DNA from: Nitrosopumilus sp.
GTDB taxonomy: Archaea > Thermoproteota > Nitrososphaeria > Nitrososphaerales > Nitrosopumilaceae
NCBI GenBank assembly: GCA_965205215.1
Contig: OZ242041.1
Location: forward strand, 1,824,001-1,888,000
DNA length: 64,000 nucleotides
Direction of reading: 5' to 3'
In this document: piece after piece, positions 1-64,000 of the stretch
How positions within the stretch are numbered: the first letter of the stretch is position 1
Layout of the letters: each line of letters opens with the position of its first letter
The notes under the pieces: model-generated
What the model was told of the DNA's origin: nothing
The model's database searches: none
What the model saw: only the letters and a program-made list of their open reading frames with translations
Position numbers and translations under genes: made by a program

Positions 1-303
1 CACGTGCGGAATGCTTGCGTGCTCGAGGGCCGCCTTTGTAAGGACGGCAGGGGTCGGCTTGCCGTCAGGCGTGACGGGGATGCCCTTGATGGTCCTGCAG
101 TATCCGTAATGCAGGTATTCGGCGTCGGCAGGCGGCGTGAACTTGAACGAGTCCGCGTCGGCGCCGGCAATCGTAAGCCCGGGGACCTCGCAGGTGGACG
201 TATACGACATTACCATCGAGAACAGGAACCTGCCGGAGGCTACAGAGTCGACAAAGTCTGCACCCCTGCGCTCGCTTCCGTGTATCCTCAGGCCGTCGTC
301 CAT
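1..303 (-). CDS. cobT: Archaeal nicotinate-nucleotide:dimethylbenzimidazole phosphoribosyltransferase (CobT-like), N-terminal part; runs off window start
   Basis: Not in the ORF track. Manual translation from ATG 303: MDDGLRIHGSERRG...SYTSTCEVPGLTIAGA...FTPPADAEYLHYG...PVTPDGKPTPAVLTKAAL, matching archaeal CobT motifs (IPGxTxAG, TPxADAE, PTPAxxT). Confidence 0.85.
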   Translation of the reverse strand, partial: MDDGLRIHGSERRGADFVDSVASGRFLFSMVMSYTSTCEVPGLTIAGADADSFKFTPPADAEYLHYGYCRTIKGIPVTPDGKPTPAVLTKAALEHASIPHV

Positions 304-378
304 GTCCGTTGCGCATCACCAGCCCGTTCGCGGCGCAGGCCGGCCCCCTCGCGTAAAGAACAGTGCGGCCGTGCGCGG

Positions 379-999
379 TCACCCCATGGTCATCCTTGTC
401 ACGAACTGCTCCTCGGATACCGGGCGCATCACAGGATTGCTCTGCTTTTGATCCCCAAGGGTGGACGTCGGCGAGGCCCCATAGTCGTGCCCCGGATACA
501 TTACAAGCGAGTCCTCAAGGTTTGCAAGTGTGCCGAATATGCTGTGGTACAGTTCGCGCGCGCTGCCGCCGGGCAGGTCGACGCGCCCGCACGCGCCCAC
601 AAACAGCGTGTCGCCGGTAAAGATCTTGCCGTCCCCGACCAGGCATATGCTGTCCTTTGAGTGGCCGGGGGTGTGCAGCACCTCGAGCGCCGAGTCCCCA
701 AACGTGACGGCGTCGCCGTGCCGCAGCGATACGTCGTGGGGCAGCTCGGACGCCTCGTGCTGCGCGACGGGGGCGCCCGTGGACTGGGCCATCTGCTCGT
801 TTCCCGTCGTGTGGTCAAAGTGGTGGTGCGTGTTCACGATATACCTGACGTTGAGCGAGTCGCGCTTGAGTATCAGATCCAGTTCCGCCAGATCCCAGGA
901 CGGATCTATTATGACCGCGTCCCCTGTGCCCACATCTGACACGACGTACGTAAAGTTCTGCATCCGGCCCACCGGCACCTGCTCTACTGCAACGGTCAT
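379..999 (-). CDS. MBL-fold metallo-hydrolase (glyoxalase II family)
   Basis: THHHFDHTTG, HTPGHS, FTGDTLF and YPGHDYG motifs. Start set at ATG 999, an ATGA overlap with the upstream stop. Confidence 0.9.
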   Translation of the reverse strand: MTVAVEQVPVGRMQNFTYVVSDVGTGDAVIIDPSWDLAELDLILKRDSLNVRYIVNTHHHFDHTTGNEQMAQSTGAPVAQHEASELPHDVSLRHGDAVTFGDSALEVLHTPGHSKDSICLVGDGKIFTGDTLFVGACGRVDLPGGSARELYHSIFGTLANLEDSLVMYPGHDYGASPTSTLGDQKQSNPVMRPVSEEQFVTRMTMG

Positions 1000-1676
1000 G
1001 AGACGATTCCTGCCTCCGCCTCCGGCGGGATGCCTATCTTTTCCGTATGCAGGGCGCCGGTCAGGTCGGGGCGCCTTGGAATGCCCTGCTTCATGCGGTG
1101 GAACGTGACGGTCATGTCGCACGCCGTATGCATGTTGGCAGTCTCCCCGGTCTGCGGGTCGAGCCCCGAGGGCACGTCTACTGCCATCTTGAACGGCCCT
1201 TGCTGCTCGTTGATGTACGCGATGGCCGACGAGTACGGCTCCCGTATGTCGCCCGTGATTCCGGTTCCGAATATCGCGTCTACAAGGACGTCAGGCGTGC
1301 TGCTTGGCGGCACAAACCCGGCGCCGCATGCCACCAAGGACACCGAACCGGGCATCCTCTCCAAGAGGGACCAGTTCCACCGGCTCTCCTCCGTCTTTAT
1401 CATATCGGGGCCGCCTAGCAGGTGCACTGCGGGACGAGCCCCGTACCCGGCAAGGTGCCGGGCAACTACCATCCCGTCGCCGCCGTTGTTTCCAAGGCCG
1501 GCGGCCACCAGAACGCGCTTGCCTGCCATGTCGTGCCCCCCGGCGCGTATGGCCTCCACCAGGCGCCTGGCGGCGGCGGCGCCGGCATTCTCCATCATGA
1601 ATTTTTTGAGAAAGCCCATGTCGTGCCCCCTGTTCTCGATGTCGTACATCTGAGACACCGTAATTGGCGGATCCAT
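996..1676 (-). CDS. nnrE: NAD(P)H-hydrate epimerase (YjeF N-terminal domain)
   Basis: MENAG, GxGNNGGDG, DAIFGTG and AVDVPSG motifs. Confidence 0.92.
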   Translation of the reverse strand: MDPPITVSQMYDIENRGHDMGFLKKFMMENAGAAAARRLVEAIRAGGHDMAGKRVLVAAGLGNNGGDGMVVARHLAGYGARPAVHLLGGPDMIKTEESRWNWSLLERMPGSVSLVACGAGFVPPSSTPDVLVDAIFGTGITGDIREPYSSAIAYINEQQGPFKMAVDVPSGLDPQTGETANMHTACDMTVTFHRMKQGIPRRPDLTGALHTEKIGIPPEAEAGIVS

Positions 1677-1809
1677 GGCGTGGTGGACGGGGGCGGCCAA
1701 ATTAAGCTTGCCAAGCATCGGCGGCGGGCGCTGTCACCCTCACCCCGGAATGCGGCCGCGGACAAAAACAGCCCTTAAGGAATTTAACGGGGCCCTTGGC
1801 AGTACAATC

Positions 1810-3030
1810 GTGAAGAGTGTCCTCACACTTGATGACTTTGACCTCAGGGGCAAGACCGTGCTTCTGAGGGTCGACATAAACTGCCCCATCGACCCCAACA
1901 CAATGGAGATCCTAGGCACGAAACGGATAGAGGAGGCGGCGGCCAGCCTAAAGTCGCTGCAGGATGCAAAGGTGGTGATCGCATCCCACCAGGGAAGGGT
2001 GGGCAACAACGACTATACCGGAATGTCAAGCCATGCGGAGGTGCTCCAGAAGGTGACCGGCCGCAGCATCAAATACGTGGAGGATGTGATGGGGGTGGCG
2101 GCCCAAAACGAGATACGCGACATGAAGGACGGCGACATCATACTGCTTGACAACCTCAGGTTCTGCGCGGAGGAGAACTATGAGTTTCCCCCCGAGGCCG
2201 CCGCCAAGACGATAATGGTCTCCAGGCTCTCAAAGCTGTTCGACGCGTGCGTCATGGACTCGTTTCCGAGCGCGCACAGGCAGCATCCGTCTATCGTGGG
2301 CTTTCCCCACGTGCTGCCGGCGTGCGCCGGCAGGATTGTGGAGCGCGAGGTCCAGAACCTCGACAACATAATGACGGTGGCAAAGGCCCCCCACGTGATC
2401 GTGCTGGGGGGCTCAAAGGTGCCCGACAGGCTCGAGGCCATAAAGATGCTGATAGAGAACGGCAGGGCCGACCACATACTGCTGACCGGGCTCATCGGAA
2501 ACGTGTTCCTGCGCGCGCAGGCAAGGATAAAGTCGTCGCTTGGGATAATGCGCGAGGAGGAGGCGGTGGCAAAGGCCCACGCGCTGATCGGCGAGTATCC
2601 CGACGTGTTTGCCACCCCCGTGGACGTGGCAATCGACAAGGACGGCGAGAGGGTCGAGATGGACGTCAGGGAGATGAGCAGGGGGGACAAGGTGTACGAC
2701 ATGGGCCCAAAGACGGTGGAGTACTATTCAAAGCTGATATCGGGCGCCGGCACCGTGTTCATAAGCGGGCCTGCGGGGTTCTTTGAGAACGAGAACTTTA
2801 GCTATGGGACAAACTCCCTGCTGAGGGCGGTCTCGGACTCCATGGCCACCACCATAGTCAGCGGCGGCCACCTGACCTCGGCGCTAAAGAATCTGGGGCT
2901 GACTGACAGGATAAACCACATCAGCACCGCCGGCGGGGCCCTCGTGCTGTACCTGACAGGCAAGCGCCTCCCCATGATAAGCGCGCTCGAGGATGCGGCC
3001 GCCAGGCACAGGAACCAGGGGCTCAGCTGA
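1810..3030 (+). CDS. pgk: Phosphoglycerate kinase
   Basis: LRVDINCP, SHQGR, LLDNLRF, GGSKV, SGGHL and STAGGA motifs. GTG start at 1810 about 25 nt after a TTTAAC box. Confidence 0.97.
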   Translation: MKSVLTLDDFDLRGKTVLLRVDINCPIDPNTMEILGTKRIEEAAASLKSLQDAKVVIASHQGRVGNNDYTGMSSHAEVLQKVTGRSIKYVEDVMGVAAQNEIRDMKDGDIILLDNLRFCAEENYEFPPEAAAKTIMVSRLSKLFDACVMDSFPSAHRQHPSIVGFPHVLPACAGRIVEREVQNLDNIMTVAKAPHVIVLGGSKVPDRLEAIKMLIENGRADHILLTGLIGNVFLRAQARIKSSLGIMREEEAVAKAHALIGEYPDVFATPVDVAIDKDGERVEMDVREMSRGDKVYDMGPKTVEYYSKLISGAGTVFISGPAGFFENENFSYGTNSLLRAVSDSMATTIVSGGHLTSALKNLGLTDRINHISTAGGALVLYLTGKRLPMISALEDAAARHRNQGLS

Positions 3031-3260
3031 ACGGGGTCTGCCCCAGAGGGCGGCGGCAGCGGCAGGGAATACGAGGATTCGAGATCAGCCGCATTGAGGT
3101 GTCATCTAGCTGCAGGGGTGATAGCTGCAGAGACACTCTATTTCCGAGTGAATTCGAGAAGTCGTCTTGATAAAGACGGGTCAAATGACACCCATTGACC
3201 GCATCCAGAATGCAGAGCTTGCAGGAAAACTTATGAGCATGCCGCTGTTAGGCCGAGTGA

Positions 3261-5762
3261 TTGAGAGCCGGTATTTTGATGGCATCTCTGGTTGTTTTTG
3301 CCATGGCTGCGACAGCCGGTGCCCTTCCAGCTGATGCTCACCATGACGACGATACGTCCAGTGACAGCAGTGACCCAAAAATAGCAGTCTATGGAGATGA
3401 CGCCTATGTTACTTGGACAGAGAGCGTCAACTCCCAATTTGGAGACGTCTACTTTGTAAAAATCACCGGCGGCGAGTCGGTGGGAGAGCCAGTAAACGTC
3501 ACCAACGGGGAGTCGTTTTACCCGCGGCCCCAGATTCACGTAGCCGGAGAAAATATCTATCTGCTGTGGGAGGACAGGGCGACCAGCGACGGCAATGACC
3601 GGATGTTTTTTGCAAAAAGTAACGACGGGGGAGAGTCGTTTAGCAAGCCAAGAACCGTCCCCGAAGATAGCCGGTCCATCTACCGGCCATTCTCGATACA
3701 CCAGGTAAATGACACCGTGTACCTGTTTGGCAGAAACTGGAATCTAGACACCCAGCAGAACAGTGTCTTCTTTGCGACAAGCAACGACTTTGGGGACACG
3801 TTTTCAAAACCGACAACCCTGTTCAACCATGAGCAGTCCGATCAGAGAATCCAGGTTCAGGCGCACGATGGCACAATCTACATCCTCTCCGATGACAGGG
3901 GCGACTTTGATGAGAAGGGCTCGATATACCTTAGAAAAATCCTGCCTGACGGGACGCTGACTGGCCTGGTCAACGTCAACGGTGGCAAGACCGCCGTGAC
4001 CCGCCCCCAGTTTGCAGTATCCGGGGAAGACGTCTACGTATCGTGGAGGGACCGGGTTTCTGAGAAAGGAAGCTACGGAGCAACTGAGAGGTGGTACCCT
4101 GCATTTACAAAAAGCCACGACTCCGGAGAGTCCTTTGATGACCCGGTAATTTTGGAGTCGGATCCCAAGTCCATCGACACCGTGGGTATGGGCGGGGGGT
4201 CTGTCTTTGCCCACGGCAGCTCAGCATACGTACTGTGGAGATCAGAGTATTATGACGGCACGACGCAGAGTTTCAAGACGTTTCTGGCGCAAAGCCATGA
4301 CAGGGGCAGGCACTTTGAAGCCCAGCAGGTACCGCTCAATGACAAGATACTAGAGCACGGTTACATCCTAACAGGGCTGGACAATAACGGCCTCCATCAC
4401 ATTGCAGTCACCGTCAAAAATCCGCCGTTTAATGATGCGGCAGTATATTTTTCCACATCGAAGTCGGATGCACGCGGTGCCCCAGTAGACATATTGAAAG
4501 ACGTCCCAACCCAGATCGGCTGGATGCCGGATTTTGAATCAAGTGGGAGTGACATCTATTTTGTGACAGAAGGCAGCAACAACCAAAACTGCATCCTCTA
4601 CTCATACAGCAGCGACGGAGGAAAGTCGTTCAGTGACGTGGTAAACATCAGCCCAAATGGCACCCCGAAGGAATGCCTCGGGGTTGGAGAAGAAATAGAG
4701 ACACCAAAGAAACAGGCAGACCTTGGGGTGAAAATCGAAGACGTCCGGTGCAGTGAGGACCGCGCAAAGGGGTACATACTCGCCCTGCGGGAGCGCGACG
4801 GCGGTCCGATCTGCGTCACGTCTTCCAGCTATGATGCAATGCTTGAGAGAAAGGTAATAGACGAGGAGTCATTTGAGACGCTGGCCCTGAGTGCCGCAAG
4901 GAACTACCTGCTGTCCCATCCAGAAATTTCCGCAAACATTGTGGAGGACTCGCTGGAGCTGGAAACATACATGACCAGGCACTCCATACCCCCCGCCTTT
5001 ATAATCCGGGGCTCCTTTGAGACGGCATCCCCGGTGTATGACTATGATGTAGACCCCCTCAGCCACGATGTCGAGATCACGCTGGTACGAAACAACAAGA
5101 TCCACCTTGCAACGATCGACCGGGTGCATTCCCTGCTGGAGCCAGGCACGGGAGAGGAAGGACATCCGGGAGTGGGCACCATCGTATCCCCCACAATCAA
5201 AACGATACTGTCCCCGGGGGACAGGCTAAACGACAGGGGACTGGTCCCCCTGGTGATTACCGAGGTGTCTCAGGGGGGGTACCCGGATATAGCACACTGG
5301 ACCTTCCAGTCAATCGGACACCGCGGAGACGGCAGGGACACAGAATGGGTATTTTTGCCCGACCAATACGAAGTCAACGAGACGGTGGATCAGGAAGGAA
5401 ATGACGCAATAGACCGGTGGAGGACGCATGAAGGCGTGTTCGTTCCCGGCATGCTGCTTCTGTTTCCTGCCATATGCGAGGGCCGTGAGCGAATAGAGGG
5501 CGAGTCCGGATGGCACTACACCCTGCCTACAAGGACCGACGCGTCTGAGATTTACTTTAGGTCAACAGACAGGGGAATCTATCCCGATGAAAACGGGGTC
5601 TACGACATTCGGTTTGTCTCAATGTTCAAACCCGAGGTGGAACTGCTCCCGAACATGGAGGCATCCATAAACAAGACCGTTCTGTGTCCGCTTGAGGAGT
5701 CGAGGAATGATGCAACGCATGCATACTATACCCATTTGCAATACAGAATAGCCAGCGATTGA
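3261..5762 (+). CDS. Large secreted BNR/Asp-box (sialidase-like beta-propeller) protein with additional C-terminal domains
   Basis: N-terminal signal peptide; five Asp-box motifs (SNDGGESF, SNDFGDTF, SHDSGESF, SHDRGRHF, SSDGGKSF); visibly lower GC than its flanks. Confidence 0.8.
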   Translation: MRAGILMASLVVFAMAATAGALPADAHHDDDTSSDSSDPKIAVYGDDAYVTWTESVNSQFGDVYFVKITGGESVGEPVNVTNGESFYPRPQIHVAGENIYLLWEDRATSDGNDRMFFAKSNDGGESFSKPRTVPEDSRSIYRPFSIHQVNDTVYLFGRNWNLDTQQNSVFFATSNDFGDTFSKPTTLFNHEQSDQRIQVQAHDGTIYILSDDRGDFDEKGSIYLRKILPDGTLTGLVNVNGGKTAVTRPQFAVSGEDVYVSWRDRVSEKGSYGATERWYPAFTKSHDSGESFDDPVILESDPKSIDTVGMGGGSVFAHGSSAYVLWRSEYYDGTTQSFKTFLAQSHDRGRHFEAQQVPLNDKILEHGYILTGLDNNGLHHIAVTVKNPPFNDAAVYFSTSKSDARGAPVDILKDVPTQIGWMPDFESSGSDIYFVTEGSNNQNCILYSYSSDGGKSFSDVVNISPNGTPKECLGVGEEIETPKKQADLGVKIEDVRCSEDRAKGYILALRERDGGPICVTSSSYDAMLERKVIDEESFETLALSAARNYLLSHPEISANIVEDSLELETYMTRHSIPPAFIIRGSFETASPVYDYDVDPLSHDVEITLVRNNKIHLATIDRVHSLLEPGTGEEGHPGVGTIVSPTIKTILSPGDRLNDRGLVPLVITEVSQGGYPDIAHWTFQSIGHRGDGRDTEWVFLPDQYEVNETVDQEGNDAIDRWRTHEGVFVPGMLLLFPAICEGRERIEGESGWHYTLPTRTDASEIYFRSTDRGIYPDENGVYDIRFVSMFKPEVELLPNMEASINKTVLCPLEESRNDATHAYYTHLQYRIASD

Positions 5763-5949
5763 CCCTCACGGGCATAGCTTGGAATGGGACTGCCAAGTTG
5801 ACGTGCGATGGCGTATTCGTAATCACACACGAACTTGACACCCTCACAAGTATATTATATCGTTGTAAAAAAGAACTCAAGCTCGGAGTGACCCACTAGA
5901 ACATCAACGACGTCGAGGAGACGTTTTTGCGATTGGCGCCGCTCTGCAT

Positions 5950-6345
5950 TCAGGTTCCTAGTGGCGCCCCGCAGCCGGGATTAGGGCACGTGCGCTCCTC
6001 TGCCCTTCCCAGATAGACGGTTTGGGAACAGGCGGCGCACTTCATCTCGTCCACCACGTCAAAGAGGCGCAGCCATATCGTGTTACAGTTCTGCGCTATG
6101 TTGCGCACAAGGCCCGACTCGCACAACGACGTAAAGTCGGATTCGACGTCGCACACGTCACACGCGTCGTCCACGACGCCTTTTTTGCGCATGATGTCCA
6201 GGACTTCGTCGTTCGTAAACCGGAGCTCGAAGTCGTTGAAATTCTCAAATATCGTGCGGCGCATCTCAAGGCCCAGCGCGGCGGCGTTGGTGCCGGAGGC
6301 AGGAGCGTCGTCGGTCCCTGCCGCCCTATCAGAGTCGCCGACCAT
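5950..6345 (-). CDS. Hypothetical protein with winged-helix-like core and C-terminal Zn ribbon
   Basis: CAAC...CPNPGC at the C-terminus; abuts the iscU stop as last gene of the suf operon. Confidence 0.75.
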   Translation of the reverse strand: MVGDSDRAAGTDDAPASGTNAAALGLEMRRTIFENFNDFELRFTNDEVLDIMRKKGVVDDACDVCDVESDFTSLCESGLVRNIAQNCNTIWLRLFDVVDEMKCAACSQTVYLGRAEERTCPNPGCGAPLGT

Positions 6346-6837
6346 CTAGTATAGTCCGGCAGCCTCTTCTTTTAGTCTGTCGATCGCCTCAGAAGACACG
6401 CCGGCATCCGCGGCGTCCGGGTCAGCGGAGCCTGAGCCCTGCATGTGACTTCCAAGATACGTGTACAGCGCCGACTTGAACACCTTCAGCGGCAGCAGCG
6501 CGCACTTTATGCGGACCGCCTGCAGGTGTTCCAACCCCAGCTCACCTAGTATGTCGTCCTTGCCGACTGCTCTCACCTCTTCCAGGCTCTTTCCCTTTGT
6601 GATCTCAGTCAGGACCGACGAGCACGCCATGCAGATTGCGCAGCCCTTGCCGTGGAACTTTATGTCTGAGACGGCGTCGTCGGATATGTTCATGTCTATG
6701 TCTATGCTGTCACCGCACAGCGGGTTTGCGTCATGAAACGTCACGTCGGGGTTCTCTATCTTGCCAAAGTTTGACGGATTCCTCGAATAGTCCACGATCA
6801 TCTCATGGTAGATGTCCGCGTTGCCGCCGCTGCTCAT
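6346..6837 (-). CDS. iscU: Fe-S cluster assembly scaffold, IscU/SufU family
   Basis: NPLCGD, GCAIC and RIKCALL carry the three conserved Cys. Confidence 0.92.
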   Translation of the reverse strand: MSSGGNADIYHEMIVDYSRNPSNFGKIENPDVTFHDANPLCGDSIDIDMNISDDAVSDIKFHGKGCAICMACSSVLTEITKGKSLEEVRAVGKDDILGELGLEHLQAVRIKCALLPLKVFKSALYTYLGSHMQGSGSADPDAADAGVSSEAIDRLKEEAAGLY

Positions 6838-8318
6838 TTTATGGATTCGTCCTCCCCTTTCTTGCCGCGCACCACAAACTTTTGCGCCACCATGTCAAGC
6901 GATCCCACCAGCGCGTCGATCTCGGAGGTTGTAGTGTACAGGTAAAAGCTCGCCCTTGACGTGGCCGCCACGTCGAGCTTTTCCATCAGTACCTGCGCGC
7001 AGTGGTGCCCCGACCGGAGCGCCACGCCGGCCCCGTCTATGATATACGCGACGTCGTGTGGGTGCACCGACTGGAAGTTAAACGAGATGACGCCGCCGCG
7101 CCTAGAGGCGTCCTTTGGCCCGTATATCTTAAGGTCCGGTATGGCCGACAGTTTCTCTAGCGCGTACCGCGTGAGGAGCATCTCGTGGCTTCTAACGTTC
7201 TCCATCCCGATCCGTTCAAGGTAGTCTATTGCGGCGCCCAGCCCTATCACGTCGGCGATGTTGGGCGTGCCGGCCTCGAACTTGTACGGCAGGTCGTTCC
7301 ACGTGGACTCGTACTTGTGCACCTCGCGTATCATGTCGCCGCCCCCGTGGAACGGCACCATCTCGCCCAGCATTCTCTTGCTTGCCCAGAGTACGCCTAT
7401 GCCGGTGGGTCCCAGCATCTTGTGGCCGGAAAATGCAAAAAAGTCGCACCCGAGCGACTCAATGTCGACTGGCATGTGCGGCACGGCCTGGGCGCCGTCC
7501 ACCAGCGTGGGGACGCCGGCAGCCTTGCACTTTGATATGATTGCATCGGCGTCCGTGATGGTGCCAAGTACGTTTGACACCAGGCTGAACGCGACCAGCC
7601 TCACCCTTCCAGTCTCAAGCAGCCTGTCCAGATCGTCAAGGATCAGCTCGCCGTTGTCGTCAATACTGACATATTCCAGGACAGCCCCTCTCTCTTCGGC
7701 CACGAGCTGCCACGGCACGATGTTGCTGTGGTGCTCGTATTCCGTAGTGACTATGATGTCGCCGGGCTTTACGTGTCCCCTCCCCCACGCGTACGCCACC
7801 AAGTTGATTGCCTCAGTGGTGCCGCGGACGAATATTATCTCCTGCCGGTCCTTGATGTTTACGAACTTGGCCACCTTGTCCCGGGCCGCCTCGTAGGCCT
7901 CGGTGGCCTCCTCGGCAAGCGCGTATACGGCCCTGTGGGTGTTCGCGTTGTACGTCCTGTAATAGTCGGCTATCGCGTCTATCACCTGCGTGGGCTTCTG
8001 CGTGGTGGCTGCATTGTCCAAGTATACCAAGGGCTTGCCGTCCCTGACAGTCCTGGCAAGTATCGGAAAGTCCCCTCGAAGATCCTCAAAGTTTACAGCA
8101 GGCTGCGCAGGGGGTTTTGTTTGCGAAGGGGGCTGTGTCTGTGGCTGCCGAGCATCATGCGGCGGCTGTTGCTGCTGAGGTTTTTGCTGCGGAGTTTGCG
8201 GCTGTGGTTGCTTTTGCGCATGCTGGAATCGCCGGCGCTGTCGATTCCGGCGGCGCGCCTTTTTGTTGTGCTGCTGCTGCTGTTGTTGGGATGATTGTTC
8301 ATTCTGAGTCGGGTCCAT
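6834..8318 (-). CDS. sufS: Cysteine desulfurase SufS with a Gln/Pro-rich N-terminal extension
   Basis: YLDNAATTQKP, FSGHKMLGPTG (PLP lysine) and RSGHHCAQ (catalytic Cys). Confidence 0.97.
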   Translation of the reverse strand: MDPTQNEQSSQQQQQQHNKKARRRNRQRRRFQHAQKQPQPQTPQQKPQQQQPPHDARQPQTQPPSQTKPPAQPAVNFEDLRGDFPILARTVRDGKPLVYLDNAATTQKPTQVIDAIADYYRTYNANTHRAVYALAEEATEAYEAARDKVAKFVNIKDRQEIIFVRGTTEAINLVAYAWGRGHVKPGDIIVTTEYEHHSNIVPWQLVAEERGAVLEYVSIDDNGELILDDLDRLLETGRVRLVAFSLVSNVLGTITDADAIISKCKAAGVPTLVDGAQAVPHMPVDIESLGCDFFAFSGHKMLGPTGIGVLWASKRMLGEMVPFHGGGDMIREVHKYESTWNDLPYKFEAGTPNIADVIGLGAAIDYLERIGMENVRSHEMLLTRYALEKLSAIPDLKIYGPKDASRRGGVISFNFQSVHPHDVAYIIDGAGVALRSGHHCAQVLMEKLDVAATSRASFYLYTTTSEIDALVGSLDMVAQKFVVRGKKGEDESIK

Positions 8319-8327
8319 GGCCGGTCA

Positions 8328-8687
8328 CTACGCCTCTACGTATATCTGTCCATCGTCCACTCTAACATTGTAGACCTGCACGGGCTTTTCGGCGGGGGGG
8401 TTCAGGGGACAGCCGGACTCCAAGTCAAACACAGAAAGATGCAGCGGGCAGCGCACCCCGTCGGGCCCCAGAAAACCCGTCGACAGGTCCGCGTCTTCGT
8501 GAGTGCACATCAGGTCAGTTGCGCGTATCGCCCCGCCCTGGTTTGCGACCAGCATCCTGCGGCCGCCCTCATGATCCTCAAATCTTTGCAGCGTCCCGTC
8601 TGCAACGTCGGAAAGCTGGCACACGCGGAGCCATCTTTTGCTGCCGGCGCCGCTGTCGCCGGCGCCGTCACCTGCGGCAGCGTCCAT
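8328..8687 (-). CDS. Rieske-type [2Fe-2S] ferredoxin
   Basis: CTH...CPLH Rieske ligands; between sufD and sufS. Start codon approximate. Confidence 0.9.
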   Translation of the reverse strand: MDAAAGDGAGDSGAGSKRWLRVCQLSDVADGTLQRFEDHEGGRRMLVANQGGAIRATDLMCTHEDADLSTGFLGPDGVRCPLHLSVFDLESGCPLNPPAEKPVQVYNVRVDDGQIYVEA

Positions 8688-8709
8688 GGCGCCGTTCCCG
8701 TCGCCGCCA

Positions 8710-10149
8710 TCAGCGGTACTTGTAGTGTTGCTCAATCTCCGCATCCTCGTTGTATCTGGTCTCCTCGACCTCGACGAACTTTGCAAGCTCCTCATCCGTA
8801 TTGATGCCAAGCTCGCGGCCCTCCCATTTTGACTCGATCAGGTATGCAATCCAGGCCCTTACCTGATACGACATCTTCCTGGACAGCGGCTCCAGGAACC
8901 CCTCGACGATGGTGCGCTCTGCCTCCTCCTTGCTGAGGCACCTCGACTGCAGGTAGAATATCTGCTCTTCGTCGATCTGGGCGACTGACGCCGAATGCGT
9001 GGCCTTGACGTCGTTTGTCAATATCTCCAGCCCGGGTATGGCGTCGGACTTGGCGTCGGGATCAAGCAGGATTGACCTGCCTGACAGAAACGAGTTTGAC
9101 TTTGTCGCGTTCTCCCTTATGCGTATCATGCCCTTGAACAGTGACTTGGACTTGTCGCGCAGGATGGACTTTTCGACAACCCTGCCCTCGGTCGCGGGGC
9201 TCTCGTGGTTCACCTCGGTCTGGATGTCAAAGGACTGGTCCGCGTTGCCGAACACCACCTCCGAGTCGTTCGTAGACGCCCCGCTGCCGCGCAAAAAGTA
9301 GTCTATGCGGTACCTGCTCAGCTGGGCCCCGAAGAGTCCCGAATACCAGTTCACTTGGGCGTCCTGCGATAGGTCGGTAAGCCGGGTCGAGAAGTTGACG
9401 GCAGACTGGTCGAGCATCTGGAGTGTCGTCACGTCAAGGCGCGAGTTGGCGCCCACCGTCGTGTTGAGCATCTCCAGATATGACGGCTGCAGGGCCACGG
9501 GGGACGCAGAGCCGTCGCCGGGCCTTGGAGAGTACATCTCCTGTACGATGGTGGCCTTCGCCGAGTCCCCCATTGCAATGACGTTGCGTGATATTACAGA
9601 AGAGCCGTCTTGGGGCAGGCAGACCAGCGCGTATATGGGCCTGTCAATCTGGACCCCGTCGGGAACGTGTATGAATATCCCAGAGTTAAAGGCCGCATTG
9701 TTCAGCGCGGTGAACTTGTCACCCTCCGAGTCCGACGACTCGAGGGCGGCGCGTATGGCCGATTCGCTGTTGCCGTCGTTTAGCGCGTCATATATGGAGC
9801 TGACCACGACGCCCTTGGCCGCCGCGTCGTCAGGAACGTTGACGCGGGCAATGCGGGTGCCCACCTGTATGATCGACACCTCGTCCTTCAGTTCCTCAAT
9901 CCGGCGTCTCAAGAACGCGGGCTCGGCGTCTGATGCGGACATGCCAGGCGGCAGCAGTACCTGTGCGGGATCAAGCCTCCTGGCGTCGGTATACTTGTTG
10001 TACAATGGCGAGGTCTCAAGCGGCAGCCGGCCGTACGCCTCAAACGAGCTGCGCCTGTACTCTTGAAGCCACTGCGGATCGCGCCTCTGGGCGGATATCG
10101 CGTCTATATGTGACTTGTCAAGTTCGGACAGCTTTTGAAGTGTGGACAT
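8710..10149 (-). CDS. sufD: Fe-S assembly protein SufD (SufBD family)
   Basis: FTALNNA, AIPGLEI..NDVKATHSASV and IFYLQSR motifs. Confidence 0.93.
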   Translation of the reverse strand: MSTLQKLSELDKSHIDAISAQRRDPQWLQEYRRSSFEAYGRLPLETSPLYNKYTDARRLDPAQVLLPPGMSASDAEPAFLRRRIEELKDEVSIIQVGTRIARVNVPDDAAAKGVVVSSIYDALNDGNSESAIRAALESSDSEGDKFTALNNAAFNSGIFIHVPDGVQIDRPIYALVCLPQDGSSVISRNVIAMGDSAKATIVQEMYSPRPGDGSASPVALQPSYLEMLNTTVGANSRLDVTTLQMLDQSAVNFSTRLTDLSQDAQVNWYSGLFGAQLSRYRIDYFLRGSGASTNDSEVVFGNADQSFDIQTEVNHESPATEGRVVEKSILRDKSKSLFKGMIRIRENATKSNSFLSGRSILLDPDAKSDAIPGLEILTNDVKATHSASVAQIDEEQIFYLQSRCLSKEEAERTIVEGFLEPLSRKMSYQVRAWIAYLIESKWEGRELGINTDEELAKFVEVEETRYNEDAEIEQHYKYR

Positions 10150-10186
10150 TGCATATCAACTCACAGGCAACGGGCAGGCACGACGG

Positions 10187-11587
10187 TCACCCCACGGAGT
10201 CGTCCATCTCGAGCTTTATCAGCCGGTTCAGCTCCACCGCATACTCCATCGGAAGCTCCTTTGTGAACGGCTCCATGAACCCGTTTACTATCAGCGACAG
10301 GGCCTCCTCCTCCGTAAAGCCCCTGCTCATCAGGTAGAATATCTGGTCGTCGCCGATCTTGCCCACGGTGGCCTCGTGCGTAATGGTGGCGTCCTCCTGG
10401 TTTATCTCCATGTACGGGTACGTGTCGGTCTTCGACGTGTCATCAAGAAGCAGCGCGTCGCACCTTACGGTCGACTTTACGTTGGTCGCGCCCTTTGCCA
10501 CGTTGAGCAGCCCGCGGTACGTGGAGCGTCCGTCATGCCTGCTCACCGACTTGGAGGTGATCTTCGACTTGGTGTTTGGCGCCAGGTGCACCATCTTGGC
10601 GCCCGTGTCCTGGTGCTGTCCCTTGCCTGCAAAGGCGATTGACAGAGTCTCGCCGTAGGCGCGCTGTCCCATCAGGTACACGCCGGGGTACTTCATCGTG
10701 AGGCGGCTTCCTATGTTGCCGTCAATCCATTCCACCGTGGCCCCTTCGTACGCGTAGGCCCGTTTTGTCACCAGGTTGTACACGTCGTTGCTCCAGTTCT
10801 GGATTGTGGTATACCGCAGGTGGGCGTCCTTGTGGGCCACCAGTTCCACCACCGCAGAGTGCAGCGACTCGGACGAGTATACGGGGGCCGTGCACCCCTC
10901 TATGTAGTGGACGTCTGCGCCCTCGTCTACGATGATCAGGGTGCGCTCAAACTGCCCGATATTCTCCGCGTTTATCCTAAAGTATGCCTGGAGTGGCATG
11001 TCGACCTTTACGCCCGGCGGCACGTAGATGAACGAGCCGCCGCTCCAGACTGCGCTGTTGAGTGCCGCAAACTTGTTGTCCTCGGGCGGTATGACCTTGC
11101 CAAAGTACTTGCGGAATATCTCGGGCTGCTCCTTTAGCGCAGAGTCCGTGTCAAGGAACATCACGCCCTGCTTTTGCAGGTCCTCCCTGAGGTTGTGGTA
11201 TACGACCTCGGACTCGTACTGGGCCCCGACGCCGGCCAGGAACTTCTTCTCGGCCTCTGGAATCCCGAGCTTGTCAAATGTGTTCTTCACGTCGGCCGGA
11301 ACGTCGTCCCAGCTCTTCTCGGTCTTTTCTGACGCCTTTGCATAATAGTAGATGTTCTGAAAGTCTATCGTACTCAGGTCGCCGCCCCACGTGGGCATGG
11401 GTTTCTTCATAAACGTCTCAAACGATCTCAGTCTAAAGTCGAGCATCCACTGCGGCTCGTCCTTCATCTTGCTGATTCCAATTACCGTCTCCTTTGTGAG
11501 CCCCTTTTTGCTCAGGTGGACGTACATTTCAGTAGAGTCCTTAAAGTCATACTTTGAATAATCCATCTCAAGGTTCTCAGTTGCCAT
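10187..11587 (-). CDS. sufB: Fe-S assembly protein SufB
   Basis: [34 protein letters not shown] and ELPMEYA motifs. Start at ATG 11587 fits the TATA box at 11609-11616. Confidence 0.97.
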
Positions 11588-11608
11588 CACACACGACATA
11601 ACGTCGTT

Positions 11609-11657
11609 ATTATAAATAGATGTGGGAAAATAGGCAGAGCTAAATAGGCGCAGCTAA
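11609..11657 (-). promoter_or_regulatory. sufB promoter: TATA box plus two tandem 14-bp ATAG-N6-CTAA boxes (DtxR/IdeR-like)
   Basis: Minus-strand TTTATAAT at 11616-11609. Plus strand reads ATAGGCAGAGCTAA (11630-11643) then ATAGGCGCAGCTAA (11644-11657). Confidence 0.6.
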
Positions 11658-11671
11658 AGGAAACAAGAGGG

Positions 11672-12499
11672 TCAGAACAGGCCCGCAAACGAGAGCAGCG
11701 CGACGCAGCCCATTATGATTGCAAACCACCAAAAGCTGACCCTGCCCGCTATACCCACAAGTACGCGCATGGACAGGTACCCGAACGCGAACGAGAGCGC
11801 AAGCCCCACCAGCAGTTCGGCGGGTTCGGCATCAGGGAGGCCGTACACGAGCAGGAGTCCCGCCTGGGCCGCCAGTACGGCGGGAATGCCCATCAGGAAG
11901 GAGAGGCGCAAGGCCTCGGGCGCCGAGTATCCGCGCAGCAGGAGCGCAGAGACCGTGACGCCGGACCGGGACAGCCCGGGCAGGGCGGAGAACGCCTGAA
12001 CCACCCCAAGAAGTACGGTGTCGCGCAAGTTGAGCGACGCGGCGGACTTTAGGCCGGCTGCATATGCGGCAGGGCCCTGCCGCCTCTTGGTGGCATACAG
12101 GATTATCCCCGTCGCTATCAGCGCGATCCCGACCAGTCCGAGCAGAAATTCGCCGGACACGACGCCCGCATCCGCGGCAAGCGCAAACACGGAGAATCCG
12201 AGCGCCCCGCTCAGGAGCGTGGATACTATCAGGAACGTGATCATGCCGTCGGAGGGGTTGCCGTATCCGGGGCGGTAACCACCTGCGCTGCGGAGTATGC
12301 GCGCGATGTCCCGGCGCAGGTACAGGACGGCAGAGCCGGCCGTTCCAAGGTGCAGGAAAAACGACAGGTCCGCTGCGTCCTGGGGCGCGTACCCGAATAT
12401 ACCAGTCATTATAATGACGAGCTCGCCCGTGCTTGATATCGGGAGCCATTCAAGGACGCCCTGCAGCATGCCAAATATCGCCGACTCGGCAAGCGCCAT
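11672..12499 (-). CDS. uppP: Undecaprenyl-diphosphate phosphatase (BacA/UppP family)
   Basis: QGVLEWLPISSTG, HLGT and LPGLSRSG motifs; several transmembrane segments. Confidence 0.9.
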   Translation of the reverse strand: MALAESAIFGMLQGVLEWLPISSTGELVIIMTGIFGYAPQDAADLSFFLHLGTAGSAVLYLRRDIARILRSAGGYRPGYGNPSDGMITFLIVSTLLSGALGFSVFALAADAGVVSGEFLLGLVGIALIATGIILYATKRRQGPAAYAAGLKSAASLNLRDTVLLGVVQAFSALPGLSRSGVTVSALLLRGYSAPEALRLSFLMGIPAVLAAQAGLLLVYGLPDAEPAELLVGLALSFAFGYLSMRVLVGIAGRVSFWWFAIIMGCVALLSFAGLF

Positions 12500-12881
12500 G
12501 GACGTCAGGACATGCCGCGTCTATTAACTCTAGCAGGATGCAGGCAGAAGGGCGCGGGCCCGGCTTGTTTTGTGCGTCCGGCCAACCGCGGATTGCAGGG
12601 CGCGATATGTTGCACGCCTCCAAACCGTATCGGGATCCAAATCCGGCAATTCCGCCCGCACGCCGGTTCTTTCCCAGATTCCGGCATACGTACGAACCCA
12701 TGCCAGTCCGGATTTTGGCTTTGGCGGGCCGGGGTGTGACGTGCATACGCCTATGGGTGCATCCACCACCCACAGTTGCGTGTCAGAACGCGCGCAGGCG
12801 GCTGGCCTCCGAGAGTCCGGGCCCGGACGCGCTGCGCATGCCCCCAGGCCCTGCCGATGCCGTTTTGTGCCTGCAATATGA

Positions 12882-13292
12882 TCAGGGCGGGATGAGGCGG
12901 CCCATGTCGTTGAAGCCGCAGATGGAAACTGACGAGGCAATGTCGTCGATTGACGGGGAGTCCACGCTGTGGAACTTGACGGGTTTTTCGCCAAACGCAT
13001 CGTCATAGCAGTTCAGTTCCATGCGGTCACCCTCACTGATGTGTATCACAAGTGCCGCAGACTTGATTCCCCTCGTGTCGAAATAGCTTATTGTATCAAC
13101 GCCCCAAGAGCTGCTAAACGTCGCAGTCATACTTCCGGAATTATACGCCTCCCTAAAGGCCAGGACGTGCTCGTTTGAATCGTATCTTTGGTATACTTCG
13201 GGAATAACACTATGAACATACAGGTTGGCGAACACAAGATACACTACTATTCCCGCGGGTACGAGTAACGAAATTTTGACGTACTTGTTCAG
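12882..13292 (-). CDS. Hypothetical membrane-anchored protein (low GC), probable CTG start
   Basis: Track ORF 12882..13244 is open upstream to CTG at 13292, giving (M)NKYVKISLLVPAGIVVYLVFANLY, a basic n-region plus hydrophobic anchor. Confidence 0.6.
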   Translation of the reverse strand: MNKYVKISLLVPAGIVVYLVFANLYVHSVIPEVYQRYDSNEHVLAFREAYNSGSMTATFSSSWGVDTISYFDTRGIKSAALVIHISEGDRMELNCYDDAFGEKPVKFHSVDSPSIDDIASSVSICGFNDMGRLIPP

Positions 13293-13312
13293 GGAGAAAC
13301 TGGGACAGATCC

Positions 13313-13510
13313 TTATTTAACACATCTGATGCCAAAAAAGAATGTGATTCCGCTCAGCGCATACGAGAGGATCAGAAGCGCCAGAAGATCAGCTGGAGTG
13401 TTTTCATAGTAGCGATATACTTCCGCAGTAGAGGAGAGTCCGGAAAACAGCGATATTGCCCCTATTAGCAGGTAAACCAGTCCCAGGAACTTCTTTTTCG
13501 TGTCGTCCAT
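13313..13510 (-). CDS. Small two-TM hypothetical membrane protein (low GC)
   Basis: 65 aa with two hydrophobic helices; TATA-like TTTATAT about 25 nt upstream on the minus strand. Confidence 0.65.
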   Translation of the reverse strand: MDDTKKKFLGLVYLLIGAISLFSGLSSTAEVYRYYENTPADLLALLILSYALSGITFFFGIRCVK

Positions 13511-13836
13511 CCCATCCCGTTCCCGTATGCAGATATAAACAGCACCGACCGCGATGTCGGTGCCGCCGTAACTACGGCCGCCAGGGGATCGACAAACCTT
13601 GCCTTTTCAGATATCGGCGCCACCATTATCTCACGCTGTCGCCGGGGGAGTCCCATGGCGAACGGCGACGGGATTTTCATCCTTGTCCCCGCCCATGTAA
13701 AACGGCGCGTCATGGTCCCCGGACGCTTCAGGGACACACACCCCCAAGCATCCCCCGAACCTGCCCATATCCCATGCAGGGTCCGCCCTGCCGAACGATT
13801 TCACACGGGCACGAACGTCCGAATCATTTGTCGGCC

Positions 13837-14973
13837 TCAAGACGGTTCTGTCTTGGGACGCGTCGCGGAGGGCGCATCACCACTGTGCGCGCCCACAAGA
13901 TCCAGGTAGGTTTTGTGGCGGCGCTTTTGAATCGCGTCAAAGATTCCTGCGGCGCCGTCCCCAAGATTGGCATAGTTTGCAGTGACGTACTGCAGTGCAA
14001 TGTCGCAGTCGTGTATGGCGCCAGTCGATTCCTGGACCTGCCTTACGCTGTCCAAGACCCTCGACAGTGATGCATCATAGTCTTGGGCATCACCGACATT
14101 GCAGGTGTCACTGGCATGGGGGGCGACGACGACGACGCTGCAATACGTCCGGTACTGGGTCTCGTCTTCCAGCAGGTAGCGGAGCCTCTTTACCATCTTC
14201 CGCATGGCATGAAGCTCCTCAACCTTTGACTCGTCAGAGGTCACTGTTACAGAGATGCCACGCACGTCATCAAAGAGCGACCAGATCATGCGCCTGCGCT
14301 TGGACGCCATCTTGTGCCGGTCAATCTTGTCCACCGATCCAGACAGCGGCTTGAGCGCCGCTATTTTCCTGGCGCGAAAGAGCGAGTCCCCAAGGGCGCC
14401 CTCCCTGCCGCGGCAGAGTTTTACAACCGCCTCCGAATCGGCCGGAACGCCCAGCTTGATCAGCATGCCGGATATGACATCAGAGTCCCGCAGCGGGCCG
14501 GTCCTGCGGAACAGGTCCCTTGCAGCGGACACCAGCTTGCCGCAGCGCGCGGGCCTTTCTGACTTTGGCAGTGCGCCGTACGTGGACTCGAGCCGGCGTA
14601 TGGACGTGCGCAGGTCGTGCAGCTGCTCCTCGCCCGGACTGGACATGTATGCCTCAAGGCGCTTTGCAAAGAGATCGTAGCGCCTGCGCATTGCGTTGCG
14701 GTACGTCCTTGTGGTGCCAGCATCGTTGCCCGAGACGGGGTGCGGCCCGCCCTTTTTAGGCGGCTTTTTCCCGGAGCCCGCAGTATCCGCCACCGCGCCC
14801 GCAGCGTCAGGGACGGGTTCGCGCGCCGAGGCGGTCACGGAAGCGTCGGGGGCGGCGTCAGCGACAGTAGAGGTAGTGGCAGTGGCAGTATCGGCGTCGG
14901 CGGCGACAGCGGGGACGCCCTGCCCATGATCGTCATGTTCCCCGTGCGTGGTTTCGGGCCTTGTGTGAGCCAT
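13837..14973 (-). CDS. CHAD domain protein (polyphosphate-binding)
   Basis: LHDLRTSIRRLES, LRDSDV, LHAMRKMVKRLRYLLE and QESTGAIHD CHAD motifs; low-complexity N-terminus. Confidence 0.9.
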   Translation of the reverse strand: MAHTRPETTHGEHDDHGQGVPAVAADADTATATTSTVADAAPDASVTASAREPVPDAAGAVADTAGSGKKPPKKGGPHPVSGNDAGTTRTYRNAMRRRYDLFAKRLEAYMSSPGEEQLHDLRTSIRRLESTYGALPKSERPARCGKLVSAARDLFRRTGPLRDSDVISGMLIKLGVPADSEAVVKLCRGREGALGDSLFRARKIAALKPLSGSVDKIDRHKMASKRRRMIWSLFDDVRGISVTVTSDESKVEELHAMRKMVKRLRYLLEDETQYRTYCSVVVVAPHASDTCNVGDAQDYDASLSRVLDSVRQVQESTGAIHDCDIALQYVTANYANLGDGAAGIFDAIQKRRHKTYLDLVGAHSGDAPSATRPKTEPS

Positions 14974-14997
14974 GCGCCGCCATCACCGCCATTATCG

Positions 14998-15960
14998 TCA
15001 TGCCTTTGAGAGATACCGCAGGATCTGCTTCTTGAGCCCGGCGTTTATGACGTCCGTGGGGCGGTTTCCGTTTATGATGTTGAGGTCGTACTTTTGCTCC
15101 AGGATCCCAAACTCCCGGGCGAGCCTCTGCTGGTATTTTATGAAAGAGTCGTACATGTTCTTTGATATGCCCATGTCGGCTCCCGACTCGTAATAGTCCA
15201 GGCTCTGCCTCTTTGCAAAGACGCGGTGCACGAGTGCGTACGGGTCCACGTCAAGGTAAAAGGTCATGTCCGGCACGAGTGCAAAGCTGTACAGGTTGCT
15301 TGACCAGCTGCGCCTGATGCCGCGCACCGTGTTTCGCGCCATGAGCGTGTAGATGTATCGGTCTGCCAGTACCACATAGCCCGCCTGCAGCGCCGGTATG
15401 ATCTTGTGCTCCAGCTGGTCTGCAAAGTCGGCCGCATAAAACATTGCAAGCGTCCTCACCCCAAGCGAGATGTTGCGCTTGGCCTCCAGTATGCCCTGGC
15501 CGATTATCTCCGAGCGCGTGAGTCCCGTGTTTAGCACGGCGTATCCTTCTGCCTCTAGCTGCGTGGTGAGCAGCTCGATCTGGGTGCTTCTTCCGGACGC
15601 GTCGGGCCCCTCTATTACGATCAGGCGCCCCGCTATCTCGATGTCGCGCAGATAGTGCAGCCCGCCGAACTTTTTTGTTCCGTACCATTTGGGCCTGCGG
15701 GACTTCATGCCACCCATGTTACTGCTACTGCCGCCAGCGCCAGCTCCGCCGCCGGTACCGGTACCGGCGGCGCGACTGCCGCCGCCGTCCGCGGCGGCAC
15801 CCTCCACACCCGCAAGCCGGAGGTATATGTCAGAGTCATAGTACGCGTGGCTGTCAGAATACTCCTCTGTAGCGTCGCCGGCCGCGTCATTATTCTCAGA
15901 GTCCTCCCCGGCACCGCCATGCATGACGCGGCCATGTGCGGCGCGTGCCTCTGCGACCAC
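14998..15960 (-). CDS. Thymidylate-kinase-like protein with degenerate P-loop (candidate non-catalytic subunit of a polyP kinase)
   Basis: IEGPDASGRST (Walker A Lys replaced by Arg) and ADRY. Start uncertain: 15960, 15924 or 15708. Confidence 0.85.
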   Translation of the reverse strand: MVAEARAAHGRVMHGGAGEDSENNDAAGDATEEYSDSHAYYDSDIYLRLAGVEGAAADGGGSRAAGTGTGGGAGAGGSSSNMGGMKSRRPKWYGTKKFGGLHYLRDIEIAGRLIVIEGPDASGRSTQIELLTTQLEAEGYAVLNTGLTRSEIIGQGILEAKRNISLGVRTLAMFYAADFADQLEHKIIPALQAGYVVLADRYIYTLMARNTVRGIRRSWSSNLYSFALVPDMTFYLDVDPYALVHRVFAKRQSLDYYESGADMGISKNMYDSFIKYQQRLAREFGILEQKYDLNIINGNRPTDVINAGLKKQILRYLSKA

Positions 15961-16000
15961 CGCCCCGGACGCGTCGCGTACGGATGCAAAGTCGCCCGCG

Positions 16001-16789
16001 TCAGACGTGCCCGGGCACCTCCAGAACGGTCTTCTTCTTGAGCTTCTTTGGAAGCAGCTTGCGCACCTTGGCCCGCATGATCATCTGCTGTTCGTGGATG
16101 GGCATCGTGGCGTCCATAACCACGAAGCTCTCGCGCTTGTGCATCGCCTCATACTGCTCTACGATGCGGTGCTGGAATATCCTAAAGCTCTCGTAGAGGT
16201 CCTTTGAGAGGTTCAGGTCGGCGCCGGCTTCATAAAACTTCAGCTTTGGCCTGCCGGACAATATGCGGTCCATCGCGGTGTCAAGCGGCACCCTAAAGTA
16301 GAATGCGATGTCGGGCTTTATGGCAAAGTCGTAGACCTTGCGGACCCACGCCGGGTCGCATCCCCGCGTCACGTCCCTGGCGTACGCGGTGTAGACGTAC
16401 CTGTCGGCCAGCACGAAGTAGCCGGCATGAAGCAACGGCAGTATGTGCCGCTCAAATCGATCGGCAAAGTCAGTCGCGTGAAGGAGGCTGAACGTGGTGG
16501 GTGTCAGGGCTTCCTTTTTCTTGCCCTTGGACGTTATGGAACGGACTATATCCGAAGAGTTCCACTCCGTGCGAAACACCTCAAACATGTTGTACCGCAG
16601 CCACTTTTCAAGCAACAACAGCTGGGTGGACTTGCCGGAGCCGTCTATCCCCTCGACTACGATAAGCTTGCCAGGGACGTCCCCCCTGCGCGGGCGGCGC
16701 CTCCCGGCTTCGGCCTTTTTGGCCCCCGCCTGTCCCGCGGCGCCGTAATCGCCGTCCGCGGCGCCAGTGCGCGAGGATGCAGCCATCAT
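16001..16789 (-). CDS. Thymidylate-kinase-like protein with intact P-loop (candidate catalytic subunit of a polyP kinase)
   Basis: VEGIDGSGKST and ADRYVYT; paralogue of the adjacent gene. Confidence 0.88.
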   Translation of the reverse strand: MMAASSRTGAADGDYGAAGQAGAKKAEAGRRRPRRGDVPGKLIVVEGIDGSGKSTQLLLLEKWLRYNMFEVFRTEWNSSDIVRSITSKGKKKEALTPTTFSLLHATDFADRFERHILPLLHAGYFVLADRYVYTAYARDVTRGCDPAWVRKVYDFAIKPDIAFYFRVPLDTAMDRILSGRPKLKFYEAGADLNLSKDLYESFRIFQHRIVEQYEAMHKRESFVVMDATMPIHEQQMIMRAKVRKLLPKKLKKKTVLEVPGHV

Positions 16790-16986
16790 GCATGGTTTTT
16801 GCCCGCAAATAGACTATAAGTCTTGCAAATAATCCGCAGGGTTGCCCCGCGCGCCGGCGCAGCGGCGCGCCGCGGCGGGGTGGGCCCACTAGTGGACGGC
16901 GCAGGTGGCGTATGACGCGGGCAGTCCGGGCGGGGGCGCGGAGGGGCCAAGTGACGCCTGCAGTTGCACGGGTGGGCGCACGCGCG

Positions 16987-18708
16987 TCACCCAACGACCC
17001 GGACGTCCGGACGGAACGGTATTCCAAACGCGTCCTCCAGCTGGGAGCACGCTTCCTCGAACATGAGGTGCGGAAAGCGGCCTCCGGGCGGCGCGCGTAC
17101 GGCAAGCGTGACGGAGCCGCCTTTGCCAAACTCCGGGACCATGTCGGCCGAGGACTTCTCCAGTATCTGGTACGCAAGCACAATGGCCGACATCCGGCGT
17201 ATCCGTTTCTTGTCGTACGAGCGGGCTATGGACCCAAAGTTGAGCAGGTTCACGTCAGCCTTGCGGCGCTTTCTCAGGTGCATCAGGGCCAGGGCGGCGG
17301 CAAGCTGGTCGCCGTGGCTCAGGTGCGAGTCGTCGTCCATTATGGTATACAGTATGTTTGAGATGTCCCTAAACGACCTCAGGCGGTCCGTCTGCTCCAG
17401 CGCGTACCGGATTACGGGCCGGTCGACTGGGTGCAGGAGGTTTGCAGACAGGAGAAGCTCCACGAGCGCGTCGATTTTGGACGATACGAGGACCGAGGAC
17501 GGGGAGACCGCGCTGAGGACAGTCTCCCGGATGTGCTGCTCGTCTATGCGCTGCGACTTGAACGCGGCCGGGTGCTGTATCGACAGCGCAAGCGCGCCCT
17601 CCCGCAGTCCGTGCGCGCTGACAGTCAGCCTTTCGCATTTCACGCTTTTGAGAAACGACATTATTACGAGCACGGAGGCGCGCAGGGTGTCTGCCCGCGA
17701 GGAGTTTATTGTGGGAATCTTTGCAATCCTGTCAGGGGGCATGTCGCGTATCTTTTTCCATATGTCCTCAAGGTCGGTCACGGAGAGCTGGTAGTTGTGG
17801 GTCTTTGAGAGCGGGTAGCCTTTGGCGTCCTGCACGTATTTGGTAAGCGAGCGGAGCACCCCGCCGACCCCCACTATGGCGACTGCCGGAGGCCCGGTCC
17901 CGACGGCGCCGTCGCGGCCGTCTTTGTCGCCGCGAATATTGCCATCGTCGTCGCTGCCGGCGCCGTTGCCGGCGCCATTGTCACCGCCCGCACTGCCGCC
18001 GTCGCCCGCCGGGTATAGCTCGCCGTCCTTTATCTCCAAGTCCTTCAGGGACGGCAGCGCCTTACCGACGTACTTTTTCATGGCCTCAAAGTCCACATCC
18101 TCGTACTTGGAATCTTCGGCGAACTTTTGCGTCAGCCGCAGGGAGCCGAGCGGGAAAGAGTGCGCGCTCTTTACCTTGTAGTTCTTTGCAGTGACGACCT
18201 CCAGGCTCCCCCCGCCAATGTCAAAGAAGAGCACCGATGGGATGTGCAGCATGCGCACGGCCCCCGTGTACGAGTAGAGGGCCTCGTCCCTGTCTGACAG
18301 TATCTTAAAGTCGAGGCCGGTCTCTTGGCGGATGCGATCTGTTATGTCGCGGCGGTTCTTCGCGTCGCGTATTGCGCTGGTCGCCACCGCGACCACGTGC
18401 TGTATCCCCTCAAAGTCTATCGCCTCACGGAACAGCCTGAGTGTCTCGACCATGCGGTCCACGTACTCGGGCTGCATGACCCCGCCCTTGAGCCCCTCAA
18501 AGAGGCGCAGGCGCACGGATCTCTGGTAATAGAGCTTGAAGTCGTTGTGCGCGTCCATGGTATAGTGCGAGAGTTTCACAGAGTTTGATCCCAGATCAAG
18601 CACGGACGCCGCGGGCCTGCTTGATTCCCCCCGGGCCGCCTCCGCGGGGATCCGTGACGTCCCAATGCGCCGCGCGGAGGCGATTGCGGCGTGCAGCTCC
18701 GGCATCAT
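16987..18708 (-). CDS. ppx: Exopolyphosphatase, Ppx/GppA family
   Basis: LDLGSNSVKL, VATSAIRDAKN, DIGGGSLE, PLGSLRL and GLREG motifs. Start set from the TATA box near 18728-18735. Confidence 0.93.
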   Translation of the reverse strand: MMPELHAAIASARRIGTSRIPAEAARGESSRPAASVLDLGSNSVKLSHYTMDAHNDFKLYYQRSVRLRLFEGLKGGVMQPEYVDRMVETLRLFREAIDFEGIQHVVAVATSAIRDAKNRRDITDRIRQETGLDFKILSDRDEALYSYTGAVRMLHIPSVLFFDIGGGSLEVVTAKNYKVKSAHSFPLGSLRLTQKFAEDSKYEDVDFEAMKKYVGKALPSLKDLEIKDGELYPAGDGGSAGGDNGAGNGAGSDDDGNIRGDKDGRDGAVGTGPPAVAIVGVGGVLRSLTKYVQDAKGYPLSKTHNYQLSVTDLEDIWKKIRDMPPDRIAKIPTINSSRADTLRASVLVIMSFLKSVKCERLTVSAHGLREGALALSIQHPAAFKSQRIDEQHIRETVLSAVSPSSVLVSSKIDALVELLLSANLLHPVDRPVIRYALEQTDRLRSFRDISNILYTIMDDDSHLSHGDQLAAALALMHLRKRRKADVNLLNFGSIARSYDKKRIRRMSAIVLAYQILEKSSADMVPEFGKGGSVTLAVRAPPGGRFPHLMFEEACSQLEDAFGIPFRPDVRVVG

Positions 18709-18910
18709 CACGCTAACGCCAAACCGCATTAATAATAACAATTGTGCCCAATCGTGACATGCCGGTGGCGGCCCGGTCACGGCGCCGCGCTTTGCGCATT
18801 TTTCGATCGCGGGTGCCACGATCGCGGCTCATTCCCGGTGCGCCAGCGCGTAATATACGAGCATAACGACCCGCGGCCGACAACTCGCGTTGCGCCGCAC
18901 GGGAAGGGCG

Positions 18911-19486
18911 TCAGCGAGCTGCGCGCCGGCACAGCCTCAGCTGCTTTGGAGTCATCAGGCTTCGCAGAAACCCCCTCATCACCCGCGCATCCGCGTTTGC
19001 CCGTATGACTGCAAGCCCGCCCTTTTTGAGATTTATGACCGCGTCGGGCGCGTACGCGTACGCGCGCCTATCGCGCGCCGTAGACCGCCCGGAGCGCCGG
19101 GCGATCATAGAGGATGCCAGCGACGACAGATGAGGCTCGTGCCCCACAAGCATCACGCCCAAATCCGGGGCCATTGCAGCCAGCCGCCCGTGCGCACCCA
19201 GCACGTCCGACTCAGGCTTTAGTTCCTGCCATATGCCGACCCGGGCGGAGCCCCGGCCCGAATCTTGCTCAAGCCGCAGACGCTCGCGTATGATCTCGGC
19301 AGTCTCGCGGGCCCTGACAAGCGGGCTTGATATTATACGATCGGGACGTATCCCAAGCGCCGTAATCCCAGATGCAACCTGCTCCATCTCGTTCCTGCCG
19401 GACTCTGTCAGCCTACGCTTTGCATCGCTTGAGATGCCGGACGAGCGCTCCTCTGCCTTGCCATGCCTGAGAATGTAGATCTCCAC
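18911..19486 (-). CDS. sixA: Phosphohistidine phosphatase SixA
   Basis: ILRHGKAE, RRLT..G, SSPLVRARETA, LVGHEP and LKKGG motifs. Confidence 0.92.
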   Translation of the reverse strand: MEIYILRHGKAEERSSGISSDAKRRLTESGRNEMEQVASGITALGIRPDRIISSPLVRARETAEIIRERLRLEQDSGRGSARVGIWQELKPESDVLGAHGRLAAMAPDLGVMLVGHEPHLSSLASSMIARRSGRSTARDRRAYAYAPDAVINLKKGGLAVIRANADARVMRGFLRSLMTPKQLRLCRRAAR

Positions 19487-19642
19487 GTGTACAATATCCC
19501 GGCACGTGTTTAAAAGAGCCGCAGACGATGTCTGGGTATACGATCTGTGCAGTCGTCAGGTACAGCGTACGGCATCCGACACGAAGGGTGGTGGTGGCGG
19601 GCGGTAACAACTGTTATTTGTGCATGGAAGGTCAGCCGTAGC

Positions 19643-20713
19643 ATGAGTTCCGACGCACCGTCAGATGACGCGGCCACAAAGGTGGATGCCGCACAAAACG
19701 ACGCAGGTGACGCCAACGTCAGTGACAAGACGGGCGACGGGGACGTCGGCGGCGCGGAAGAGATGAAAGAAGACACCGCAGCGCGTGACAATGATCCCGA
19801 AGGCGAGGAAGAAACAAGCGGAGACCAGCAACCAGAAGAAGAAGAAGAAGAAGAAGAGGCAGTGCACGACCAGGACGATACAGAAAACGGCGGCGAGGAC
19901 GACAATGTTGGCGACGGCGACGGCACGCCACCTGCAAAAAAATCAAGCAACGGACTTGTCATCGGGCTGATCATAGCAGTCGGCGTGGCCGCATTTTTTG
20001 CAGGCGCGTATTCAATTAGCATGTACCAAGAGCAGCCGGATCAGCTGACGCAAGAGGATCTTGATGACGCGCTTGCCAAGCTGGAGCTAAAGATGATGCA
20101 ACAGCAGATGGCCGCACTGCAGGAGCAGCAGCAGCAGCAGCAACCGCCACCCATACGAATATCGGCCGACGACGATCCCACAATAGGTGACGCGGACGCC
20201 CCCATTACAATCATAGAATTTTCGGACTTCCAGTGTCCGTTCTGCGCCAGATTCAGCTCCCAGACCCTGCCCTCCATACAAGAGGAGTACATAGACAAGG
20301 GGCTCGTAAAGCTGGTCTACAGGGACTTTCCGCTCCAGCACATACACCCCAACGCTGCCGTCACGGCACTTGCGGCCGAGTGCGCAGACGACCAGGGCGG
20401 CTTCAAGGGCATGCACGACATCCTGTTTGAAAAGCAGGGTGAATGGAGCAGGGCAGGCCCCCAGGAAGTCATAGAACTGCTCAGCGGGTACGCGTCCGAC
20501 ACGGGAATCGACGCGGCCGAGTTTGAGGAGTGCGTAGTCATGGGCACGCACGTCGAGGACATCAGGGGCGACTTGGAGGACGGAAGGGCGTACGGCATAA
20601 CAGGCACGCCGGGATTCTTCATCGGAAACGACGACGTGGGGTACGTATCAGTCGAAGGGGCCCAGCCGTACGACGTCTTCAAGAGGGTCATAGACTCCCA
20701 GCTCGAGCGCTGA
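19643..20713 (+). CDS. Membrane-anchored DsbA-family thioredoxin-fold protein with acidic N-terminal extension
   Basis: EFSDFQCPFC, YRDFPL, GITGTPGF and GAQPY motifs; one TM segment. Confidence 0.92.
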   Translation: MSSDAPSDDAATKVDAAQNDAGDANVSDKTGDGDVGGAEEMKEDTAARDNDPEGEEETSGDQQPEEEEEEEEAVHDQDDTENGGEDDNVGDGDGTPPAKKSSNGLVIGLIIAVGVAAFFAGAYSISMYQEQPDQLTQEDLDDALAKLELKMMQQQMAALQEQQQQQQPPPIRISADDDPTIGDADAPITIIEFSDFQCPFCARFSSQTLPSIQEEYIDKGLVKLVYRDFPLQHIHPNAAVTALAAECADDQGGFKGMHDILFEKQGEWSRAGPQEVIELLSGYASDTGIDAAEFEECVVMGTHVEDIRGDLEDGRAYGITGTPGFFIGNDDVGYVSVEGAQPYDVFKRVIDSQLER

Positions 20714-20852
20714 GACGGGGAAAGGCGGAAGGAGAGAAAGCGGCAAGCGTTTATTAGACGTTCCACGCGTCCGCGAATCGGAATAATGACGGTGGGCGGT
20801 GAGCTTTCTCGTCATTGCCTGTGAGAAAAAAGAAAAGAGAAGAAAAGAAAAA

Positions 20853-22262
20853 ATGACAAAATTTAGCGAACTAGGCCTCAGCGACGACATAATCAAGGCA
20901 ATATCCGAGATGGGATTCGAGGATGCGTTTCCGATACAAGAGGCCGCCATACCCGTGCTGCTGACTGGAAGGGACGTGGTGGGCCAGGCCCACACGGGCT
21001 CCGGCAAGACGGCCGCCTTTGCGCTCTCGATGCTGCAGGAGATACGCCCCAACCGCACCATCCAGGGGCTGATCATGGCGCCCACGAGGGAGCTTGCCAT
21101 GCAGATCACCGACGAGATCAAAAAGTTTTCAAAGTATCTGGATACCCGGGTTGCCACAATATACGGCGGCCAGGGGATCGGGGTGCAGATAGACGCGCTT
21201 GAGCGCGGGGTGGAGATACTGGTCGCCACGCCGGGAAGGCTGATAGACCACCTAAAGCGCGGCACAGTCGACCTCAAGGACGTGACGCACATAGTTCTGG
21301 ACGAGGCCGACACCATGCTCGACATGGGATTCATAGACGACATACAGTTCATACTGGACTTGGCGCCGGAGGAGAGGGTCATGTCGCTGTACTCGGCCAC
21401 CATGCCGACGGAGATACTGAGGCTGTCTGAGGATTACCTGAACAACCCAAAGCAGTTCCTGCTTGACGCCGACGACTTGAGCGGCGAGGGCATAGACCAG
21501 TCGTTTCTGGTAATCAGGGACAAGGAAAAGTTCAAGCACATCATGCAGTTCATCGGGGAGACGCGCGGGCAGTGCATCATATTCTGCTCCACCAAATACA
21601 GGACGAGGGACGTGGGAAGGTACCTGCACAGGGAGAGGCTGGACGCAGTGGTGATAGAGGGCGACATGTCACAGGTAAGAAGGGAGCAGTCGATGGCAAA
21701 GTTCCGCAGCAACAAGGCAAAGATACTGGTGGCAACAGATGTGGCCTCAAGGGGCATAGACGTGCCCATGGTGGAGCTTGTGATCAACTATGACGTCCCA
21801 AACCAGGACATGACGTACTTTCACAGGATTGGCAGGACTGCGAGGGCGGGCGCGCACGGAAGGGCGATCACGCTTGTCTCGTATTCGTCATTTGACGAAT
21901 GGAATCTGATAAAGCGCCAGATCAAGGTGCCGTTAAAGGACCTCAACGAGTCGATGGGTATCAAGATCTCGATACCGGATCCGCTCAAAAGGGAGATACC
22001 CGTAAGAAGGTACGGGGGCGGCGGCGGCGGCGGCGGCAATAGAGGAGGCGGCGGCTACCGCGGAGGCCACCGCCGAGAGAGAAGGGACACGTATGATCCC
22101 AGGGACGGCGGTCGGAGAGGCGGCCGAGGCGGCGGAGGCGGCGGCGGCTATGGCGGCCGAGGCGGCGGCTATGGCGGCCGAGGCGGCGGCGGCCAGAGAA
22201 GGGATGGCGGATACCGCAAGGGAGGCGGCGGCGGCCGAAACCGGCGCGACGACAGACGCTAG
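20853..22262 (+). CDS. DEAD-box RNA helicase with RGG-rich tail
   Basis: Q motif, AHTGSGKT, PTRELA, TPGR, DEAD, SAT and HRIGRTAR. Confidence 0.97.
   Translation: MTKFSELGLSDDIIKAISEMGFEDAFPIQEAAIPVLLTGRDVVGQAHTGSGKTAAFALSMLQEIRPNRTIQGLIMAPTRELAMQITDEIKKFSKYLDTRVATIYGGQGIGVQIDALERGVEILVATPGRLIDHLKRGTVDLKDVTHIVLDEADTMLDMGFIDDIQFILDLAPEERVMSLYSATMPTEILRLSEDYLNNPKQFLLDADDLSGEGIDQSFLVIRDKEKFKHIMQFIGETRGQCIIFCSTKYRTRDVGRYLHRERLDAVVIEGDMSQVRREQSMAKFRSNKAKILVATDVASRGIDVPMVELVINYDVPNQDMTYFHRIGRTARAGAHGRAITLVSYSSFDEWNLIKRQIKVPLKDLNESMGIKISIPDPLKREIPVRRYGGGGGGGGNRGGGGYRGGHRRERRDTYDPRDGGRRGGRGGGGGGGYGGRGGGYGGRGGGGQRRDGGYRKGGGGGRNRRDDRR
22140..22181 (+). repeat. Exact 21-bp tandem repeat (2 copies) in the helicase RGG tail
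   Basis: GGCGGCGGCTATGGCGGCCGA twice, encoding GGGYGGR twice. Confidence 0.85.
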
Positions 22263-22351
22263 ACGCTGCAAGATATCCACAACCGGCCGTCGGCGAAAAC
22301 TGCGATAACACCGAAGATTTAAAGACTTTGCAGTGCAATGCATGTCACATT

Positions 22352-22579
22352 ATGCACAAGGGGTTTGTCTTGTTAAACTGCGATCTGGGTGCAGAAGAAC
22401 ACGTGCTAAAAGAGCTGCAGCAGATGGACGACATTACGAGCGCCCATCTTACGTTCGGGGCGTACGACCTGATAGTAGAGGTCCGCGCCCCCGAACGGGA
22501 GTCATTTGAGTCCGTTGTGGCAAAAATCAGGTCGCTCTCAAATGTGGTCAGTACGATGACGCTCAACGTCATGAGTTGA
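22352..22579 (+). CDS. Stand-alone Lrp/AsnC ligand-binding (RAM) domain protein
   Basis: FVLLNC, TFGAYDLIVEV and IRSL..V.STMTL pattern. Confidence 0.9.
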   Translation: MHKGFVLLNCDLGAEEHVLKELQQMDDITSAHLTFGAYDLIVEVRAPERESFESVVAKIRSLSNVVSTMTLNVMS

Positions 22580-22667
22580 CGAGAGGCGCCAGGCTACAAA
22601 GCGCGGCGCCATTGCAGGCCATACGTACGTATCAAATATAGCATGGCAGGCAGGCAGTAGACGTCAG

Positions 22668-22958
22668 TTGGATGCCATAAAGTACGAGCCTCCCGTCTGG
22701 ATACTCGACTACAACAACCCAAAACCCTTGCTTGACCATGCCGTGCACATGCTCGAGAGGCACGGTGTCAGAAGGGAGGACATGGAGATTACAGAGAACC
22801 CGACCGCGAAGATCGGCTCGATTGTGGTGGACATCTGGCCCTACGAGCTCGTGGTAAGCAGGGTGAGGAGCACCCGCAACGAGTCTTTTATCAGCGGTGC
22901 CGAGCGCACGATCGAGCTCAAGCTGGACGAGAATGGAAACTATGTTGATTACCTATGA
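22668..22958 (+). CDS. Hypothetical protein
   Basis: 96-aa ORF with host-like codon usage, TATA-like AAATATA about 28 nt upstream and an ATGA overlap with the next gene. Confidence 0.75.
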   Translation: MDAIKYEPPVWILDYNNPKPLLDHAVHMLERHGVRREDMEITENPTAKIGSIVVDIWPYELVVSRVRSTRNESFISGAERTIELKLDENGNYVDYL

Positions 22959-23719
22959 GATCCAAGGCAGACAAGAAGAGGGAGAGGAGGGAGAGGAGGG
23001 AGAAGAGAGGCAGGACCATACGCAACATAGCCATCGCGCTGGTCGCGGCCGCCGTGGTGGGGGCCGTCATATCATACAACTATTCAGCAGAGCAGACCAA
23101 GCAGAGGGGCCTCGAGTTCGGCATAAAACTACAGGGCATACAGGATGACGTAAGGGAGATACAGACAGAGTTCTACTCGGAGAAGACAAAGTGGGAGGAG
23201 GGCGACTTGGACCGCGAGGGACTGCTAGAGTTTTACGACGGCCACATAGAGAGGTTCGAGGATACCATACTCAGGTACGACGAGCTGGAACCACCTGAGA
23301 TCTTTGAGGGATCGGTAAGGCTGCTAAAGCTTTCGTCGCAGTCCCAGCTTGAGAGCGACTCGGAGTACGTCCGGTGGATAAGTGACGGGGACGATTCTGC
23401 AAGGGCCAGGTCCGACGCGCTCTTGCAGGACGCGCTAGAGTACGAGCTGCTGGGATTGGTAGAGTTTTACTCGGCAAAGACGGGCACCATAACCCGCGAC
23501 GATACGGGGGAAAAGTTTCAGGAGCCCCGCCGCGACGTGATCCAAAAGGTGGACAGCGTTGCAGAGCACATGATAGCCGAGTGCGATGAAAAGTTCGGCG
23601 GCGCTGCCACTGCGCAGGACGGGGACACGAACGTCACTACCGCATCCAAGGCGGCCGGCCCCGAGTGGATCGCCTGCGTGTCAGAGGCAGAAGAGTGGCG
23701 CCAGTCGCACATGCCGTAA
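22955..23719 (+). CDS. Hypothetical membrane-anchored helical protein
   Basis: Basic N-terminus, one TM segment and an acidic helical domain. Confidence 0.8.
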   Translation: MRSKADKKRERRERREKRGRTIRNIAIALVAAAVVGAVISYNYSAEQTKQRGLEFGIKLQGIQDDVREIQTEFYSEKTKWEEGDLDREGLLEFYDGHIERFEDTILRYDELEPPEIFEGSVRLLKLSSQSQLESDSEYVRWISDGDDSARARSDALLQDALEYELLGLVEFYSAKTGTITRDDTGEKFQEPRRDVIQKVDSVAEHMIAECDEKFGGAATAQDGDTNVTTASKAAGPEWIACVSEAEEWRQSHMP

Positions 23720-23884
23720 TCCGAGCCCTCTGCGGGGCGCGGCATCCCGAATACGAGCAGTAGACCAGTGACTTAATGTACAAGCCGGGCGGATCAGAAA
23801 TGAGAGAGGAGGAGGGTCGCAACGGACAGCAGCAACATCATCCAGGCAGGTGCCACAAACGTCAGGGCCGCGGCAGCCGTCTCC

Positions 23885-24724
23885 ATGGCCGTCATTACAA
23901 TAGCGCTCGCAGGCGGCGTGGGGGACGTAACCATGGCCGCCTCCGACGATCCGCAGCCAAATCTTTTGCAGTACGCCGCGTTTGCCCAGACCATCGAGAA
24001 CGACCGCCACTACACGGGGGATGACGGCTCGCTGCACATAGTGGGCGAGATTGTAAACGACTTGGAGGTGCCCCTGCGCGGCGCAAGCGTGCAGGCCACC
24101 ATATACGACGGGGACGGCAACGTCGTGCTGACAAGCGACGCGGACTCGCTTGTAAATATCATAATGCCCGGCATGAGGGGTCCGTTTGACATAATGCTGA
24201 AAAACGGCGGCCAGATTCCAAGGGAGATGGCGGCCGGACGGGGCGACGGCGCATCCCACCTCCCGTATACGCTCAAGCTCGACTATGACTTTGCAGACCC
24301 AAAGAGGCAGGTCATAGACGTGACAGGATCCGAGATTACAAGAGACAGGCATAAAAATTTGATCATAACGGGAACCGTTGCAAACGGGGGGGAGATCACT
24401 GCAAACATGATATCCATCGTGGCCACCATATACGACGACGCCGGCAGCGTCGCGGCCGTCACAAGGGTGCACACGGAGCCGGACTATCTGAGGGCCGGCG
24501 AGAGCGCGTTCTTTGTGGTGTCGGTGCCGGACAAGGAGCACACGGCGGATGCGGCGAGGTACCACCTGGTAGCAGAGTCCGAGGAGTATGCGGCGGTGCC
24601 AGAGTTTCCGATAGGGACTGTCTTGCTGCTGGCAGGCACGTTCTCGGCGTATGTGGCCGCCACGAGGCTTGCATCGTCGCGCCTTCCTATGACAGGCCTG
24701 ATTGCATCAGCAAATCCAAGGTAG
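23885..24724 (+). CDS. Surface protein with two FxLYD-like domains and a PEF-CTERM-type sorting signal
   Basis: Repeated GEIVN...ATIYDGDG and GTVAN...ATIYDDAG units; C-terminal VPEFP followed by a TM segment and Arg residues. Confidence 0.8.
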   Translation: MAVITIALAGGVGDVTMAASDDPQPNLLQYAAFAQTIENDRHYTGDDGSLHIVGEIVNDLEVPLRGASVQATIYDGDGNVVLTSDADSLVNIIMPGMRGPFDIMLKNGGQIPREMAAGRGDGASHLPYTLKLDYDFADPKRQVIDVTGSEITRDRHKNLIITGTVANGGEITANMISIVATIYDDAGSVAAVTRVHTEPDYLRAGESAFFVVSVPDKEHTADAARYHLVAESEEYAAVPEFPIGTVLLLAGTFSAYVAATRLASSRLPMTGLIASANPR

Positions 24725-25190
24725 GCCTGATTCCCTCGGCCAGCGAGTCCGCCCCAAGCGGCAGCGGCTTGTGGAACTTTATCGGAAAAGTGACGGTGAG
24801 CATGTCCTGGTCGGTGTGCGATATCCGGATCGCGTGCCTATCAAGGCAGTCCACCTTTGCAAGAAAGTCGCGCCACTTGCCAATATGCTCGTTGACGCGC
24901 AGCACGTTCTGCTGCACCACGTCTATGTGGGCCTCAAGGTCCGTGTCAAAGAGTCCGAACTTTACCATGGGCACCATGACGATGCCGCCTGTAACCACGT
25001 CATGATTCTTGAGCATCGACTCGATTATCTCGTCACGTCTTTCGGGAGGGTACGGCTCCCCGTAGTCGGGGTCAAAGTATCCCATGACCATCTTTTTAGA
25101 GTCATATATGCGAAAAAAGTCCTCGTCAAGCTCAAGCCTCCATTTGACAGAAGGGGGCGGCGGCGGAGACCCGGACAGGGAGAGGGGCAC
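24687..25190 (-). CDS. Hypothetical protein
   Basis: Globular-looking ORF (WRLELDEDFFRIYD...GYFDPDYG). GTG start chosen from the TATA position. Confidence 0.7.
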   Translation of the reverse strand: MPLSLSGSPPPPPSVKWRLELDEDFFRIYDSKKMVMGYFDPDYGEPYPPERRDEIIESMLKNHDVVTGGIVMVPMVKFGLFDTDLEAHIDVVQQNVLRVNEHIGKWRDFLAKVDCLDRHAIRISHTDQDMLTVTFPIKFHKPLPLGADSLAEGIRPTLDLLMQSGLS

Positions 25191-25333
25191 ATGCCGCGTC
25201 TTGCAGCTGCGCAAAATAAATCATGACGCCCAGCTCATGCCATGCGCGGGCCGCATGCGGAACCGGCGGCGGAAAGCCACTGCTGCAGCGCCCCATGCAA
25301 ACAGCTAAATATCAATCTCAAAGGCCGTACTGC

Positions 25334-25780
25334 GTGGCGATATCAAGCGAGAACATAAAGTTCATCGAGAGCCTGATGGATTATTACACCAACGAGGCCG
25401 GTTCTTACAGGCAGATTGCAGAGCAGTTCAAGCCAGAGATAGAATCGGTTCCGGATGCCGCGTTCGGGATCATAGCAGGCTGCATATACACAAGCTTTCT
25501 GGAGGCGTGCAGAAACCAGCAGGTGCAGCCGGGGCTCGAGGACATGACTGAGTTTAACCAGATTCTAAAGAGGAGGGCGGCCACAATCAAAAAGGCAATC
25601 GTGGACCCGGCGTCAGCTGAGGAGGCGACGGCGGCCACAGCGGAGGCGGCAGGCAGTCCTGCAGACGCAGGCGGCAAAGATGGCGGTACCGCGCAGAGGC
25701 AGGCAGGCAGGACGGAGCCAGGCGGCGGCAAATCCCCTCCCGCTGCAGGCGGCTCCGCCACCAGGCCGCCCACGCCGTAA
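25334..25780 (+). CDS. Hypothetical protein
   Basis: GTG start about 25 nt after CTAAATAT; helical core plus a low-complexity tail. Confidence 0.7.
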   Translation: MAISSENIKFIESLMDYYTNEAGSYRQIAEQFKPEIESVPDAAFGIIAGCIYTSFLEACRNQQVQPGLEDMTEFNQILKRRAATIKKAIVDPASAEEATAATAEAAGSPADAGGKDGGTAQRQAGRTEPGGGKSPPAAGGSATRPPTP

Positions 25781-26108
25781 CGCCCGTATCGAAACCCGCG
25801 TGACTGTATCCCAAGGCGCATGACGGAGGGGGGGGGGTGACTCCAGCCAAGCACCGCAGGACGCCAGACTGAATCCAGCAGCTTGCCAGCGCGGACACGA
25901 GCAGCATCACGAAAGACGCGCGCGCCACCGATGCCGCCACCCTCAGGCAACAGTTTAATTCCAAACCTCCCCGAGCCTGCACATGAAACTGGAGGGCGGC
26001 CGAATAATATTCGTCATGGGGGTGGCAGGGGCGGTCGCCACGGCCGCCATCGCGCTCTACTTTTCGCTGATGCGTTAGAGATAAATCACAACGCCCCGGC
26101 CGCTGCAC

Positions 26109-26429
26109 ATGACAGCAGAGAATGCGTTCAGGATAACCCAGATCGTGGACAACGGCAAGATAATCCAACTGACGCTGGTCGAGAACGTCTCGACGGAGCC
26201 CATAACCCAAAAACAGATGATAATGGAGAACGTCTCAAAGACCCTGGATGACGACACCAAGGAGCACGTGATGCCGCTGTTGACTGCGATACTGCAGGCC
26301 CAGCCGACCGTAAAGATAAAGTCGTATCAGCAGACCCAGATCACCATTGCCATGCCCACATCCAGATACGACTCGATGGGCCGTCCCAGGGTCGGCGACA
26401 TAATGGAGCTAGACCTCAGAAGGGTCTAG
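26109..26429 (+). CDS. Hypothetical protein
   Basis: 106-aa ORF with a TATA-like element near 26081. Confidence 0.75.
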
Positions 26430-28520
26430 TCCGAGGGCTTCCCGGAGCCGGTCCGCATCGTGTATGGGCAGCGAGCATACAGAGTCCTTGCACACGTACG
26501 CGCTTGCCCGTCCTTCGTCAAACGCCTTGCCGGCAAAAAACGGGTACGCCAGGACGCCGTCAAGCTGCTCCCGGCTCCTGATCTCGACCACAATCGAGTC
26601 GGGCAGGTATGAGGAGAGCACCATCCTGCACATGCCGGGGTCGGCAGGCGTGTTCAGCAGCGTGATCTCGCGTGATCCTGCAAGCATCGTAGACATTACG
26701 TTGAGCATGTACCCGAACGCAAACGGGTTCTCGGCGCACGCGGGAGCCTGGGAGCGGACGGACGCGCTGCACGCATCAAGGAACGGGCGCTCCCCAGTCA
26801 GGTGGTACAGCCGCAGCAGGACGTGCACTGCGACGGAGTTTCCGGACGGCATGGAGAGGTCGTACCTGCTCTGCGGCCTGATTATCAGGCTCTCGTGCAT
26901 GCGTCCCGTCATGAAAAAGCCCGACGTCTCCTCGTCCCAGAACTCCGAGAGGATCACGCGGCCCATCCGTACAGCGGACTCCAGGTATTCCGCGTCGGGT
27001 TCGGCCTCAAAGACGTCCAAAAGCGCGCATGCGAGGTACGCGTAATCCTCCAGGTATCCGTCTATCCGGGCCCTGCCGTCTTTGTACGTGCGCAGCAGCC
27101 TGCCGTCGCAGAACATCTCGGACTGGACAAAGGACAGGCACCTCTTTGCCGCGTCAAGGTACGCCGAATCACCGGACACGCGGTATCCCTTTGCAAGGGC
27201 GGAGACGAACAGCGCGTTCCATGATACCAGAATCTTCTGGTCAAGTCCCGGGGGCACGCGGCCCGCGCGGCGCGCAGCCAAGAGCGCTGCGGCGGACCTC
27301 TCCAGGGACGCCCGCGCGTCACCCTCAGGTACACCCACCTTGAACGCGGCAGTCGACAGCGCTATGTTGTTGCACAGGATGGTGCTGCCCTCCCAGTTGC
27401 CGCCGTCCGTCACGTCATAATACAGGCAGAAGAGATCCGCGTCGCGCGTGCCGGCCCCGAGAACCTCCAGAACCTCGCGCTTGGTCCACGTATAGTACCT
27501 GCCCTCCACGCCCTCAGAGTCAGCGTCGTATGCAGAGTAAAAGCCGCCCAGGGGCGAGGTCATCTCCCGCAGCACAAAGTCAAGCGTCTTTTTCATGACG
27601 TCGAGATAGAACTCCTTCTTGGTCAGCTGGTACGCCTCGGCGTAATTGACCGGAATGAGCGCGTTGTCATACAGCATCTTTTCAAAATGGGGGACGAGCC
27701 AGCGGGCGTCGGTGGAGTACCGGTGGAATCCGCCCCCGATCTGGTCGAATATCCCCCCGCGCGCCATTCTGTCAAGCGTCTTTAGCGCGAACTTTGCAAA
27801 TGACTCATGGCCGGTCGACGCGGCATACCTGAACAGGAACGAGACGCATGCGGCGTTTGGAAACTTCGGCGCCGAGCCGAACCCCCCGTGCGTGTAGTCA
27901 CCGTTGTTGTACAGGTTGACGGCGGCCTCGTCCATCGTTGACTCGTCAAAGCCCAGTCTGCCCCGGCGCGTGTCGGACTCCGGCGCGCGCAGTGCGGCCC
28001 CCGACAGGGGGGCGCCATCCGCCTTTGAGAGAGCGCGCACAAAGTCGTCGGCGCGCGAGTCGACGTCGCCCTGCCTCTCGGCCCAGGACTGCGCAAGCTG
28101 CCTGCAGACGCTCCCAAACCCGGGCCTTCCGTGCGAGTCGAGCGGCGGGTAGTACGTCCCGACGTGGAACGGCTTCTGGTCGGGGGTCAGAAAGACGCTC
28201 AGCGGCCAGCCGCCCTGCCCCGTCGCCATCTGGCACGCCTTTTGGTAAATGTCGTCGATGTCAGGGCGCTCCTCCCTGTCCACCTTTATGTTTACAAAGT
28301 TCGAGTTCATAAATGACGCAACATCCTCGTTCTCAAACGACTCGTGGGCCATCACGTGGCACCAGTGGCACGAGCTGTACCCGACGCTCAGGAATATCGG
28401 CTTGTTCTCGTTTCTGGCCCTGTCGAGGGCCTCGCTGCCCCACGGATACCAGTCGACGGGGTTTTCTGCATGCTGCAGAAGGTACGGGCTGGTCTCCCCT
28501 GCAAGCCGGTTCTTGGGCAT
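26409..28520 (-). CDS. Thioredoxin-domain/six-hairpin protein (YyaL/SSP411, DUF255 family)
   Basis: [38 protein letters not shown] and [10 protein letters not shown] motifs. Confidence 0.95.
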
Positions 28521-28729
28521 ATACGTGACGGAATGGCGTTCCTATTTGTATGGATCCGCGCATCGCACGGTGCCCGGGCCCGGTGTGCCGTCCTTTGCAA
28601 GCGATGCCAAACACGCGCCGCGCGCACATGCAGAGCAGCGGTCGCCGCGCGTCCAACAAGAACCGCGCACGGGCGGCGGGCGGTGTGCCGTGCAATGTTC
28701 TTTAAATTGGGCGCGGGCCGGCCTACCGC

Positions 28730-29074
28730 ATGCCGGCAGGAGGCCCCGTGAGCGTCAGAAGGCAGTGCATATACGCGGCCATCCCCGTTCTGGACATATA
28801 CTCGGCATATCACATAAGGAAGCTCAGGCGATACCTGCTTGTCATACTGTGCACAGTCCTGATCCCCCAAGTTGCAGTCGAGTTTGCGTTGTTTGACAGC
28901 ATGCTGGAAATTCAAGAGGCGTACACCGCCTTTTTGTATCCAGAGTCAGAGCATTTTGCACAGAGCATCTACGTCATGCTGTGGACTGCAGGCAGTATCG
29001 CATGGTCAGTCGTGCTCATCAGGCGGTGGTCAATGCAATGGAACGCCGGCAGGCCGTGGGATCACCACGCGTGA
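28730..29074 (+). CDS. Hypothetical membrane protein
   Basis: Hydrophobic segments and a C-terminal RRWSxxWN; TTTAAATT about 25 nt upstream. Confidence 0.65.
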   Translation: MPAGGPVSVRRQCIYAAIPVLDIYSAYHIRKLRRYLLVILCTVLIPQVAVEFALFDSMLEIQEAYTAFLYPESEHFAQSIYVMLWTAGSIAWSVVLIRRWSMQWNAGRPWDHHA

Positions 29075-29525
29075 GAACTGCGCGGATTCAGACACGCGGC
29101 ACGTGGGGACAGCAGCCCGTACGGCGACGGCCCGCGAACGCGTATCTGATGAAGCGCCCGATACAACAGATGTCAGACGTGGCCGCCAAGGCAGAATGCG
29201 AGGCGTTTGTCACAGAAAGCCCAAGCGCGGCCTAGGCGCACTCTGCCGGTCCGGGGTGCGGCCGCCCGTTGCCGTCGTTGATTACACAGATTCCCCTTTG
29301 GTATGAACCCGCGAGGTGGCGTCCGTCGCCACCGCTTTGATCCTGTTGTTGCTGTCCAAGACCCCTGCCACGCATATTCGGCCAAGGTGCATACGGTGTG
29401 CAAACTCGCGGGCAGGGCTGCGGGCGTACGCGCTCAGCCGCCGTCAGACGGCCTCCGGCTAACCATTAACGCACGATTATCCACTACTGCTACCACCACC
29501 ACCATCACCATCACGACGATGGAGA

Positions 29526-29882
29526 TTATGATGATGATGATGAGGGGGATGATAACGTACCAAGTGCACCATCGATCATGTTCTTGTAGGTTGCCTTTGG
29601 CGCCGAGCCGACGTGCTGTGCCGCGATACTGCCCTTGCCAAAGATGAGGAGCGTCGGTGTGCTGTGCACTTCATACTGAGATGCCAGATCTTCACTCTTG
29701 TCTATGTCTACATCTACAAACTTGACCCTTCCGACATAGTCCTCGGAGAGCTCTTCCACTGTCTGTTTTATCATGTGGCAGTGTCCGCACCACTCTGCAT
29801 GAAATTTCACAAGCACGAGAATGTCCGACTGCAGCACCTCGGATTCCCACGCGCCCTTGTCTTTGACCGACATGGTGCCCAT
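29526..29882 (-). CDS. trxA: Thioredoxin (WCGHC active site)
   Basis: FHAEWCGHC, VDVDID and VHSTPTL (cis-Pro loop); poly-Ser tail. Confidence 0.92.
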   Translation of the reverse strand: MGTMSVKDKGAWESEVLQSDILVLVKFHAEWCGHCHMIKQTVEELSEDYVGRVKFVDVDIDKSEDLASQYEVHSTPTLLIFGKGSIAAQHVGSAPKATYKNMIDGALGTLSSPSSSSS

Positions 29883-30426
29883 ACGCCATTGAGAGATAGA
29901 TTGTTTAAAAAATCTTATCTAAAGAGATCTCGCCAAGAATGTGCAAAAAGAGTACGCGTGATCTCATCCTTGACCTTTGGGTGTCGCCGCGGCCCGTCGC
30001 CGCTTTGCGGCGGCCGTGTAGGTTTGGATGCGCAGCGTCGAATTAGGGGATCCGGCGGGGGCGGCGCAGCATGATGGCGGCGGTGGCGGTGACAGGGACG
30101 GCATGGCGGTGGTGGCGGTTGCACGGTAATCGGAGGATATTGACGTGATGGCGGTTGGCCTGCTGGGGAAACGGTTCTGGCCGCAGTGCGCCGACGCGAT
30201 GCCGATTCCGGCCTCTCCCCTGCCGGGATCCCTCCGTTGAGCCACCGCGCGGGCGCCACAGAAAGCCGCGGCATGTGACGTGGGGTTGGGTGGCGCCGGT
30301 CTGCCGGTAGGTTCGGCGCGCAGACAGCGGACGCACCATTCACGACGGCCACGGGATCCGCGGCGTCAGTTTGGTTGGCAGCGGCAGGCGCTGCGCATAC
30401 GGCAGGACCCGCTTGGTGTGGGCCTG

Positions 30427-30663
30427 CTACCTGTCCCATATGCCCTTGCCCTCTGTCAGCTCGTATATCCGGACGTTTATCTTCTTGAGCAGCGCGGCCT
30501 TGGACTTTGCGGACTTTTTGTCGTTTGAATAGTCCTTGCGCTCTATCATGCCCTGCAGCCGGACAAGCTCGTCAAGCGAAAGCCGGTTAAAGCCGTCCTT
30601 TGACTGCGCTATGACGTTGAGCAACCTGACGCGCTCCCTGTCCTCGTCTGCTATCTTCGGCAC
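30427..30663 (-). CDS. Small basic hypothetical protein
   Basis: 78-aa helical ORF divergent from the ADH gene, with TTTAAG about 25 nt upstream. Confidence 0.75.
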   Translation of the reverse strand: MPKIADEDRERVRLLNVIAQSKDGFNRLSLDELVRLQGMIERKDYSNDKKSAKSKAALLKKINVRIYELTEGKGIWDR

Positions 30664-30744
30664 ACATGTACCTTGGGTGCTTGCGTCTTAAAGCCTTCTG
30701 ACGCAGGTTGGCGAATCTTAAAATTCCATACTGGGCGCGTACGT

Positions 30745-31794
30745 ATGATGTCCGACGGCGATATAATGATGAGGGCCATGGTGCTAGACAAGTGCGGCCC
30801 CATAGAGAAAGACCCGCTCAGGCTCGCAAACATTCCAAGGCACAAGATAAGCAGGCCCGACGAGGTCCTCATAAGGATAGAGGCCTGCGGCGTATGCCAT
30901 TCACAGCTGCACGGCATAGAGGGGGACTGGATGGACATTGGCATACCGCCGGTGCTGCCCACCGTTCCGGGCCACGAGGTGGTCGGCACCATAACGAAGA
31001 TAGGGAGCGCCGTCACAAAGTTCAAGGTCGGCCAGAGGGCCGGCATAACACCGCTGCTGGAGGCCTGCAGTGAGTGCCAATACTGCAGGGAGGGCAAGGA
31101 GTACCTGTGCGAGTCATCCACCATTACCGGGGAGACCACGCGCGGCGGATATGCAGAGTACATCACGGCGCCGCAGGACTTTGTAACGCTCGTCCCGGAC
31201 TCCATGGCCCCAGAATATGCGGCGCCCCTGTTCTGCGCCGGGATAACCGCATACAAGGCCGTAAAGGCGGCAGGGCCGCGTCCCGGCATGAGGATTGGCA
31301 TCTTTGGGATAGGCGGCGTGGGACACATGGCAGTCCAGTTTGCAAAGGTAGAGGGCTGCAAGGTGTTCGCGTTCTCCAGGGCGCGCAGGCACCTGGAGGT
31401 GGCAGAGAAGCTTGGCGCCGCTCGCTCCGTGACGTTCTCAGAAGGCGGCAACTTTACAGACGATGTCAAAAAGGAGATCGGGCTGCTTGACGCGGCAGTC
31501 GTGTTTGCCCCGTCCGATGCGGTGACCGACGCGGCAGTAGATCTGGTCAAGAAGGGGGGCACCATAGTGATTGCGACCGTGGGAAAGAACCCCAAGTTCA
31601 TGGCGTTTGAGGAAAAGACGATCAGGGGAACCCTGATAGGGTCCACAAAGGACATGGAGGAGGTAATCAGGATATGCGGCGAGAGCAACCTGGAGGTCGT
31701 GTCCCAGGCGTATCCGCTTGAGGAGGCAAACCGGGTGCTACGGCTGCTCAAAGAGTCAAAGATAGACGCCCGCGCCGTACTGGTGCCGCAATGA
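30745..31794 (+). CDS. Zinc-dependent alcohol dehydrogenase (MDR family)
   Basis: CGVCHS, PGHE, structural-Zn CSECQYC...C, FCAGIT and GIGGVG. Confidence 0.95.
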   Translation: MMSDGDIMMRAMVLDKCGPIEKDPLRLANIPRHKISRPDEVLIRIEACGVCHSQLHGIEGDWMDIGIPPVLPTVPGHEVVGTITKIGSAVTKFKVGQRAGITPLLEACSECQYCREGKEYLCESSTITGETTRGGYAEYITAPQDFVTLVPDSMAPEYAAPLFCAGITAYKAVKAAGPRPGMRIGIFGIGGVGHMAVQFAKVEGCKVFAFSRARRHLEVAEKLGAARSVTFSEGGNFTDDVKKEIGLLDAAVVFAPSDAVTDAAVDLVKKGGTIVIATVGKNPKFMAFEEKTIRGTLIGSTKDMEEVIRICGESNLEVVSQAYPLEEANRVLRLLKESKIDARAVLVPQ

Positions 31795-31833
31795 CGGAGA
31801 TCATGCTCTTGGCAGAAAGGAGATGGCGGCGCT

Positions 31834-31986
31834 ACGAACTGTAAGGGATGCCACCACACGCACGAGGCCCACATGGACGACGGCAGCAGCGACTCGCTTT
31901 TGAAGGCAGGCAGCTGCGTCGTCCCCGCATGCAGGTGCAAGGAGTACGTTGATCCCATAGGGGAGATAGACGAGGAGTTGATGTAA
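31834..31986 (+). CDS. Small Cys/His-rich putative metal-binding protein lacking an in-frame canonical start
   Basis: Manual translation: TNCKGCHHTHEAHMDDGSSDSLLKAGSCVVPACRCKEYVDPIGEIDEELM*. Confidence 0.6.
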   Translation, partial: TNCKGCHHTHEAHMDDGSSDSLLKAGSCVVPACRCKEYVDPIGEIDEELM

Positions 31987-32046
31987 GTTCATATTAACGG
32001 CAGAGGTGTGCCGGCTCATGGAAAATGCGAGGGGCAGAATGAAGTG

Positions 32047-32310
32047 ATGCCGCACGGGAACCACAAGCCCTCAGAGGAAATGCTAAAGGATATGGACAAC
32101 ACGCTCTCAAGGCTCAACGCCATGGAGATAGTTGCCTCTGACGAACTTCAAAAGGATACGGTAAGGATAATGAGGATGCTAGTAGAGGGGCAGATGCACT
32201 CTATCAGGGAGTTTGACCACCTCAAAAAGGCCATGGACATAACGCTGGAGCAGATATTCAAGGTGCAGAACCAAGTAAACAAGCAGTCCTCTGGCGCAGG
32301 CCAGAACTGA
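32047..32310 (+). CDS. Hypothetical helical protein
   Basis: 87-aa ORF with strong host-like codon usage. Confidence 0.75.
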   Translation: MPHGNHKPSEEMLKDMDNTLSRLNAMEIVASDELQKDTVRIMRMLVEGQMHSIREFDHLKKAMDITLEQIFKVQNQVNKQSSGAGQN

Positions 32311-32334
32311 TCGTGCCCAACGCGTGGGACGTCG

Positions 32335-32973
32335 TCAATCCAGGCGCGTCTCGCTCATGTTGCAGCCGGCGCACCGGTACAGGGCAGAGTTGGAACCGAT
32401 CCTCTTTTCCAGATCCATGCCAGAGCCGCAGCACGGGCATAAGATCGCGTCCCGCGAGGAGTTTGGTTCTGATGGCGCGGCATCAGTGGCTTCTTTTGTT
32501 GGAGGTGGCGGATCTGCAGGCTCGGACGGGGCAGGCTCGGCCACTTCAGGGCCGCCATTGTCGCCTCCATTGTCGACTCCATTGTCGCCGCCGGCATCAG
32601 TGGCATCGGTCCGGCGCACGTTATAGCTGGGCTTTTGCTCAGGCAGGTCGGCGGCGGGATTGCACGGCGGCTTGTAGCTGCGGATGATGCGCTGCAGTAC
32701 GGCCCGGCGCCGCTGCGCGCCAGAATCCTTCATTGGAAATACGGCCAGATACAGTGCCGAATCAGAGCCTGCCTTCTCAACCCAGCACTTGAACTGTTCG
32801 TGCTGTATGAAGAAAGCCTTGTCGTCAGTATGCTCACAATCGCCCACATGCAGTATGTTAAAACGGTCACGGTCCCTCGACAGGACGGCATACAGGATCT
32901 CGCCCATCGGAGGCCCCCACTCGGAGAGCGGCACGGGCCCCAGGAATTCGTACTGCAGTATCTGTATGCCCAT
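32335..32973 (-). CDS. Hypothetical protein with C-terminal Zn ribbon
   Basis: IQILQYEFLGP...YKPPCN core, low-complexity linker, then CPCC...CAGC. Confidence 0.75.
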   Translation of the reverse strand: MGIQILQYEFLGPVPLSEWGPPMGEILYAVLSRDRDRFNILHVGDCEHTDDKAFFIQHEQFKCWVEKAGSDSALYLAVFPMKDSGAQRRRAVLQRIIRSYKPPCNPAADLPEQKPSYNVRRTDATDAGGDNGVDNGGDNGGPEVAEPAPSEPADPPPPTKEATDAAPSEPNSSRDAILCPCCGSGMDLEKRIGSNSALYRCAGCNMSETRLD

Positions 32974-33268
32974 GCCATCAACAGGCGGCACAGGTTTTTC
33001 ACTGTTTCCCGCGCCGCGCACATGCAGAGATTACCAGAGGTGTGGGATGGATACTCGGGGTGCATCCCTGCAAGTCACACCAGTCTACTTCAAGACCATG
33101 CCGCACTTGCAGGATCGTCACACGCCGCGCAAATTTCACGAGAGCGGACGAAACCGTCACGTCGCGTCAGTCCCGATGCCCAGAAGGGGGACTTGGAACG
33201 GGATCAAACCTAGGCCGGCATTATTGACCTTGAAAGGATTAAATTCGAGGATCGGAGGCGCACAACAG

Positions 33269-33517
33269 ATGAGCAATCCCCACAACCACGCCAAGGTTGG
33301 ACATGCCATGATCGTAGTCTCTGCAAGCCTCGCTGCAATCGGCCTCTTGGCGCTTGCAATAGGCTCAGACGTGTTGTTTGCCGATAACATGCAGAGGGAT
33401 AGCACCATACACTTCAACGAATGCAAGGCCAACGACTTTAGAACCGAGGGATGCGAAAAGTACCACGACAGGATCAACAACGCCATATCTGGCATCTATG
33501 TCGACTTGGACGAGTGA
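33269..33517 (+). CDS. Small membrane protein
   Basis: One TM segment and a Cys pair; ATG about 28 nt after TTAAAT. Confidence 0.7.
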   Translation: MSNPHNHAKVGHAMIVVSASLAAIGLLALAIGSDVLFADNMQRDSTIHFNECKANDFRTEGCEKYHDRINNAISGIYVDLDE

Positions 33518-33647
33518 GGAGGCGCACCGCCCCGCGCGACGCTTCCGGCAGGCGTGATCTATCAGGGGAAGTGTCACACCTACGGACGGCCAAGGCGGGA
33601 CTCGGGGCATCCTTTTATTCCCCCGCTCCCCCGTGCCAAGGACGGGC

Positions 33648-33893
33648 ATGGCGAATAAGGCGACAGGCATCGCCAGAAAGGTGATGATGTACTCGGGGAT
33701 AGTAATGCTCGTGACGGGATTTGTATTTCTGCTGCAGAGTGAGGGAACGATCGGGCCCGAATCGTCGTTTATGTACAAGAATCCAGAATGGTATACAAAC
33801 GGCAAGGCCATAATGCTGGGAGGCGGCGGTCTGTGCCTTGCCGCACTTTTCATGCGCGGGACGCGGCAGCAAGAACAGTCCGGGCAGAAATAG
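33648..33893 (+). CDS. Small two-TM membrane protein
   Basis: TM, loop GPESSFMYKNPEW, TM. Confidence 0.7.
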   Translation: MANKATGIARKVMMYSGIVMLVTGFVFLLQSEGTIGPESSFMYKNPEWYTNGKAIMLGGGGLCLAALFMRGTRQQEQSGQK

Positions 33894-33968
33894 ACAAGCA
33901 TACGCGTGTAGCCTGATAACGGCAAAACCAGCGGCAACGGCAGCAACAACAGCAGCGGCATCCAAAGC

Positions 33969-35384
33969 CTAGAACCCCGCGGATATGGGGTTTGGAGGCT
34001 TTATCAGCTCCCGGAGCAGCATCGTTGCAAAAGAGCCCCGGGCAAGTGAGAACTCCACGGTCTTGGCGTCATCATGCCATGCATAACCAGAGCACTGGAG
34101 TACGGCATCCCGGAACCCGCCCTCGCCGCTTGCCTCCTGCATCGCGTTTAGGAAGAAGGCACGCGGCTTTACTCCCTCGTCCACGAGCACGTCTGACACG
34201 TATGGCGCAAACCGCGTCTTTGAATAGTACGAATAGCCGACGATTGGTATCGCCACCGCGTCGCTGCGCACCCGTACAAGGCCGCCATGCGCGTCGACCT
34301 CCCGGCCGTTTTCGCCCCCGGATCCCGCCGTCGCCGCCGCAGACGCGGTCCCGTCATACTTGTGAAGATCACCGTGCCTGTCAAAACAGACGTCGCCGGG
34401 TTTGGGATCCAAGAGGCTCTCGCCTGCGGCAATGGCCGCGCTCAGGGTGCGGTTGAATACATACGACTGGTATGCGCTTACATACAGCCTGCGCAGCAGG
34501 AGCGGAACAGCGCGGAGCGCGCGGAGTGGGTCGCCGTGCCTGGCCAGTTCCTCCAGCACGGTTTTTTCTGTGTCCATGCCCGGCGGCAGCCGCCGCGCCG
34601 ACTGCGCGTACAACGCCGGGTCTGCAAGGTTCTCCCGTACCTCCCTGCGCTCCCGCGTGTCGTACGGCGACGCATACTCCAGTATCAGGCGCACGGCCTC
34701 GTCATAGTCACCCATTGTAAGGGCCCTGCCGACCATGTGCGTTACGGGGCGCCCCGAGCCAAACCTCTGATATCCGTAAAAGTTTGGGACCGAGTCTGCA
34801 TATGTCACAAAACCGGACGGATCGGGCGCGGTTGCCGCTTCAGTGGCATCCCCCCCGTTGCTGCCGCTGCCGGGATCTCTCCAGCCCCCGGATATCCGTA
34901 TGCGGAACCTGTTTCCAAGCATCTGTTTTTTTGTAAGTGGCCTCTTTGCATATCCGGCAAACGCCAGGCCGAACCTCGAGGCGCTGATGTCGCGGAGCCT
35001 CCTCCCCGCGGCCCCAGTCGAGCAGACATACTGCGTGGTGGCGGCCGATGCGTCCTTGAGTCCCAGTGGCTTTAGTTTGGCGCCCGTCATCTTGCGTATG
35101 GCGCCGAGCGCGTGCGCAGTGTCGATGCCCCTCTTGCGGAGCACGTACACTGCGTACCCTGTACCTTTCGCAGACGCGTCTGCGTCCGCGTTGCCGTTGT
35201 TGCTGCCGTTGCCGCCGGCGCCGTGATCGCATATCATCCTGAGGGCGGCCGGCGACAATATCTCCGACACTACAAAATCGTCCGGCGCCGCCCGTATGCC
35301 ATACCCGCGGCCGAGCCCGGGAAACGGCGTGGCATACACGCCTATTCCAATCGTGCGATCAATCTCGGGAACTGTGCCGCTCAC
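33969..35384 (-). CDS. truD: tRNA pseudouridine(13) synthase TruD
   Basis: DFVVSE, GLKD (catalytic Asp), GNRFRI, PNFYGYQRFG, AYQSYVFN and GSFATMLLRE motifs. Confidence 0.95.
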   Translation of the reverse strand: MSGTVPEIDRTIGIGVYATPFPGLGRGYGIRAAPDDFVVSEILSPAALRMICDHGAGGNGSNNGNADADASAKGTGYAVYVLRKRGIDTAHALGAIRKMTGAKLKPLGLKDASAATTQYVCSTGAAGRRLRDISASRFGLAFAGYAKRPLTKKQMLGNRFRIRISGGWRDPGSGSNGGDATEAATAPDPSGFVTYADSVPNFYGYQRFGSGRPVTHMVGRALTMGDYDEAVRLILEYASPYDTRERREVRENLADPALYAQSARRLPPGMDTEKTVLEELARHGDPLRALRAVPLLLRRLYVSAYQSYVFNRTLSAAIAAGESLLDPKPGDVCFDRHGDLHKYDGTASAAATAGSGGENGREVDAHGGLVRVRSDAVAIPIVGYSYYSKTRFAPYVSDVLVDEGVKPRAFFLNAMQEASGEGGFRDAVLQCSGYAWHDDAKTVEFSLARGSFATMLLRELIKPPNPISAGF

Positions 35385-37111
35385 TGTACAATCACTGTGA
35401 CGAACCTGCCCACCGATATGTCGGGCGCCTGGGCGCCCAAGAGAACCTTGTATATCCCGCTTGGCGCGTCACCGGTGACGGCGATCATGACCGGAATGTC
35501 AGACAGCTTCGCGGCGTGTGCCTGGCCGTCGCCCCCGTAGCCGATGATGTCGTCTTGCGCCCCCGCATCTGACAGCATGGTGACAAGAACATGCGGGCTG
35601 CCGGACACCGCAAACGGCTCGATCTGCGCGGACGGGTCGCCACTGCTTGTGGCGGGGCCCGTAACGTCAAACGTCACACCTTCGATTCCGCCCAGGGCGA
35701 CAGAGACGTATGGCGTCGACGGCTCCACGTCAAAGGGCACCGGAATCGAGGTGTCCACCACCCCTATCTTGTTCTCGGCCCACTCCGTAAACCATATCCT
35801 GTCCCCGTGCACGTCAAAGTCAAAGACCTGTGCAACGCCGCACCTCTCAGGTGCCGCGCCCTCTGTCGCGTCCTGGCTTGCCCCGGACTGTGGGATTATG
35901 ACGTCCCCAACGTCACCACCATCGCCGGGCGCCCCCACGCAGTCGGCCCAGTGCGGGTTCTTTGACGGCACGTGGTACTCTACAATCTTCTGCTGTACTG
36001 GATCCAAGACCGAGATGTTGTTTGACGTCTGCGAGTTGAACACCAGGCGCCCCGCATCATCCGCGGCCATCCAGTACGGGCGCGACAGGGGGGACTTTAC
36101 CACCCCGGTCTTGTTTCCGTACGTCGACTCTGTCGGCGACGCGGTCACATACTGCGTGAAGAGCCCCGTTGCAGGATCAAACTCAAACACGGACGACGAC
36201 GTGGTGTCCGCGAGCCATACGCCACCGTCGCCGGATATCGCAATCCCGTTGGGAGTCTGGACGGTCGGAGGAAGCTCGATTAAATCCACAAAGTCGATTG
36301 GCGGCAGGTACGCCTGCCCCGTCGTCGCAGCGACGTCCACGTACCTGCCGTGATCAAACCTGACCAGATAGCCGTCTCCCCCCGGTCTCCCGTCCCACGC
36401 GGTATACCAGATATACCCGCCCGCGTCCGGGACAAAGCCGGCCGTAACCGTCCCGTCTATCGGTGACGGCGCCACCAAGAACTTGTCAGGCTGGCTGGGA
36501 TCCAAGAACACGAGCATGTTCCCGTAAAAGTCGTTCACCACAATCTGGGAGCCGTCCACGATCAGCCGCTGTGGCAGCGGATCCGACACCACTGCGGGCA
36601 CGGGGAGCCGGCCGTACTGCCCGGTTATCGGATGGAACACCCACATCGAGTCTGACGCGTCGTCAGTAAACCAGACCATCCCGTCGGGCGCATGGTCCAT
36701 TCCCCACATCATAGAGGTGGCGCCCTCAGGCCAGGAGGGGTTAGGATACTCTGTGAACGTCTCAGTCTCCAGGTCAAACGTCGCCACCCTGCCCGTGTTG
36801 GACTCGGCAAACCACGGGTTCCCGTCATAGTCCACGGCAATGGCAAGCGGGTTGGTGCACTCTGTCGGGATTGCAAACTCACGTATGTAGGCAGTCGACA
36901 GCGGCGGCAGCCCCGTGCCGCAGTACACAACCCGATCGGCCTCGTCATAGTTTGCAGAATAGTCACGGTCAAGGTCCGCGCCCGACGGCGCAAGGGGATC
37001 CATGCCACGCTCGGTCGGTTCCAGTCCCGGTATGGCAATTACCACAAGCGACGTGATCAGTATCCCTCCAAGAAACACAACCGCAAAGAGGCCCTTGGCG
37101 CGCTGCTTCAT
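35381..37111 (-). CDS. Membrane-anchored Vgb-lyase-like beta-propeller protein
   Basis: Repeated P..I..D.DG..WF blades after an N-terminal TM segment. Confidence 0.8.
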   Translation of the reverse strand: MKQRAKGLFAVVFLGGILITSLVVIAIPGLEPTERGMDPLAPSGADLDRDYSANYDEADRVVYCGTGLPPLSTAYIREFAIPTECTNPLAIAVDYDGNPWFAESNTGRVATFDLETETFTEYPNPSWPEGATSMMWGMDHAPDGMVWFTDDASDSMWVFHPITGQYGRLPVPAVVSDPLPQRLIVDGSQIVVNDFYGNMLVFLDPSQPDKFLVAPSPIDGTVTAGFVPDAGGYIWYTAWDGRPGGDGYLVRFDHGRYVDVAATTGQAYLPPIDFVDLIELPPTVQTPNGIAISGDGGVWLADTTSSSVFEFDPATGLFTQYVTASPTESTYGNKTGVVKSPLSRPYWMAADDAGRLVFNSQTSNNISVLDPVQQKIVEYHVPSKNPHWADCVGAPGDGGDVGDVIIPQSGASQDATEGAAPERCGVAQVFDFDVHGDRIWFTEWAENKIGVVDTSIPVPFDVEPSTPYVSVALGGIEGVTFDVTGPATSSGDPSAQIEPFAVSGSPHVLVTMLSDAGAQDDIIGYGGDGQAHAAKLSDIPVMIAVTGDAPSGIYKVLLGAQAPDISVGRFVTVIVQ

Positions 37112-37258
37112 GCCAGCAGTATCGCGACACCGTTAATATCTCTCTCTATGAACGGCTGGCCGGCGGGGCGCCCGGAAGGCGCGGATGCGGACAGACAAGG
37201 ATGGCACGGCCATGGCAAGTGACAGGCGGCGGCATGCGCGAACCCGGCCACACAAGGC

Positions 37259-37618
37259 TCAGAGCAGCTTGAGATCCCCGGTTATTCTGTCGACGGCACT
37301 CTCAGGCGCGGGACCCACCGACACGCAGGTGACGGTACCGGGATCAAGCTGGGTGTGGCCGGCGTCCGATACCTCGGCGTACGGCAGTCCGGCGCGTACT
37401 GCATCCATCTTCAGGCCGCGGAGACTCTCAAGTCCAGGGGCCTTTAACACAATCTTCTTCTGCCCGCCGTCCCACCAGTCCGCGTACCAGTCAGGGTGCG
37501 TCAGCCTTACGCGCTCGGCGCCCATCACAAAGGCGTGCCCAGCCTGGGCGGCCATCTTGCCGCGGCCCATCTTGAGATCCGTCCTCATTACAACCACCTG
37601 CTTTATCTCGCCGCCCAT
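37259..37618 (-). CDS. pth2: Peptidyl-tRNA hydrolase Pth2
   Basis: KQVVVMRTDLKMGRGKMAAQAGHA, DAGHTQ and ITGDLKLL motifs. Confidence 0.96.
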   Translation of the reverse strand: MGGEIKQVVVMRTDLKMGRGKMAAQAGHAFVMGAERVRLTHPDWYADWWDGGQKKIVLKAPGLESLRGLKMDAVRAGLPYAEVSDAGHTQLDPGTVTCVSVGPAPESAVDRITGDLKLL

Positions 37619-38113
37619 GACGTGACACATAAGCGGAGCGTCAAAAACATTTGCAATCGCAGCAGGCGGGATCGAACGCCGGACACGCAAGTCCCTCAGG
37701 AGGCGTCGGGGCCGTCAGGCGCTGCTTGACGCCCTGCACAGGCGTCCAGACAGCCACGTATGCCCATACGGACAGGGAACGGCACCCAACACGTCGGGAC
37801 GTAAGTGCGTCGGGAGTCATCCCACAAGGCGTTCAAAGGAGTATGTATGACCGCGAGTGTTCGAATCCTGTCAAGATGCCGAAGTGACGCTTGCAGGAGC
37901 CCTTGCAGACTACCACTACCACAAAAACAACCAGCAGATGCACTCCGCTGCCGGGTATATGACGCCGACCGAGTCTGCCGCTCATCTGGATCTGAGAGAT
38001 AAAAGTGGTCCGCCGCATGGTTAGTCGTGGCAAAGACGGCCCCATTCTATAGGATCCGCCCCAAGAGCATTGCGGCACAAATCTTTTTTTGCACATTACG
38101 GGAATAAAACACA

Positions 38114-40627
38114 ATGAAGATCGCCATCGTATACAACAAAAAAAAGATTGACGACCAGGACGTGATCAACGTGTTTGGCGCGACCACGCTGGAGCACTAC
38201 TCGCACCGCACGGTGGAGCTGGTGGCCACCGCGCTGGAGCGCGGGGGGCATTCTGTAAAGATCATCGAGGGAGGAATGAGCTTTATCGAGGAGATGAAGG
38301 AGTTCATGCCGCGCGTGGTTTCGGGCAGCAGGCCCGGGATGGTCTTCAACATGGCGTACGGCATCCAGGGGCGCAACCGCTACACCCACGTTCCTGCCAT
38401 GCTCGAGATGCTCGGGATACCGTATGTGGGATCGGGACCCGAGGCCCACGCGGTGGTCCAGGACAAGGGAATGACTAAGATCGTCTTGCAGAGAAACGGC
38501 ATACCGACCCCCGGGTTCTGGATGTTTGGCTCCCCCGACGACGTGTTTGACGATCTGGTGTTTCCCGTGATCGTAAAGCCCAACATGGAGTCTACGTCCA
38601 TGGGGATGGACGTGGTAGACGACTGGGACAGCCTGCGCAGGTCGGTGCGAACCCAGATGGAAAAATACTCGCAGGAGATACTGGTGGAGCAGTTCATACC
38701 CGGCAGGGAGTTTGCAGTTGGGCTGCTTGGAAACGGGGCCAGCGTCGAGGTGCTGCCGATCGTGGAGATGGACCTTGGCGGCGATCCGAACCGCATACAG
38801 ACCATAACCGACAAGAAAGAGACGCCCGTTGAAAAGATCTGCCCCGCAGCTCTCGACGAGGAACAGTGCGCGCTCATGCGCAGGATTTGCCTTACGGCCT
38901 TTGGAAAGCTGGGTCTAAACGACTTTACCCGGGTAGACCTGCGCATGGCCGAAGACGGCAAGATCTACGTTTTGGAACTAAACTCGATGGCAAGCCTTGG
39001 CAAGACCGGTTCCTATTACACGGCTGCCAAGGCGGCGGGTTACTCGTATGACTCGCTGATCAACAAGATCCTCGACGTGGCGGCGATACGATACTTTGGG
39101 GAGTCTTCGCTCCAAGGCCGCTACAGCTACCACCACCACCAACATGACGACGACGGGGGCGGTGGCGCCGCGATCACGGGCATGGCAGCAGATGCGGCAC
39201 GCGCCGCGTCCGGGGGCGCAAGGCAGAGGGTGCAGGCGCGATCAAAGCCCGCGCCATCACCACACTCCGCGCCCCCGCTGCGCTCCATACTGCGGAGCTA
39301 TCTCAGGAGCCACCACACCACCAGTGAGAAACTGCTGCGACACCTAGTGATGACCAACTCCAGCGTCTACAACGTCGAGGAGGTCAACGAGATTGGCAGC
39401 ATCATGACCAAGAGGCTGGAGCACCTGGGGTTCGTGCCGCTCGTATACAAGGAGTTCGACGTGGGGGACATGATATACTATACTAACTATACGGGCGACT
39501 CTGCAGGCATTGACGTGCAGGCAGCAGCAGCGGCCGCAGCGGCCGCATCCCCCCCATCCGCTGCAGGCGGCTCGGGCGGCGCGGGCAGGACCGCCCGCAA
39601 GAACGACATCCTGATGCTGAGCCACCTCGACACGTGGTACTCCAACCGGGACTTTGCAGCGTTCCACAAGGCCGGCAGCAAGATGTACGGCTCGGGCATA
39701 GCCGAGTCCAAGGGGGGGCTTGTCACTATGCTGTCGGCGCTGCAGGCCCTGCGGTTTGCGCGCAGGCTCAAAAAGGCGCGGTGCGGCATACTGCTTGTAA
39801 CCGACGACTCGATAGGGGGGCGGTTCAGCAAGAAGCTGATCCGCGACATCGCGGCAGGCTACGACTACATAGTGGATCTCAAGTGGGGCATGCCAAACGG
39901 CGGCATCGCGACGTCGTGCTCTGGGATCACAAAGTATCACATCGACATGATGCACATAAGGCAGCGCGACGACACCATAAAGGACGTCATCCCGGACATG
40001 TGCAAAAAGGTCGTTGACTGGAAGAGGATGTCCGATTCGCACAACAGGGCAAGGGTCGTGATATCGGACATCTCGGCGCGCACCTCGTTTGGCAACTCGC
40101 CGGACTATGGCAGCCTCACGCTTACGACCAGGTACGTGACGCGGCGGCAGGGCGACGAGTTCGATTCCGAACTTCACAAGATCGCCAAAAAGAGGACAAA
40201 GTCCAAGCTTGACACGCACATCGTACAGCAGGCGAGGAGGAACCCCGTGGAAAAGACCGCAAAGACGCAGGGGTTCTTTGACATGGTCAGCAGGCTTGCC
40301 GACGAGTCCGACGTCGGGGTTTTGGAAGATCACAGGTATGCCTCATCCAGCCTCGGGGACATTGCGGACGCGGACAAGTTCGTGCTGGGCTCCATGGGCC
40401 CCGTGGGGGTCGACTACAGGACCCCGAATGAGCACATCATAAGCGACAGCATGATCGAGAGGGCCCTCCTGCTCGCGCTCGTCATCGACAAGCTTGCGTC
40501 TGAGAGGAACGAAGGCGGCGGCAAGAAGGGCGGAACGGCGGCGGCAAAAGAAGGGGCGCGGCGGCGGGCAGTGCATCGGATGCCGGCTGCAGACAACGCG
40601 GCCGCAGGTGGTGGGAGGCCGCAGTAG
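38114..40627 (+). CDS. Fusion of a D-Ala-D-Ala-ligase-like ATP-grasp domain and an M20/M25/M40 peptidase-like domain
   Basis: N-half: GIPYVGS, QDK, FPVIVKP..ESTSMG, EQFIPGREF, RVDLR, LELN. C-half: LSHLDT, YGSGIAESKGG, MGPVG..YRTPNE. Confidence 0.88.
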   Translation: MKIAIVYNKKKIDDQDVINVFGATTLEHYSHRTVELVATALERGGHSVKIIEGGMSFIEEMKEFMPRVVSGSRPGMVFNMAYGIQGRNRYTHVPAMLEMLGIPYVGSGPEAHAVVQDKGMTKIVLQRNGIPTPGFWMFGSPDDVFDDLVFPVIVKPNMESTSMGMDVVDDWDSLRRSVRTQMEKYSQEILVEQFIPGREFAVGLLGNGASVEVLPIVEMDLGGDPNRIQTITDKKETPVEKICPAALDEEQCALMRRICLTAFGKLGLNDFTRVDLRMAEDGKIYVLELNSMASLGKTGSYYTAAKAAGYSYDSLINKILDVAAIRYFGESSLQGRYSYHHHQHDDDGGGGAAITGMAADAARAASGGARQRVQARSKPAPSPHSAPPLRSILRSYLRSHHTTSEKLLRHLVMTNSSVYNVEEVNEIGSIMTKRLEHLGFVPLVYKEFDVGDMIYYTNYTGDSAGIDVQAAAAAAAAASPPSAAGGSGGAGRTARKNDILMLSHLDTWYSNRDFAAFHKAGSKMYGSGIAESKGGLVTMLSALQALRFARRLKKARCGILLVTDDSIGGRFSKKLIRDIAAGYDYIVDLKWGMPNGGIATSCSGITKYHIDMMHIRQRDDTIKDVIPDMCKKVVDWKRMSDSHNRARVVISDISARTSFGNSPDYGSLTLTTRYVTRRQGDEFDSELHKIAKKRTKSKLDTHIVQQARRNPVEKTAKTQGFFDMVSRLADESDVGVLEDHRYASSSLGDIADADKFVLGSMGPVGVDYRTPNEHIISDSMIERALLLALVIDKLASERNEGGGKKGGTAAAKEGARRRAVHRMPAADNAAAGGGRPQ

Positions 40628-42331
40628 TTGGACATAGGCAGGGTCGAATCGTCGTTCTCCCCGTCCACATACGGCAGGAAGGCCGCATATTCCGCGAAGG
40701 GGGGCATGGTGGCGTCCGCGTTTCCAGACGCGACGCAGGCGGGAGTCGAGATGCTCAAAAAGGGCGGAAACGCAGTCGATGCGGCGTGCGCAACGGCCTT
40801 TGCGCTCGGCGTGTGCGAGCCGCAGGCATCCGGGATCGGGGGCCAGTCCATGTGCATAATGCACATGGACAGGAAGAGCGTGGCAATAGACGGCTCGAGC
40901 AGGTCCCCGTCGCGCGCTCACTCGTCGGCATACCATACAAAGAGGAGGCGCCTACTGGGCTACAAGGCGACCACGGTTCCAAGCACCGTGGCCGTGCTTG
41001 GGATAATGCACGAGCGTTACGGCGCCCTCGAGTGGCAAAAGGTGCTGGCGCCCGCCATACGTATAGCCAGGAGGGGGTACCGCATCACCAAGCTGCAGAG
41101 CCGCATCCAGGCAAAGGAGCTGGAAAACTTTCTGAGCATAAAGTCAAGGTCGGGTGCAAGGTACTTTCTAAAGGACGGACAGGCGCCGTACGAGGCGGGC
41201 GACAGGTTCGTGCAGGACGACCTGGCGCAGACGCTGAGGGCCATATCGGACAGCGGCTACCAGAGCTTTTACCGCGGAAGCATAGCAAAGCAGATAGACC
41301 TGGACATGCAGAGAAACGGGGGCCTCATACGGGAGGAGGACCTGACGTACATTCCGGAGCCCATAGAGAGGGCTCCGATCAGAAGACAGTACCGGGACGT
41401 CTCGGTGGTGACCATGCCCCCTCCCGCCGCGGGGCTGACGCTCCTGCTGACGCTGATGATGCTCAACCACCTGCCGTCCAGGTTCCTGCGCAGCAAGAAG
41501 CCGAGCTCCTACCACTTTGTCGCCGAGACGTTTAGAAAGGCGTTCTGGCACAGGGTGCTGCGCCCGTTCAACCCCCACACGTACAGCCAGATGCACGACA
41601 TGCACTACCACCACCTGAAGCGCTCGTTTGCAAGGCAGATGGCCGACTCCATACACAACTCGATGGACGACACGCTGCCGATCATGGACCATGCGTTTGG
41701 CGGGGACGAGGACGAGGGCGGGGAGACCACGCACCTGTCCGTAATGGACGACGAGGGGAACGCGGTAGGGATAACCCAGTCAATCGAGCTTCCATACGGC
41801 TCAAAGGCGGCGGCAGACGGGCTGGGGTTCCTGTACAACAACTACATGTCCGCCTTCGACTTTGAAAATACAATGAACCCGTTTTACATCAGGCCGAACG
41901 AGGTGCCGTGGACGTCGGTCTCGCCGGCGCTCATATTTCACGACAAGCGGCTGTGGATGGTGGTGGGAAGCCCGGGAAGCCAGAGGATCTTCTCGACGGT
42001 CGCCCAGTTTCTCATGGGGGTGGTCGACGGGAGCCTTCCGATTGACGCCTCGATGTACCTGCCGCGGCTCCACTGCACGATAGGGGGGGAGATCGGCATA
42101 GAGGACGGCGCGTTTGAGAAGCCCGTGATGAGGTATCTGGAGGGGCTGGGATACAAGGTCGTGGTCAGGGACCGGTTCTCGTTTTACCACGGGGCCGTCC
42201 ACGCCGTCATGAAGATGCAGACCCGGGACGGATTCCAGGGGGTGGCGGAGGTGAGGCGGGACGGCACCGCCGCATCCGCGGGTGGCGGCGTCGACAAAAG
42301 CGGCAACAGGCGCAGCGGTGATCGCCCCTGA
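40628..42331 (+). CDS. ggt: Gamma-glutamyltransferase family Ntn-hydrolase
   Basis: GGNAVDAA, EPQASGIGG, ETTHLSV (nucleophile Thr), GSPGS and PRLH. TTG start directly abuts the upstream TAG. Confidence 0.93.
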   Translation: MDIGRVESSFSPSTYGRKAAYSAKGGMVASAFPDATQAGVEMLKKGGNAVDAACATAFALGVCEPQASGIGGQSMCIMHMDRKSVAIDGSSRSPSRAHSSAYHTKRRRLLGYKATTVPSTVAVLGIMHERYGALEWQKVLAPAIRIARRGYRITKLQSRIQAKELENFLSIKSRSGARYFLKDGQAPYEAGDRFVQDDLAQTLRAISDSGYQSFYRGSIAKQIDLDMQRNGGLIREEDLTYIPEPIERAPIRRQYRDVSVVTMPPPAAGLTLLLTLMMLNHLPSRFLRSKKPSSYHFVAETFRKAFWHRVLRPFNPHTYSQMHDMHYHHLKRSFARQMADSIHNSMDDTLPIMDHAFGGDEDEGGETTHLSVMDDEGNAVGITQSIELPYGSKAAADGLGFLYNNYMSAFDFENTMNPFYIRPNEVPWTSVSPALIFHDKRLWMVVGSPGSQRIFSTVAQFLMGVVDGSLPIDASMYLPRLHCTIGGEIGIEDGAFEKPVMRYLEGLGYKVVVRDRFSFYHGAVHAVMKMQTRDGFQGVAEVRRDGTAASAGGGVDKSGNRRSGDRP

Positions 42332-43170
42332 AGGCGCTGCCCGTTCTGATCTCAATCCCCCACGGGGGAACCGAGGCGCCGCGGGAGCTTGACGGGCGCC
42401 TCTGCATTACCGAGTCCGCGCAGTTCGACGACTCGGATCCGTTCACGGCCGAGATCTATGACATCGGGGAGTCGGCCCTCCACGTCGTAAGGGCCGAGGT
42501 CGCAAGGGCGTACGTCGACCTGAACAGGTCAAGGACGCAGCTGCCGCCAAGTGATCCAGACGGACTGGTCAAGAGCGTCACGTGCTACAACGAGCCCATC
42601 TACATACGCGGGATGGAACCGGGCCCGCAACTCGTAGAGCAGCTCATCAGAAGGTACTATGATCCGTACTACGACGCGATAGAACGAGCGTGCACGGACC
42701 CGCAGGGCGGGCTGCGACTGTGCCTCGACTGCCATTCCATGGCTCCCACCACGCCCCCGGTCAGCAATAATAGCAGCGGCGGCGGCACGGGCCAGGACGG
42801 CGCGCGCGATGGCCGCGGCTCCGCACGCGGGAACGGCGCGGCCCGCCCGCTCTTCTGCCTCTCAAACCGCGACGGCGAGACGTGCCCCGACGATCAGCTG
42901 GAAACGCTTGCATGCTGCATATCAGAGTCCTTTGGGATGCCCAGGGACCGCATACTCCTTAACCGCCCGTTCCGCGGCGGGCACATCACCGAATGGTTCG
43001 GGACAATGTATGGTGCAGTAATCCCGTGGGTGCAGGTCGAGATGAACCGCATGCTGTACCTAGACGAGCGGTGGTTTGACCGCGACTCTGCGAAAATGAC
43101 AGACGGGGCGCGGCTTGCCGAGCTAAACCGCATGTTCCGCGACTCGCTTGTCCGGTTTTTTGCCGCATGA
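42328..43170 (+). CDS. N-formylglutamate amidohydrolase family protein (CTG start)
   Basis: Frame open from CTG 42328: LPVLISIPHGG, DDSDPFT, RAYVDLNR, YYDPYY, DCHSM, NRPFRGGHIT, VQVEMNR.LY. Confidence 0.9.
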   Translation: MKALPVLISIPHGGTEAPRELDGRLCITESAQFDDSDPFTAEIYDIGESALHVVRAEVARAYVDLNRSRTQLPPSDPDGLVKSVTCYNEPIYIRGMEPGPQLVEQLIRRYYDPYYDAIERACTDPQGGLRLCLDCHSMAPTTPPVSNNSSGGGTGQDGARDGRGSARGNGAARPLFCLSNRDGETCPDDQLETLACCISESFGMPRDRILLNRPFRGGHITEWFGTMYGAVIPWVQVEMNRMLYLDERWFDRDSAKMTDGARLAELNRMFRDSLVRFFAA

Positions 43171-43360
43171 CGCCCCGGGTGCAGGGGTCTGGACCGGCCG
43201 GGCGCGTGGTGGCCCGTGGCATATTATACGCGCGCGCCTTGTAAAGCCCATCTTTGTGTATGACTCCCGCAGTCCCCACCCTCCTTCCTGCTCAACCCAG
43301 GTATGTAACTCCCGCCGAACCGGTTCTAGCAGTTAAATAATTGGGTGCGGGCTCACGTCC

Positions 43361-44572
43361 ATGCGCGACGCCTCATACGACGTGGTGGTTGCAGGAGGCA
43401 GCATATCAGGACTGCTCTGCGCAAGGGAGATTGCGGCAGGCGGGCACTCCGTGCTGGTGGTGGAGGAAGACTATGAGATAGGCACGCCGGAGCACTGCGG
43501 CGGGCTGGTAAGCAGCAGAGGCCTCGAGGAGCTAGGGATGATACCGTTTGGAGGCACGCTAATGCACCGCGTCGAGAGGGCCCGCATCACCTCGCCGGAC
43601 GGCACCCACATTACAATCGACGCCAAGAGGCAGAACGTACTGTGCGTAAGCAGGAGGGAGCTTGACAAGCAGGCAGCGCACCAGGCCCAGAGGGAGGGGG
43701 CCGACATAATGATCAGGACGAGCCTACACGAGAGGACGCGGGAGGGGGTCAGGATCAGCGGGGTTGGAGGCGCCGCCGATGCCAATATCATAAACTGCAG
43801 GATAATGGTGGACGCGCGGGGGGCCGCGGCGCTTGCCCAGAGGGACAGGGACGGAATAATCCCGTCTGCGCAGTATGAGGTGTATGCCGACTGGATAGAG
43901 GACGGGAGGGTGGAGGTGCTGCCGGATCGGCTAAAGTATCCCGGGTTCTTTGCGTGGGTCATACCGTCCGGGCGCGGAAGGGGACGCGTCGGCGCAGCGG
44001 GAAGGGGGATCAACGCGGCCGCAGCGCTCGAATCGTTTCTTGCGGACAGGGGCAGGGGCGACGGCCGCGGGTGCTGCGTAATCAGGAAGATATTTGCCCC
44101 GATCTGGATAAAGGGCCCGATCAAGAGATTCCACGACGCCGGCAGCGGCGTCATAACAGTCGGAGACGCGGCCGGGCAGGCAAAGCCGACCACTGCGGGC
44201 GGCATATTCTCAAGCGGCATGGGCGGCATCCTTGCAGGGCGCGCCATATCCAGGCATCTGGACGGGGCGGATGGCGGCACGCAGGACATGGACGGGCTCG
44301 GCGACTCGTACCGCGCAGCATGGTACAAGCGGTTTGGCGGCGAGTTTGAGAGGCAGTCGATTGCAAGAAGGATACTTGAGAGGGCAGACAACGGAGCCAT
44401 AAACGACGTGATAAGGCGGGTCTCACCAGAGGCGCTCAGAGAGATATCGGCGGAGGACGACTTTGACTTTCACGTCTCAGGCATCATAAAGCTGCTTGGC
44501 GCTGCGGGAACAGCAAGGGCGGCCGGAAGCATGCTGGGCGCGGAGCTCAGAAGGCTGATCCCGGGCCAGTAG
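43361..44572 (+). CDS. Geranylgeranyl reductase-family FAD oxidoreductase
   Basis: YDVVVAGGSISG, PEHCGG, FAWVIP and VGDAAGQAKPTTAGGI motifs. Confidence 0.9.
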   Translation: MRDASYDVVVAGGSISGLLCAREIAAGGHSVLVVEEDYEIGTPEHCGGLVSSRGLEELGMIPFGGTLMHRVERARITSPDGTHITIDAKRQNVLCVSRRELDKQAAHQAQREGADIMIRTSLHERTREGVRISGVGGAADANIINCRIMVDARGAAALAQRDRDGIIPSAQYEVYADWIEDGRVEVLPDRLKYPGFFAWVIPSGRGRGRVGAAGRGINAAAALESFLADRGRGDGRGCCVIRKIFAPIWIKGPIKRFHDAGSGVITVGDAAGQAKPTTAGGIFSSGMGGILAGRAISRHLDGADGGTQDMDGLGDSYRAAWYKRFGGEFERQSIARRILERADNGAINDVIRRVSPEALREISAEDDFDFHVSGIIKLLGAAGTARAAGSMLGAELRRLIPGQ

Positions 44573-44708
44573 TACAGTGGTGGCGGCGGTGGCGACGGAG
44601 GCGTCAGCGGCAGCAACAATGGCGCCTGCATGTGTCAAGCCTTCTTCCCCCCAGCCTGATCAGATCCGATAATAAAGGTATAAATGATGTTTTTTGGTAA
44701 TCGCGCCA

Positions 44709-44891
44709 TTGTCCTCATCCACGATATCGCTGCCAGAGTGCAGCTGCTGCCTCAGGCACATAATGCCAAACGACAAGTGTGTAAAGTTCAACTGCCCCAA
44801 CTGTGGCGCCACGCTGATATGGAGGTGCCAGAGCTGCAGGGAGGCTGCAAGAAGCTACAAGTGTTCCGCGTGCGGCTTTGAGGGGCCATGA
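44709..44891 (+). CDS. Small archaeal zinc-finger protein (DUF1610-like)
   Basis: CSCC, FNCPNCG, RCQSCR and [11 protein letters not shown]; usual position upstream of EF-1beta. Confidence 0.9.
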
Positions 44892-44916
44892 CCGGAGAAA
44901 GGGGCGGCGACGGCAC

Positions 44917-45198
44917 ATGGCACAGCTATTACTAATCACAAAGATACTCCCGGAAGGGATAGACGTGGATCTTGACGAGACGGCCCGATCCATACAGTCC
45001 GCGCTAAAGGAAGGAATAACCCTAAAGAGATACGAAAAGGAACCGCTTGCGTTCGGACTGCACTTTCTAAAGGCAGAATTCGTCCTAGACGACAAGGAGG
45101 GGCAGATGGACTCGCTTGAGGAGTCAGTCAGGAGCGCAAAGGGCGTCAGCGAGTTCGAAGTCCTCAACATGAGCAGGATGTCAGTGGACGTCAAGTGA
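44917..45198 (+). CDS. ef1b: Translation elongation factor 1-beta
   Basis: KILPEG and [11 protein letters not shown] motifs. Confidence 0.93.
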
Positions 45199-45214
45199 CG
45201 GATGGTGGGTCCGC

Positions 45215-47497
45215 TTGGCGCACCAGGACAAAGACGGCCAGCACTCGGTACTGCGCGTCGGCGAGGCAAAGCAGCGTGACATAGGCAAGAGGCGTGCCAG
45301 GATGGATCCCGGCGCCATGAAGAGCATAGGGGCAGAGCCCGGCGACATCATAACCATAACAGGCTCAAGGACGAGCTGCGCGGCCGCGTGGCCTGCCGAC
45401 GAAGACGAGAGGCGCGCAGACGTGGTAAGGATAGACGGCCAGACAAGGAAGAATTCAGGGGCCGCAGTAGGCGAGACCGTGCGCATAACAAAGGCGGCGG
45501 CGCAACCTGCAAGATCCGTCTCACTTGTGCCGCTCGGCGGCGTGGGCGGTGGCAGCGGGGGCGGAGACGGCATCACCAGCACGGACAGCGACTTTGTCGA
45601 GTTCGTAAGGGGCAAGATTGCGGGGCTTCCAGTAGTCGGCGGCGACGAGATATCAGTAATGATACTCGGAAGCCCCAGGGAGTTCAGGGTGTCCGGCACC
45701 CAGCCGCGTGGAACGGTCGTGGTATCAGAGGACACCAGAGTGTCCATATCGGCAGAGCCCGACAGCGGGAAGGGGACGCACGTAACATATGACGGAGTTG
45801 GAGGGCTGGTAAAAGAGGTCAAGTCCATGAGGGAGATAGTCGAGCTTCCCCTCAGGCACCCGGAGATATTCGCAATGCTGGGGGTGGAGCCGCACAGCGG
45901 CATACTGCTGTACGGGCCGCCCGGATGCGGCAAGACCCTGCTTGCAAAGGCACTGGCAAGCGAGTCGGGGGCAAGGATGTTCACGATAAACGGCCCCGAG
46001 ATCATCACCAAGTATTACGGGGACACGGAGGCGAGACTCAGGGAGATATTCGAGGAGGCAAAGGGCGCGTCGCCGAGCATGATATTCATCGACGAGATCG
46101 ACGCGATAGCCCCGAGGCGCGAAGAGTCACGCGGGGACGTCGAGAAGCGCGTAGTGGCCCAGCTGCTGGCCCTGATGGACGGGCTCAACGACAGGGGAAA
46201 CGTGATGGTGCTCGGCGCCACCAACAGGCCCGACGGCGTGGATCCCGCCCTGAGGCGCCCCGGCAGGTTTGACAGGGAGTTTGAGATATCCGTCCCAAAC
46301 GAGGACGGGCGGCACGAGATACTGCTCATACACACAAGGGGCATGCCCATGGCGCCGGACGTGGACGTCAAGAAGCTGGCGCCCCAGCTGCACGGATACA
46401 CGGGGGCGGACATAAAGTCGCTGTGCAGGGAGGCCGCAATGAAGGCCATCAGGAGGTACCTGCCCGGCATGGCGGACCCCGAGTCGGAGGGGGGCAAGGA
46501 GAGAGAGGAGGAGGTGGTCCCAACCGACGTGCTGCGCTCCATGCAGGTCACGCTTGCCGACTTTTATGACGCGATGCAGGAGGTCGTGCCCACCGCGATG
46601 AGGGAGTTTTATGTTGAAAGGCCCACAATCAGGTGGGGCGACATAGGCGGGCTTGACGACGTCAAGGAGTCGCTTGCAGACAACCTGGTGACGGCCGTGA
46701 TGGATCCGGACAGGTTTACAAAGATGGGCGTCAGGGCCCCCAGGGGCGCCCTGGTGTACGGGCCTCCGGGATGCGGCAAGACGATGCTCGGCATGGCGCT
46801 CGCCGCCGAGACGGGGGCAAACATGATACTGGTGAGGGGCCCCGAGATACTCTCAAAGTGGGTCGGCGAGTCCGAAAAGGCCGTCCGCGAGATATTCCGC
46901 AAGGCAAAGTCGTCGGCCCCGTGCGTCATAATATTTGACGAGCTCGACTCGATTGCGCGGCACAGATCCCCGGCCGGGGGTGCGGGAGCAGGGGGCGGCC
47001 ACGGCGGCGACCAGCCCGCATCCGGCGCGGGCGAGACGGTGCTGAGCCAGCTCCTCACGGAGATAGAGGGGGCCTCCCCGAGGGTTGTCGTGATGGGGAT
47101 AACAAACAGGCCCGACATGCTTGACAGGTCGCTCCTGAGGACGGGCCGGCTCGACCTGTCCCTGTACGCGGCCCCTCCCGACGAGGCGGGGCGCCGCAAG
47201 ATAATAGAGATACTGACGTCCAGAATGCCCCTTGCCGGCGACGTGCACACGGACGAGATTGCGGCCACCACCCAGAACTACACGGGCGCCGACCTGGCGG
47301 CGCTCTGCAGGGAGGCTGCAGTGTCCGCCATAAAGTCCGGTTCGGAAACCGTATCGGGCAGCGACTTTGAGGCCGCCCTCAAGCAGACGGGCCCCTCCAT
47401 CACGGAGGAGATGGAGAAGTGGTACGGCTCCGTCAGGGAAGGTATATCTAACGTCGTTACGCCAGCGGCAGGTGACAACAACACGTTCTACGGATAG
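45215..47497 (+). CDS. cdc48: CDC48/VCP-family AAA+ ATPase
   Basis: N domain plus two AAA modules (GPPGCGKT twice, IDEID/FDELD, RRPGRFD). Confidence 0.96.
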   Translation: MAHQDKDGQHSVLRVGEAKQRDIGKRRARMDPGAMKSIGAEPGDIITITGSRTSCAAAWPADEDERRADVVRIDGQTRKNSGAAVGETVRITKAAAQPARSVSLVPLGGVGGGSGGGDGITSTDSDFVEFVRGKIAGLPVVGGDEISVMILGSPREFRVSGTQPRGTVVVSEDTRVSISAEPDSGKGTHVTYDGVGGLVKEVKSMREIVELPLRHPEIFAMLGVEPHSGILLYGPPGCGKTLLAKALASESGARMFTINGPEIITKYYGDTEARLREIFEEAKGASPSMIFIDEIDAIAPRREESRGDVEKRVVAQLLALMDGLNDRGNVMVLGATNRPDGVDPALRRPGRFDREFEISVPNEDGRHEILLIHTRGMPMAPDVDVKKLAPQLHGYTGADIKSLCREAAMKAIRRYLPGMADPESEGGKEREEEVVPTDVLRSMQVTLADFYDAMQEVVPTAMREFYVERPTIRWGDIGGLDDVKESLADNLVTAVMDPDRFTKMGVRAPRGALVYGPPGCGKTMLGMALAAETGANMILVRGPEILSKWVGESEKAVREIFRKAKSSAPCVIIFDELDSIARHRSPAGGAGAGGGHGGDQPASGAGETVLSQLLTEIEGASPRVVVMGITNRPDMLDRSLLRTGRLDLSLYAAPPDEAGRRKIIEILTSRMPLAGDVHTDEIAATTQNYTGADLAALCREAAVSAIKSGSETVSGSDFEAALKQTGPSITEEMEKWYGSVREGISNVVTPAAGDNNTFYG

Positions 47498-47505
47498 CGA
47501 TTGCA

Positions 47506-47895
47506 ATGGTCTCACTGATAAAGAATGAACTGCTCGAGAAGGTAAGGGGCGCGGGCGCGCTTACCGACGTCGATCTCTACAAGAGCATGACAAAGGAGGG
47601 CAGGATCATACCAGAGGACAGGTTCAACAAGCTGCTGCTCGACCTGGAGATACTCGGGCTGGTAAAGATCGCGTGGGTGACAAAGGACGAGCGCCGCATA
47701 GAGGCGGCCGAGGAGGAGGAAGACTCTGCAGGGTACGGCGACGCGCAGGGGGGCGGGTCCGAGGACGGCGCCAGTGGGGGCGCCCGATCCAAGTCGGGAT
47801 CCTCCAGGGGCTCCTCGGCATCAGGCGGCAACGGAGGCGGCGACAGCGACGCGGACAAGTCGTACGAGGCCAGCTTTCCGGGACTCGAAAAGTGA
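47506..47895 (+). CDS. Hypothetical winged-helix-like protein
   Basis: FNKLLLDLEILGL core, Gly/Ser insertion and YEASFPG end; directly downstream of cdc48. Confidence 0.75.
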   Translation: MVSLIKNELLEKVRGAGALTDVDLYKSMTKEGRIIPEDRFNKLLLDLEILGLVKIAWVTKDERRIEAAEEEEDSAGYGDAQGGGSEDGASGGARSKSGSSRGSSASGGNGGGDSDADKSYEASFPGLEK

Positions 47896-47927
47896 CGCCG
47901 CGCGCCGGCCGACCCGCGGCCGCGCAT

Positions 47928-48818
47928 TCAGAACAGCGGCACGTGAAACGCGGCGTCCAGCACGACTGCCGCGAATATTATAGTCAGGTACGGGGCCGTC
48001 ACCTTGTACGCCTTCCACGCAAACTCCGACGTCGGGTTCTTTGTAAGCTTGTAGTGGTACGCGAGCATCAGCCCCCCCGAGACCGCCGCGATTGCAAGGT
48101 ATACGGCCCCCATCCCGGCGGGAATAAAGGAGAGGGCAAGCGAGTACGGCACCAGTATGACGGTGTTGGCAAGTATGTACCGGGAGGTCTTTTGCATGCC
48201 TATTACAACGGGCAGCATCGGCACGTTTGCCTGCGCGTACTCGTCGCGGATCTTCATTGCAAGGCACCAGAAATGCGACGGCGTCCAGACAAACACCAGG
48301 AACCCCACCAGGAATCCCAGCAGGTCCATGCCCCCGGTGGCCCCGGCCCAGCCGGCCCACGCAGCCGCGCTTCCGGCAATGCCGCCTATCACGATATTTG
48401 ACGTGTTGAGCCGCTTCAGCCAGGCCGTGTATATTATGACATAGGAGAATATTCCCAGCGCGATGAACGCTGCAGACGCGGGGTTGAGCGCGACGTACCC
48501 ATACACGACCGAGGCGCAGCTCGTGGCCAGCCCGTACGCAAAGACGGTGCGCGGCGAGAGGCGCCCCGCAGGAATGGGCCTCTTGCTTGTGCGCCCCATC
48601 ATCGAGTCTATATCGCGGTCATAGTAGTGGTTCAGTGCGCTAGAGCCGGCCGAGGCCATGGCTCCCGCCATTATGATATGCAGGTACTGCACGTATCCGA
48701 CGTCCGGGGCTCCCTCGACCAGCCTGCTTGCCCCGTACATGGACGCGACGGCGGTGATAACCAGCAGCACCACGATCCTGGGCTTTGACACCTCAACTAT
48801 GTCTGCCAGCAACGCCAT
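47928..48818 (-). CDS. cyoE: Heme O synthase (protoheme IX farnesyltransferase)
   Basis: KPRI, NHYYDRDID..M.RT..RP, WTPSHFW and YAQANVPM motifs. Confidence 0.95.
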   Translation of the reverse strand: MALLADIVEVSKPRIVVLLVITAVASMYGASRLVEGAPDVGYVQYLHIIMAGAMASAGSSALNHYYDRDIDSMMGRTSKRPIPAGRLSPRTVFAYGLATSCASVVYGYVALNPASAAFIALGIFSYVIIYTAWLKRLNTSNIVIGGIAGSAAAWAGWAGATGGMDLLGFLVGFLVFVWTPSHFWCLAMKIRDEYAQANVPMLPVVIGMQKTSRYILANTVILVPYSLALSFIPAGMGAVYLAIAAVSGGLMLAYHYKLTKNPTSEFAWKAYKVTAPYLTIIFAAVVLDAAFHVPLF

Positions 48819-48994
48819 TGGATGTGTCACCTTGCAATGCCATTTAATCCCTTTTAAAATAATGGCGGCGGCGATGGAGAAGGGGAGGTGTAACGGACGG
48901 AGAAGTGTGGGGAGAAGGGGAGGAATGTCGCGACACACCCCGGACAACGGCGGGGTGTAAACGGTTATTTAACTAGATTCTGAAGCAACAGCAA

Positions 48995-49804
48995 ATGAGC
49001 AACTGGGATCTCATGATGCCCGGCATGGGACTTACATCCATAGGACTGGCGGGCCTCGTCATCTCGTACGCGGAGATCGCCCACACGTTCATAGACGGCA
49101 TGCACGCCCTGACGGGACTTACCATGTTCATGGGACTGATCTTCCTGGCGACCGGGATACTTGACGGAGGCATATCTACAAGCAACAGGGCAAAGGCCAC
49201 TGCGCTGGTCATACTCTCGATATCACTGGGCTTTGGAATGTATGCAATGACCATGAACACGTCAAACTATACCATCACCATAGCAGGAATACTCATGGCA
49301 ATCGCGTTTCCGGCAATCATAATATCATACCTGGCAATGAAGCATCCGGTGTACCTAAAGCCGGTCGGCTCCATAGTGGCGATAGCCGGCGCGACTGGCA
49401 TCATAATGTGGATCTCGTTTGGATTTGTAAGCCCCGACACGTACATCATACCGCAGGAGGTGGTAGAGGTCCCAGAGGAGGAAGAGGTAGCGGCAGGCCC
49501 GCAGGGCCCCGTGTATGAGATTGCCATACTGGTAGGCTCAGACACCCCGGACAATCCCGACTATGACCCCGACGTTGCAAACGTACCGCTCGGAAGCAGC
49601 ATAGTGTGGACCAACGACGACATAGTGGCGCATACAGTGACCAGCACCGCGGACCAGGGCGAGACGTTCAACTCGGGCCTGATGGCAGAGGGCGAGACGT
49701 TCATTGTAGAGACCGCGGAGATAGGTGTGGGCGAGTTCGAGTATTGGTGCATCGTGCATCCGTGGATGGTCTCCACAATCGTGGTGGAAGAGGCCGCGGA
49801 GTGA
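48995..49804 (+). CDS. Multi-TM protein with C-terminal plastocyanin/cupredoxin domain
   Basis: Several TM helices followed by WTNDD..AHTV...YWCIVHPWM type-1 copper site. Confidence 0.9.
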   Translation: MSNWDLMMPGMGLTSIGLAGLVISYAEIAHTFIDGMHALTGLTMFMGLIFLATGILDGGISTSNRAKATALVILSISLGFGMYAMTMNTSNYTITIAGILMAIAFPAIIISYLAMKHPVYLKPVGSIVAIAGATGIIMWISFGFVSPDTYIIPQEVVEVPEEEEVAAGPQGPVYEIAILVGSDTPDNPDYDPDVANVPLGSSIVWTNDDIVAHTVTSTADQGETFNSGLMAEGETFIVETAEIGVGEFEYWCIVHPWMVSTIVVEEAAE

Positions 49805-49916
49805 GTGCCATGCGCGCTGGCGCGCACGGACATCATGGATACACACACGCGCATGCACGTACGCAATCAGCCGGACGAGCATCATGATATATTCATGACC
49901 GCCGCAGACACCACGT

Positions 49917-50378
49917 ATGCGGCCAAGCAGAGAGATCTCAATATCCAGAAAGCACATGGCAGAGCTGGCGGAACATGCAGAAAGGGCCGGCGCGCTCGAG
50001 TCCTGCGCCCTGCTGCTGGGCGCAAAGGGCGCGGTAAGGGACGTATTCTTTGCAGACAACGTGGATCCCAGACCGGAGCAATTCTTTAGCATGGCGCCGG
50101 ACCAGCTGCTTGGCTCATACAGGGCCGCGGAAAAGCGCGGCCTCGAGGTCATCGGCATATTCCACTCGCATCCCGCATCAGGCGCGGCCCCCTCAGATAC
50201 GGACATGCGGTTCATGCGCACAAATCCCGTGGTGTGGGTGATATATTCGGGACAGACCAAGGAGTTCAGGGCGCACGTGACGCCGGAGGGGGGCGGGGGC
50301 GGAACCGAGACCGTTGCAATAGTAGTAGCGGCGGCAGGGGAGTCGGAGGCCGGGGCGGAAGAACAGAAGGGCGTATGA
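49917..50378 (+). CDS. JAB/MPN+ (JAMM) metallopeptidase
   Basis: E..ALLLG and IFHSHP...PSDTD JAMM motif. Confidence 0.9.
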   Translation: MRPSREISISRKHMAELAEHAERAGALESCALLLGAKGAVRDVFFADNVDPRPEQFFSMAPDQLLGSYRAAEKRGLEVIGIFHSHPASGAAPSDTDMRFMRTNPVVWVIYSGQTKEFRAHVTPEGGGGGTETVAIVVAAAGESEAGAEEQKGV

Positions 50379-50439
50379 TAGCATTCCACGACCATATACG
50401 GATATCGTGAATTAAATAGGACTGGATCAGAGTTGGCTC

Positions 50440-50697
50440 ATGGAAATCCACGTATACGACACCTACGTCGCTGCTGCAGACGGGCATACCATGCACTTTG
50501 ACGTGATTACGGGCGAAAAGGACCACGACAAGGCCATCGAGTATGGCAAGGAGTGGCTAGAATCCATCGGGGAGGGCGGCGCCACAATGACCACCAACGA
50601 GTGCAAGTTCTGCCATTCCCAGCATGCGCCAGAACCGGTCGAAAGATCCATCGAGGAAAAGGGATACTATATCCAAAAGATGGAAGGCTGTCCCTAG
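50440..50697 (+). CDS. DUF2024-like small protein
   Basis: VYDTYV, MHFDV, ECKFCHSQ and GYYI motifs; ATTAAATA about 25 nt upstream. Confidence 0.8.
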   Translation: MEIHVYDTYVAAADGHTMHFDVITGEKDHDKAIEYGKEWLESIGEGGATMTTNECKFCHSQHAPEPVERSIEEKGYYIQKMEGCP

Positions 50698-50723
50698 GCG
50701 CTAGGCAAACCCTCAACACCGAT

Positions 50724-50775
50724 CTTTTTTCTTCTTCTTATTCTCCTTCCTACTGTTATTATATGATTATTATGA
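50724..50775 (+). terminator. T/pyrimidine-rich tract, probable archaeal terminator between convergent genes
   Basis: TTTTTTCTTCTTCTTATTCTCCTTCC starts about 25 nt after the stop at 50697. Confidence 0.45.
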
Positions 50776-50903
50776 TGTCCCGGCGGACGCCGCCCACGTG
50801 GCGTGCTCGGCTTTGCTGCTCTTGGCTTTGCCGCTCCCGGCGCGTCCCTTCCTCAAACGCCGCGCAAGCCGCGCAAGCCGCTCATGCCTCCATGCCGGCC
50901 GAA

Positions 50904-52943
50904 TCACAGCACCAGCACAGCCACAAACGCGGACACGAACACGATTGCAATCGTGTTTAGCAGCTTGATCACGGTGTTCAGCGCGGGCCCCGCCGTATCC
51001 TTGTACGGATCCCCGATTATGTCGCCCACCACGGCCACCTTGTGCTCCTCGGTGCCCTTTTGGCCCCTCATCTCCACCAGCTTCTTTGCGTTGTCCCACG
51101 CGCCGCCGGTGTTTGCCAGGTGGTACGCCAGGAATATCCCCGTGACCACGGCGCCCATGAGCAGCCCCGCCACGGCCGTCGGCCCTAGCAGCACCCCTAG
51201 TATGATCGGGGCGATGATTGCGACGATTGCGGACTTCCACAGCTCCTTTATCGACGCCACCGTCGCAATGTCGACGCACTTTGCATAGTCCGGCTTGGAC
51301 TTGCCCGTGAGTATCTCGGGGTCGGCCTTGAACTGCCTGCGGACCTCGTCGACCATCTTGCCGGCCGCCCTGGAGACCCCGTTTATCAGCTGCCCGGTTA
51401 TTATAAACGGCACCAGTCCGCCCACAAGCAGCCCCACTATAACGGCGGGGTTTGTGAGGCTGTAGTTCAGCTCCAGCACGCCTTCAAACACGTGGGCCGC
51501 CTCGAACTGGAATGCCTGTATCATGGCCAGCGCCGCAAGGGCCGCGCTTGCAATCGCGAACCCCTTTGTGACCGCCTTTGTGGTGTTTCCGACCGCGTCT
51601 ATCTCGTCTGTCACCTTGCGGTTCTCCTCCCCCATGCCGGTCATCTCCACGATTCCGCCGGCGTTGTCCGCGATCGGCCCGAACGCGTCGATGCTCAGCA
51701 CGATTCCGGCAAGGCTCAGCATCGCCATTGCAGTAAGCGACGTGCCGAATATCCCGTACAGGACGGGATCCGCGCCCTCGGGGGCGGCAGACGATGACAC
51801 CGCATACGATATGATTATTGCGGCAACGAGGGCAATCATGAACGGCCCCGTCGACTGCAGCCCCTTTATGATCCCCATCAGGGTCAGCGACGCATAGCCC
51901 CAGCGCGCCGACTCGGCGATCTCCACGACGGGCCCGTACTTGTAGTTGGTGTACCGGTCCGTTATCTTCTGTATGACCGGGACCAGCAGCACCCCGATGA
52001 CGGTGGTGCCAAACAGGGCGTACGACGCTGCGGTGTCGCCCACAAACCACATCGTAAAGGCAAAGTTCAGTACAATGGCAATCCCGGCCGAGACGTAGAA
52101 CGACCGGTCGAGGGGCTTCATCACGTCCGTGATGTTCTTTGAGCCGACTATGGCTATGCCGATTATGGAGGCAATCATGCCGGAGGTGCCAATCAGTATC
52201 GGGTACAGGAACAGCTCGGGGGCCCCGATGAGGGCCGCTATCAGGATTGCCGCCAGTATGGTCACGATGTAGGACTCGTACACGTCAGAACCCATTCCCG
52301 CCGCGTCCCCCACGTTGTCGCCCACGTTGTCAGCAATCGTGGCGGGGTTGCGGGGATCGTCCTCGGGAATGTTGGCCTCCACCTTGCCGACCAGGTCGGC
52401 CCCCATGTCGGCGGCCTTTGTGAATATGCCGCCGCCTATCCTGATGAACAGCGCAATCAGGCTGGCGCCTATCCCGACGCCGGCAATGGTGATCGGATCC
52501 TCATATATGAGGTACAGCCCGGTTATCGCAAGCAGCGCCATTGCGGGTATCGCAAGCCCCACGGTCGCTCCCCCCCGGAACGCCATCGCAAAGGTCTTGC
52601 CAAGCCCGCTGCCGCTCAGGTTTGCTGCCCGCACGGCGGCCTTTACCGTAATCTTTAGTGATATGAGCCCCGCAACGGCCGACAGCGTCGCCCCCACCGC
52701 AAACGCAATGCCGTTTGAGGGCTGCAGAAACGCTCCGATTATAACGGACAGCGCTATTGCCACGGGCACTATAACCTTCATCTCCCTCTTGAGAAATGCG
52801 GCGGCTCCCACGCGCACCGCGTCGGATATCTCCATCATCTGCTTTGTCCCGGCAGGCTGCCTTGAGATCCAGCCGACCAGCACGCCCGCCACTATAAACG
52901 AGGCAGCCCCCGCCGCAAAGGGCAGGATCTCGGAGAACTCCAT
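50904..52943 (-). CDS. hppA: Membrane-bound H+-translocating pyrophosphatase, K+-independent type
   Basis: GGGIFTKAADMGADLVGKVE, EDDPRNP, DNVGDNVGD and GDPYKD. GNTTKAVTKG carries the Lys/Thr signature of K+-independent enzymes. Confidence 0.97.
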   Translation of the reverse strand: MEFSEILPFAAGAASFIVAGVLVGWISRQPAGTKQMMEISDAVRVGAAAFLKREMKVIVPVAIALSVIIGAFLQPSNGIAFAVGATLSAVAGLISLKITVKAAVRAANLSGSGLGKTFAMAFRGGATVGLAIPAMALLAITGLYLIYEDPITIAGVGIGASLIALFIRIGGGIFTKAADMGADLVGKVEANIPEDDPRNPATIADNVGDNVGDAAGMGSDVYESYIVTILAAILIAALIGAPELFLYPILIGTSGMIASIIGIAIVGSKNITDVMKPLDRSFYVSAGIAIVLNFAFTMWFVGDTAASYALFGTTVIGVLLVPVIQKITDRYTNYKYGPVVEIAESARWGYASLTLMGIIKGLQSTGPFMIALVAAIIISYAVSSSAAPEGADPVLYGIFGTSLTAMAMLSLAGIVLSIDAFGPIADNAGGIVEMTGMGEENRKVTDEIDAVGNTTKAVTKGFAIASAALAALAMIQAFQFEAAHVFEGVLELNYSLTNPAVIVGLLVGGLVPFIITGQLINGVSRAAGKMVDEVRRQFKADPEILTGKSKPDYAKCVDIATVASIKELWKSAIVAIIAPIILGVLLGPTAVAGLLMGAVVTGIFLAYHLANTGGAWDNAKKLVEMRGQKGTEEHKVAVVGDIIGDPYKDTAGPALNTVIKLLNTIAIVFVSAFVAVLVL

Positions 52944-53076
52944 GTATGCGGACTGCCCGGGCATGTAAATATAAATCAAAAAACGGACAAACCCAGGCCG
53001 TGCACGCACAGGGCCGGCGGACCTGCTAATTCTCGGAATATGCCATACGCCGTTGCCGCGCCTGCAGTTGCCACTA

Positions 53077-53478
53077 CTACTTCCCGCGCCCCGATGCTCG
53101 CCTGCGGTACGGGGCAAACCTAGCGCCTGCCAAGCCGCGCCTGACGAGCCTGTTGAACCGCCTGCCGTGGGACATGTATCGGAACCTCATGTGGATGAGC
53201 TCGTGTACGATGGTGTTCTCAAGCACCCTCTCATTTGGAATCTTCCGCACGTTGATGAATATGGTGTTGTGCTGCAGATACGAGACGCCATAGTACTTGT
53301 ATGCAGACGTGCGCCTGCCCGCAGTCATCTCCCTCGGGGCGTCAAGCACCTCCCTCGTGGTCAGGAGCACCCTGGGCTCCGATATCGAAAAGCGGGCAGA
53401 GTATATCCCGACCTTTTCAAGTATGGCAAGGCGCAGCTCCGGTCCCAGCTTCATGGTGTCGGGTCGTGCGACCCGCAT
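53077..53478 (-). CDS. Small HExxH zincin-like protein (SprT/M48-like)
   Basis: TIVHELIH...SHGRRF motif. Confidence 0.75.
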   Translation of the reverse strand: MRVARPDTMKLGPELRLAILEKVGIYSARFSISEPRVLLTTREVLDAPREMTAGRRTSAYKYYGVSYLQHNTIFINVRKIPNERVLENTIVHELIHMRFRYMSHGRRFNRLVRRGLAGARFAPYRRRASGRGK

Positions 53479-53672
53479 ATATGGCTCAATGTCAACCCCA
53501 GCGACTCATTTGGTTTATTTTTTGAGATGGCGTGTATCCCGGCCGTTAATGCGGCGGGCCCGCGTTGGCGCGTACCCCGGATCACATGCCGGGACTCGCC
53601 TCGGGGTGGATAAGAGGATCAGGCATTGGTGGATAATCACCGCTCATACAGCCACCGTCTCATCACGTCCTG

Positions 53673-54254
53673 TCATCCCATGTTGGACATGATGCCACGG
53701 GTCTTATTTCTAATTTCGTCGGTGACCGGCGTGACGACCAGCCCCTCGTCCGGCTGCCCGTACAGCACCACGGTATTATCAGGCGCGTAGACGCATACTG
53801 GAATGACGAGCAGATCCTCCTCGCCATTTACGCGTATCCGGACGGGCGGCCTCGCCGCGAAGGCCTTGCGTATGGCCGAGACGCTCTCCCGCGTGATCTG
53901 GGCGGGCGGGTTTGACACCTCCATCACAGTGGTCTTTATTCCGACGCGGCTGCCCGCATGCCGCGCGCCGGCGCCGCGGCCTTCGCCCTCCTTGCCGTCG
54001 TCGTCGTCGGCGCCGCCCGTCTCTGCAAGCCGCGGATGGGGACGGATCCGCCTCTTCTCGAGCCCGTCCGTTATCTGGAGGGACGGGACTATGCCAAACT
54101 GTATCATCCTCTCGGTGGTGCGATCGCCTACGGTCACCACGTACGAGCCGGGGCGTATCATGCCTGCGACCTGCTCTTTTGTGATGCCGGCATCGGGTAG
54201 CAGGACGCCCAGCGGCGTCTTTAGATCTTCACGGCACGACTCCGGCAGCCTCAC
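53673..54254 (-). CDS. GTP-dependent dephospho-CoA kinase (DUF359 family)
   Basis: LKTPLG, TVGD, NPP..IT, GEEDLL and YGQPDEG motifs. Confidence 0.9.
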   Translation of the reverse strand: MRLPESCREDLKTPLGVLLPDAGITKEQVAGMIRPGSYVVTVGDRTTERMIQFGIVPSLQITDGLEKRRIRPHPRLAETGGADDDDGKEGEGRGAGARHAGSRVGIKTTVMEVSNPPAQITRESVSAIRKAFAARPPVRIRVNGEEDLLVIPVCVYAPDNTVVLYGQPDEGLVVTPVTDEIRNKTRGIMSNMG

Positions 54255-55501
54255 GGGGAATCAGCCTTGCCGCCGTATGACGCAGTGGATAAGGGTGGCG
54301 AATCGGCTGCCGTCGTCTGCGCCGCCAGTGGGGCGTCAGAGGGCGGCGGGGCATCCGCGGCCTGGGCGGCGGCCGTGCCGGGCGCCGCAGGCGCGTCGGG
54401 GGCGGCGGCAGAAGGTTCCGCGACCTCTGCACTCGCCGCTTCCTCCTGCTGCAGCCTCGCCGCAAGAATGCTGCACTGCGCCGCTATGTTGCGGGCCGCG
54501 CTCCTGAACGCGGCCCCGCCTGGAGAGTCGGGGCCCGTAATCATTATGGGCTTGCCCAGGTCGGAGCCGGACATTATGCCGGAATTGAGCGGAATCTCCC
54601 CGAGGAACGGGATGTCGAACTTTTCGCTTATCTTTTTGGCGCCGCCGTCGCCGAATATGCGGTGCTTTGCATCGCAGTTGGTGCATACAAAGTGGCTCAT
54701 GTTCTCCACCACCCCGAGTATCGGGACGTTGAGTTTTTCAAACATGCCGATCGCCTTCACGGCCACGTTGCTTGCCACCTCCTGCGGGGTGGTTATCACC
54801 AGTATTCCGGTAATCGGTATGGTCTGCGCCAGCGTCAGCGGTATGTCGCCGGTTCCGGGCGGCAGGTCCACTATCAGATAGTCCAGATCCGACCAGTCGG
54901 TGTCCACCAGGAACTGCTTGAGTATCCCGGATATTATGGGGCCCCTGTATATTGCGGCCTGGTGCGCCTGGTCGGCAAAGAACCCGAACGAGACAACCTT
55001 GAGCCCGTTGGACTCGGCCGGTTGGAGCTTGTTGTTGTCCACCTCCATGCCGCCCTCCTTTATCCCAAGCATCAGCGGAATGCTGGGGCCGTATATGTCG
55101 GCGTCAAGCAGCCCCACCTTGGCCCCGGCCTGCTGCAGTGCAAGGGCCAGGTTCAGCGACACGGTGGACTTGCCGACACCGCCCTTGCCGCTCGCGACCC
55201 CGATGACGTTCTTGACGGTCGCCAGGCCGGTGTCGTCGTCAAGGGAGCGCCCCTCCATGACCTTTGCGGTCACGTTCATGTCAAAGCTCTTCAGGCCGCC
55301 AAGCTCGCCCATCACGCGCCGCACGTCCTCCTCAATCTCCACGTTGAACGGGCAGGCGGGGGTGGTGAGCTCAAGCGTAAACTTTAGGTTGTCGTCCACC
55401 AGCTCCATGTCCTTTATCATCCCCATCGAGACGATGTCCTTTTTGAGATCCGGGTCAATCACGGTCTCAAGCTTGCCGATTACCTCTCCAATCTCAACCA
55501 T
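54251..55501 (-). CDS. mrp: Mrp/NBP35 (ApbC) Fe-S cluster carrier ATPase with N-terminal DUF59 domain
   Basis: VIDPDL, LTTPACP, SGKGGVGKST, DADIYGPS, DLPPGTGD and ENMS..C..C motifs. Confidence 0.95.
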   Translation of the reverse strand: MVEIGEVIGKLETVIDPDLKKDIVSMGMIKDMELVDDNLKFTLELTTPACPFNVEIEEDVRRVMGELGGLKSFDMNVTAKVMEGRSLDDDTGLATVKNVIGVASGKGGVGKSTVSLNLALALQQAGAKVGLLDADIYGPSIPLMLGIKEGGMEVDNNKLQPAESNGLKVVSFGFFADQAHQAAIYRGPIISGILKQFLVDTDWSDLDYLIVDLPPGTGDIPLTLAQTIPITGILVITTPQEVASNVAVKAIGMFEKLNVPILGVVENMSHFVCTNCDAKHRIFGDGGAKKISEKFDIPFLGEIPLNSGIMSGSDLGKPIMITGPDSPGGAAFRSAARNIAAQCSILAARLQQEEAASAEVAEPSAAAPDAPAAPGTAAAQAADAPPPSDAPLAAQTTAADSPPLSTASYGGKADSP

Positions 55502-55860
55502 ACCCGGGAAAATCTGCATTCTATATTTATAGATAAACGGCGCGGGCACTGGACGCCGCGGGGCGTTCCCCGGCAGGGCCGCGGGCCCGCAGGCAGGGCC
55601 GCGACAAGACGCGCGTCGCCGGCATGGCCGGTGGCGGCCAAAGGTGCGCGCGACGCGGGCCCCGGCCGTCGACGGATCACGCGCGTGTGTCCGGAGACGG
55701 CACACCGTGAAGGCGCCAAGCGCCCGGGCATGCACGGAGTACGGACTAGGCCCCGGCCCGTGAAATCCGAAAACGAGGGCCGGCAGGCACGAACTTTCAA
55801 GGGACTTGGTTCCATACAATGTCCAAAGATTCATAAATTAACCCTCAAGAGGAGCGACAG

Positions 55861-56475
55861 TTGTTTTCAATATCGACCCTGGCCGATGTAGTCAGAATTC
55901 CCCCCGACCAGTTTGGAACCACGCTTCGAAGGGCCGCCATCACCATACTAAAGGAAAAGTACGAGAGCATGATAAACGCGGAGCTCGGATACATAATCAT
56001 GATTCTGGACGCAAAGGTCGACGAGATGGGCAAGATGGTCGCCGGAGACGGGGGCACGTTCCACAGGGTCAGGTTCAAGGCGCTCACGTTTTATCCGAAG
56101 ATGCAGGAGATCGTGCACGGCGAGATCGTGGACATTACGGACTTTGGCGCGTTCGTCAGGATAGGCCCCACTGATGCCTTGCTGCACCTCTCGCAGGTCA
56201 TGGACGACTACCTGAAGAGCGACGTAAAGTCCGGAATTATAATAGCCAACCAGAGCGGCAGAACGCTCAGGGTGGGATCGGCGCTGCGCTCCAGGATCAC
56301 GGCCGTGTCGCTTGGAAAGGCGGCGGCGATGGGAAAGATAGGAATCACGTGCAGGCAGCCGTTTCTTGGCACCGACGAATGGATAGCAGAGGAGATCAAG
56401 AAGGCAGAGGGGGGCGAAGACGAAGGCGACGGCGCCAAGCAGGCTAGCAAAAAGACAGAGGGAGGTAAAAAGTAG
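55861..56475 (+). CDS. rpoE1: DNA-directed RNA polymerase subunit E' (Rpo7)
   Basis: VRIPP, GDGG, S1 domain (FGAFVRIGP.DALLH.SQ) and RQPFLG..EW. Confidence 0.96.
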   Translation: MFSISTLADVVRIPPDQFGTTLRRAAITILKEKYESMINAELGYIIMILDAKVDEMGKMVAGDGGTFHRVRFKALTFYPKMQEIVHGEIVDITDFGAFVRIGPTDALLHLSQVMDDYLKSDVKSGIIIANQSGRTLRVGSALRSRITAVSLGKAAAMGKIGITCRQPFLGTDEWIAEEIKKAEGGEDEGDGAKQASKKTEGGKK

Positions 56476-56477
56476 CG

Positions 56478-56666
56478 ATGCCAAGAGAGATGGCCTGCCG
56501 CAACTGCAAGTATGTCACCACCGCCAAGGTGTGCCCCGTATGCAAGTCGTCGGATCTGACCCCGGACTGGAACGGGATAGTTCTGGTGGTGGATCCCACC
56601 AACTCCAAGATATCAAAGACGCTCGGCATAACCCAGAGGGGCAAGTACGCAATCAAGGTTACATAA
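56478..56666 (+). CDS. spt4: Transcription elongation factor Spt4 (RpoE'')
   Basis: ACRNC...CPVC...W.G and GKYAIKV; follows rpoE'. Confidence 0.96.
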   Translation: MPREMACRNCKYVTTAKVCPVCKSSDLTPDWNGIVLVVDPTNSKISKTLGITQRGKYAIKVT

Positions 56667-56867
56667 CTAGCCTACGGCCGGACGAAACGTGACGGACGGG
56701 CGCACGCGCTGTGAAAGCATGCACGCCATAACCATATCACAGCCGCAACCAACGTCATTGTCATCATACCATAACAGCATCACACCACGGCGGCATCACG
56801 GATCAGGCATGGCAGGACTTTTTGCCGACGGCAAATGTTTAAGGAAAACAGGCAGATACGGCATGTG

Positions 56868-57719
56868 ATGAGGATCACACAGGATGCACGGCGCCACCTA
56901 CGCAGGTTCCTAGCAGAGGACGTTGGACGGGGGGACGTTACGGGCGCGCTCCTGCCAAGGGGCGTGATTACGGCAAGCATAATCACAAGGCAGGGCGCGA
57001 CTGTGGCCGGAACCGCGCACGCGAGGGAGATATTCAGGCTGAAGGGATGCAGGTGCAGGACGCTCAAGCCCGACGGATCCAGGGCGTCGGCAGGCGACAC
57101 GATAATGAAGGTCAGGGGGGAGGCGAGGGCCGTGCTTGCGTGCGAGCGGACCGCGCTCAACCTGCTCTCAAGGATGAGCGGCATTGCAACCAGGACCGCC
57201 GAGATTGCAGGCAAGCTGCCGGCAGGAGTCGGGATATACGCGACCAGAAAGACCGCGCCCGGGCTGCGCATGTTTGACAAGGAGGCAGTAGAGATTGGCG
57301 GTGGCAGGAGGCACAGGATGGGACTTGACGAGTCCATAATGATAAAGGACAACCATGTCGCGGCCGCCTCTCTGCTGATGGCAGGCCTCGCCCCAGAGGC
57401 GGCGCTCGAGCATCTGATAAGAAAGGCAGGGGACAGGCGCGGCGACCTGGAGGCCGAGGCCGACAGCGTGAGTGGAGCCATTATTGCGGCGCGCGCCGGG
57501 GCGGGCACCATAATGCTGGACAACTTTACGCCACGGCAGGTCAGGACGGCAATACGGCGCCTGGAATCAGAGGGACTCCGCGACGGGGTGCGCATAGAGG
57601 CGTCGGGCGGGATAACTGGCAGGAACATATCGGCGTACGCGAACAGCGGGGCCGACATGATATCTGTGGGGTTCATAACGCATTCGGTGTCCGGAATAGA
57701 CATGAGTCTGGAGATCTAG
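56868..57719 (+). CDS. nadC: Nicotinate-nucleotide diphosphorylase (carboxylating)
   Basis: EDVG.GD.T, ERTALN, TRKTAPG, HRMGL, IKDNH, MLDN and EASGGI motifs. Confidence 0.96.
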   Translation: MRITQDARRHLRRFLAEDVGRGDVTGALLPRGVITASIITRQGATVAGTAHAREIFRLKGCRCRTLKPDGSRASAGDTIMKVRGEARAVLACERTALNLLSRMSGIATRTAEIAGKLPAGVGIYATRKTAPGLRMFDKEAVEIGGGRRHRMGLDESIMIKDNHVAAASLLMAGLAPEAALEHLIRKAGDRRGDLEAEADSVSGAIIAARAGAGTIMLDNFTPRQVRTAIRRLESEGLRDGVRIEASGGITGRNISAYANSGADMISVGFITHSVSGIDMSLEI

Positions 57720-58078
57720 CGCCCTTTCGGACGCTTCATCGAGTCAAGTATGCTCATAGCCTCCTCGTGCCCTGGGTCGATCTCTTGTATCTTCCTGCAC
57801 GACTGTTCCGCCTTGGTCTTTTGGCCGAGAATCATGTGGGCCCTGGCCTTTAGCAAGAGCGCCTCCGTGTCGTACGAGCCGATCTCGAGCGCCCTGTCCA
57901 GATACTCGAGTGACTGCCCATAACGCTTCTGCGTGTAGTATATGGCCCCCATCGTAAAGAAGAGGTCGTGGTTGTGATCCCCTATCTGGCGTATGTAGTT
58001 TTTGCCGCATCGGAGGGCCTCATCATACTTTTTGTCCCTGACGAGCTTCTTGAACTCCTTGAGAAGCCTGCCGCCCAT
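57716..58078 (-). CDS. Tetratricopeptide repeat protein
   Basis: TPR-like helices (MGAIYY...ALEI, KARAH...IDP). Confidence 0.8.
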   Translation of the reverse strand: MGGRLLKEFKKLVRDKKYDEALRCGKNYIRQIGDHNHDLFFTMGAIYYTQKRYGQSLEYLDRALEIGSYDTEALLLKARAHMILGQKTKAEQSCRKIQEIDPGHEEAMSILDSMKRPKGR

Positions 58079-58131
58079 TCCCTTTTTGGGGTTGTCCGAG
58101 CCGCGCCGCCATAAGAGCCCCGTCATCTCAA

Positions 58132-59145
58132 TCAGCCGATCTCAAGCATCCGCTCTATTGCGAGGCGCGCCCTGTCGGCTATGTGCGGGGGGACGCTCAC
58201 GACGCTGCGCTCGTTTAGAAGCGAGTCGTACACCTTTTGGAGCGTTATCATCTTCATGTACTGGCACTCTGCGTTTTCAGACGCAGGCACAAAGTTCTTT
58301 GTGGGGTTCTGCTTTCTCATGCGGTACAGGATTCCGACCTCCGTCGCCACGACAAAGTTCCGCGAGGGTGACGCGGCCACGTGCTTGAGCATGCCTTCGG
58401 TGGACAGCACGGACACCTTTGCGTCCCCGAACCCGCCGGATGCAGCATCGTACATCATCGGGGTGGTGCAGCTGCACTCTGGGTGTATTACAAACTCCGA
58501 GTTCCTGAGGGAGGCCAGCTTCTCCTCTATGTCCTGCGGCGTGATTCCGGCGTGCACGTGGCACTCGCCGGCCCATATGCGCATGTTCTTCCGTCCGGTC
58601 ACCTTCGCCACGTACGACCCAAGGAACATGTCAGGCAGGAAGAGTATCTCCTTCTCGGCAGGGATAGAGTCCACCACCTTTACCGCGTTTGAGGAGGTGC
58701 AGCAGTAGTCAAGCTCCGCCTTTATCTCCGCGGTCGTGTTGACGTACCCGACCGATATGGAGCCGGGGTGCGCCGCCTTCCAGTCGCGGAGCTCCTCTAC
58801 GGTTATGGAGTCCGACAGGGAGCATCCGGCGTCAAGCTCCGGGATGAGCACCCTCTTGTGCGGACTGATGATGGCGGCAGTCTCGGCCATAAAGTGCACG
58901 CCGCAGAACAGTATGGTCTGCCGGTCCACTTGCGCGGCCTGCCGGGAGAGCCCAAGCGAGTCGCCCGTATAGTCGGCCACGTCCTGGACGTCGGGCACCT
59001 GGTAGTTGTGGGCCAGTATGACCACGTCCTTTTCCTCCTTGAGGCGCAGGATCTCCTCCTTGAGGGCGGACACCTGCTGTTGCTGTTGTTGCTGTTGTTG
59101 CTGCTGTTGTTGTTGTTGACGGCGTTCAGAGATGAGCATGGTCAT
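58132..59145 (-). CDS. nadA: Quinolinate synthase NadA with N-terminal poly-Gln
   Basis: LAHNYQ, GDSL, CGVHFMAE, GCSL, YVNT, CHVH, HPEC and CQYMK motifs. Confidence 0.97.
   Translation of the reverse strand: MTMLISERRQQQQQQQQQQQQQQQVSALKEEILRLKEEKDVVILAHNYQVPDVQDVADYTGDSLGLSRQAAQVDRQTILFCGVHFMAETAAIISPHKRVLIPELDAGCSLSDSITVEELRDWKAAHPGSISVGYVNTTAEIKAELDYCCTSSNAVKVVDSIPAEKEILFLPDMFLGSYVAKVTGRKNMRIWAGECHVHAGITPQDIEEKLASLRNSEFVIHPECSCTTPMMYDAASGGFGDAKVSVLSTEGMLKHVAASPSRNFVVATEVGILYRMRKQNPTKNFVPASENAECQYMKMITLQKVYDSLLNERSVVSVPPHIADRARLAIERMLEIG
59074..59118 (-). repeat. Mixed CAA/CAG trinucleotide tract encoding 15 Gln in NadA
   Basis: 15 consecutive TTG/CTG triplets on the plus strand. Confidence 0.9.
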
Positions 59146-59304
59146 TTGTCAGATAGGCCCAAAGGTGATTTAAAGCGTTACAAACAGACCATTACGTGAC
59201 TAAAACCGCAGGCGTGCGGCAATAATTGCCATATTATACGCTTGAGCGGTACCGTTCAGCATGGATTACGCGGCAGCGGCGGGCAACCGGGGCAGGCACT
59301 GCCG

Positions 59305-60147
59305 TCACCTATTGCGCGTGGCGTCATTCCTGCCACGGCTGCCGTCATCCGAGCAGTATCCCGCAAGCGCCTCGACTGCGGAGAGCACGGCAAGCCAGCT
59401 CGTCTTCGGGTTTGTCGGGGACGGCACGTTCTCAATCTCAAACGTCATCCTCCCAAAGGCCCCGGACGCCTCGACCCTGTGGGTGTTCCTGTCCGTGTTG
59501 GGATCGGCCACCATGCGCACGATGGTCCTGCTCCCCCCTATCCCCGCAAGCGAGAGGGCGGCGGCAACGTTCACGTTTGCGGGAAACAGGGAGACGGCGT
59601 CCACTGCGGGGCCCTCGTACAGCACGGCAGGCGAGGTGGTTACGTCGGGGACGGCGTCCGACTTGTCAAAGAACGGCGCCCCCCGCAGCGAGTCGGGGTG
59701 CTTCGTGGTGGTCAGCGTGACGCGCTCCAGCTTGTCGCGAACCGCACGTATGCCGTCAAGCCCGGCTATGGCCCCGCTCGGGATGATGATGCGGGTGCCG
59801 AACTCCTTTGCAGCCTCAAATATCACGTCATGGATCGAGTCGTCAAGCAGGGCCCCGACGGACATTATCATGAGGTCCTTGCGGTTCTGTATCACTGCCA
59901 GGGCCGAGTCCCGGAGGGCCTGCTGGGCGGCGGCCTCTACTATAATGTCGGTGCGGCTTGTAAACAGCAGGTTCGGGTTGGACGTTATCTCAGGCCTGGA
60001 TTCCGGAAGGCGGGACGCAAGCGACTCTGCGGCGGCGCGTGAAGCGTCATAAACGTGGGTCAGTTCGGCCCGTATGGAGCGGTCCTCTATCGCAAGCGCG
60101 ATTGCAGAACCGATTGTGCCGCAGCCCAGCAGTCCGACCCTCTTCAA
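59305..60147 (-). CDS. nadX: L-aspartate dehydrogenase
   Basis: GCGTIG, EAAA, MSVGAL, SGAIAGLD, FPANVNVA and NPKTS motifs; adjacent to nadA. Confidence 0.95.
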   Translation of the reverse strand: MKRVGLLGCGTIGSAIALAIEDRSIRAELTHVYDASRAAAESLASRLPESRPEITSNPNLLFTSRTDIIVEAAAQQALRDSALAVIQNRKDLMIMSVGALLDDSIHDVIFEAAKEFGTRIIIPSGAIAGLDGIRAVRDKLERVTLTTTKHPDSLRGAPFFDKSDAVPDVTTSPAVLYEGPAVDAVSLFPANVNVAAALSLAGIGGSRTIVRMVADPNTDRNTHRVEASGAFGRMTFEIENVPSPTNPKTSWLAVLSAVEALAGYCSDDGSRGRNDATRNR

Positions 60148-60261
60148 TACGTGCGTTGCGGTGCGATGCTAATTAAGTTTAGATTATGCGCAGGCAAAAG
60201 CTGCGCGCCATCCGGGCACCCGGTGCCCAATACTTTTATGACAAATGCGACAAAACCAGAC

Positions 60262-61713
60262 ATGGATTGCCGTTACTGGATGGCGGCGGCAGCGTGCTGT
60301 ACCTTGCTATGCGCCGGGGCCATGGCAGCGTACGTAACCCACAGCGGCGGCCACGGCGGCGGCAGCAGCAGTGTACTGCAAGACTATCATGATTATGCGC
60401 AGAGCGCGTTTGCAGACGCCGAGGATGGGCAGCCACTGCCGTCTTCTGAGACGAACCTCGAGCCACCAAAAAAACAGACAGAGTCTGGCGTCATGCCGCA
60501 CGACGTCACATGCCGTGCGCATCACGTGCTTGCAATCAGGGTGAGCCAAGAGCCGGTGTGCGTCACGCCAAGAACCGCGGAGATACTGGTAGAGAGGGGC
60601 ATAATCGAGAGGATAGTAGGACCCAGCACGGCCACCGCCGGGACCGCATCAGAGGAGACAGACCGGGCGCAGGGCGGAGCGGGGGCCGGCGCAGGCGAGT
60701 CACGCGGGGCTCCGCCAGGAGACGGCCACGGCACGTCCCTTGGCGCGGACAACTCCACAAGCGGAGCTGCAGTGGGCGGCAACAGCGGCGCCATAACTGG
60801 CAGCAACGCGACAACCGGCGCGGCGGATGCCGTCGGGGGCCCGGAGTCTGGGGCCCAGACGCCACACGCGGAGCAGAACAGTACGGATAGCACCACTGCA
60901 GGGCCGGAATCAGGGGCGGTGGCAGAACCGGCCACCAATTCGTCATCATCGCCGTCAGCGTCACCAACGGCATCAAAGACGGACGAGCAGGAGCGGCGCA
61001 GCGCACACCAGGGCAGCGTCAGTACGATCCCCGCATCAAGCTCGACGGTCTTGAACTTTTACGTCACAGACGACGATCTGAACGTCGCCTCGAACGCGGC
61101 AGAGACCATACCCACAAAGGGGTTGCTCAAGTTTGCCATAAACGGCATTCCAATAGAGGGCCCCGACACCATGACTGAGACGGGCCCCGACACGGGGCAG
61201 TTCCACGTCAGGCTGGAGCTTCCGCCCACGGTAGACGGGCGGCCGATTACCCACAACGACGTGGTGGACGTCACGTATATCGACCAGGCGGGCAGATCGG
61301 GCGAGAGCCAATCTGTCACAAAATCGTTCACGCTCTCAAGCACGTATGCCCACATGCAGTCGGAGGGTGACGGCAAGAAGCGCATAGGGCACGAGTTCAC
61401 GCTCAGGATATACGAGCCTGACGCGAACACGGACTCGAAGGAGGAGAACAGGATACCGCTGAACAGATTCGAGTTCAGGAGCGAGGGCAACATCAGGGTG
61501 ACGCTTGACCACGGCGCGTTTAATGCCAACCGGAGCCACATGGTGGAGACGGGCCCCAACACGGGGACGTTCGAGGTGACGATCAAGATACCGCGCCAGA
61601 TCGACGGCAAGGTCATACACATCGGTGACTGGTACGAGATCACATATTACGACATGTCCACGCCGTCAGGAACCTCAGAGGAGATAGTCCTGAGGGGAGA
61701 GATAGGGGTGTGA
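60262..61713 (+). CDS. Secreted/surface protein with two S-layer-like repeat domains
   Basis: Hydrophobic N-terminus; PPKKQ...C...CV module; S/T/G-rich linker; two repeats (VTDDDLN...ETGPDTGQF...VTYID and IYEPDAN...ETGPNTGTF...ITYYD). Confidence 0.8.
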   Translation: MDCRYWMAAAACCTLLCAGAMAAYVTHSGGHGGGSSSVLQDYHDYAQSAFADAEDGQPLPSSETNLEPPKKQTESGVMPHDVTCRAHHVLAIRVSQEPVCVTPRTAEILVERGIIERIVGPSTATAGTASEETDRAQGGAGAGAGESRGAPPGDGHGTSLGADNSTSGAAVGGNSGAITGSNATTGAADAVGGPESGAQTPHAEQNSTDSTTAGPESGAVAEPATNSSSSPSASPTASKTDEQERRSAHQGSVSTIPASSSTVLNFYVTDDDLNVASNAAETIPTKGLLKFAINGIPIEGPDTMTETGPDTGQFHVRLELPPTVDGRPITHNDVVDVTYIDQAGRSGESQSVTKSFTLSSTYAHMQSEGDGKKRIGHEFTLRIYEPDANTDSKEENRIPLNRFEFRSEGNIRVTLDHGAFNANRSHMVETGPNTGTFEVTIKIPRQIDGKVIHIGDWYEITYYDMSTPSGTSEEIVLRGEIGV

Positions 61714-61759
61714 TGGCGCAGCCCGCAGGGGCCGCGTGCCACTAGCATCACGGCCGTTA

Positions 61760-62227
61760 TCACGACACTGTAATTATTCCGGTCATCCACGGATGGACTA
61801 TGCAGAAATAGTCGTAGGTGCCGGCCTCGTCAAACACGTACTCAAACGAGGCCTCTGGTATGACAAGCCCGGAGTCAAACAGCCCGGTTATGCCCTCCGT
61901 CGACCCGCTGGTTACGGTATGGGCCGCAGTGTCATCGTTGACCCACGTGACGGCGGTGCCGGCTGCCACCTCCAGAGTGTACGGCAGGTAGCAGGTATTG
62001 TCGGCCTTGCATTCAGGAGTGGACGTTCCAAGGGGCATCGAGACGATTGGCGGCGGCGATTCTACAACCTCCACTTCATCGACGGGCGGCAAGTCCAGCA
62101 CCATTGGGGCCGGCACGGGCGCCCTCTCGGCGACAATCTCGTCAGGATCCATCGCGACAAACCCGAGGGATACCGCAACCAAGATGCCCACTGCCGCAAT
62201 CACGCCATAGGAAAAGTTTGCCAGCAG
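61760..62227 (-). CDS. Membrane-anchored plastocyanin/cupredoxin blue-copper protein (probable CTG start)
   Basis: WVNDDTAAHTVTSG and YFCIVHPWM type-1 copper site after an N-terminal TM segment. Confidence 0.92.
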   Translation of the reverse strand: MLANFSYGVIAAVGILVAVSLGFVAMDPDEIVAERAPVPAPMVLDLPPVDEVEVVESPPPIVSMPLGTSTPECKADNTCYLPYTLEVAAGTAVTWVNDDTAAHTVTSGSTEGITGLFDSGLVIPEASFEYVFDEAGTYDYFCIVHPWMTGIITVS

Positions 62228-62228
62228 T

Positions 62229-62717
62229 TCATCCCCCCGTGAGCTTTGCAAACTGCTCGTTTTTGCAGAGCGTCTCCATGAAGCGTATGTTTGAAAGAGC
62301 CACTACGGCGGAGTCCACCACCGGCTTGTCGGGATCCGACAGCGCGCCCTGCAGCGCCTCCTTTGCCTCGCTTGATCCCACCACGCCCAGGGCGATTGCC
62401 GCCTCGTGCCGGACAAAGAGGCTCGGATCGTTGAGGGTGGCGTCGGCAAGGGGCGGTATTCCCGTCGAATGCCCCATCTGGCCCAGCGAAAAGGCCGCCT
62501 CGTGCCGGACCAGCTCGTTCTCGTCGTTCTTTAGAACCCGCGCAATGTACTCGACCTTGTCCTCCCCGCCAAAGTCCACCAGTATGCAGGTGGCCCTGGT
62601 CCTTACCACGTAATCCGGATGGTCCAGGAGATTCACAAAGTATTCGGTGTCGCGCGACTCGTACTTTGACTCCATCTCAGAGAAAAGCGTCATCCTATCC
62701 TCTGGCACTACTTGCAA
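62229..62717 (-). CDS. HEAT-repeat protein resembling half of a deoxyhypusine hydroxylase
   Basis: VRHEAAFSLG and VRHEAAIALG His-Glu HEAT motifs. TTG start inferred from a TATA-like element upstream. Confidence 0.82.
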   Translation of the reverse strand: MQVVPEDRMTLFSEMESKYESRDTEYFVNLLDHPDYVVRTRATCILVDFGGEDKVEYIARVLKNDENELVRHEAAFSLGQMGHSTGIPPLADATLNDPSLFVRHEAAIALGVVGSSEAKEALQGALSDPDKPVVDSAVVALSNIRFMETLCKNEQFAKLTGG

Positions 62718-62929
62718 TTTGGCTTGACGGACTATGCGGCCTATATTAGTTACGCTCATCAGGCGCAGGGCCGCTCACGCGGACCACGGAGAAGAGGCGG
62801 TACATACTGCAGCAGGGCCTGCGGCCGGGCTGCGCCCACCGTCGGCGTCTGACTAACTGGAATGACCAGAGCGCGTACGCGCAGGCAGTGACAAACCGTT
62901 AAATCTCACGCGGCGTCATTGAGAAAAGA

Positions 62930-63050
62930 GGAGGAGTAATCAAGCCTGGCCAAAGCAAGCCGTAACGGCTTTTGGACATGCAGGACTTAAGATCAAACAT
63001 GGGCGATCCTGTCTCTCAGGAGTTCGTGGGTTCAAATCCCGCCTCCTCCA
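62930..63050 (+). tRNA. tRNA-Leu(TAA) with two introns (62956-62977 at position 23/24; 62992-63005 at 37/38)
   Basis: Acceptor stem GGAGGAG/CTCCTCC+A, anticodon arm CAGGA-CTTAAGA-TCCTG, long variable arm and GTGGG-TTCAAAT-CCCGC T arm. Removing both introns gives an 85-nt cloverleaf. Confidence 0.95.
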
Positions 63051-63173
63051 CCTAGAGGTCGCCGGCCTGCATCCGATGGCCACGGACTCGGCGGCATGAG
63101 GGCGCCGCCGCATGGGCTGCAGACGGCCGGCTGCACGTATAGGATTAAACGGTACGTGCAAGACACCCGCGTG

Positions 63174-63488
63174 ATGAAGATGGGCAAACCGCCGGCCTGG
63201 CCCGCCGCATCGTCGACTGCCGTGCCGCTTGCAGGCGTCACATGCATGGTGCTGGGGGCCCTGATCATGACGTTTGACTATCCGCAGATCGAGTACCTGG
63301 GCGGATTTGGCGCGGATGCAGGTGACGCGGTAATGTCGGCCGCAGGTGACGCGGAGCAGAGATCGCTACACGGCCGGCTTGTAACAGAGTTTATCATCGG
63401 GGCCGCAATATTTGGCGCGGGTGCCGTAATGTGCGTACCCAGGGCGGCCTCGGCACTGCTACGCCGCAGCAGGCGGCACGTCAGGTAG
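63174..63488 (+). CDS. Small two-TM hypothetical membrane protein
   Basis: TM, FDYPQI loop, TM; ATTAAAC about 25 nt upstream. Confidence 0.65.
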   Translation: MKMGKPPAWPAASSTAVPLAGVTCMVLGALIMTFDYPQIEYLGGFGADAGDAVMSAAGDAEQRSLHGRLVTEFIIGAAIFGAGAVMCVPRAASALLRRSRRHVR

Positions 63489-64000
63489 CGACACCTCAAA
63501 TCCGGCTGCCGGAACCCTGATCCTATATGCAGACAGTATGGCGGGGTCTATCTCGCCCGCGTATCCTATGACGCGGCGGCGTCCGCGCGCGCGGCCCATG
63601 CCGGCGCCATCGCGTATGATGATGGAGACCTTTGCGCACCTGCCGTCTGCAAACATGTGGTGCATCGCAGGCGCGGTGCGCATCTCCGACGCGTCTGAAA
63701 CGGCCGCGCCAAGGACGGTCTGCAGCACGGACTTTGCCTCTGAAAAGCCCGAGTCGGTGTGCGCCGCGACGGCCGCCACGTGCGTCCTCTCAGACACTGG
63801 GGGGGCATCAACTGCCCGCTTGCTGGAACCCGCCGCCCTGCGCCCGCCCCTCAGGAACACGGTTCCGGTCTCGTACAGCTTCTGGGGGTATTCCTCGTGT
63901 ATGTTCCTGGACAGGTTCTCTACGAGCCCGGGGAGTATCGAGTCGCGCAGCACGGAATGCTCGCGGCTCTTCGAATCGACTGCCGAGATCATGCGGCTCC
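63459..64000 (-). CDS. pheT: Phenylalanine--tRNA ligase beta subunit, C-terminal part; runs off window end
   Basis: LRDSILPGL..LSRN.HEEYPQKLYETG, F.DGRCA, G..GEIDP and GFEV motifs. Confidence 0.9.
   Translation of the reverse strand, partial: SRMISAVDSKSREHSVLRDSILPGLVENLSRNIHEEYPQKLYETGTVFLRGGRRAAGSSKRAVDAPPVSERTHVAAVAAHTDSGFSEAKSVLQTVLGAAVSDASEMRTAPAMHHMFADGRCAKVSIIIRDGAGMGRARGRRRVIGYAGEIDPAILSAYRIRVPAAGFEVSLPDVPPAAA

Follow-up and report, generated by a model that had tools for sequence, protein, structure and literature searches.

A probable PPK3-type polyphosphate operon in a Nitrosopumilaceae archaeon

Introduction

The closest described system is that of Sulfolobus acidocaldarius, in which, according to a 2026 JBC paper (PMC12995831), saci_2017-2021 form a transcribed operon encoding SixA, PPX, cPPK3, rPPK3 and CHAD. 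Two of the products, annotated as dTMP kinases, are reported in that paper and in a preprint (10.1101/2024.08.28.610084) to constitute a heteromeric family-3 polyphosphate kinase. The sequence-only reading of the DNA analysed here had pointed to such an enzyme, and it is now in print. Saci_2019 made polyphosphate (polyP) and ADP, Saci_2020 was inactive (trace ADP only) but activating, the complex was alpha2-beta2, and phosphorylation of dTMP was ascribed solely to the unlinked Saci_0893 (PMC12995831). The Sulfolobus enzyme, SaPPK3, strongly favoured ATP formation from ADP and polyP, and formed polyP only when supplied with an ATP-recycling system and with ATP/ADP high; PPK3 is described as reversible, and is treated by the authors as the polyP-forming enzyme of organisms without PPK1 and PPK2 (PMC12995831).

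The paper also describes a basic polyP cleft that cPPK3 conserves and rPPK3 does not, and dTMP-binding residues that are not conserved in PPK3 (PMC12995831). The arginine of the DRX motif is described as absent in rPPK3s, and this absence is invoked for the inactivity of the subunit (PMC12995831 and preprint 10.1101/2024.08.28.610084). A structure from the family carries another name: STK_15430 of Sulfurisphaera tokodaii (PDB 2plr, 4nzy, 4rzx, 5h70) was deposited as a 'probable thymidylate kinase' and is a cPPK3 homologue according to PMC12995831.

A related arrangement is found in the two-domain class II PPK2 (for example P. aeruginosa PPK2C), which combines an active P-loop module with an inactive homologous module and acts on polyP; the inactive domain is without the DRX motif (preprint 10.1101/2024.08.28.610084). 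Unlike the gene pair described here, class II PPK2 belongs to the PPK2 subfamily, which is not dTMP-kinase-like, and its modules are fused rather than encoded by two genes. In the ammonia-oxidising archaea, a 2021 comparison located an exopolyphosphatase in two of 23 Thaumarchaeota genomes, both from sponge symbionts, and the kinase was not named (PMC7848895).

Results

The window, i.e. the whole 64-kb stretch of DNA that was analysed, contains five co-oriented minus-strand ORFs, which the ORF listing and family profile matches place exactly between positions 13837 and 19486 (Table 1). Five co-oriented genes including an exopolyphosphatase and a CHAD protein had been proposed from the letters of the sequence, and this was borne out by both the limits of the ORFs and the five family matches. 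The cluster has a G+C content of 0.62, compared with 0.60 for the window, and adjoins sufBD and bacA.

Table 1. Genes and putative promoter elements of the cluster, by position in the window
Feature	Position	Strand	Remarks
SixA-type phosphohistidine phosphatase, P0005, 191 aa	18911..19486	-	TIGR00249, His_Phos_1; first gene
Exopolyphosphatase PPX, P0004, 610 aa as longest ORF	16987..18819	-	Ppx-GppA
cPPK3-type catalytic subunit, P0003, 262 aa	16001..16789	-	Thymidylate_kin, PDB STK_15430 match
rPPK3-type partner subunit, P0002, 320 aa as longest ORF	14998..15960	-	Thymidylate_kin, pairing
CHAD-domain protein, P0001, 378 aa as longest ORF	13837..14973	-	PF05235; last gene
TATA-like TTTTAAA, putative	19509..19515	-	Centre 26 nt upstream of sixA start codon; by eye
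TATA-like CTTATAG, putative	16814..16820	-	~28 nt upstream of cPPK3 ATG; by eye

The longest-ORF starts of the CHAD gene, the second kinase gene and ppx are likely to lie too far upstream. In the first 88, 85 and 37 codons respectively, GC was not distributed over the codon positions as it is in the gene cores, and later starts were seen in alignments with relatives of all three proteins; the likely starts are M95 for CHAD (nt 14691), M82 or M85 for P0002 (nt 15717 or 15708) and M38 for PPX (nt 18708). With the longest ORF the end of P0003 is separated from the start of P0002 by 40 bp, and if the later start codons hold the gaps between genes amount to ∼280–300 bp. From its sequence, we infer that TTTTAAA would be the archaeal promoter of sixA and would give a leaderless transcript, while CTTATAG, within the G+C-rich spacer of 197 bp between ppx and the cPPK3 gene, is a possible second promoter. 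Owing to these gaps and the possible internal promoter, the reading of the cluster as a single operon is tentative.

P0005 scored 84.3 bits with the TIGR00249 SixA model (cutoff 74.5) and matched His_Phos_1 at 1.4e-12, and an RHG motif at residues 8–10 with GHEP further on could be read from the sequence. P0004 matched Ppx-GppA (PF02541) at 9e-45; its score with TIGR03706 exo_poly_only was 224.5 bits, under the cutoff of 307, probably because a 45-residue insertion splits the match. This G/D-rich in-frame insertion, at approximately residues 268–312, was present in the window PPX only when compared with five relatives from Nitrososphaerota loci, while the DLGSNS and DIGGGS motifs were invariant in all six proteins and an ATSA(I/V)R block was conserved. 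P0001 matched PF05235 CHAD at 8.6e-15 (55.8 bits, cutoff 25.6). H119, H255 and H321 were invariant in P0001 and five relatives (6/6), and an N-terminal stretch of 85 residues in P0001 had no counterpart in these relatives.

Both remaining proteins matched Thymidylate_kin (4.3e-22 for P0003 and 2.9e-21 for P0002), as had been noted for two genes of this fold from sequence alone, and they are 37% identical to one another. The best solved relative of P0003 was S. tokodaii STK_15430 (PDB 2plr/5h70; 3.7e-63, 216.6 bits), with residues 40–246 aligned end to end to residues 4–209, whereas canonical dTMP kinases reached no more than 60.5 bits (35 distinct PDB sequences matched). The two proteins have the P-loop, an EWNSS block, the DRY motif and the lid in common, and differ in a basic and alanine-rich N-terminal extension of 36 residues in P0003. 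The Walker-A lysine of P0003 (K53) and D129-R130-Y131 are intact, and the lid residues R175, R180 and K184 are present. STK_15430 was also the best PDB match of P0002, with 119.2 bits against at most 50.4 bits for canonical kinases (32 distinct PDB sequences matched).

Canonical dTMP kinases (TIGR00041/PF02223) resemble the window kinases in fold, P-loop, DRY motif and lid, and the cutoffs of their models are passed. The dTMP kinase equivalog TIGR00041 (cutoff 83.25) was barely passed by the two proteins, with 87.6 and 84.5 bits, and for both of them PPK3 is by far the nearer relative when set against more than 30 solved dTMP kinases. PPK3 subunits from loci L002 and L016 gave similarly marginal scores of 83.7–94.8 bits. 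As TIGR00041 is just passed and no PPK3-specific model was returned from NCBIfam 20.0, the dTMP kinase label is applied systematically to both subunits.

The position of the Walker-A lysine is occupied in P0002 by an arginine, R124. Across the window and 80 related loci among the genome-collection matches listed, the arginine was found in all 76 partner-type proteins and the lysine in all 81 catalytic-type proteins. Nine positions, defined by this alignment and possibly different from the residues in Fig. S16 of PMC12995831, were K or R in at least 84% of the 81 catalytic rows and in at most 25% of the 76 partner rows among the matches listed. P0003 is basic at all nine; P0002 is basic at one and without the other eight. 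This pattern fits the published conservation of the basic polyP cleft in cPPK3 and not in rPPK3, and the alignment places the catalytic and partner types in two sharply separated classes. In a tree of the two PPK3 classes, not rooted on true dTMP kinases, P0003 fell within a 19-row clade of Nitrososphaerota catalytic subunits only (support 99), and P0002 within a clade of 17 rows, all of them partner subunits from Nitrososphaerota (support 100).

P0002 retains the DRY motif (D200-R201-Y202), unlike the inactive domain of class II PPK2. Among the loci listed, the DR of DR(Y) was kept in 76/76 partners, and DR(Y) was kept in the catalytic class too. A replaced or absent DRX arginine, as described for rPPK3s, was thus found neither in P0002 nor in any of these 76 partners, and the explanation of inactivity given in print does not extend to them. 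Retention of this arginine suggests that P0002 might keep nucleotide binding or some activity, and the case for an rPPK3-like role comes from pairing and loss of the cleft residues. Saci_2020 is compared here by its published description only, against which the window partner differs in the retained DRX arginine and the arginine at the Walker-A lysine. Two cluster representatives with NKY for DRY, P0240 and P0205, were considered as Sulfolobaceae rPPK3s without success, the names found, where there were any, being Margulisiibacteriota, Acidobacteria and Vicinamibacterales; Sulfolobaceae were not present among the genome-collection matches listed. A look-up in the ESM Atlas gave no P0002 entry.

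A Pfam scan of the 60 further ORFs of the 64-kb window detected neither PPK1 nor PPK2, and the earlier statement that the cluster is without ppk1 and ppk2 therefore stands for the window. P0003 and P0002 were the only ORFs of the window to match a profile of the two kinase classes, with no third kinase of the thymidylate-kinase fold. Neither Rfam nor a tRNA scan gave a match in the window. Proteins at least 90% identical to those of the window are listed under Nitrosopumilaceae archaeon and Thaumarchaeota archaeon; from these names the ammonia-oxidising host proposed in the sequence-only reading was a fair inference, and no amo gene was found in the window.

The 80 related loci are a sample and not a census, and four among the matches listed are of Nitrosopumilaceae type. 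The two kinase genes stood in tandem on one strand in 76 of the 80 among the matches listed. By tblastn over the same 80, PPX was found in at least 54, SixA in at least 36 and CHAD in at least 12; these counts are lower bounds because many loci end at contig ends. The order SixA-PPX-kinase-kinase-CHAD recurs in L004, L008 and L016, and this recurrence, the order of the S. acidocaldarius operon and the 76/80 tandems demonstrate that the arrangement is not due to chance. When the kinase-class profile was run over the ORFs of at least 110 aa from the window and the 80 loci, 157 matches were obtained, all above 150 bits and all in the two PPK3 classes, with no canonical tmk. A natural fusion of 460 aa from Alicyclobacillaceae has the same catalytic-then-partner order, its N-terminal half being 55% identical to P0003 and its C-terminal half 45% identical to P0002, and K and R are both absent from its second P-loop.

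Mapping of the cluster across Nitrososphaerota, which the sequence-only reading had called for, was achieved to the extent of this sample: the cluster was found in L001–L017 and L019, from Nitrosopumilus, Nitrosotenuis, Nitrosotalea, Nitrososphaera and Nitrosocosmicus MAGs. Their catalytic subunits are 62–82% identical to P0003 (tblastn best segment) and their partners carry the same Arg-for-Lys signature as P0002. Unlike the window, L001 and L002 have no CHAD gene at the cluster site, and L005 and L012, from one MAG, have no partner gene. Phosphate genes (pstB-phoU, PHO4 or pstC/A) lie beside the cluster in L003, L004, L006, L007, L008, L009 and L013, all of Nitrososphaerota. The window is richer in G+C (0.60) than eight Nitrososphaerota loci (0.31–0.56). 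Recent horizontal transfer was considered and rejected because the G+C content of the cluster is like that of its surroundings, the subunits nest in Nitrososphaerota clades and the sufBD and bacA flanks are common to L001 and L002; judged from these sequence features, descent appears to be vertical.

Discussion

The cluster is very probably the counterpart, in a Nitrosopumilaceae archaeon, of saci_2017-2021: a PPK3-type polyphosphate operon that is orthologous both in its genes and in their order. All five families are present, the kinase pair is orthologous to PPK3, its pairing and context are conserved, and the subunits carry class-specific residues. The PPK3 reading of the pair, advanced earlier from sequence, is upheld by the STK_15430 scores, the presence of one catalytic and one partner gene, and the identical operon order. 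As the pair matches the two-subunit archaeal PPK3, the system adds one more case to a known enzyme type and is no longer novel. Likened by published description, the SaPPK3 operon has the same five families in the same order and one catalytic and one partner subunit of thymidylate-kinase fold, with PPK1 and PPK2 not nearby. The host of SaPPK3 is a thermoacidophile, whereas that of the window is a mesophilic Nitrosopumilaceae archaeon, and the window differs further in the low-complexity insertion in PPX and in G+C-rich spacers or N-terminal extensions between genes.

By analogy with the Sulfolobus enzyme, P0003 would be a P-loop kinase of thymidylate-kinase fold, exchanging the terminal phosphate between ATP and polyphosphate chain ends. 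P0002 would be its paired, probably non-catalytic partner, most likely assembling with P0003 as a heteromer and raising its activity; the Alicyclobacillaceae fusion may be taken as indirect support for such a heteromer. Both proteins are predicted to lack dTMP kinase activity. The reaction would be reversible, with net polyP synthesis expected only at a high ATP/ADP ratio and regeneration of ATP from polyP at lower ratios. PPX would release phosphate from chain ends, CHAD would bind polyP granules, and SixA would be a co-transcribed histidine phosphatase. The proposal of a full polyP module made from the sequence is supported; its 'synthesis' element is only half the story, because SaPPK3 strongly favours ATP formation from polyP and makes polyP only at high ATP/ADP (PMC12995831).

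That the pair consists of plain dTMP kinases, duplicated and lying beside ppx by chance, is extremely improbable. Both proteins pass TIGR00041 and every named relative is annotated as a dTMP kinase; the model is passed by 1–4 bits only, however, a PPK3 subunit is the closest solved relative of both by a margin of 69–156 bits, one of the two has no Walker-A lysine, and the tandem occurs with polyP genes in 76/80 loci among the matches listed. The Sulfolobus orthologues are also described as having no dTMP kinase activity (PMC12995831). A role restricted to polyP mobilisation, PPK3 yielding ATP and PPX phosphate while polyP is made by another enzyme, appears quite improbable, but would accord with the strong preference of SaPPK3 for ATP formation (PMC12995831). 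Nitrosopumilus maritimus SCM1 is moreover reported to contain polyP-like granules although none of the known polyP genes was detected there (PMC11082331; 0/0/0 in Data S1), which suggests that another polyP route may exist in Nitrosopumilaceae. Set against this are the reversibility of PPK3 and its treatment as a polyP-forming enzyme where PPK1 and PPK2 are lacking (PMC12995831), and no alternative kinase was found in the 64-kb window.

The nature of P0002 is a finer question. Rather than an inert scaffold, it could be nucleotide-binding or weakly active, perhaps sensing the adenylate ratio or acting as a second kinase on a different acceptor, and the enzyme of the window clade would then be regulated otherwise than the Sulfolobus enzyme. 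In all 76 partners among the matches listed, E46, G47, D49, G52, S/T54-55, D107, D129, R130, R138, R142 and R175 (P0003 numbering) are invariant, and the sole P-loop change is the strictly conserved Lys-to-Arg swap; conservation as strict as this suggests that the site is still used. On the other hand, a Lys-to-Arg change at Walker A usually abolishes catalysis in P-loop NTPases. Eight of the nine catalytic-class basic positions are also gone in P0002, and the second P-loop of the Alicyclobacillaceae fusion is without K or R. Saci_2020 gave trace ADP only (PMC12995831), and an active or nucleotide-binding P0002 is considered unlikely.

A wider proposal, possible though doubtful, concerns the large PPK3 branch of Nitrososphaerota plus bacteria. 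The partner of this branch would not be a DRX-less dead kinase like that described for Sulfolobus, but a pseudokinase with a strictly conserved Lys-to-Arg change at Walker A and a nucleotide site that is intact in other respects. Such a partner may read ATP/ADP and set the direction of the polyP reaction. In many Acidobacteriota and Verrucomicrobiota of soil, and in some marine ammonia oxidisers, this branch would then be the principal polyP kinase that has gone unrecognised; its proteins are all annotated at present as dTMP kinase.

Labelling of both subunits as dTMP kinases means that surveys limited to ppk1 and ppk2 will miss this polyP capacity. The Arg-for-Lys signature of the partner offers a simple marker for such kinase pairs, and suggests that their mechanism departs from the published PPK3 model. 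For a subset of marine ammonia-oxidising archaea, the PPK3-type cluster is a plausible means of both making and spending polyphosphate, which is relevant to how phosphorus is stored and energy buffered where the water is poor in phosphorus.

Gene content of the polyphosphate cluster

The ORF listing placed five minus-strand ORFs with outer limits at exactly 13837 and 19486, and these bore out, with their Pfam and NCBIfam assignments, the sequence-only reading of five co-oriented polyphosphate (polyP) genes, two of them resembling tmk. The lack of ppk1 and ppk2 held across the whole 64-kb window, as neither PPK1 nor PPK2 was found by Pfam in 60 other ORFs. A profile combining the two kinase classes detected no third ORF of either class in the window.

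Features of the window, cluster genes in order of transcription
Feature	Position	Strand	Evidence
SixA	18911-19486	-	NCBIfam TIGR00249, 84.3 bits (cutoff 74.5)
PPX	16987-18819	-	Pfam Ppx-GppA, 9e-45
P0003, catalytic-type kinase	16001-16789	-	Pfam Thymidylate_kin, 4.3e-22
P0002, partner-type kinase	14998-15960	-	Pfam Thymidylate_kin, 2.9e-21
CHAD protein	13837-14973	-	Pfam CHAD, 8.6e-15
DsbA/thioredoxin-like gene, divergent, 388 aa	19547-20713	+	Rcas_1661 thioredoxin-like lipoprotein family, 131.7 bits (under cutoff 190)
Several further thioredoxin-fold genes	26409-29882
Genes led by an ATP-grasp/M20 fusion	38114-43170	+	gamma-glutamyltransferase, TIGR00066, 361 bits
Membrane ion-translocating pyrophosphatase	50904-53117	-	PF03030, 755.5 bits; NF001960, 822.3 bits (cutoff 546)

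The gene cores had a strong codon-position pattern (GC2 0.35-0.47, GC3 0.73-0.80), whereas codon-position GC was flat at the 5' ends of CHAD (88 codons), the partner (85 codons) and PPX (37 codons). These N-terminal stretches have no counterpart in relatives either, and both features argue for later starts, which are likely to be M95 for CHAD (nt 14691), M82 or M85 for P0002 (nt 15717 or 15708) and M38 for PPX (nt 18708). PPX also carries an in-frame, G/D-rich insertion of 45 residues (268-312) that is not in five relatives. More generally, cluster proteins contain G/D/A-rich low-complexity insertions or G+C-rich spacers missing from relatives, examples being this PPX segment and the stretches that precede the partner and CHAD cores. 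The start codons of sixA and cPPK3 each have a TATA-like box upstream, at 26 nt and ∼28 nt respectively, which points to leaderless transcripts and possibly to transcription as two units.

Elsewhere in the window, the DsbA/thioredoxin-like gene lies 60 bp from sixA, and the pyrophosphatase is a second phosphoanhydride-energy enzyme within the same 64 kb. The genes at 38114-43170 begin with a fusion protein of 837 aa, in which a D-Ala-D-Ala-ligase-like ATP-grasp domain is joined to an M20 peptidase domain. A gamma-glutamyltransferase gene and one resembling N-formylglutamate amidohydrolase come next; these genes may form a peptide or gamma-glutamyl metabolism cluster. No tRNA gene was detected by tRNA scan in the 64 kb, nor any Rfam family at the gathering threshold.

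Relationship to the PPK3 system of Sulfolobus

The heteromeric 'family 3' polyP kinase of S. acidocaldarius, named in the sequence-only reading, exists in print in the Siebers-Koonin study of PPK3 (J Biol Chem 2026, PMC12995831), which was preceded by a preprint (10.1101/2024.08.28.610084). As described there, a single operon encodes SixA (saci_2017), PPX (saci_2018), saci_2019, saci_2020 and CHAD (saci_2021), an order identical to that of the window cluster. Saci_2019, the catalytic subunit cPPK3, makes polyP and ADP from ATP; Saci_2020, the regulatory subunit rPPK3, is itself inactive and activates cPPK3 within an alpha2-beta2 complex. The reaction is reversible, with the polyP to ATP direction strongly favoured, and dTMP is phosphorylated only by the unlinked Saci_0893 (PMC12995831).

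In a PDB sequence search P0003 matched STK_15430, a solved S. tokodaii protein deposited as a probable thymidylate kinase and termed a cPPK3 homologue in PMC12995831, over its whole length (3.7e-63, 216.6 bits). The runner-up among 35 matched sequences scored 60.5 bits, and all the others were canonical thymidylate kinases. P0002, 37% identical to P0003, also matched STK_15430 best (119.2 bits, others ≤50.4 among 32 matches). Kinase ORFs from 80 related loci among the matches listed were aligned with the two from the window. They split into two classes: 81 of 81 catalytic-type proteins carried the Walker-A lysine, and 76 of 76 partner-type proteins had arginine at that position. These counts leave out the L037 read-through ORF and the truncated partner of L058; L005, L012 and L057 lack a partner gene, and in L049 and L060 the second gene was reassigned to the partner class. 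Nine positions (K62, R83, K88, K92, R111, R114, R180, K184 and R203 of P0003) were K/R in ≥84% of the catalytic subunits vs ≤25% of the partners among the loci listed; all nine are basic in P0003, and one in P0002. This agrees with PMC12995831, which states that conservation of the basic polyP cleft is confined to cPPK3. Taken together, the PDB scores, residue classes and basic positions identify P0003 as a cPPK3 orthologue and P0002 as a partner-type subunit.

Both subunits of the window, L002 and L016 cleared the cutoff of TIGR00041, the equivalog model for dTMP kinase, by 0.5-11.5 bits, and NCBIfam 20.0 returned no PPK3 model for them, so that annotation pipelines call both subunits dTMP kinase throughout.

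Pairing and context in related loci

In 76 of the 80 loci listed, a partner gene lay no more than 500 bp downstream of the catalytic gene and in the same orientation. The exceptions were L005 and L012 (no partner, one MAG), L057, whose contig stops 58 bp past the catalytic gene, and L076, with the partner 2.6 kb upstream. A natural fusion of both modules in the same order, P0126 (460 aa, Alicyclobacillaceae), indirectly supports their physical association; its second P-loop has neither Lys nor Arg. A 487-aa ORF (L037:7974-9437) also spans both modules, and could represent either a true fusion or an error in sequencing. The Thermoproteota MAG has two SixA-PPX-catalytic-subunit clusters (L005:3500-4237 and L012:4246-4935) without an adjoining partner, in L012 even with 8 kb of downstream sequence present.

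By tblastn with the window proteins, PPX was found in at least 54, SixA in at least 36 and CHAD in at least 12 of the 80 loci listed, and all five genes in at least eight (L004, L007, L008, L009, L016, L052, L061 and L064); these counts are lower bounds because many loci end at contig ends. Pfam on 145 ORFs of L001-L019 confirmed the order SixA-PPX-catalytic-partner-CHAD in L004, L008 and L016, and placed phosphate-uptake genes (pstB or ABC ATPase, phoU, PHO4, pstC/A-type permeases) beside the cluster in L003, L004, L006, L007, L008, L009 and L013.

A cPPK3-like gene with an adjoining Arg-type partner is widespread among the bacterial MAGs listed (L018-L080; Acidobacteriota/Terriglobia, Verrucomicrobiota, Planctomycetota, Chloroflexota and others), and occurs in Ca. 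Methanoliparum (L079). Relatives are encoded in 458 of the 600 candidate stretches listed from species-representative genomes, and 311 protein clusters (50% identity) were found at E≤1e-30. The range looks broader than that given in PMC12995831, namely mainly Sulfolobaceae, Nitrososphaeraceae and a few bacteria.

Origin and distribution in Nitrosopumilaceae

Proteins at or above 90% identity to P0003 bear the names Nitrosopumilaceae archaeon and Thaumarchaeota archaeon. The 120 best homologues were 61-97% identical, and the few with a name among them are Nitrosopumilus, Nitrosarchaeum or Nitrosopumilaceae, with one record labelled Flavobacteriales. An unrooted FastTree of 171 rows (SH-like supports only) grouped P0003 in a 19-row clade with all 18 Nitrososphaerota-type loci among those listed (support 99), and P0002 in the corresponding clade of 17 rows (support 100). 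The genes bacA and sufBD flank the cluster in the window as well as in L001 and L002, and the G+C of the cluster (0.62) matches that of the window (0.60). These data identify the cluster as resident in this lineage rather than recently imported. The G+C of eight related Nitrososphaerota loci was 0.31-0.56, vs 0.60 for the window.

The cluster has a patchy distribution in Nitrosopumilaceae. In Data S1 of PMC12995831 the scores for PPK1, PPK2 and PPK3 are 0/0/0 in Cenarchaeum symbiosum, in N. maritimus and in most of the cultured Nitrosopumilaceae, and 0/1/1 in one Nitrosopumilus sp.; the searched text of that article mentions neither Nitrosopumilus nor Cenarchaeum. A 2021 comparison (PMC7848895) reports exopolyphosphatase in only two of 23 Thaumarchaeota genomes, both from sponge symbionts. 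Ammonia oxidisers were not the topic of the titles or abstract openings among the matches listed for PPK3 in archaea from 2024 onward.

The partner subunit and a proposed mechanism

Lysine-to-arginine replacement in the Walker-A motif of P-loop NTPases usually spares nucleotide binding and abolishes transfer; P0002 is therefore probably a pseudokinase, and may still bind nucleotide. According to PMC12995831 and its preprint, rPPK3s either lack the DRX arginine or have another residue in its place, which is given as the reason for their inactivity. P0002 retains D200-R201-Y202, and DR is kept in 76 of 76 aligned partners (listed loci and window), unlike rPPK3 as described, Saci_2020 being compared by description only. 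The degenerate site in this branch is the Walker-A lysine and not the DRX arginine. NKY-type representatives were tried as a route to the Sulfolobus partner and rejected, as they led to bacterial proteins. A conserved Walker-A Lys-to-Arg partner that retains the DRY motif is possibly the one new detail here.

The system has already been described, and the window holds a further member of it, in Nitrosopumilaceae. Family membership, orthology, pairing, class-specific residues and context were observed directly, and support the reading of the cluster as a polyP module. It is very probable that P0003 and P0002 act as a heteromeric, reversible PPK3; complex, activity and flux direction are here inferred from Sulfolobus. 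Such an enzyme would move phosphate between ATP and polyP, with net polyP synthesis at high ATP/ADP and ATP regeneration at low ATP/ADP, while PPX would trim chains to phosphate and CHAD would sit on the polyP granule.

Follow-up and report, generated by a model that had tools for sequence, protein, structure and literature searches.

The window analysed here, a 64-kb stretch of DNA from Nitrosopumilus sp., a sponge-associated ammonia-oxidising archaeon, carries an operon of three abutting plus-strand genes at 38114-43170. Gene 1 (38114-40627, ATG start, 837 aa) encodes a fusion of a Ddl-family ATP-grasp amide ligase domain in its N-terminal half (38114-39115, residues 1-334, PF07478) and an M20-like domain without a di-zinc site in its C-terminal half (39269-40513, residues ~386-800, PF01546). 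Gene 2 (40628-42331, TTG start, 567 aa, PF01019) encodes a predicted cytoplasmic Ntn hydrolase of the gamma-glutamyltransferase (GGT) family, and gene 3 (42328-43170, PF05013, CTG at the start position) encodes an N-formylglutamate amidohydrolase-like (FGase-family) amidohydrolase. The original prediction had described three genes without a spacer, and the open reading frames and codon positions agree: the TAG stop of gene 1 occupies 40625-40627 and the TTG of gene 2 occupies 40628-40630, with zero nucleotides between them. The placement of the operon between pth2 and a GGR-family gene was also borne out. On one side lies the peptidyl-tRNA hydrolase gene pth2 (37259-37630, minus strand; PF01981, 5.7e-39), and on the other a gene for a geranylgeranyl-reductase-family flavoprotein (43361-44572, plus strand; TIGR02032, 144.9 bits, below the 158.8 cut-off).

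In-frame ATGs of pth2 at 37630 and 37618 define this gene as 37259-37630 or 37259-37618, so the spacer to gene 1 measures 483 or 495 nt depending on the pth2 start, matching the predicted 490 nt or so of unassigned DNA. This spacer (37631-38113, plus strand) had no match in an Rfam search, no similarity to the neighboring genes of related loci and no conserved ORF. A run of seven Ts at 38084-38090, 24-30 nt before the ATG of gene 1, is a likely promoter element of the operon; related archaeal loci have similar T-runs ~25-33 nt before the start codon. None of the three operon proteins matched a PADLOC anti-phage model (0 families).

A Pfam search placed PF07478 on residues 143-320 of gene 1 (3.7e-30). 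The best solved relatives of the ligase domain are Ddl and VanA (1e-26 to 1e-27), and the closest solved sequences, with L-amino-acid ligases included, are 8evx, 1iov/2dln, 1e4e and 3vot (1e-27 to 1e-25; 3vot, 9e-11). As in Ddl and VanA, the ATP/Mg2+ and acyl-phosphate residues are retained: counterparts of DdlB Lys144, Arg255, Asp257, Glu270 and Asn272 are present in the alignment to 1iov, and K155, R273, D275, E288 and N290 each reach at least 95% conservation across 79 relatives. In total, 94 columns are this strongly conserved in these relatives, and the window ligase departs from none of them. DdlB Ser150, Tyr216, Ser281 and Leu282, which we take to be the D-Ala-binding residues, are not kept and align to Thr, a variable residue, Gly and Ser, in an omega-loop alignment that is uncertain; the counterpart of Ser150 is Thr in the window and Val in most relatives. 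Models for Ddl scored below their cut-offs (TIGR01205, 140.4 bits against 245.65; NF002378, 149.8 bits against 243), and a true D-Ala-D-Ala ligase was rejected on these scores and on the loss of D-Ala-binding residues. To our knowledge, this archaeal lineage has no peptidoglycan. Also unlike Ddl, the ligase is fused to an M20-like domain, and its family sits in operons with GGT and FGase or amidotransferase genes.

The M20-like domain matched PF01546 over residues 502-791 (3.2e-8, 34.2 bits against a cut-off of 24.6) and resembles carboxypeptidase G2 (CPG2), an M20 glutamate carboxypeptidase, over ~300 residues (1cg2, 2e-8; NF004788, 1.9e-21), flanked and interrupted by low-complexity Ala/Gly-rich inserts. 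We defined an M20 active site as the five metal ligands and general-base Glu at CPG2 H112, D141, E175, E176, E200 and H385. The window protein keeps H112 and has E for D141, D for E175, S for E176, K for E200 and R for H385. Across 80 fusions, the canonical residue occurs at these six positions in 47, 1, 16, 0, 0 and 3 proteins, respectively; compared with an M20 peptidase, the bridging Asp is thus left in one protein, the C-terminal His in three, and the liganding Glu and the Glu/Asp ligand in none. The ligand loss looked alike when a true M20 neighbor gene served as a second reference. The domain is therefore most likely non-catalytic and probably not a peptidase, as far as its residues indicate. 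It retains the invariant polar residues D506, D564, R709 and E773. The operon had been credited with two or three amide hydrolases; two, the GGT and the FGase-family enzyme, are credible, and the M20-like domain without its metal ligands is not a convincing third.

Gene 2 is a GGT-family member (PF01019, 1.2e-114; TIGR00066, 361 bits against 357.85), with full-length similarity (7e-69) to bacterial GGTs from E. coli (2e0w/2dbu) and Bacillus (4y23). Its nucleophile, Thr367 (codon at 41726-41728), is invariant in 52 of 52 aligned proteins, and the carboxylate site keeps its Ser/Thr pair. The canonical gamma-glutamyl pocket (E. coli R114, N411, Q430 and D433) is not found in this subfamily: 50 of the 52 have Ser in the R114 column, and 51 carry an Arg two positions further on; N411 is replaced by Glu in 51, Q430 by Tyr in 50 and D433 by Ala in 37. 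The motifs DGSSRxPS, YNNYMSAF and GSPGS stand in place of DxRExAP, LNNQMDDF and GSPGG. Unlike bacterial GGTs, the subfamily lacks a signal peptide and is always followed by an FGase-family gene. A signal peptide was found in only 1 of the 52 GGTs, a paralogue; the window GGT has no N-terminal hydrophobic stretch, which indicates an intracellular, cytoplasmic enzyme. Conservation with relatives begins at residue 1, encoded by the TTG.

PF05013 matched gene 3 at 2.5e-41 (142.7 bits against 28.9). The HutG model TIGR02017 reached 75.7 bits against a cut-off of 278.75 and covered profile positions 10-154 only. HutG of histidine utilisation was rejected on this score and because no urocanase was found in the 95%-complete genome, in line with the earlier statement that no hut genes lie in the window. 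The gene 3 frame is open over 42322-43170, with its first ATG, GTG or TTG at 42613, and the conserved N-terminus LPVLISIPHGG is encoded upstream of this codon. The CTG at 42328 occupies the exact position of ATG, TTG or GTG in relatives, where the gene 3 start mostly runs into the stop codon of GGT as ATGA or TTGA. It is unchanged in contigs of three independent metagenome studies; the CTG is real sequence and a non-canonical start codon. The CTGA overlap previously reported at 42328-42331 is thus genuine and matches the start in relatives, with the qualification that its start codon is non-canonical. Of 37 FGase columns with 95% conservation or more, the window protein has the conserved residue in 36, and its sole mismatch, PYH to PYY, is common to the closest relative (L079). 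The CTG start, together with 4 synonymous versus 5 non-synonymous differences among strains, suggests that the FGase gene may be weakly expressed or relaxed in this genome. The fusion gene has 19 synonymous versus 5 non-synonymous differences among strains and is under selection.

Between pth2 and the reductase gene, genomes differ by an insertion or deletion of 5.7 kb that carries the operon. A 746-nt contig of run X3 joins 37657 directly to 43321, at a depth of 4.3 compared to ~11 for the main contigs, and in three same-genus genomes pth2 (minus strand) and the reductase gene (plus strand) are ~30 nt apart; same-genus reductase orthologues that adjoin pth2 are 58% identical. The segment absent from close relatives (37658-43320) comprises spacer, three genes and ~150 nt downstream. 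Its GC and GC3 are like those of the flanking genes, and no boundary repeat of at least 10 nt was found at its ends.

The fusion is present in 13 of 60 other genomes of the family. GGT accompanies it in 12 and FGase in 11 of these 13, and either gene occurs in none of the remaining 47. More widely, among 80 fusion loci drawn from at least 12 phyla, 43 contain the complete set; in 40 of the 43, the fusion, GGT and FGase genes follow one another in this order on the same strand. Because the genes occur together and keep their order in many phyla, they are one conserved unit beyond chance, as originally predicted; the 13 family genomes and 43 loci run against the suggestion that the genes might not be co-conserved elsewhere. 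In 13 of the 80 loci, all bacterial, the gene directly next to the fusion encodes a class-I glutamine amidotransferase in place of GGT and FGase, and the two partner types never occur together. This 190-aa partner is closest to the amidotransferase subunits of GMP synthase and anthranilate synthase rather than to PuuD-type hydrolases, and has an intact Cys-His-Glu triad in 10 of 10 aligned sequences. Its gene directly adjoins the fusion gene or overlaps it, and the proteins of distant phyla share 55-65% identity. The GGT-FGase and amidotransferase contexts interchange at least five times in the fusion tree. Sponge-associated Dehalococcoidia and Ca. Poriferisodalis form one fusion clade, and the module also occurs in free-living nitrifiers (non-symbiotic Nitrosopumilus and Nitrospina) and sediment bacteria.

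Genes for ion transport recur around the operon. In family genomes, genes for long CorA, an Ion_trans channel and CNNM are inserted in or adjoin it. Long CorA occurs in 10 of 13 fusion genomes compared to 3 of 47 others, and true ectC in 6 of 13 compared to 1 of 47, in both cases among related and thus non-independent genomes; in 7 fusion genomes long CorA lies within 10 kb of the operon. Across several phyla, 28 of 80 loci have CorA, MscS, MgtE, CNNM, Ion_trans or Na/H genes, a count without a matched background. Relatives of the ATP-grasp domain that are 42-45% identical to it carry 7TM_transglut or transporter-like domains in the same protein. In several Bacteroidota loci, polyamine genes (arginine decarboxylase, agmatinase, deoxyhypusine-synthase-like) adjoin the fusion. 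The ligase clade also has KamA-family 2,3-aminomutase genes as neighbors, in one genome of the Ignavibacteriaceae and on plasmids from Bradyrhizobium and Mesorhizobium.

A literature search found no description in print of the three-gene set, in line with the earlier remark that no characterised pathway with it was known. Several known systems are similar in part. The glutamine-based osmolyte N-acetylglutaminylglutamine amide (NAGGN) is made by Ngg/AsnO, an ATP-grasp dipeptide ligase with an amidotransferase and a peptidase-like gene; Ngg is a GNAT-ATP-grasp protein of another clade, and AsnO a class-II amidotransferase. Draconibacterium-type loci, which combine a GNAT fusion, an amidotransferase, an ATP-grasp fusion and MscS channels, resemble this arrangement. 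The protein families of the module differ from those of Ngg and AsnO. No GNAT or amidotransferase domain was found by Pfam in the three window proteins. NAGGN itself is a known solute (PMC1224877). The Rim (RimK/RimB) and Rlo (RloABC) systems of Pseudomonas pair an ATP-grasp ligase with glutamate-chain-cleaving enzymes and a 7TM partner, and PMC11957051 reports that rlo, a characterised ATP-grasp/7TM/polyglutamate-protease operon, governs hypo-osmotic tolerance in P. aeruginosa. Relatives of the window ATP-grasp are likewise fused to PF14402 7TM domains, and a rhizobial 7TM neighbor shows a weak match to the RloB model (45 bits against a cut-off of 900). However, RloC and RimK are RimK-type ligases whereas the window ligase is Ddl-type, its hydrolases are GGT and FGase rather than retropepsins, and there is no 7TM gene in the window. 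Glutathionylspermidine synthetase/amidase joins a ligase to a hydrolase-type domain, and GshF makes a gamma-glutamyl peptide with a Ddl-like ATP-grasp domain. Gene 1 also joins a ligase to a hydrolase-type domain, but one that is inactive by its residues, and it has neither a CHAP amidase nor a GshA domain; unlike GshF-type gamma-glutamyl systems, the genome lacks GshA and GCS2.

Our preferred reading, which we hold tentatively, is that the operon makes and turns over an amide solute of glutamate or glutamine type, with a role in osmotic or cation balance. From the observed domains and the state of their catalytic residues, from the way the genes co-occur, keep their order and swap partners, and from the ion genes nearby, we infer what the enzymes act on, which way each step runs and what the operon does for the cell. 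The operon would be a member of a widespread, horizontally exchanged enzyme module, with a small intracellular dipeptide-like or amidated solute built on glutamate or glutamine as its product. The Ddl-like ATP-grasp domain would activate a carboxylate as acyl-phosphate and join an amine to it; the M20-like domain would probably bind a glutamate-type substrate or product or build an oligomer instead of cleaving peptides; the cytoplasmic GGT would make or break a gamma-glutamyl-type amide through a threonine acyl-enzyme; and the FGase-family enzyme would free glutamate from an N-acyl-glutamate-type product. The families of the M20-like domain (closest to CPG2 and the glutamate carboxypeptidases), the FGase-family enzyme and the GGT all appear to point to glutamate, and the glutamyl-type small-molecule system originally proposed is the best fit. 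GGT and class-I amidotransferases both act through a gamma-glutamyl-enzyme intermediate, and gamma-glutamyl chemistry is the common thread of the alternative partners. Among the roles first suggested, an osmolyte gains support from the ion-channel and transporter neighbors and the co-occurrence with ectoine genes. The 7TM and transporter-like fusions of ATP-grasp relatives, the rlo precedent, the cytoplasmic GGT and the selection on the fusion gene also speak for the solute reading. Several observations weigh against a solute: a ligase and two hydrolases in a single operon are odd for pure biosynthesis, long CorA and ectC are absent from this genome, the 64-kb window holds no CorA, MscS, Ion_trans, CNNM or MgtE gene, the fusion has neither partner type within 10 kb in 9 of 80 loci, the FGase gene may be weakly expressed or relaxed here, and the Bacteroidota polyamine neighbors point elsewhere.

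There is some, though limited, chance that this solute belongs to an unrecognised pathway, in which a new compatible solute or cation counter-ion would be made from glutamate or a beta-amino acid, with the dead M20 domain as its ligand-binding part, GGT and FGase or the amidotransferase as partner, and coupling to CorA/MscS-type channels. If so, marine ammonia- and nitrite-oxidisers would have in it the second osmolyte system, next to ectoine, that has been missing, possibly linked to their very large beta-glutamate pool; beta-glutamate reaches 730 mM in N. maritimus (PMC8269262).

Two alternatives rank behind the solute reading. The ligase may, though we consider this unlikely, form an amidoligase complex dependent on glutamine or a gamma-glutamyl donor. 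In it, the ATP-grasp domain would activate a carboxylate, ammonia or a gamma-glutamyl group would come from a class-I amidotransferase or from GGT working as a glutaminase, and the dead M20 domain would be a docking platform; an amidated solute, for instance an amide of glutamine type, would result. The invariant triad of the amidotransferase, its kinship to synthase subunits, its tight placement and its conservation across distant phyla fit this scheme, and ATP-grasp with a class-I amidotransferase is the design of carbamoyl-phosphate synthetase. Yet the FGase-family enzyme, a constant companion of GGT, is left without a role, and glutamine fits poorly in a GGT that has lost the residues holding the free alpha-amino group (Q430 to Tyr in 50 of 52, D433 to Ala in 37 of 52). 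A slightly more remote alternative is reversible glutamylation of proteins or peptides, as known from RimK/RimB, Rlo and the TTLL/CCP enzymes of tubulin, with the ligase adding glutamate-type residues, perhaps to the tail of a channel or transporter, and GGT and the FGase-family enzyme removing them. Membrane proteins do recur as neighbors or fusion partners (CorA, MscS and 7TM_transglut), and the Rim and Rlo precedents (PMC11957051) link ATP-grasp ligases, polyglutamate cleavage and osmotic tolerance. Nevertheless, the ligase is Ddl-like rather than RimK-like and its solved relatives act on small molecules, as GGT and FGase do by family; archaeal loci have no conserved small ORF or target gene beside the operon, and no membrane partner lies near it in this genome.

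The remaining explanations are less probable than these and than the solute reading. Conjugation of polyamines, in which an amide of an amino acid or gamma-glutamyl peptide with a polyamine is formed at the expense of ATP and recycled by hydrolysis, balancing polycations against Mg2+ in the manner of glutathionylspermidine synthetase/amidase or gamma-glutamyl-polyamine pathways, seems improbable. Genes for arginine or ornithine decarboxylase, agmatinase, and deoxyhypusine/homospermidine-synthase-like and carbamoylputrescine-amidase-like proteins flank the fusion in six loci (L068, L072, L086, L094, L080 and L103), and three Mg2+ transporter families recur (CorA, MgtE and CNNM/CorC). These neighbors, however, are nearly all from Bacteroidota and may reflect lineage synteny; archaeal loci lack them except for a housekeeping deoxyhypusine synthase in L036, and none is in the window. 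Catabolic salvage is equally doubtful. Here the hydrolases would supply nitrogen by degrading gamma-glutamyl or N-acyl amino acids that are imported or come from the host, with the ligase in a side role, as two glutamate-releasing hydrolases, the presence of the organism's DNA in runs recorded as sponge metagenomes, and the clade shared by sponge-associated Dehalococcoidia and Ca. Poriferisodalis might suggest. Against it, the most conserved gene encodes an ATP-consuming ligase, and no peptide or amino-acid importer recurs in the neighborhood clusters. The GGTs' lack of signal peptides and the module's frequency in free-living nitrifiers and sediment bacteria likewise tell against salvage and the earlier idea that the operon releases substrates from host compounds. 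A chance cluster of unrelated housekeeping enzymes, namely a D-Ala-D-Ala ligase, a glutathione-degrading GGT and HutG, is hardly credible. The best database names favor it and nothing else does; it is contradicted by strict co-occurrence and fixed order, by Ddl scores of 140-150 bits against cut-offs of 243-246 and the similarly low HutG score, by the lost D-Ala-binding residues, and by a genome without urocanase, GshA or GCS2. The alternative of a D-Ala-D-Ala ligase beside a glutathione GGT, raised with the original prediction, falls with it: a search of the genome for glutamate-cysteine ligase (PF04262 and PF04107) gave no match. Weak matches to PF02955 (44 and 34 bits) fall on ~300-aa ATP-grasp ORFs elsewhere in the genome.

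The genes for the ATP-grasp/M20-like fusion, the GGT and the FGase-family amidohydrolase form one unit. Open reading frames and Pfam matches bear out the three-gene layout, domains and flanks described in the original prediction. Gene 1 (38114-40627, plus strand) starts with ATG, ends with TAG at 40625-40627 and encodes an 837-aa protein in which a Ddl-type ATP-grasp domain (PF07478, 3.7e-30) precedes a Peptidase_M20 domain (PF01546, 3.2e-8). The TTG start of the 567-aa GGT (40628-42331, plus strand; G_glu_transpept, 1.2e-114) is the codon right after this TAG, and the FGase gene (FGase, 2.5e-41) lies in a plus-strand open frame at 42322-43170, with a CTG at 42328 in the start position. Upstream is pth2 on the minus strand (PF01981, 5.7e-39), separated from gene 1 by a spacer of 483-495 nt that has no Rfam match and, apart from a T-run, shares no ORF or DNA element with the related loci. 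Downstream, a geranylgeranyl-reductase-family gene begins at 43361. The source genome is a single contig of 2.10 Mb, 95% complete, and the window's proteins have their matches in Nitrosopumilaceae.

The proposal that the three genes work as one system is upheld by a neighborhood comparison, both within the family and beyond it. Of 60 other Nitrosopumilaceae genomes sampled, 13 gave a strong match over the whole length of the fusion. PF01019 and PF05013 occurred in 12 and 11 family genomes, respectively, all of them among the 13 fusion carriers, compared to none of the 47 genomes without the fusion; the gaps among the carriers are G009, a 72% complete genome, and G046, in which a contig end cuts the GGT gene. 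Coordinates give the order fusion-GGT-FGase throughout the family. A wider scan, with one genome per species, yielded 585 relatives among 599 pattern matches, and in the best 80 loci, which we kept, all three genes were present in 43. Loci were tallied by tblastn, since simple ORF calling was unreliable in some GC-rich loci. The arrangement was fusion-GGT-FGase on one strand in 40 of these 43 loci, GGT-fusion-FGase in two (Alkalicoccus) and on mixed strands in one; the remaining loci comprise 7 cut or decayed copies, 8 that end less than 4 kb from the fusion, 13 with another partner and 9 with neither. Carriers include the archaeal Nitrososphaerota and an ANME-2c archaeon, and bacteria of the Binatia, Gemmatimonadota, Nitrospinota, Pseudomonadota, Acidobacteriota, Chloroflexota, Actinomycetota, KSB1, Bacteroidota, Thermodesulfobacteriota, Bacillota and Planctomycetota. 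PADLOC returned no match for the operon's proteins. Decay products of the module were also seen: a Coriobacteriaceae MAG retains only GGT (112 bits) and FGase (82 bits) fragments after the fusion gene (L058, 12185-13134), another locus has the remnant of an Ion_trans channel between fusion and GGT (L050, 13849-14046), and in one family genome the ATP-grasp half is present a second time, as a split copy (G041:C1:1228321-1229309).

The other partner, which directly adjoins the fusion in 13 loci of the 80, is a 190-aa class-I glutamine amidotransferase. These 13 loci lack GGT and FGase, and none of the 80 has both partner types. The Cys-His-Glu triad of the amidotransferase is invariant in the 10 of 13 sequences that were aligned, two near-duplicates and one cut copy having been excluded. 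These loci belong to Bacteroidota, Ignavibacteriota, Desulfobulbaceae, Hyphomicrobiales, Fusobacteriota, Clostridia and Thiotrichales. The two partner sets look interchangeable, since at least five switches between GGT and amidotransferase contexts are needed on a FastTree tree of the 80 fusions. Amidotransferases from very distant phyla are 55-65% identical (L069, L068, L074, L076, L077, L088, L101, L102, L115 and L119), and comparison of these sequences suggests that this version of the module has spread horizontally of late. In Draconibacterium (L068/L072, about 5900-14460), a same-strand cluster consists of CorA, GNAT-CN_hydrolase, class-I amidotransferase, MscS, fusion, DUF389 membrane protein and MscS genes, and an arginine-decarboxylase-like gene lies upstream of these seven.

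The ATP-grasp domain appears to be an active ligase other than D-Ala-D-Ala ligase: counterparts of DdlB Lys144, Arg255, Asp257, Glu270 and Asn272 are present, those of Ser150, Tyr216, Ser281 and Leu282 are not kept, and its scores fall far under the Ddl model cut-offs. The M20-like domain can be aligned with carboxypeptidase G2 and with a genuine M20 gene that adjoins the fusion in an Ignavibacteriaceae locus (L057). Among 80 fusions of 690-870 aa (the window's and 79 of 86 cluster members), the canonical first His is present in 47, the bridging Asp in 1 (Glu in 62), the general-base Glu in 16, the liganding Glu in none, the second acidic ligand in none (Lys in 44) and the last His in 3 (Arg in 41). 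D506, D564, R709 and E773 are at least 95% conserved in the 79 relatives. From these residue patterns we conclude that the domain is probably non-catalytic; perhaps it binds an anionic, glutamate-like ligand. Thr367 of the GGT is invariant in 52 of 52 sequences of 500-640 aa (the window's and 51 of 58 cluster members). At residues that hold the free alpha-amino group, a subfamily signature sets these proteins apart from the Escherichia coli enzyme, with Tyr for Q430 in 50, Ala for D433 in 37 and Glu for N411 in 51. No signal peptide was found in the window's GGT, and the one among the 52 that has one is a second paralogue in a Nitrospinales genome. The FGase-family protein has no solved relative by sequence.

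One reading of these domains joins Ddl, glutathione and histidine utilization (hut) functions. It is ruled out by the FGase score of 75.7 bits against the HutG equivalog, far short of the 278.75 cut-off, together with the lack of urocanase, GshA and GCS2 in the genome.

The start of the FGase gene is unusual. Its sole in-frame ATG, GTG or TTG, at 42613, lies 3' of the conserved N-terminal motif LPVLISIPHGG, compared to most relatives (42 ORFs listed), in which an ATG, TTG or GTG stands 3-5 codons ahead of the motif. The relatives' start overlaps the GGT stop, chiefly as ATGA or TTGA; the junction is TTGA in the closest relative, L079, and CTGA in the window. This CTG is not an assembly error, since long contigs from three runs in three studies agree at 42328, and the positions at which they depart from the window (4, 10 and 8) all lie elsewhere. 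Of 37 columns with at least 95% conservation among 39 relatives, the protein matches 36, and the single change, PYH to PYY, is common to L079. Listed strain differences, synonymous versus non-synonymous, number 4 versus 5 in FGase, 19 versus 5 in the fusion and 1 versus 0 in GGT (34 rows of a listing that stops 14 short of the full set, excluding 41237 and 41262, which come from short minor contigs, and rows outside genes). Based on the start comparison, the conserved columns and the strain differences, translation of the gene probably relies on re-initiation or on a near-cognate start of low strength, and selection on it may be somewhat relaxed. Four contigs from an RNA library (run X20), about 95-97% alike, cover the fusion gene and the GGT/FGase junction, though DNA carry-over is possible and they do not demonstrate transcription.

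Two of the window's proteins are also longer than their relatives. The fusion has low-complexity inserts rich in Ala, Gly and His, as well as a C-terminal tail (39122-39289, 39515-39601 and 40514-40624), which all 16 other aligned fusions lack, and the FGase protein has 282 aa compared to 251-259 in relatives, with about 25-30 extra residues near 42742-42849. The low-complexity inserts in both genes look like lineage-specific expansions of a GC-rich genome.

The operon is an insertion/deletion difference among related genomes. Three same-genus genomes lack all three genes, and about 30 nt separate their pth2 from the reductase gene. A minor 746-nt contig in run X3 joins 37657 to 43321 and so skips 5,663 nt, the whole operon; with no more than about 84-95% identity to the window's flanks, it probably derives from an operon-free relative in the same sample. 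No boundary repeats and no shift in GC or GC3 were found, which leaves recent transfer or a mobile element unsupported. In the fusion tree, the 26 Nitrosopumilaceae and Cenarchaeum sequences are all joined in a single clade (support 100) whose neighbors are Binatia and Gemmatimonadales, and the window's fusion groups with L079 and a Cenarchaeum MAG. The module is thus an old one in the family, with many losses. Outside the family, the module has moved between co-habiting lineages. Fusions from Nitrosomonas and Burkholderiales are placed inside a Nitrospinaceae clade, that of Ca. Poriferisodalis groups with Dehalococcoidia, and that of ANME-2c with Acidobacteria. Runs in which the window's DNA is present include ones recorded as sponge metagenomes. 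A 576-aa NHL/SGL beta-propeller gene (35381-37111, minus strand; Vgb-lyase family, PF24684, 2.8e-16) adjoins pth2 in same-genus genomes as well.

Ion-related genes recur around the module. Family genomes have genes for a long CorA (546 aa), an Ion_trans channel and CNNM/CorC between fusion and GGT or beside the operon. At its N-terminus, the long CorA is extended by about 250 aa that match no Pfam family (L031, 4299-5939, and orthologues); it occurs mostly in fusion-bearing genomes, and in seven family genomes its distance from the operon is no more than 10 kb. Without a matched background, and among kin that are not independent, 10 of 13 fusion genomes have the long CorA compared to 3 of 47 others, 6 of 13 compared to 1 of 47 have a true ectoine synthase (ectC), and 28 of the 80 loci have at least one ion gene (CorA 10, MscS 12 by tblastn and 2 by Pfam, MgtE 6, CNNM 3, Ion_trans 4, Na/H antiporter 2). 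The operon studied here is stripped down: its 64-kb window contains no ion genes, and its genome neither the long CorA nor ectC.

All parts of the system suit glutamate-type amides, namely a ligase, a domain derived from a glutamate carboxypeptidase, a GGT and an N-acyl-glutamate-type deacylase, and the GGT, a gamma-glutamyl hydrolase/transferase, is exchangeable for a glutamine amidotransferase. The proteins are predicted to be cytoplasmic, in surroundings of cation channels and mechanosensitive valves. Beta-glutamate, beta-glutamine, NAGGN and carbamoyl-glutamine amide are among the known solutes derived from glutamate or glutamine (PMC1224877), and the Rim and Rlo systems tie ATP-grasp ligases and polyglutamate cleavage to osmotic tolerance (PMC11957051). 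Based on these parts, the location of the proteins, the ion neighborhood and these precedents, we favor, with slightly less than even confidence, the reading that the operon serves synthesis and turnover of a small glutamate- or glutamine-type amide solute. The literature searched contained no description of the gene set; an earlier amidoligase survey may contain one. A rival reading is an amidoligase-complex variant. Protein glutamylation and salvage also compete with the solute reading, as does polyamine conjugation; polyamine genes do lie near several of the Bacteroidota loci.

Marine ammonia-oxidizing archaea are among the ocean's most abundant microbes. Few of them have ectoine genes according to a 2024 study, and no alternative osmolyte was known at the time, the study adds (PMC11428151); the available part of a 2021 study reports 730 mM beta-glutamate in Nitrosopumilus maritimus without naming the pathway (PMC8269262). 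The module is compact, conserved and horizontally shared, tracks with ion channels and ectoine genes, and has no assigned product. It thus offers specific candidate genes that can be cloned in a search for new solute chemistry, be it in nitrifiers, in sponge symbionts or in many of the bacteria of sediments. It also shows clearly how a metallopeptidase domain can be reused as a seemingly non-catalytic ligase part, and how a GGT-FGase pair can be exchanged for a glutamine amidotransferase.

Neighbors of the fusion and of its ATP-grasp half hint at a link to beta-glutamate. In L057, a glutamate-2,3-aminomutase-like gene (569 bits, cut-off 650) and the true M20 gene precede the fusion. Glutamate 2,3-aminomutase scored above the cut-off in none of 61 family genomes and in 4 of 48 fusion-bearing bacterial genomes, in none of the four adjacent to the fusion. 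ATP-grasp relatives with 42-45% identity occur as fusions with 7TM_transglut or with nucleoside-transporter-like domains. Our plasmid search found stand-alone ATP-grasp relatives, 41-45% identical on rhizobial symbiosis plasmids, and never the fusion. On Bradyrhizobium barranii pBb323S2b (L136, 3282-8047), an operon encodes a KamA-family aminomutase, a GGT that is 38% identical to the window's and has the same signature, a 7TM protein and the ATP-grasp protein; an aminomutase also adjoins the ATP-grasp gene on a Mesorhizobium plasmid (L138, 5684-8041). Both aminomutases score about 160-195 bits to all KamA-family models alike. An accessory plasmid of Sinorhizobium meliloti M270 (L139, 2108-13426) carries together ectB, a second ATP-grasp gene, the Ddl-like ATP-grasp gene and an aspartate-semialdehyde dehydrogenase gene, a grouping that hints at a product with diaminobutyrate in this lineage.
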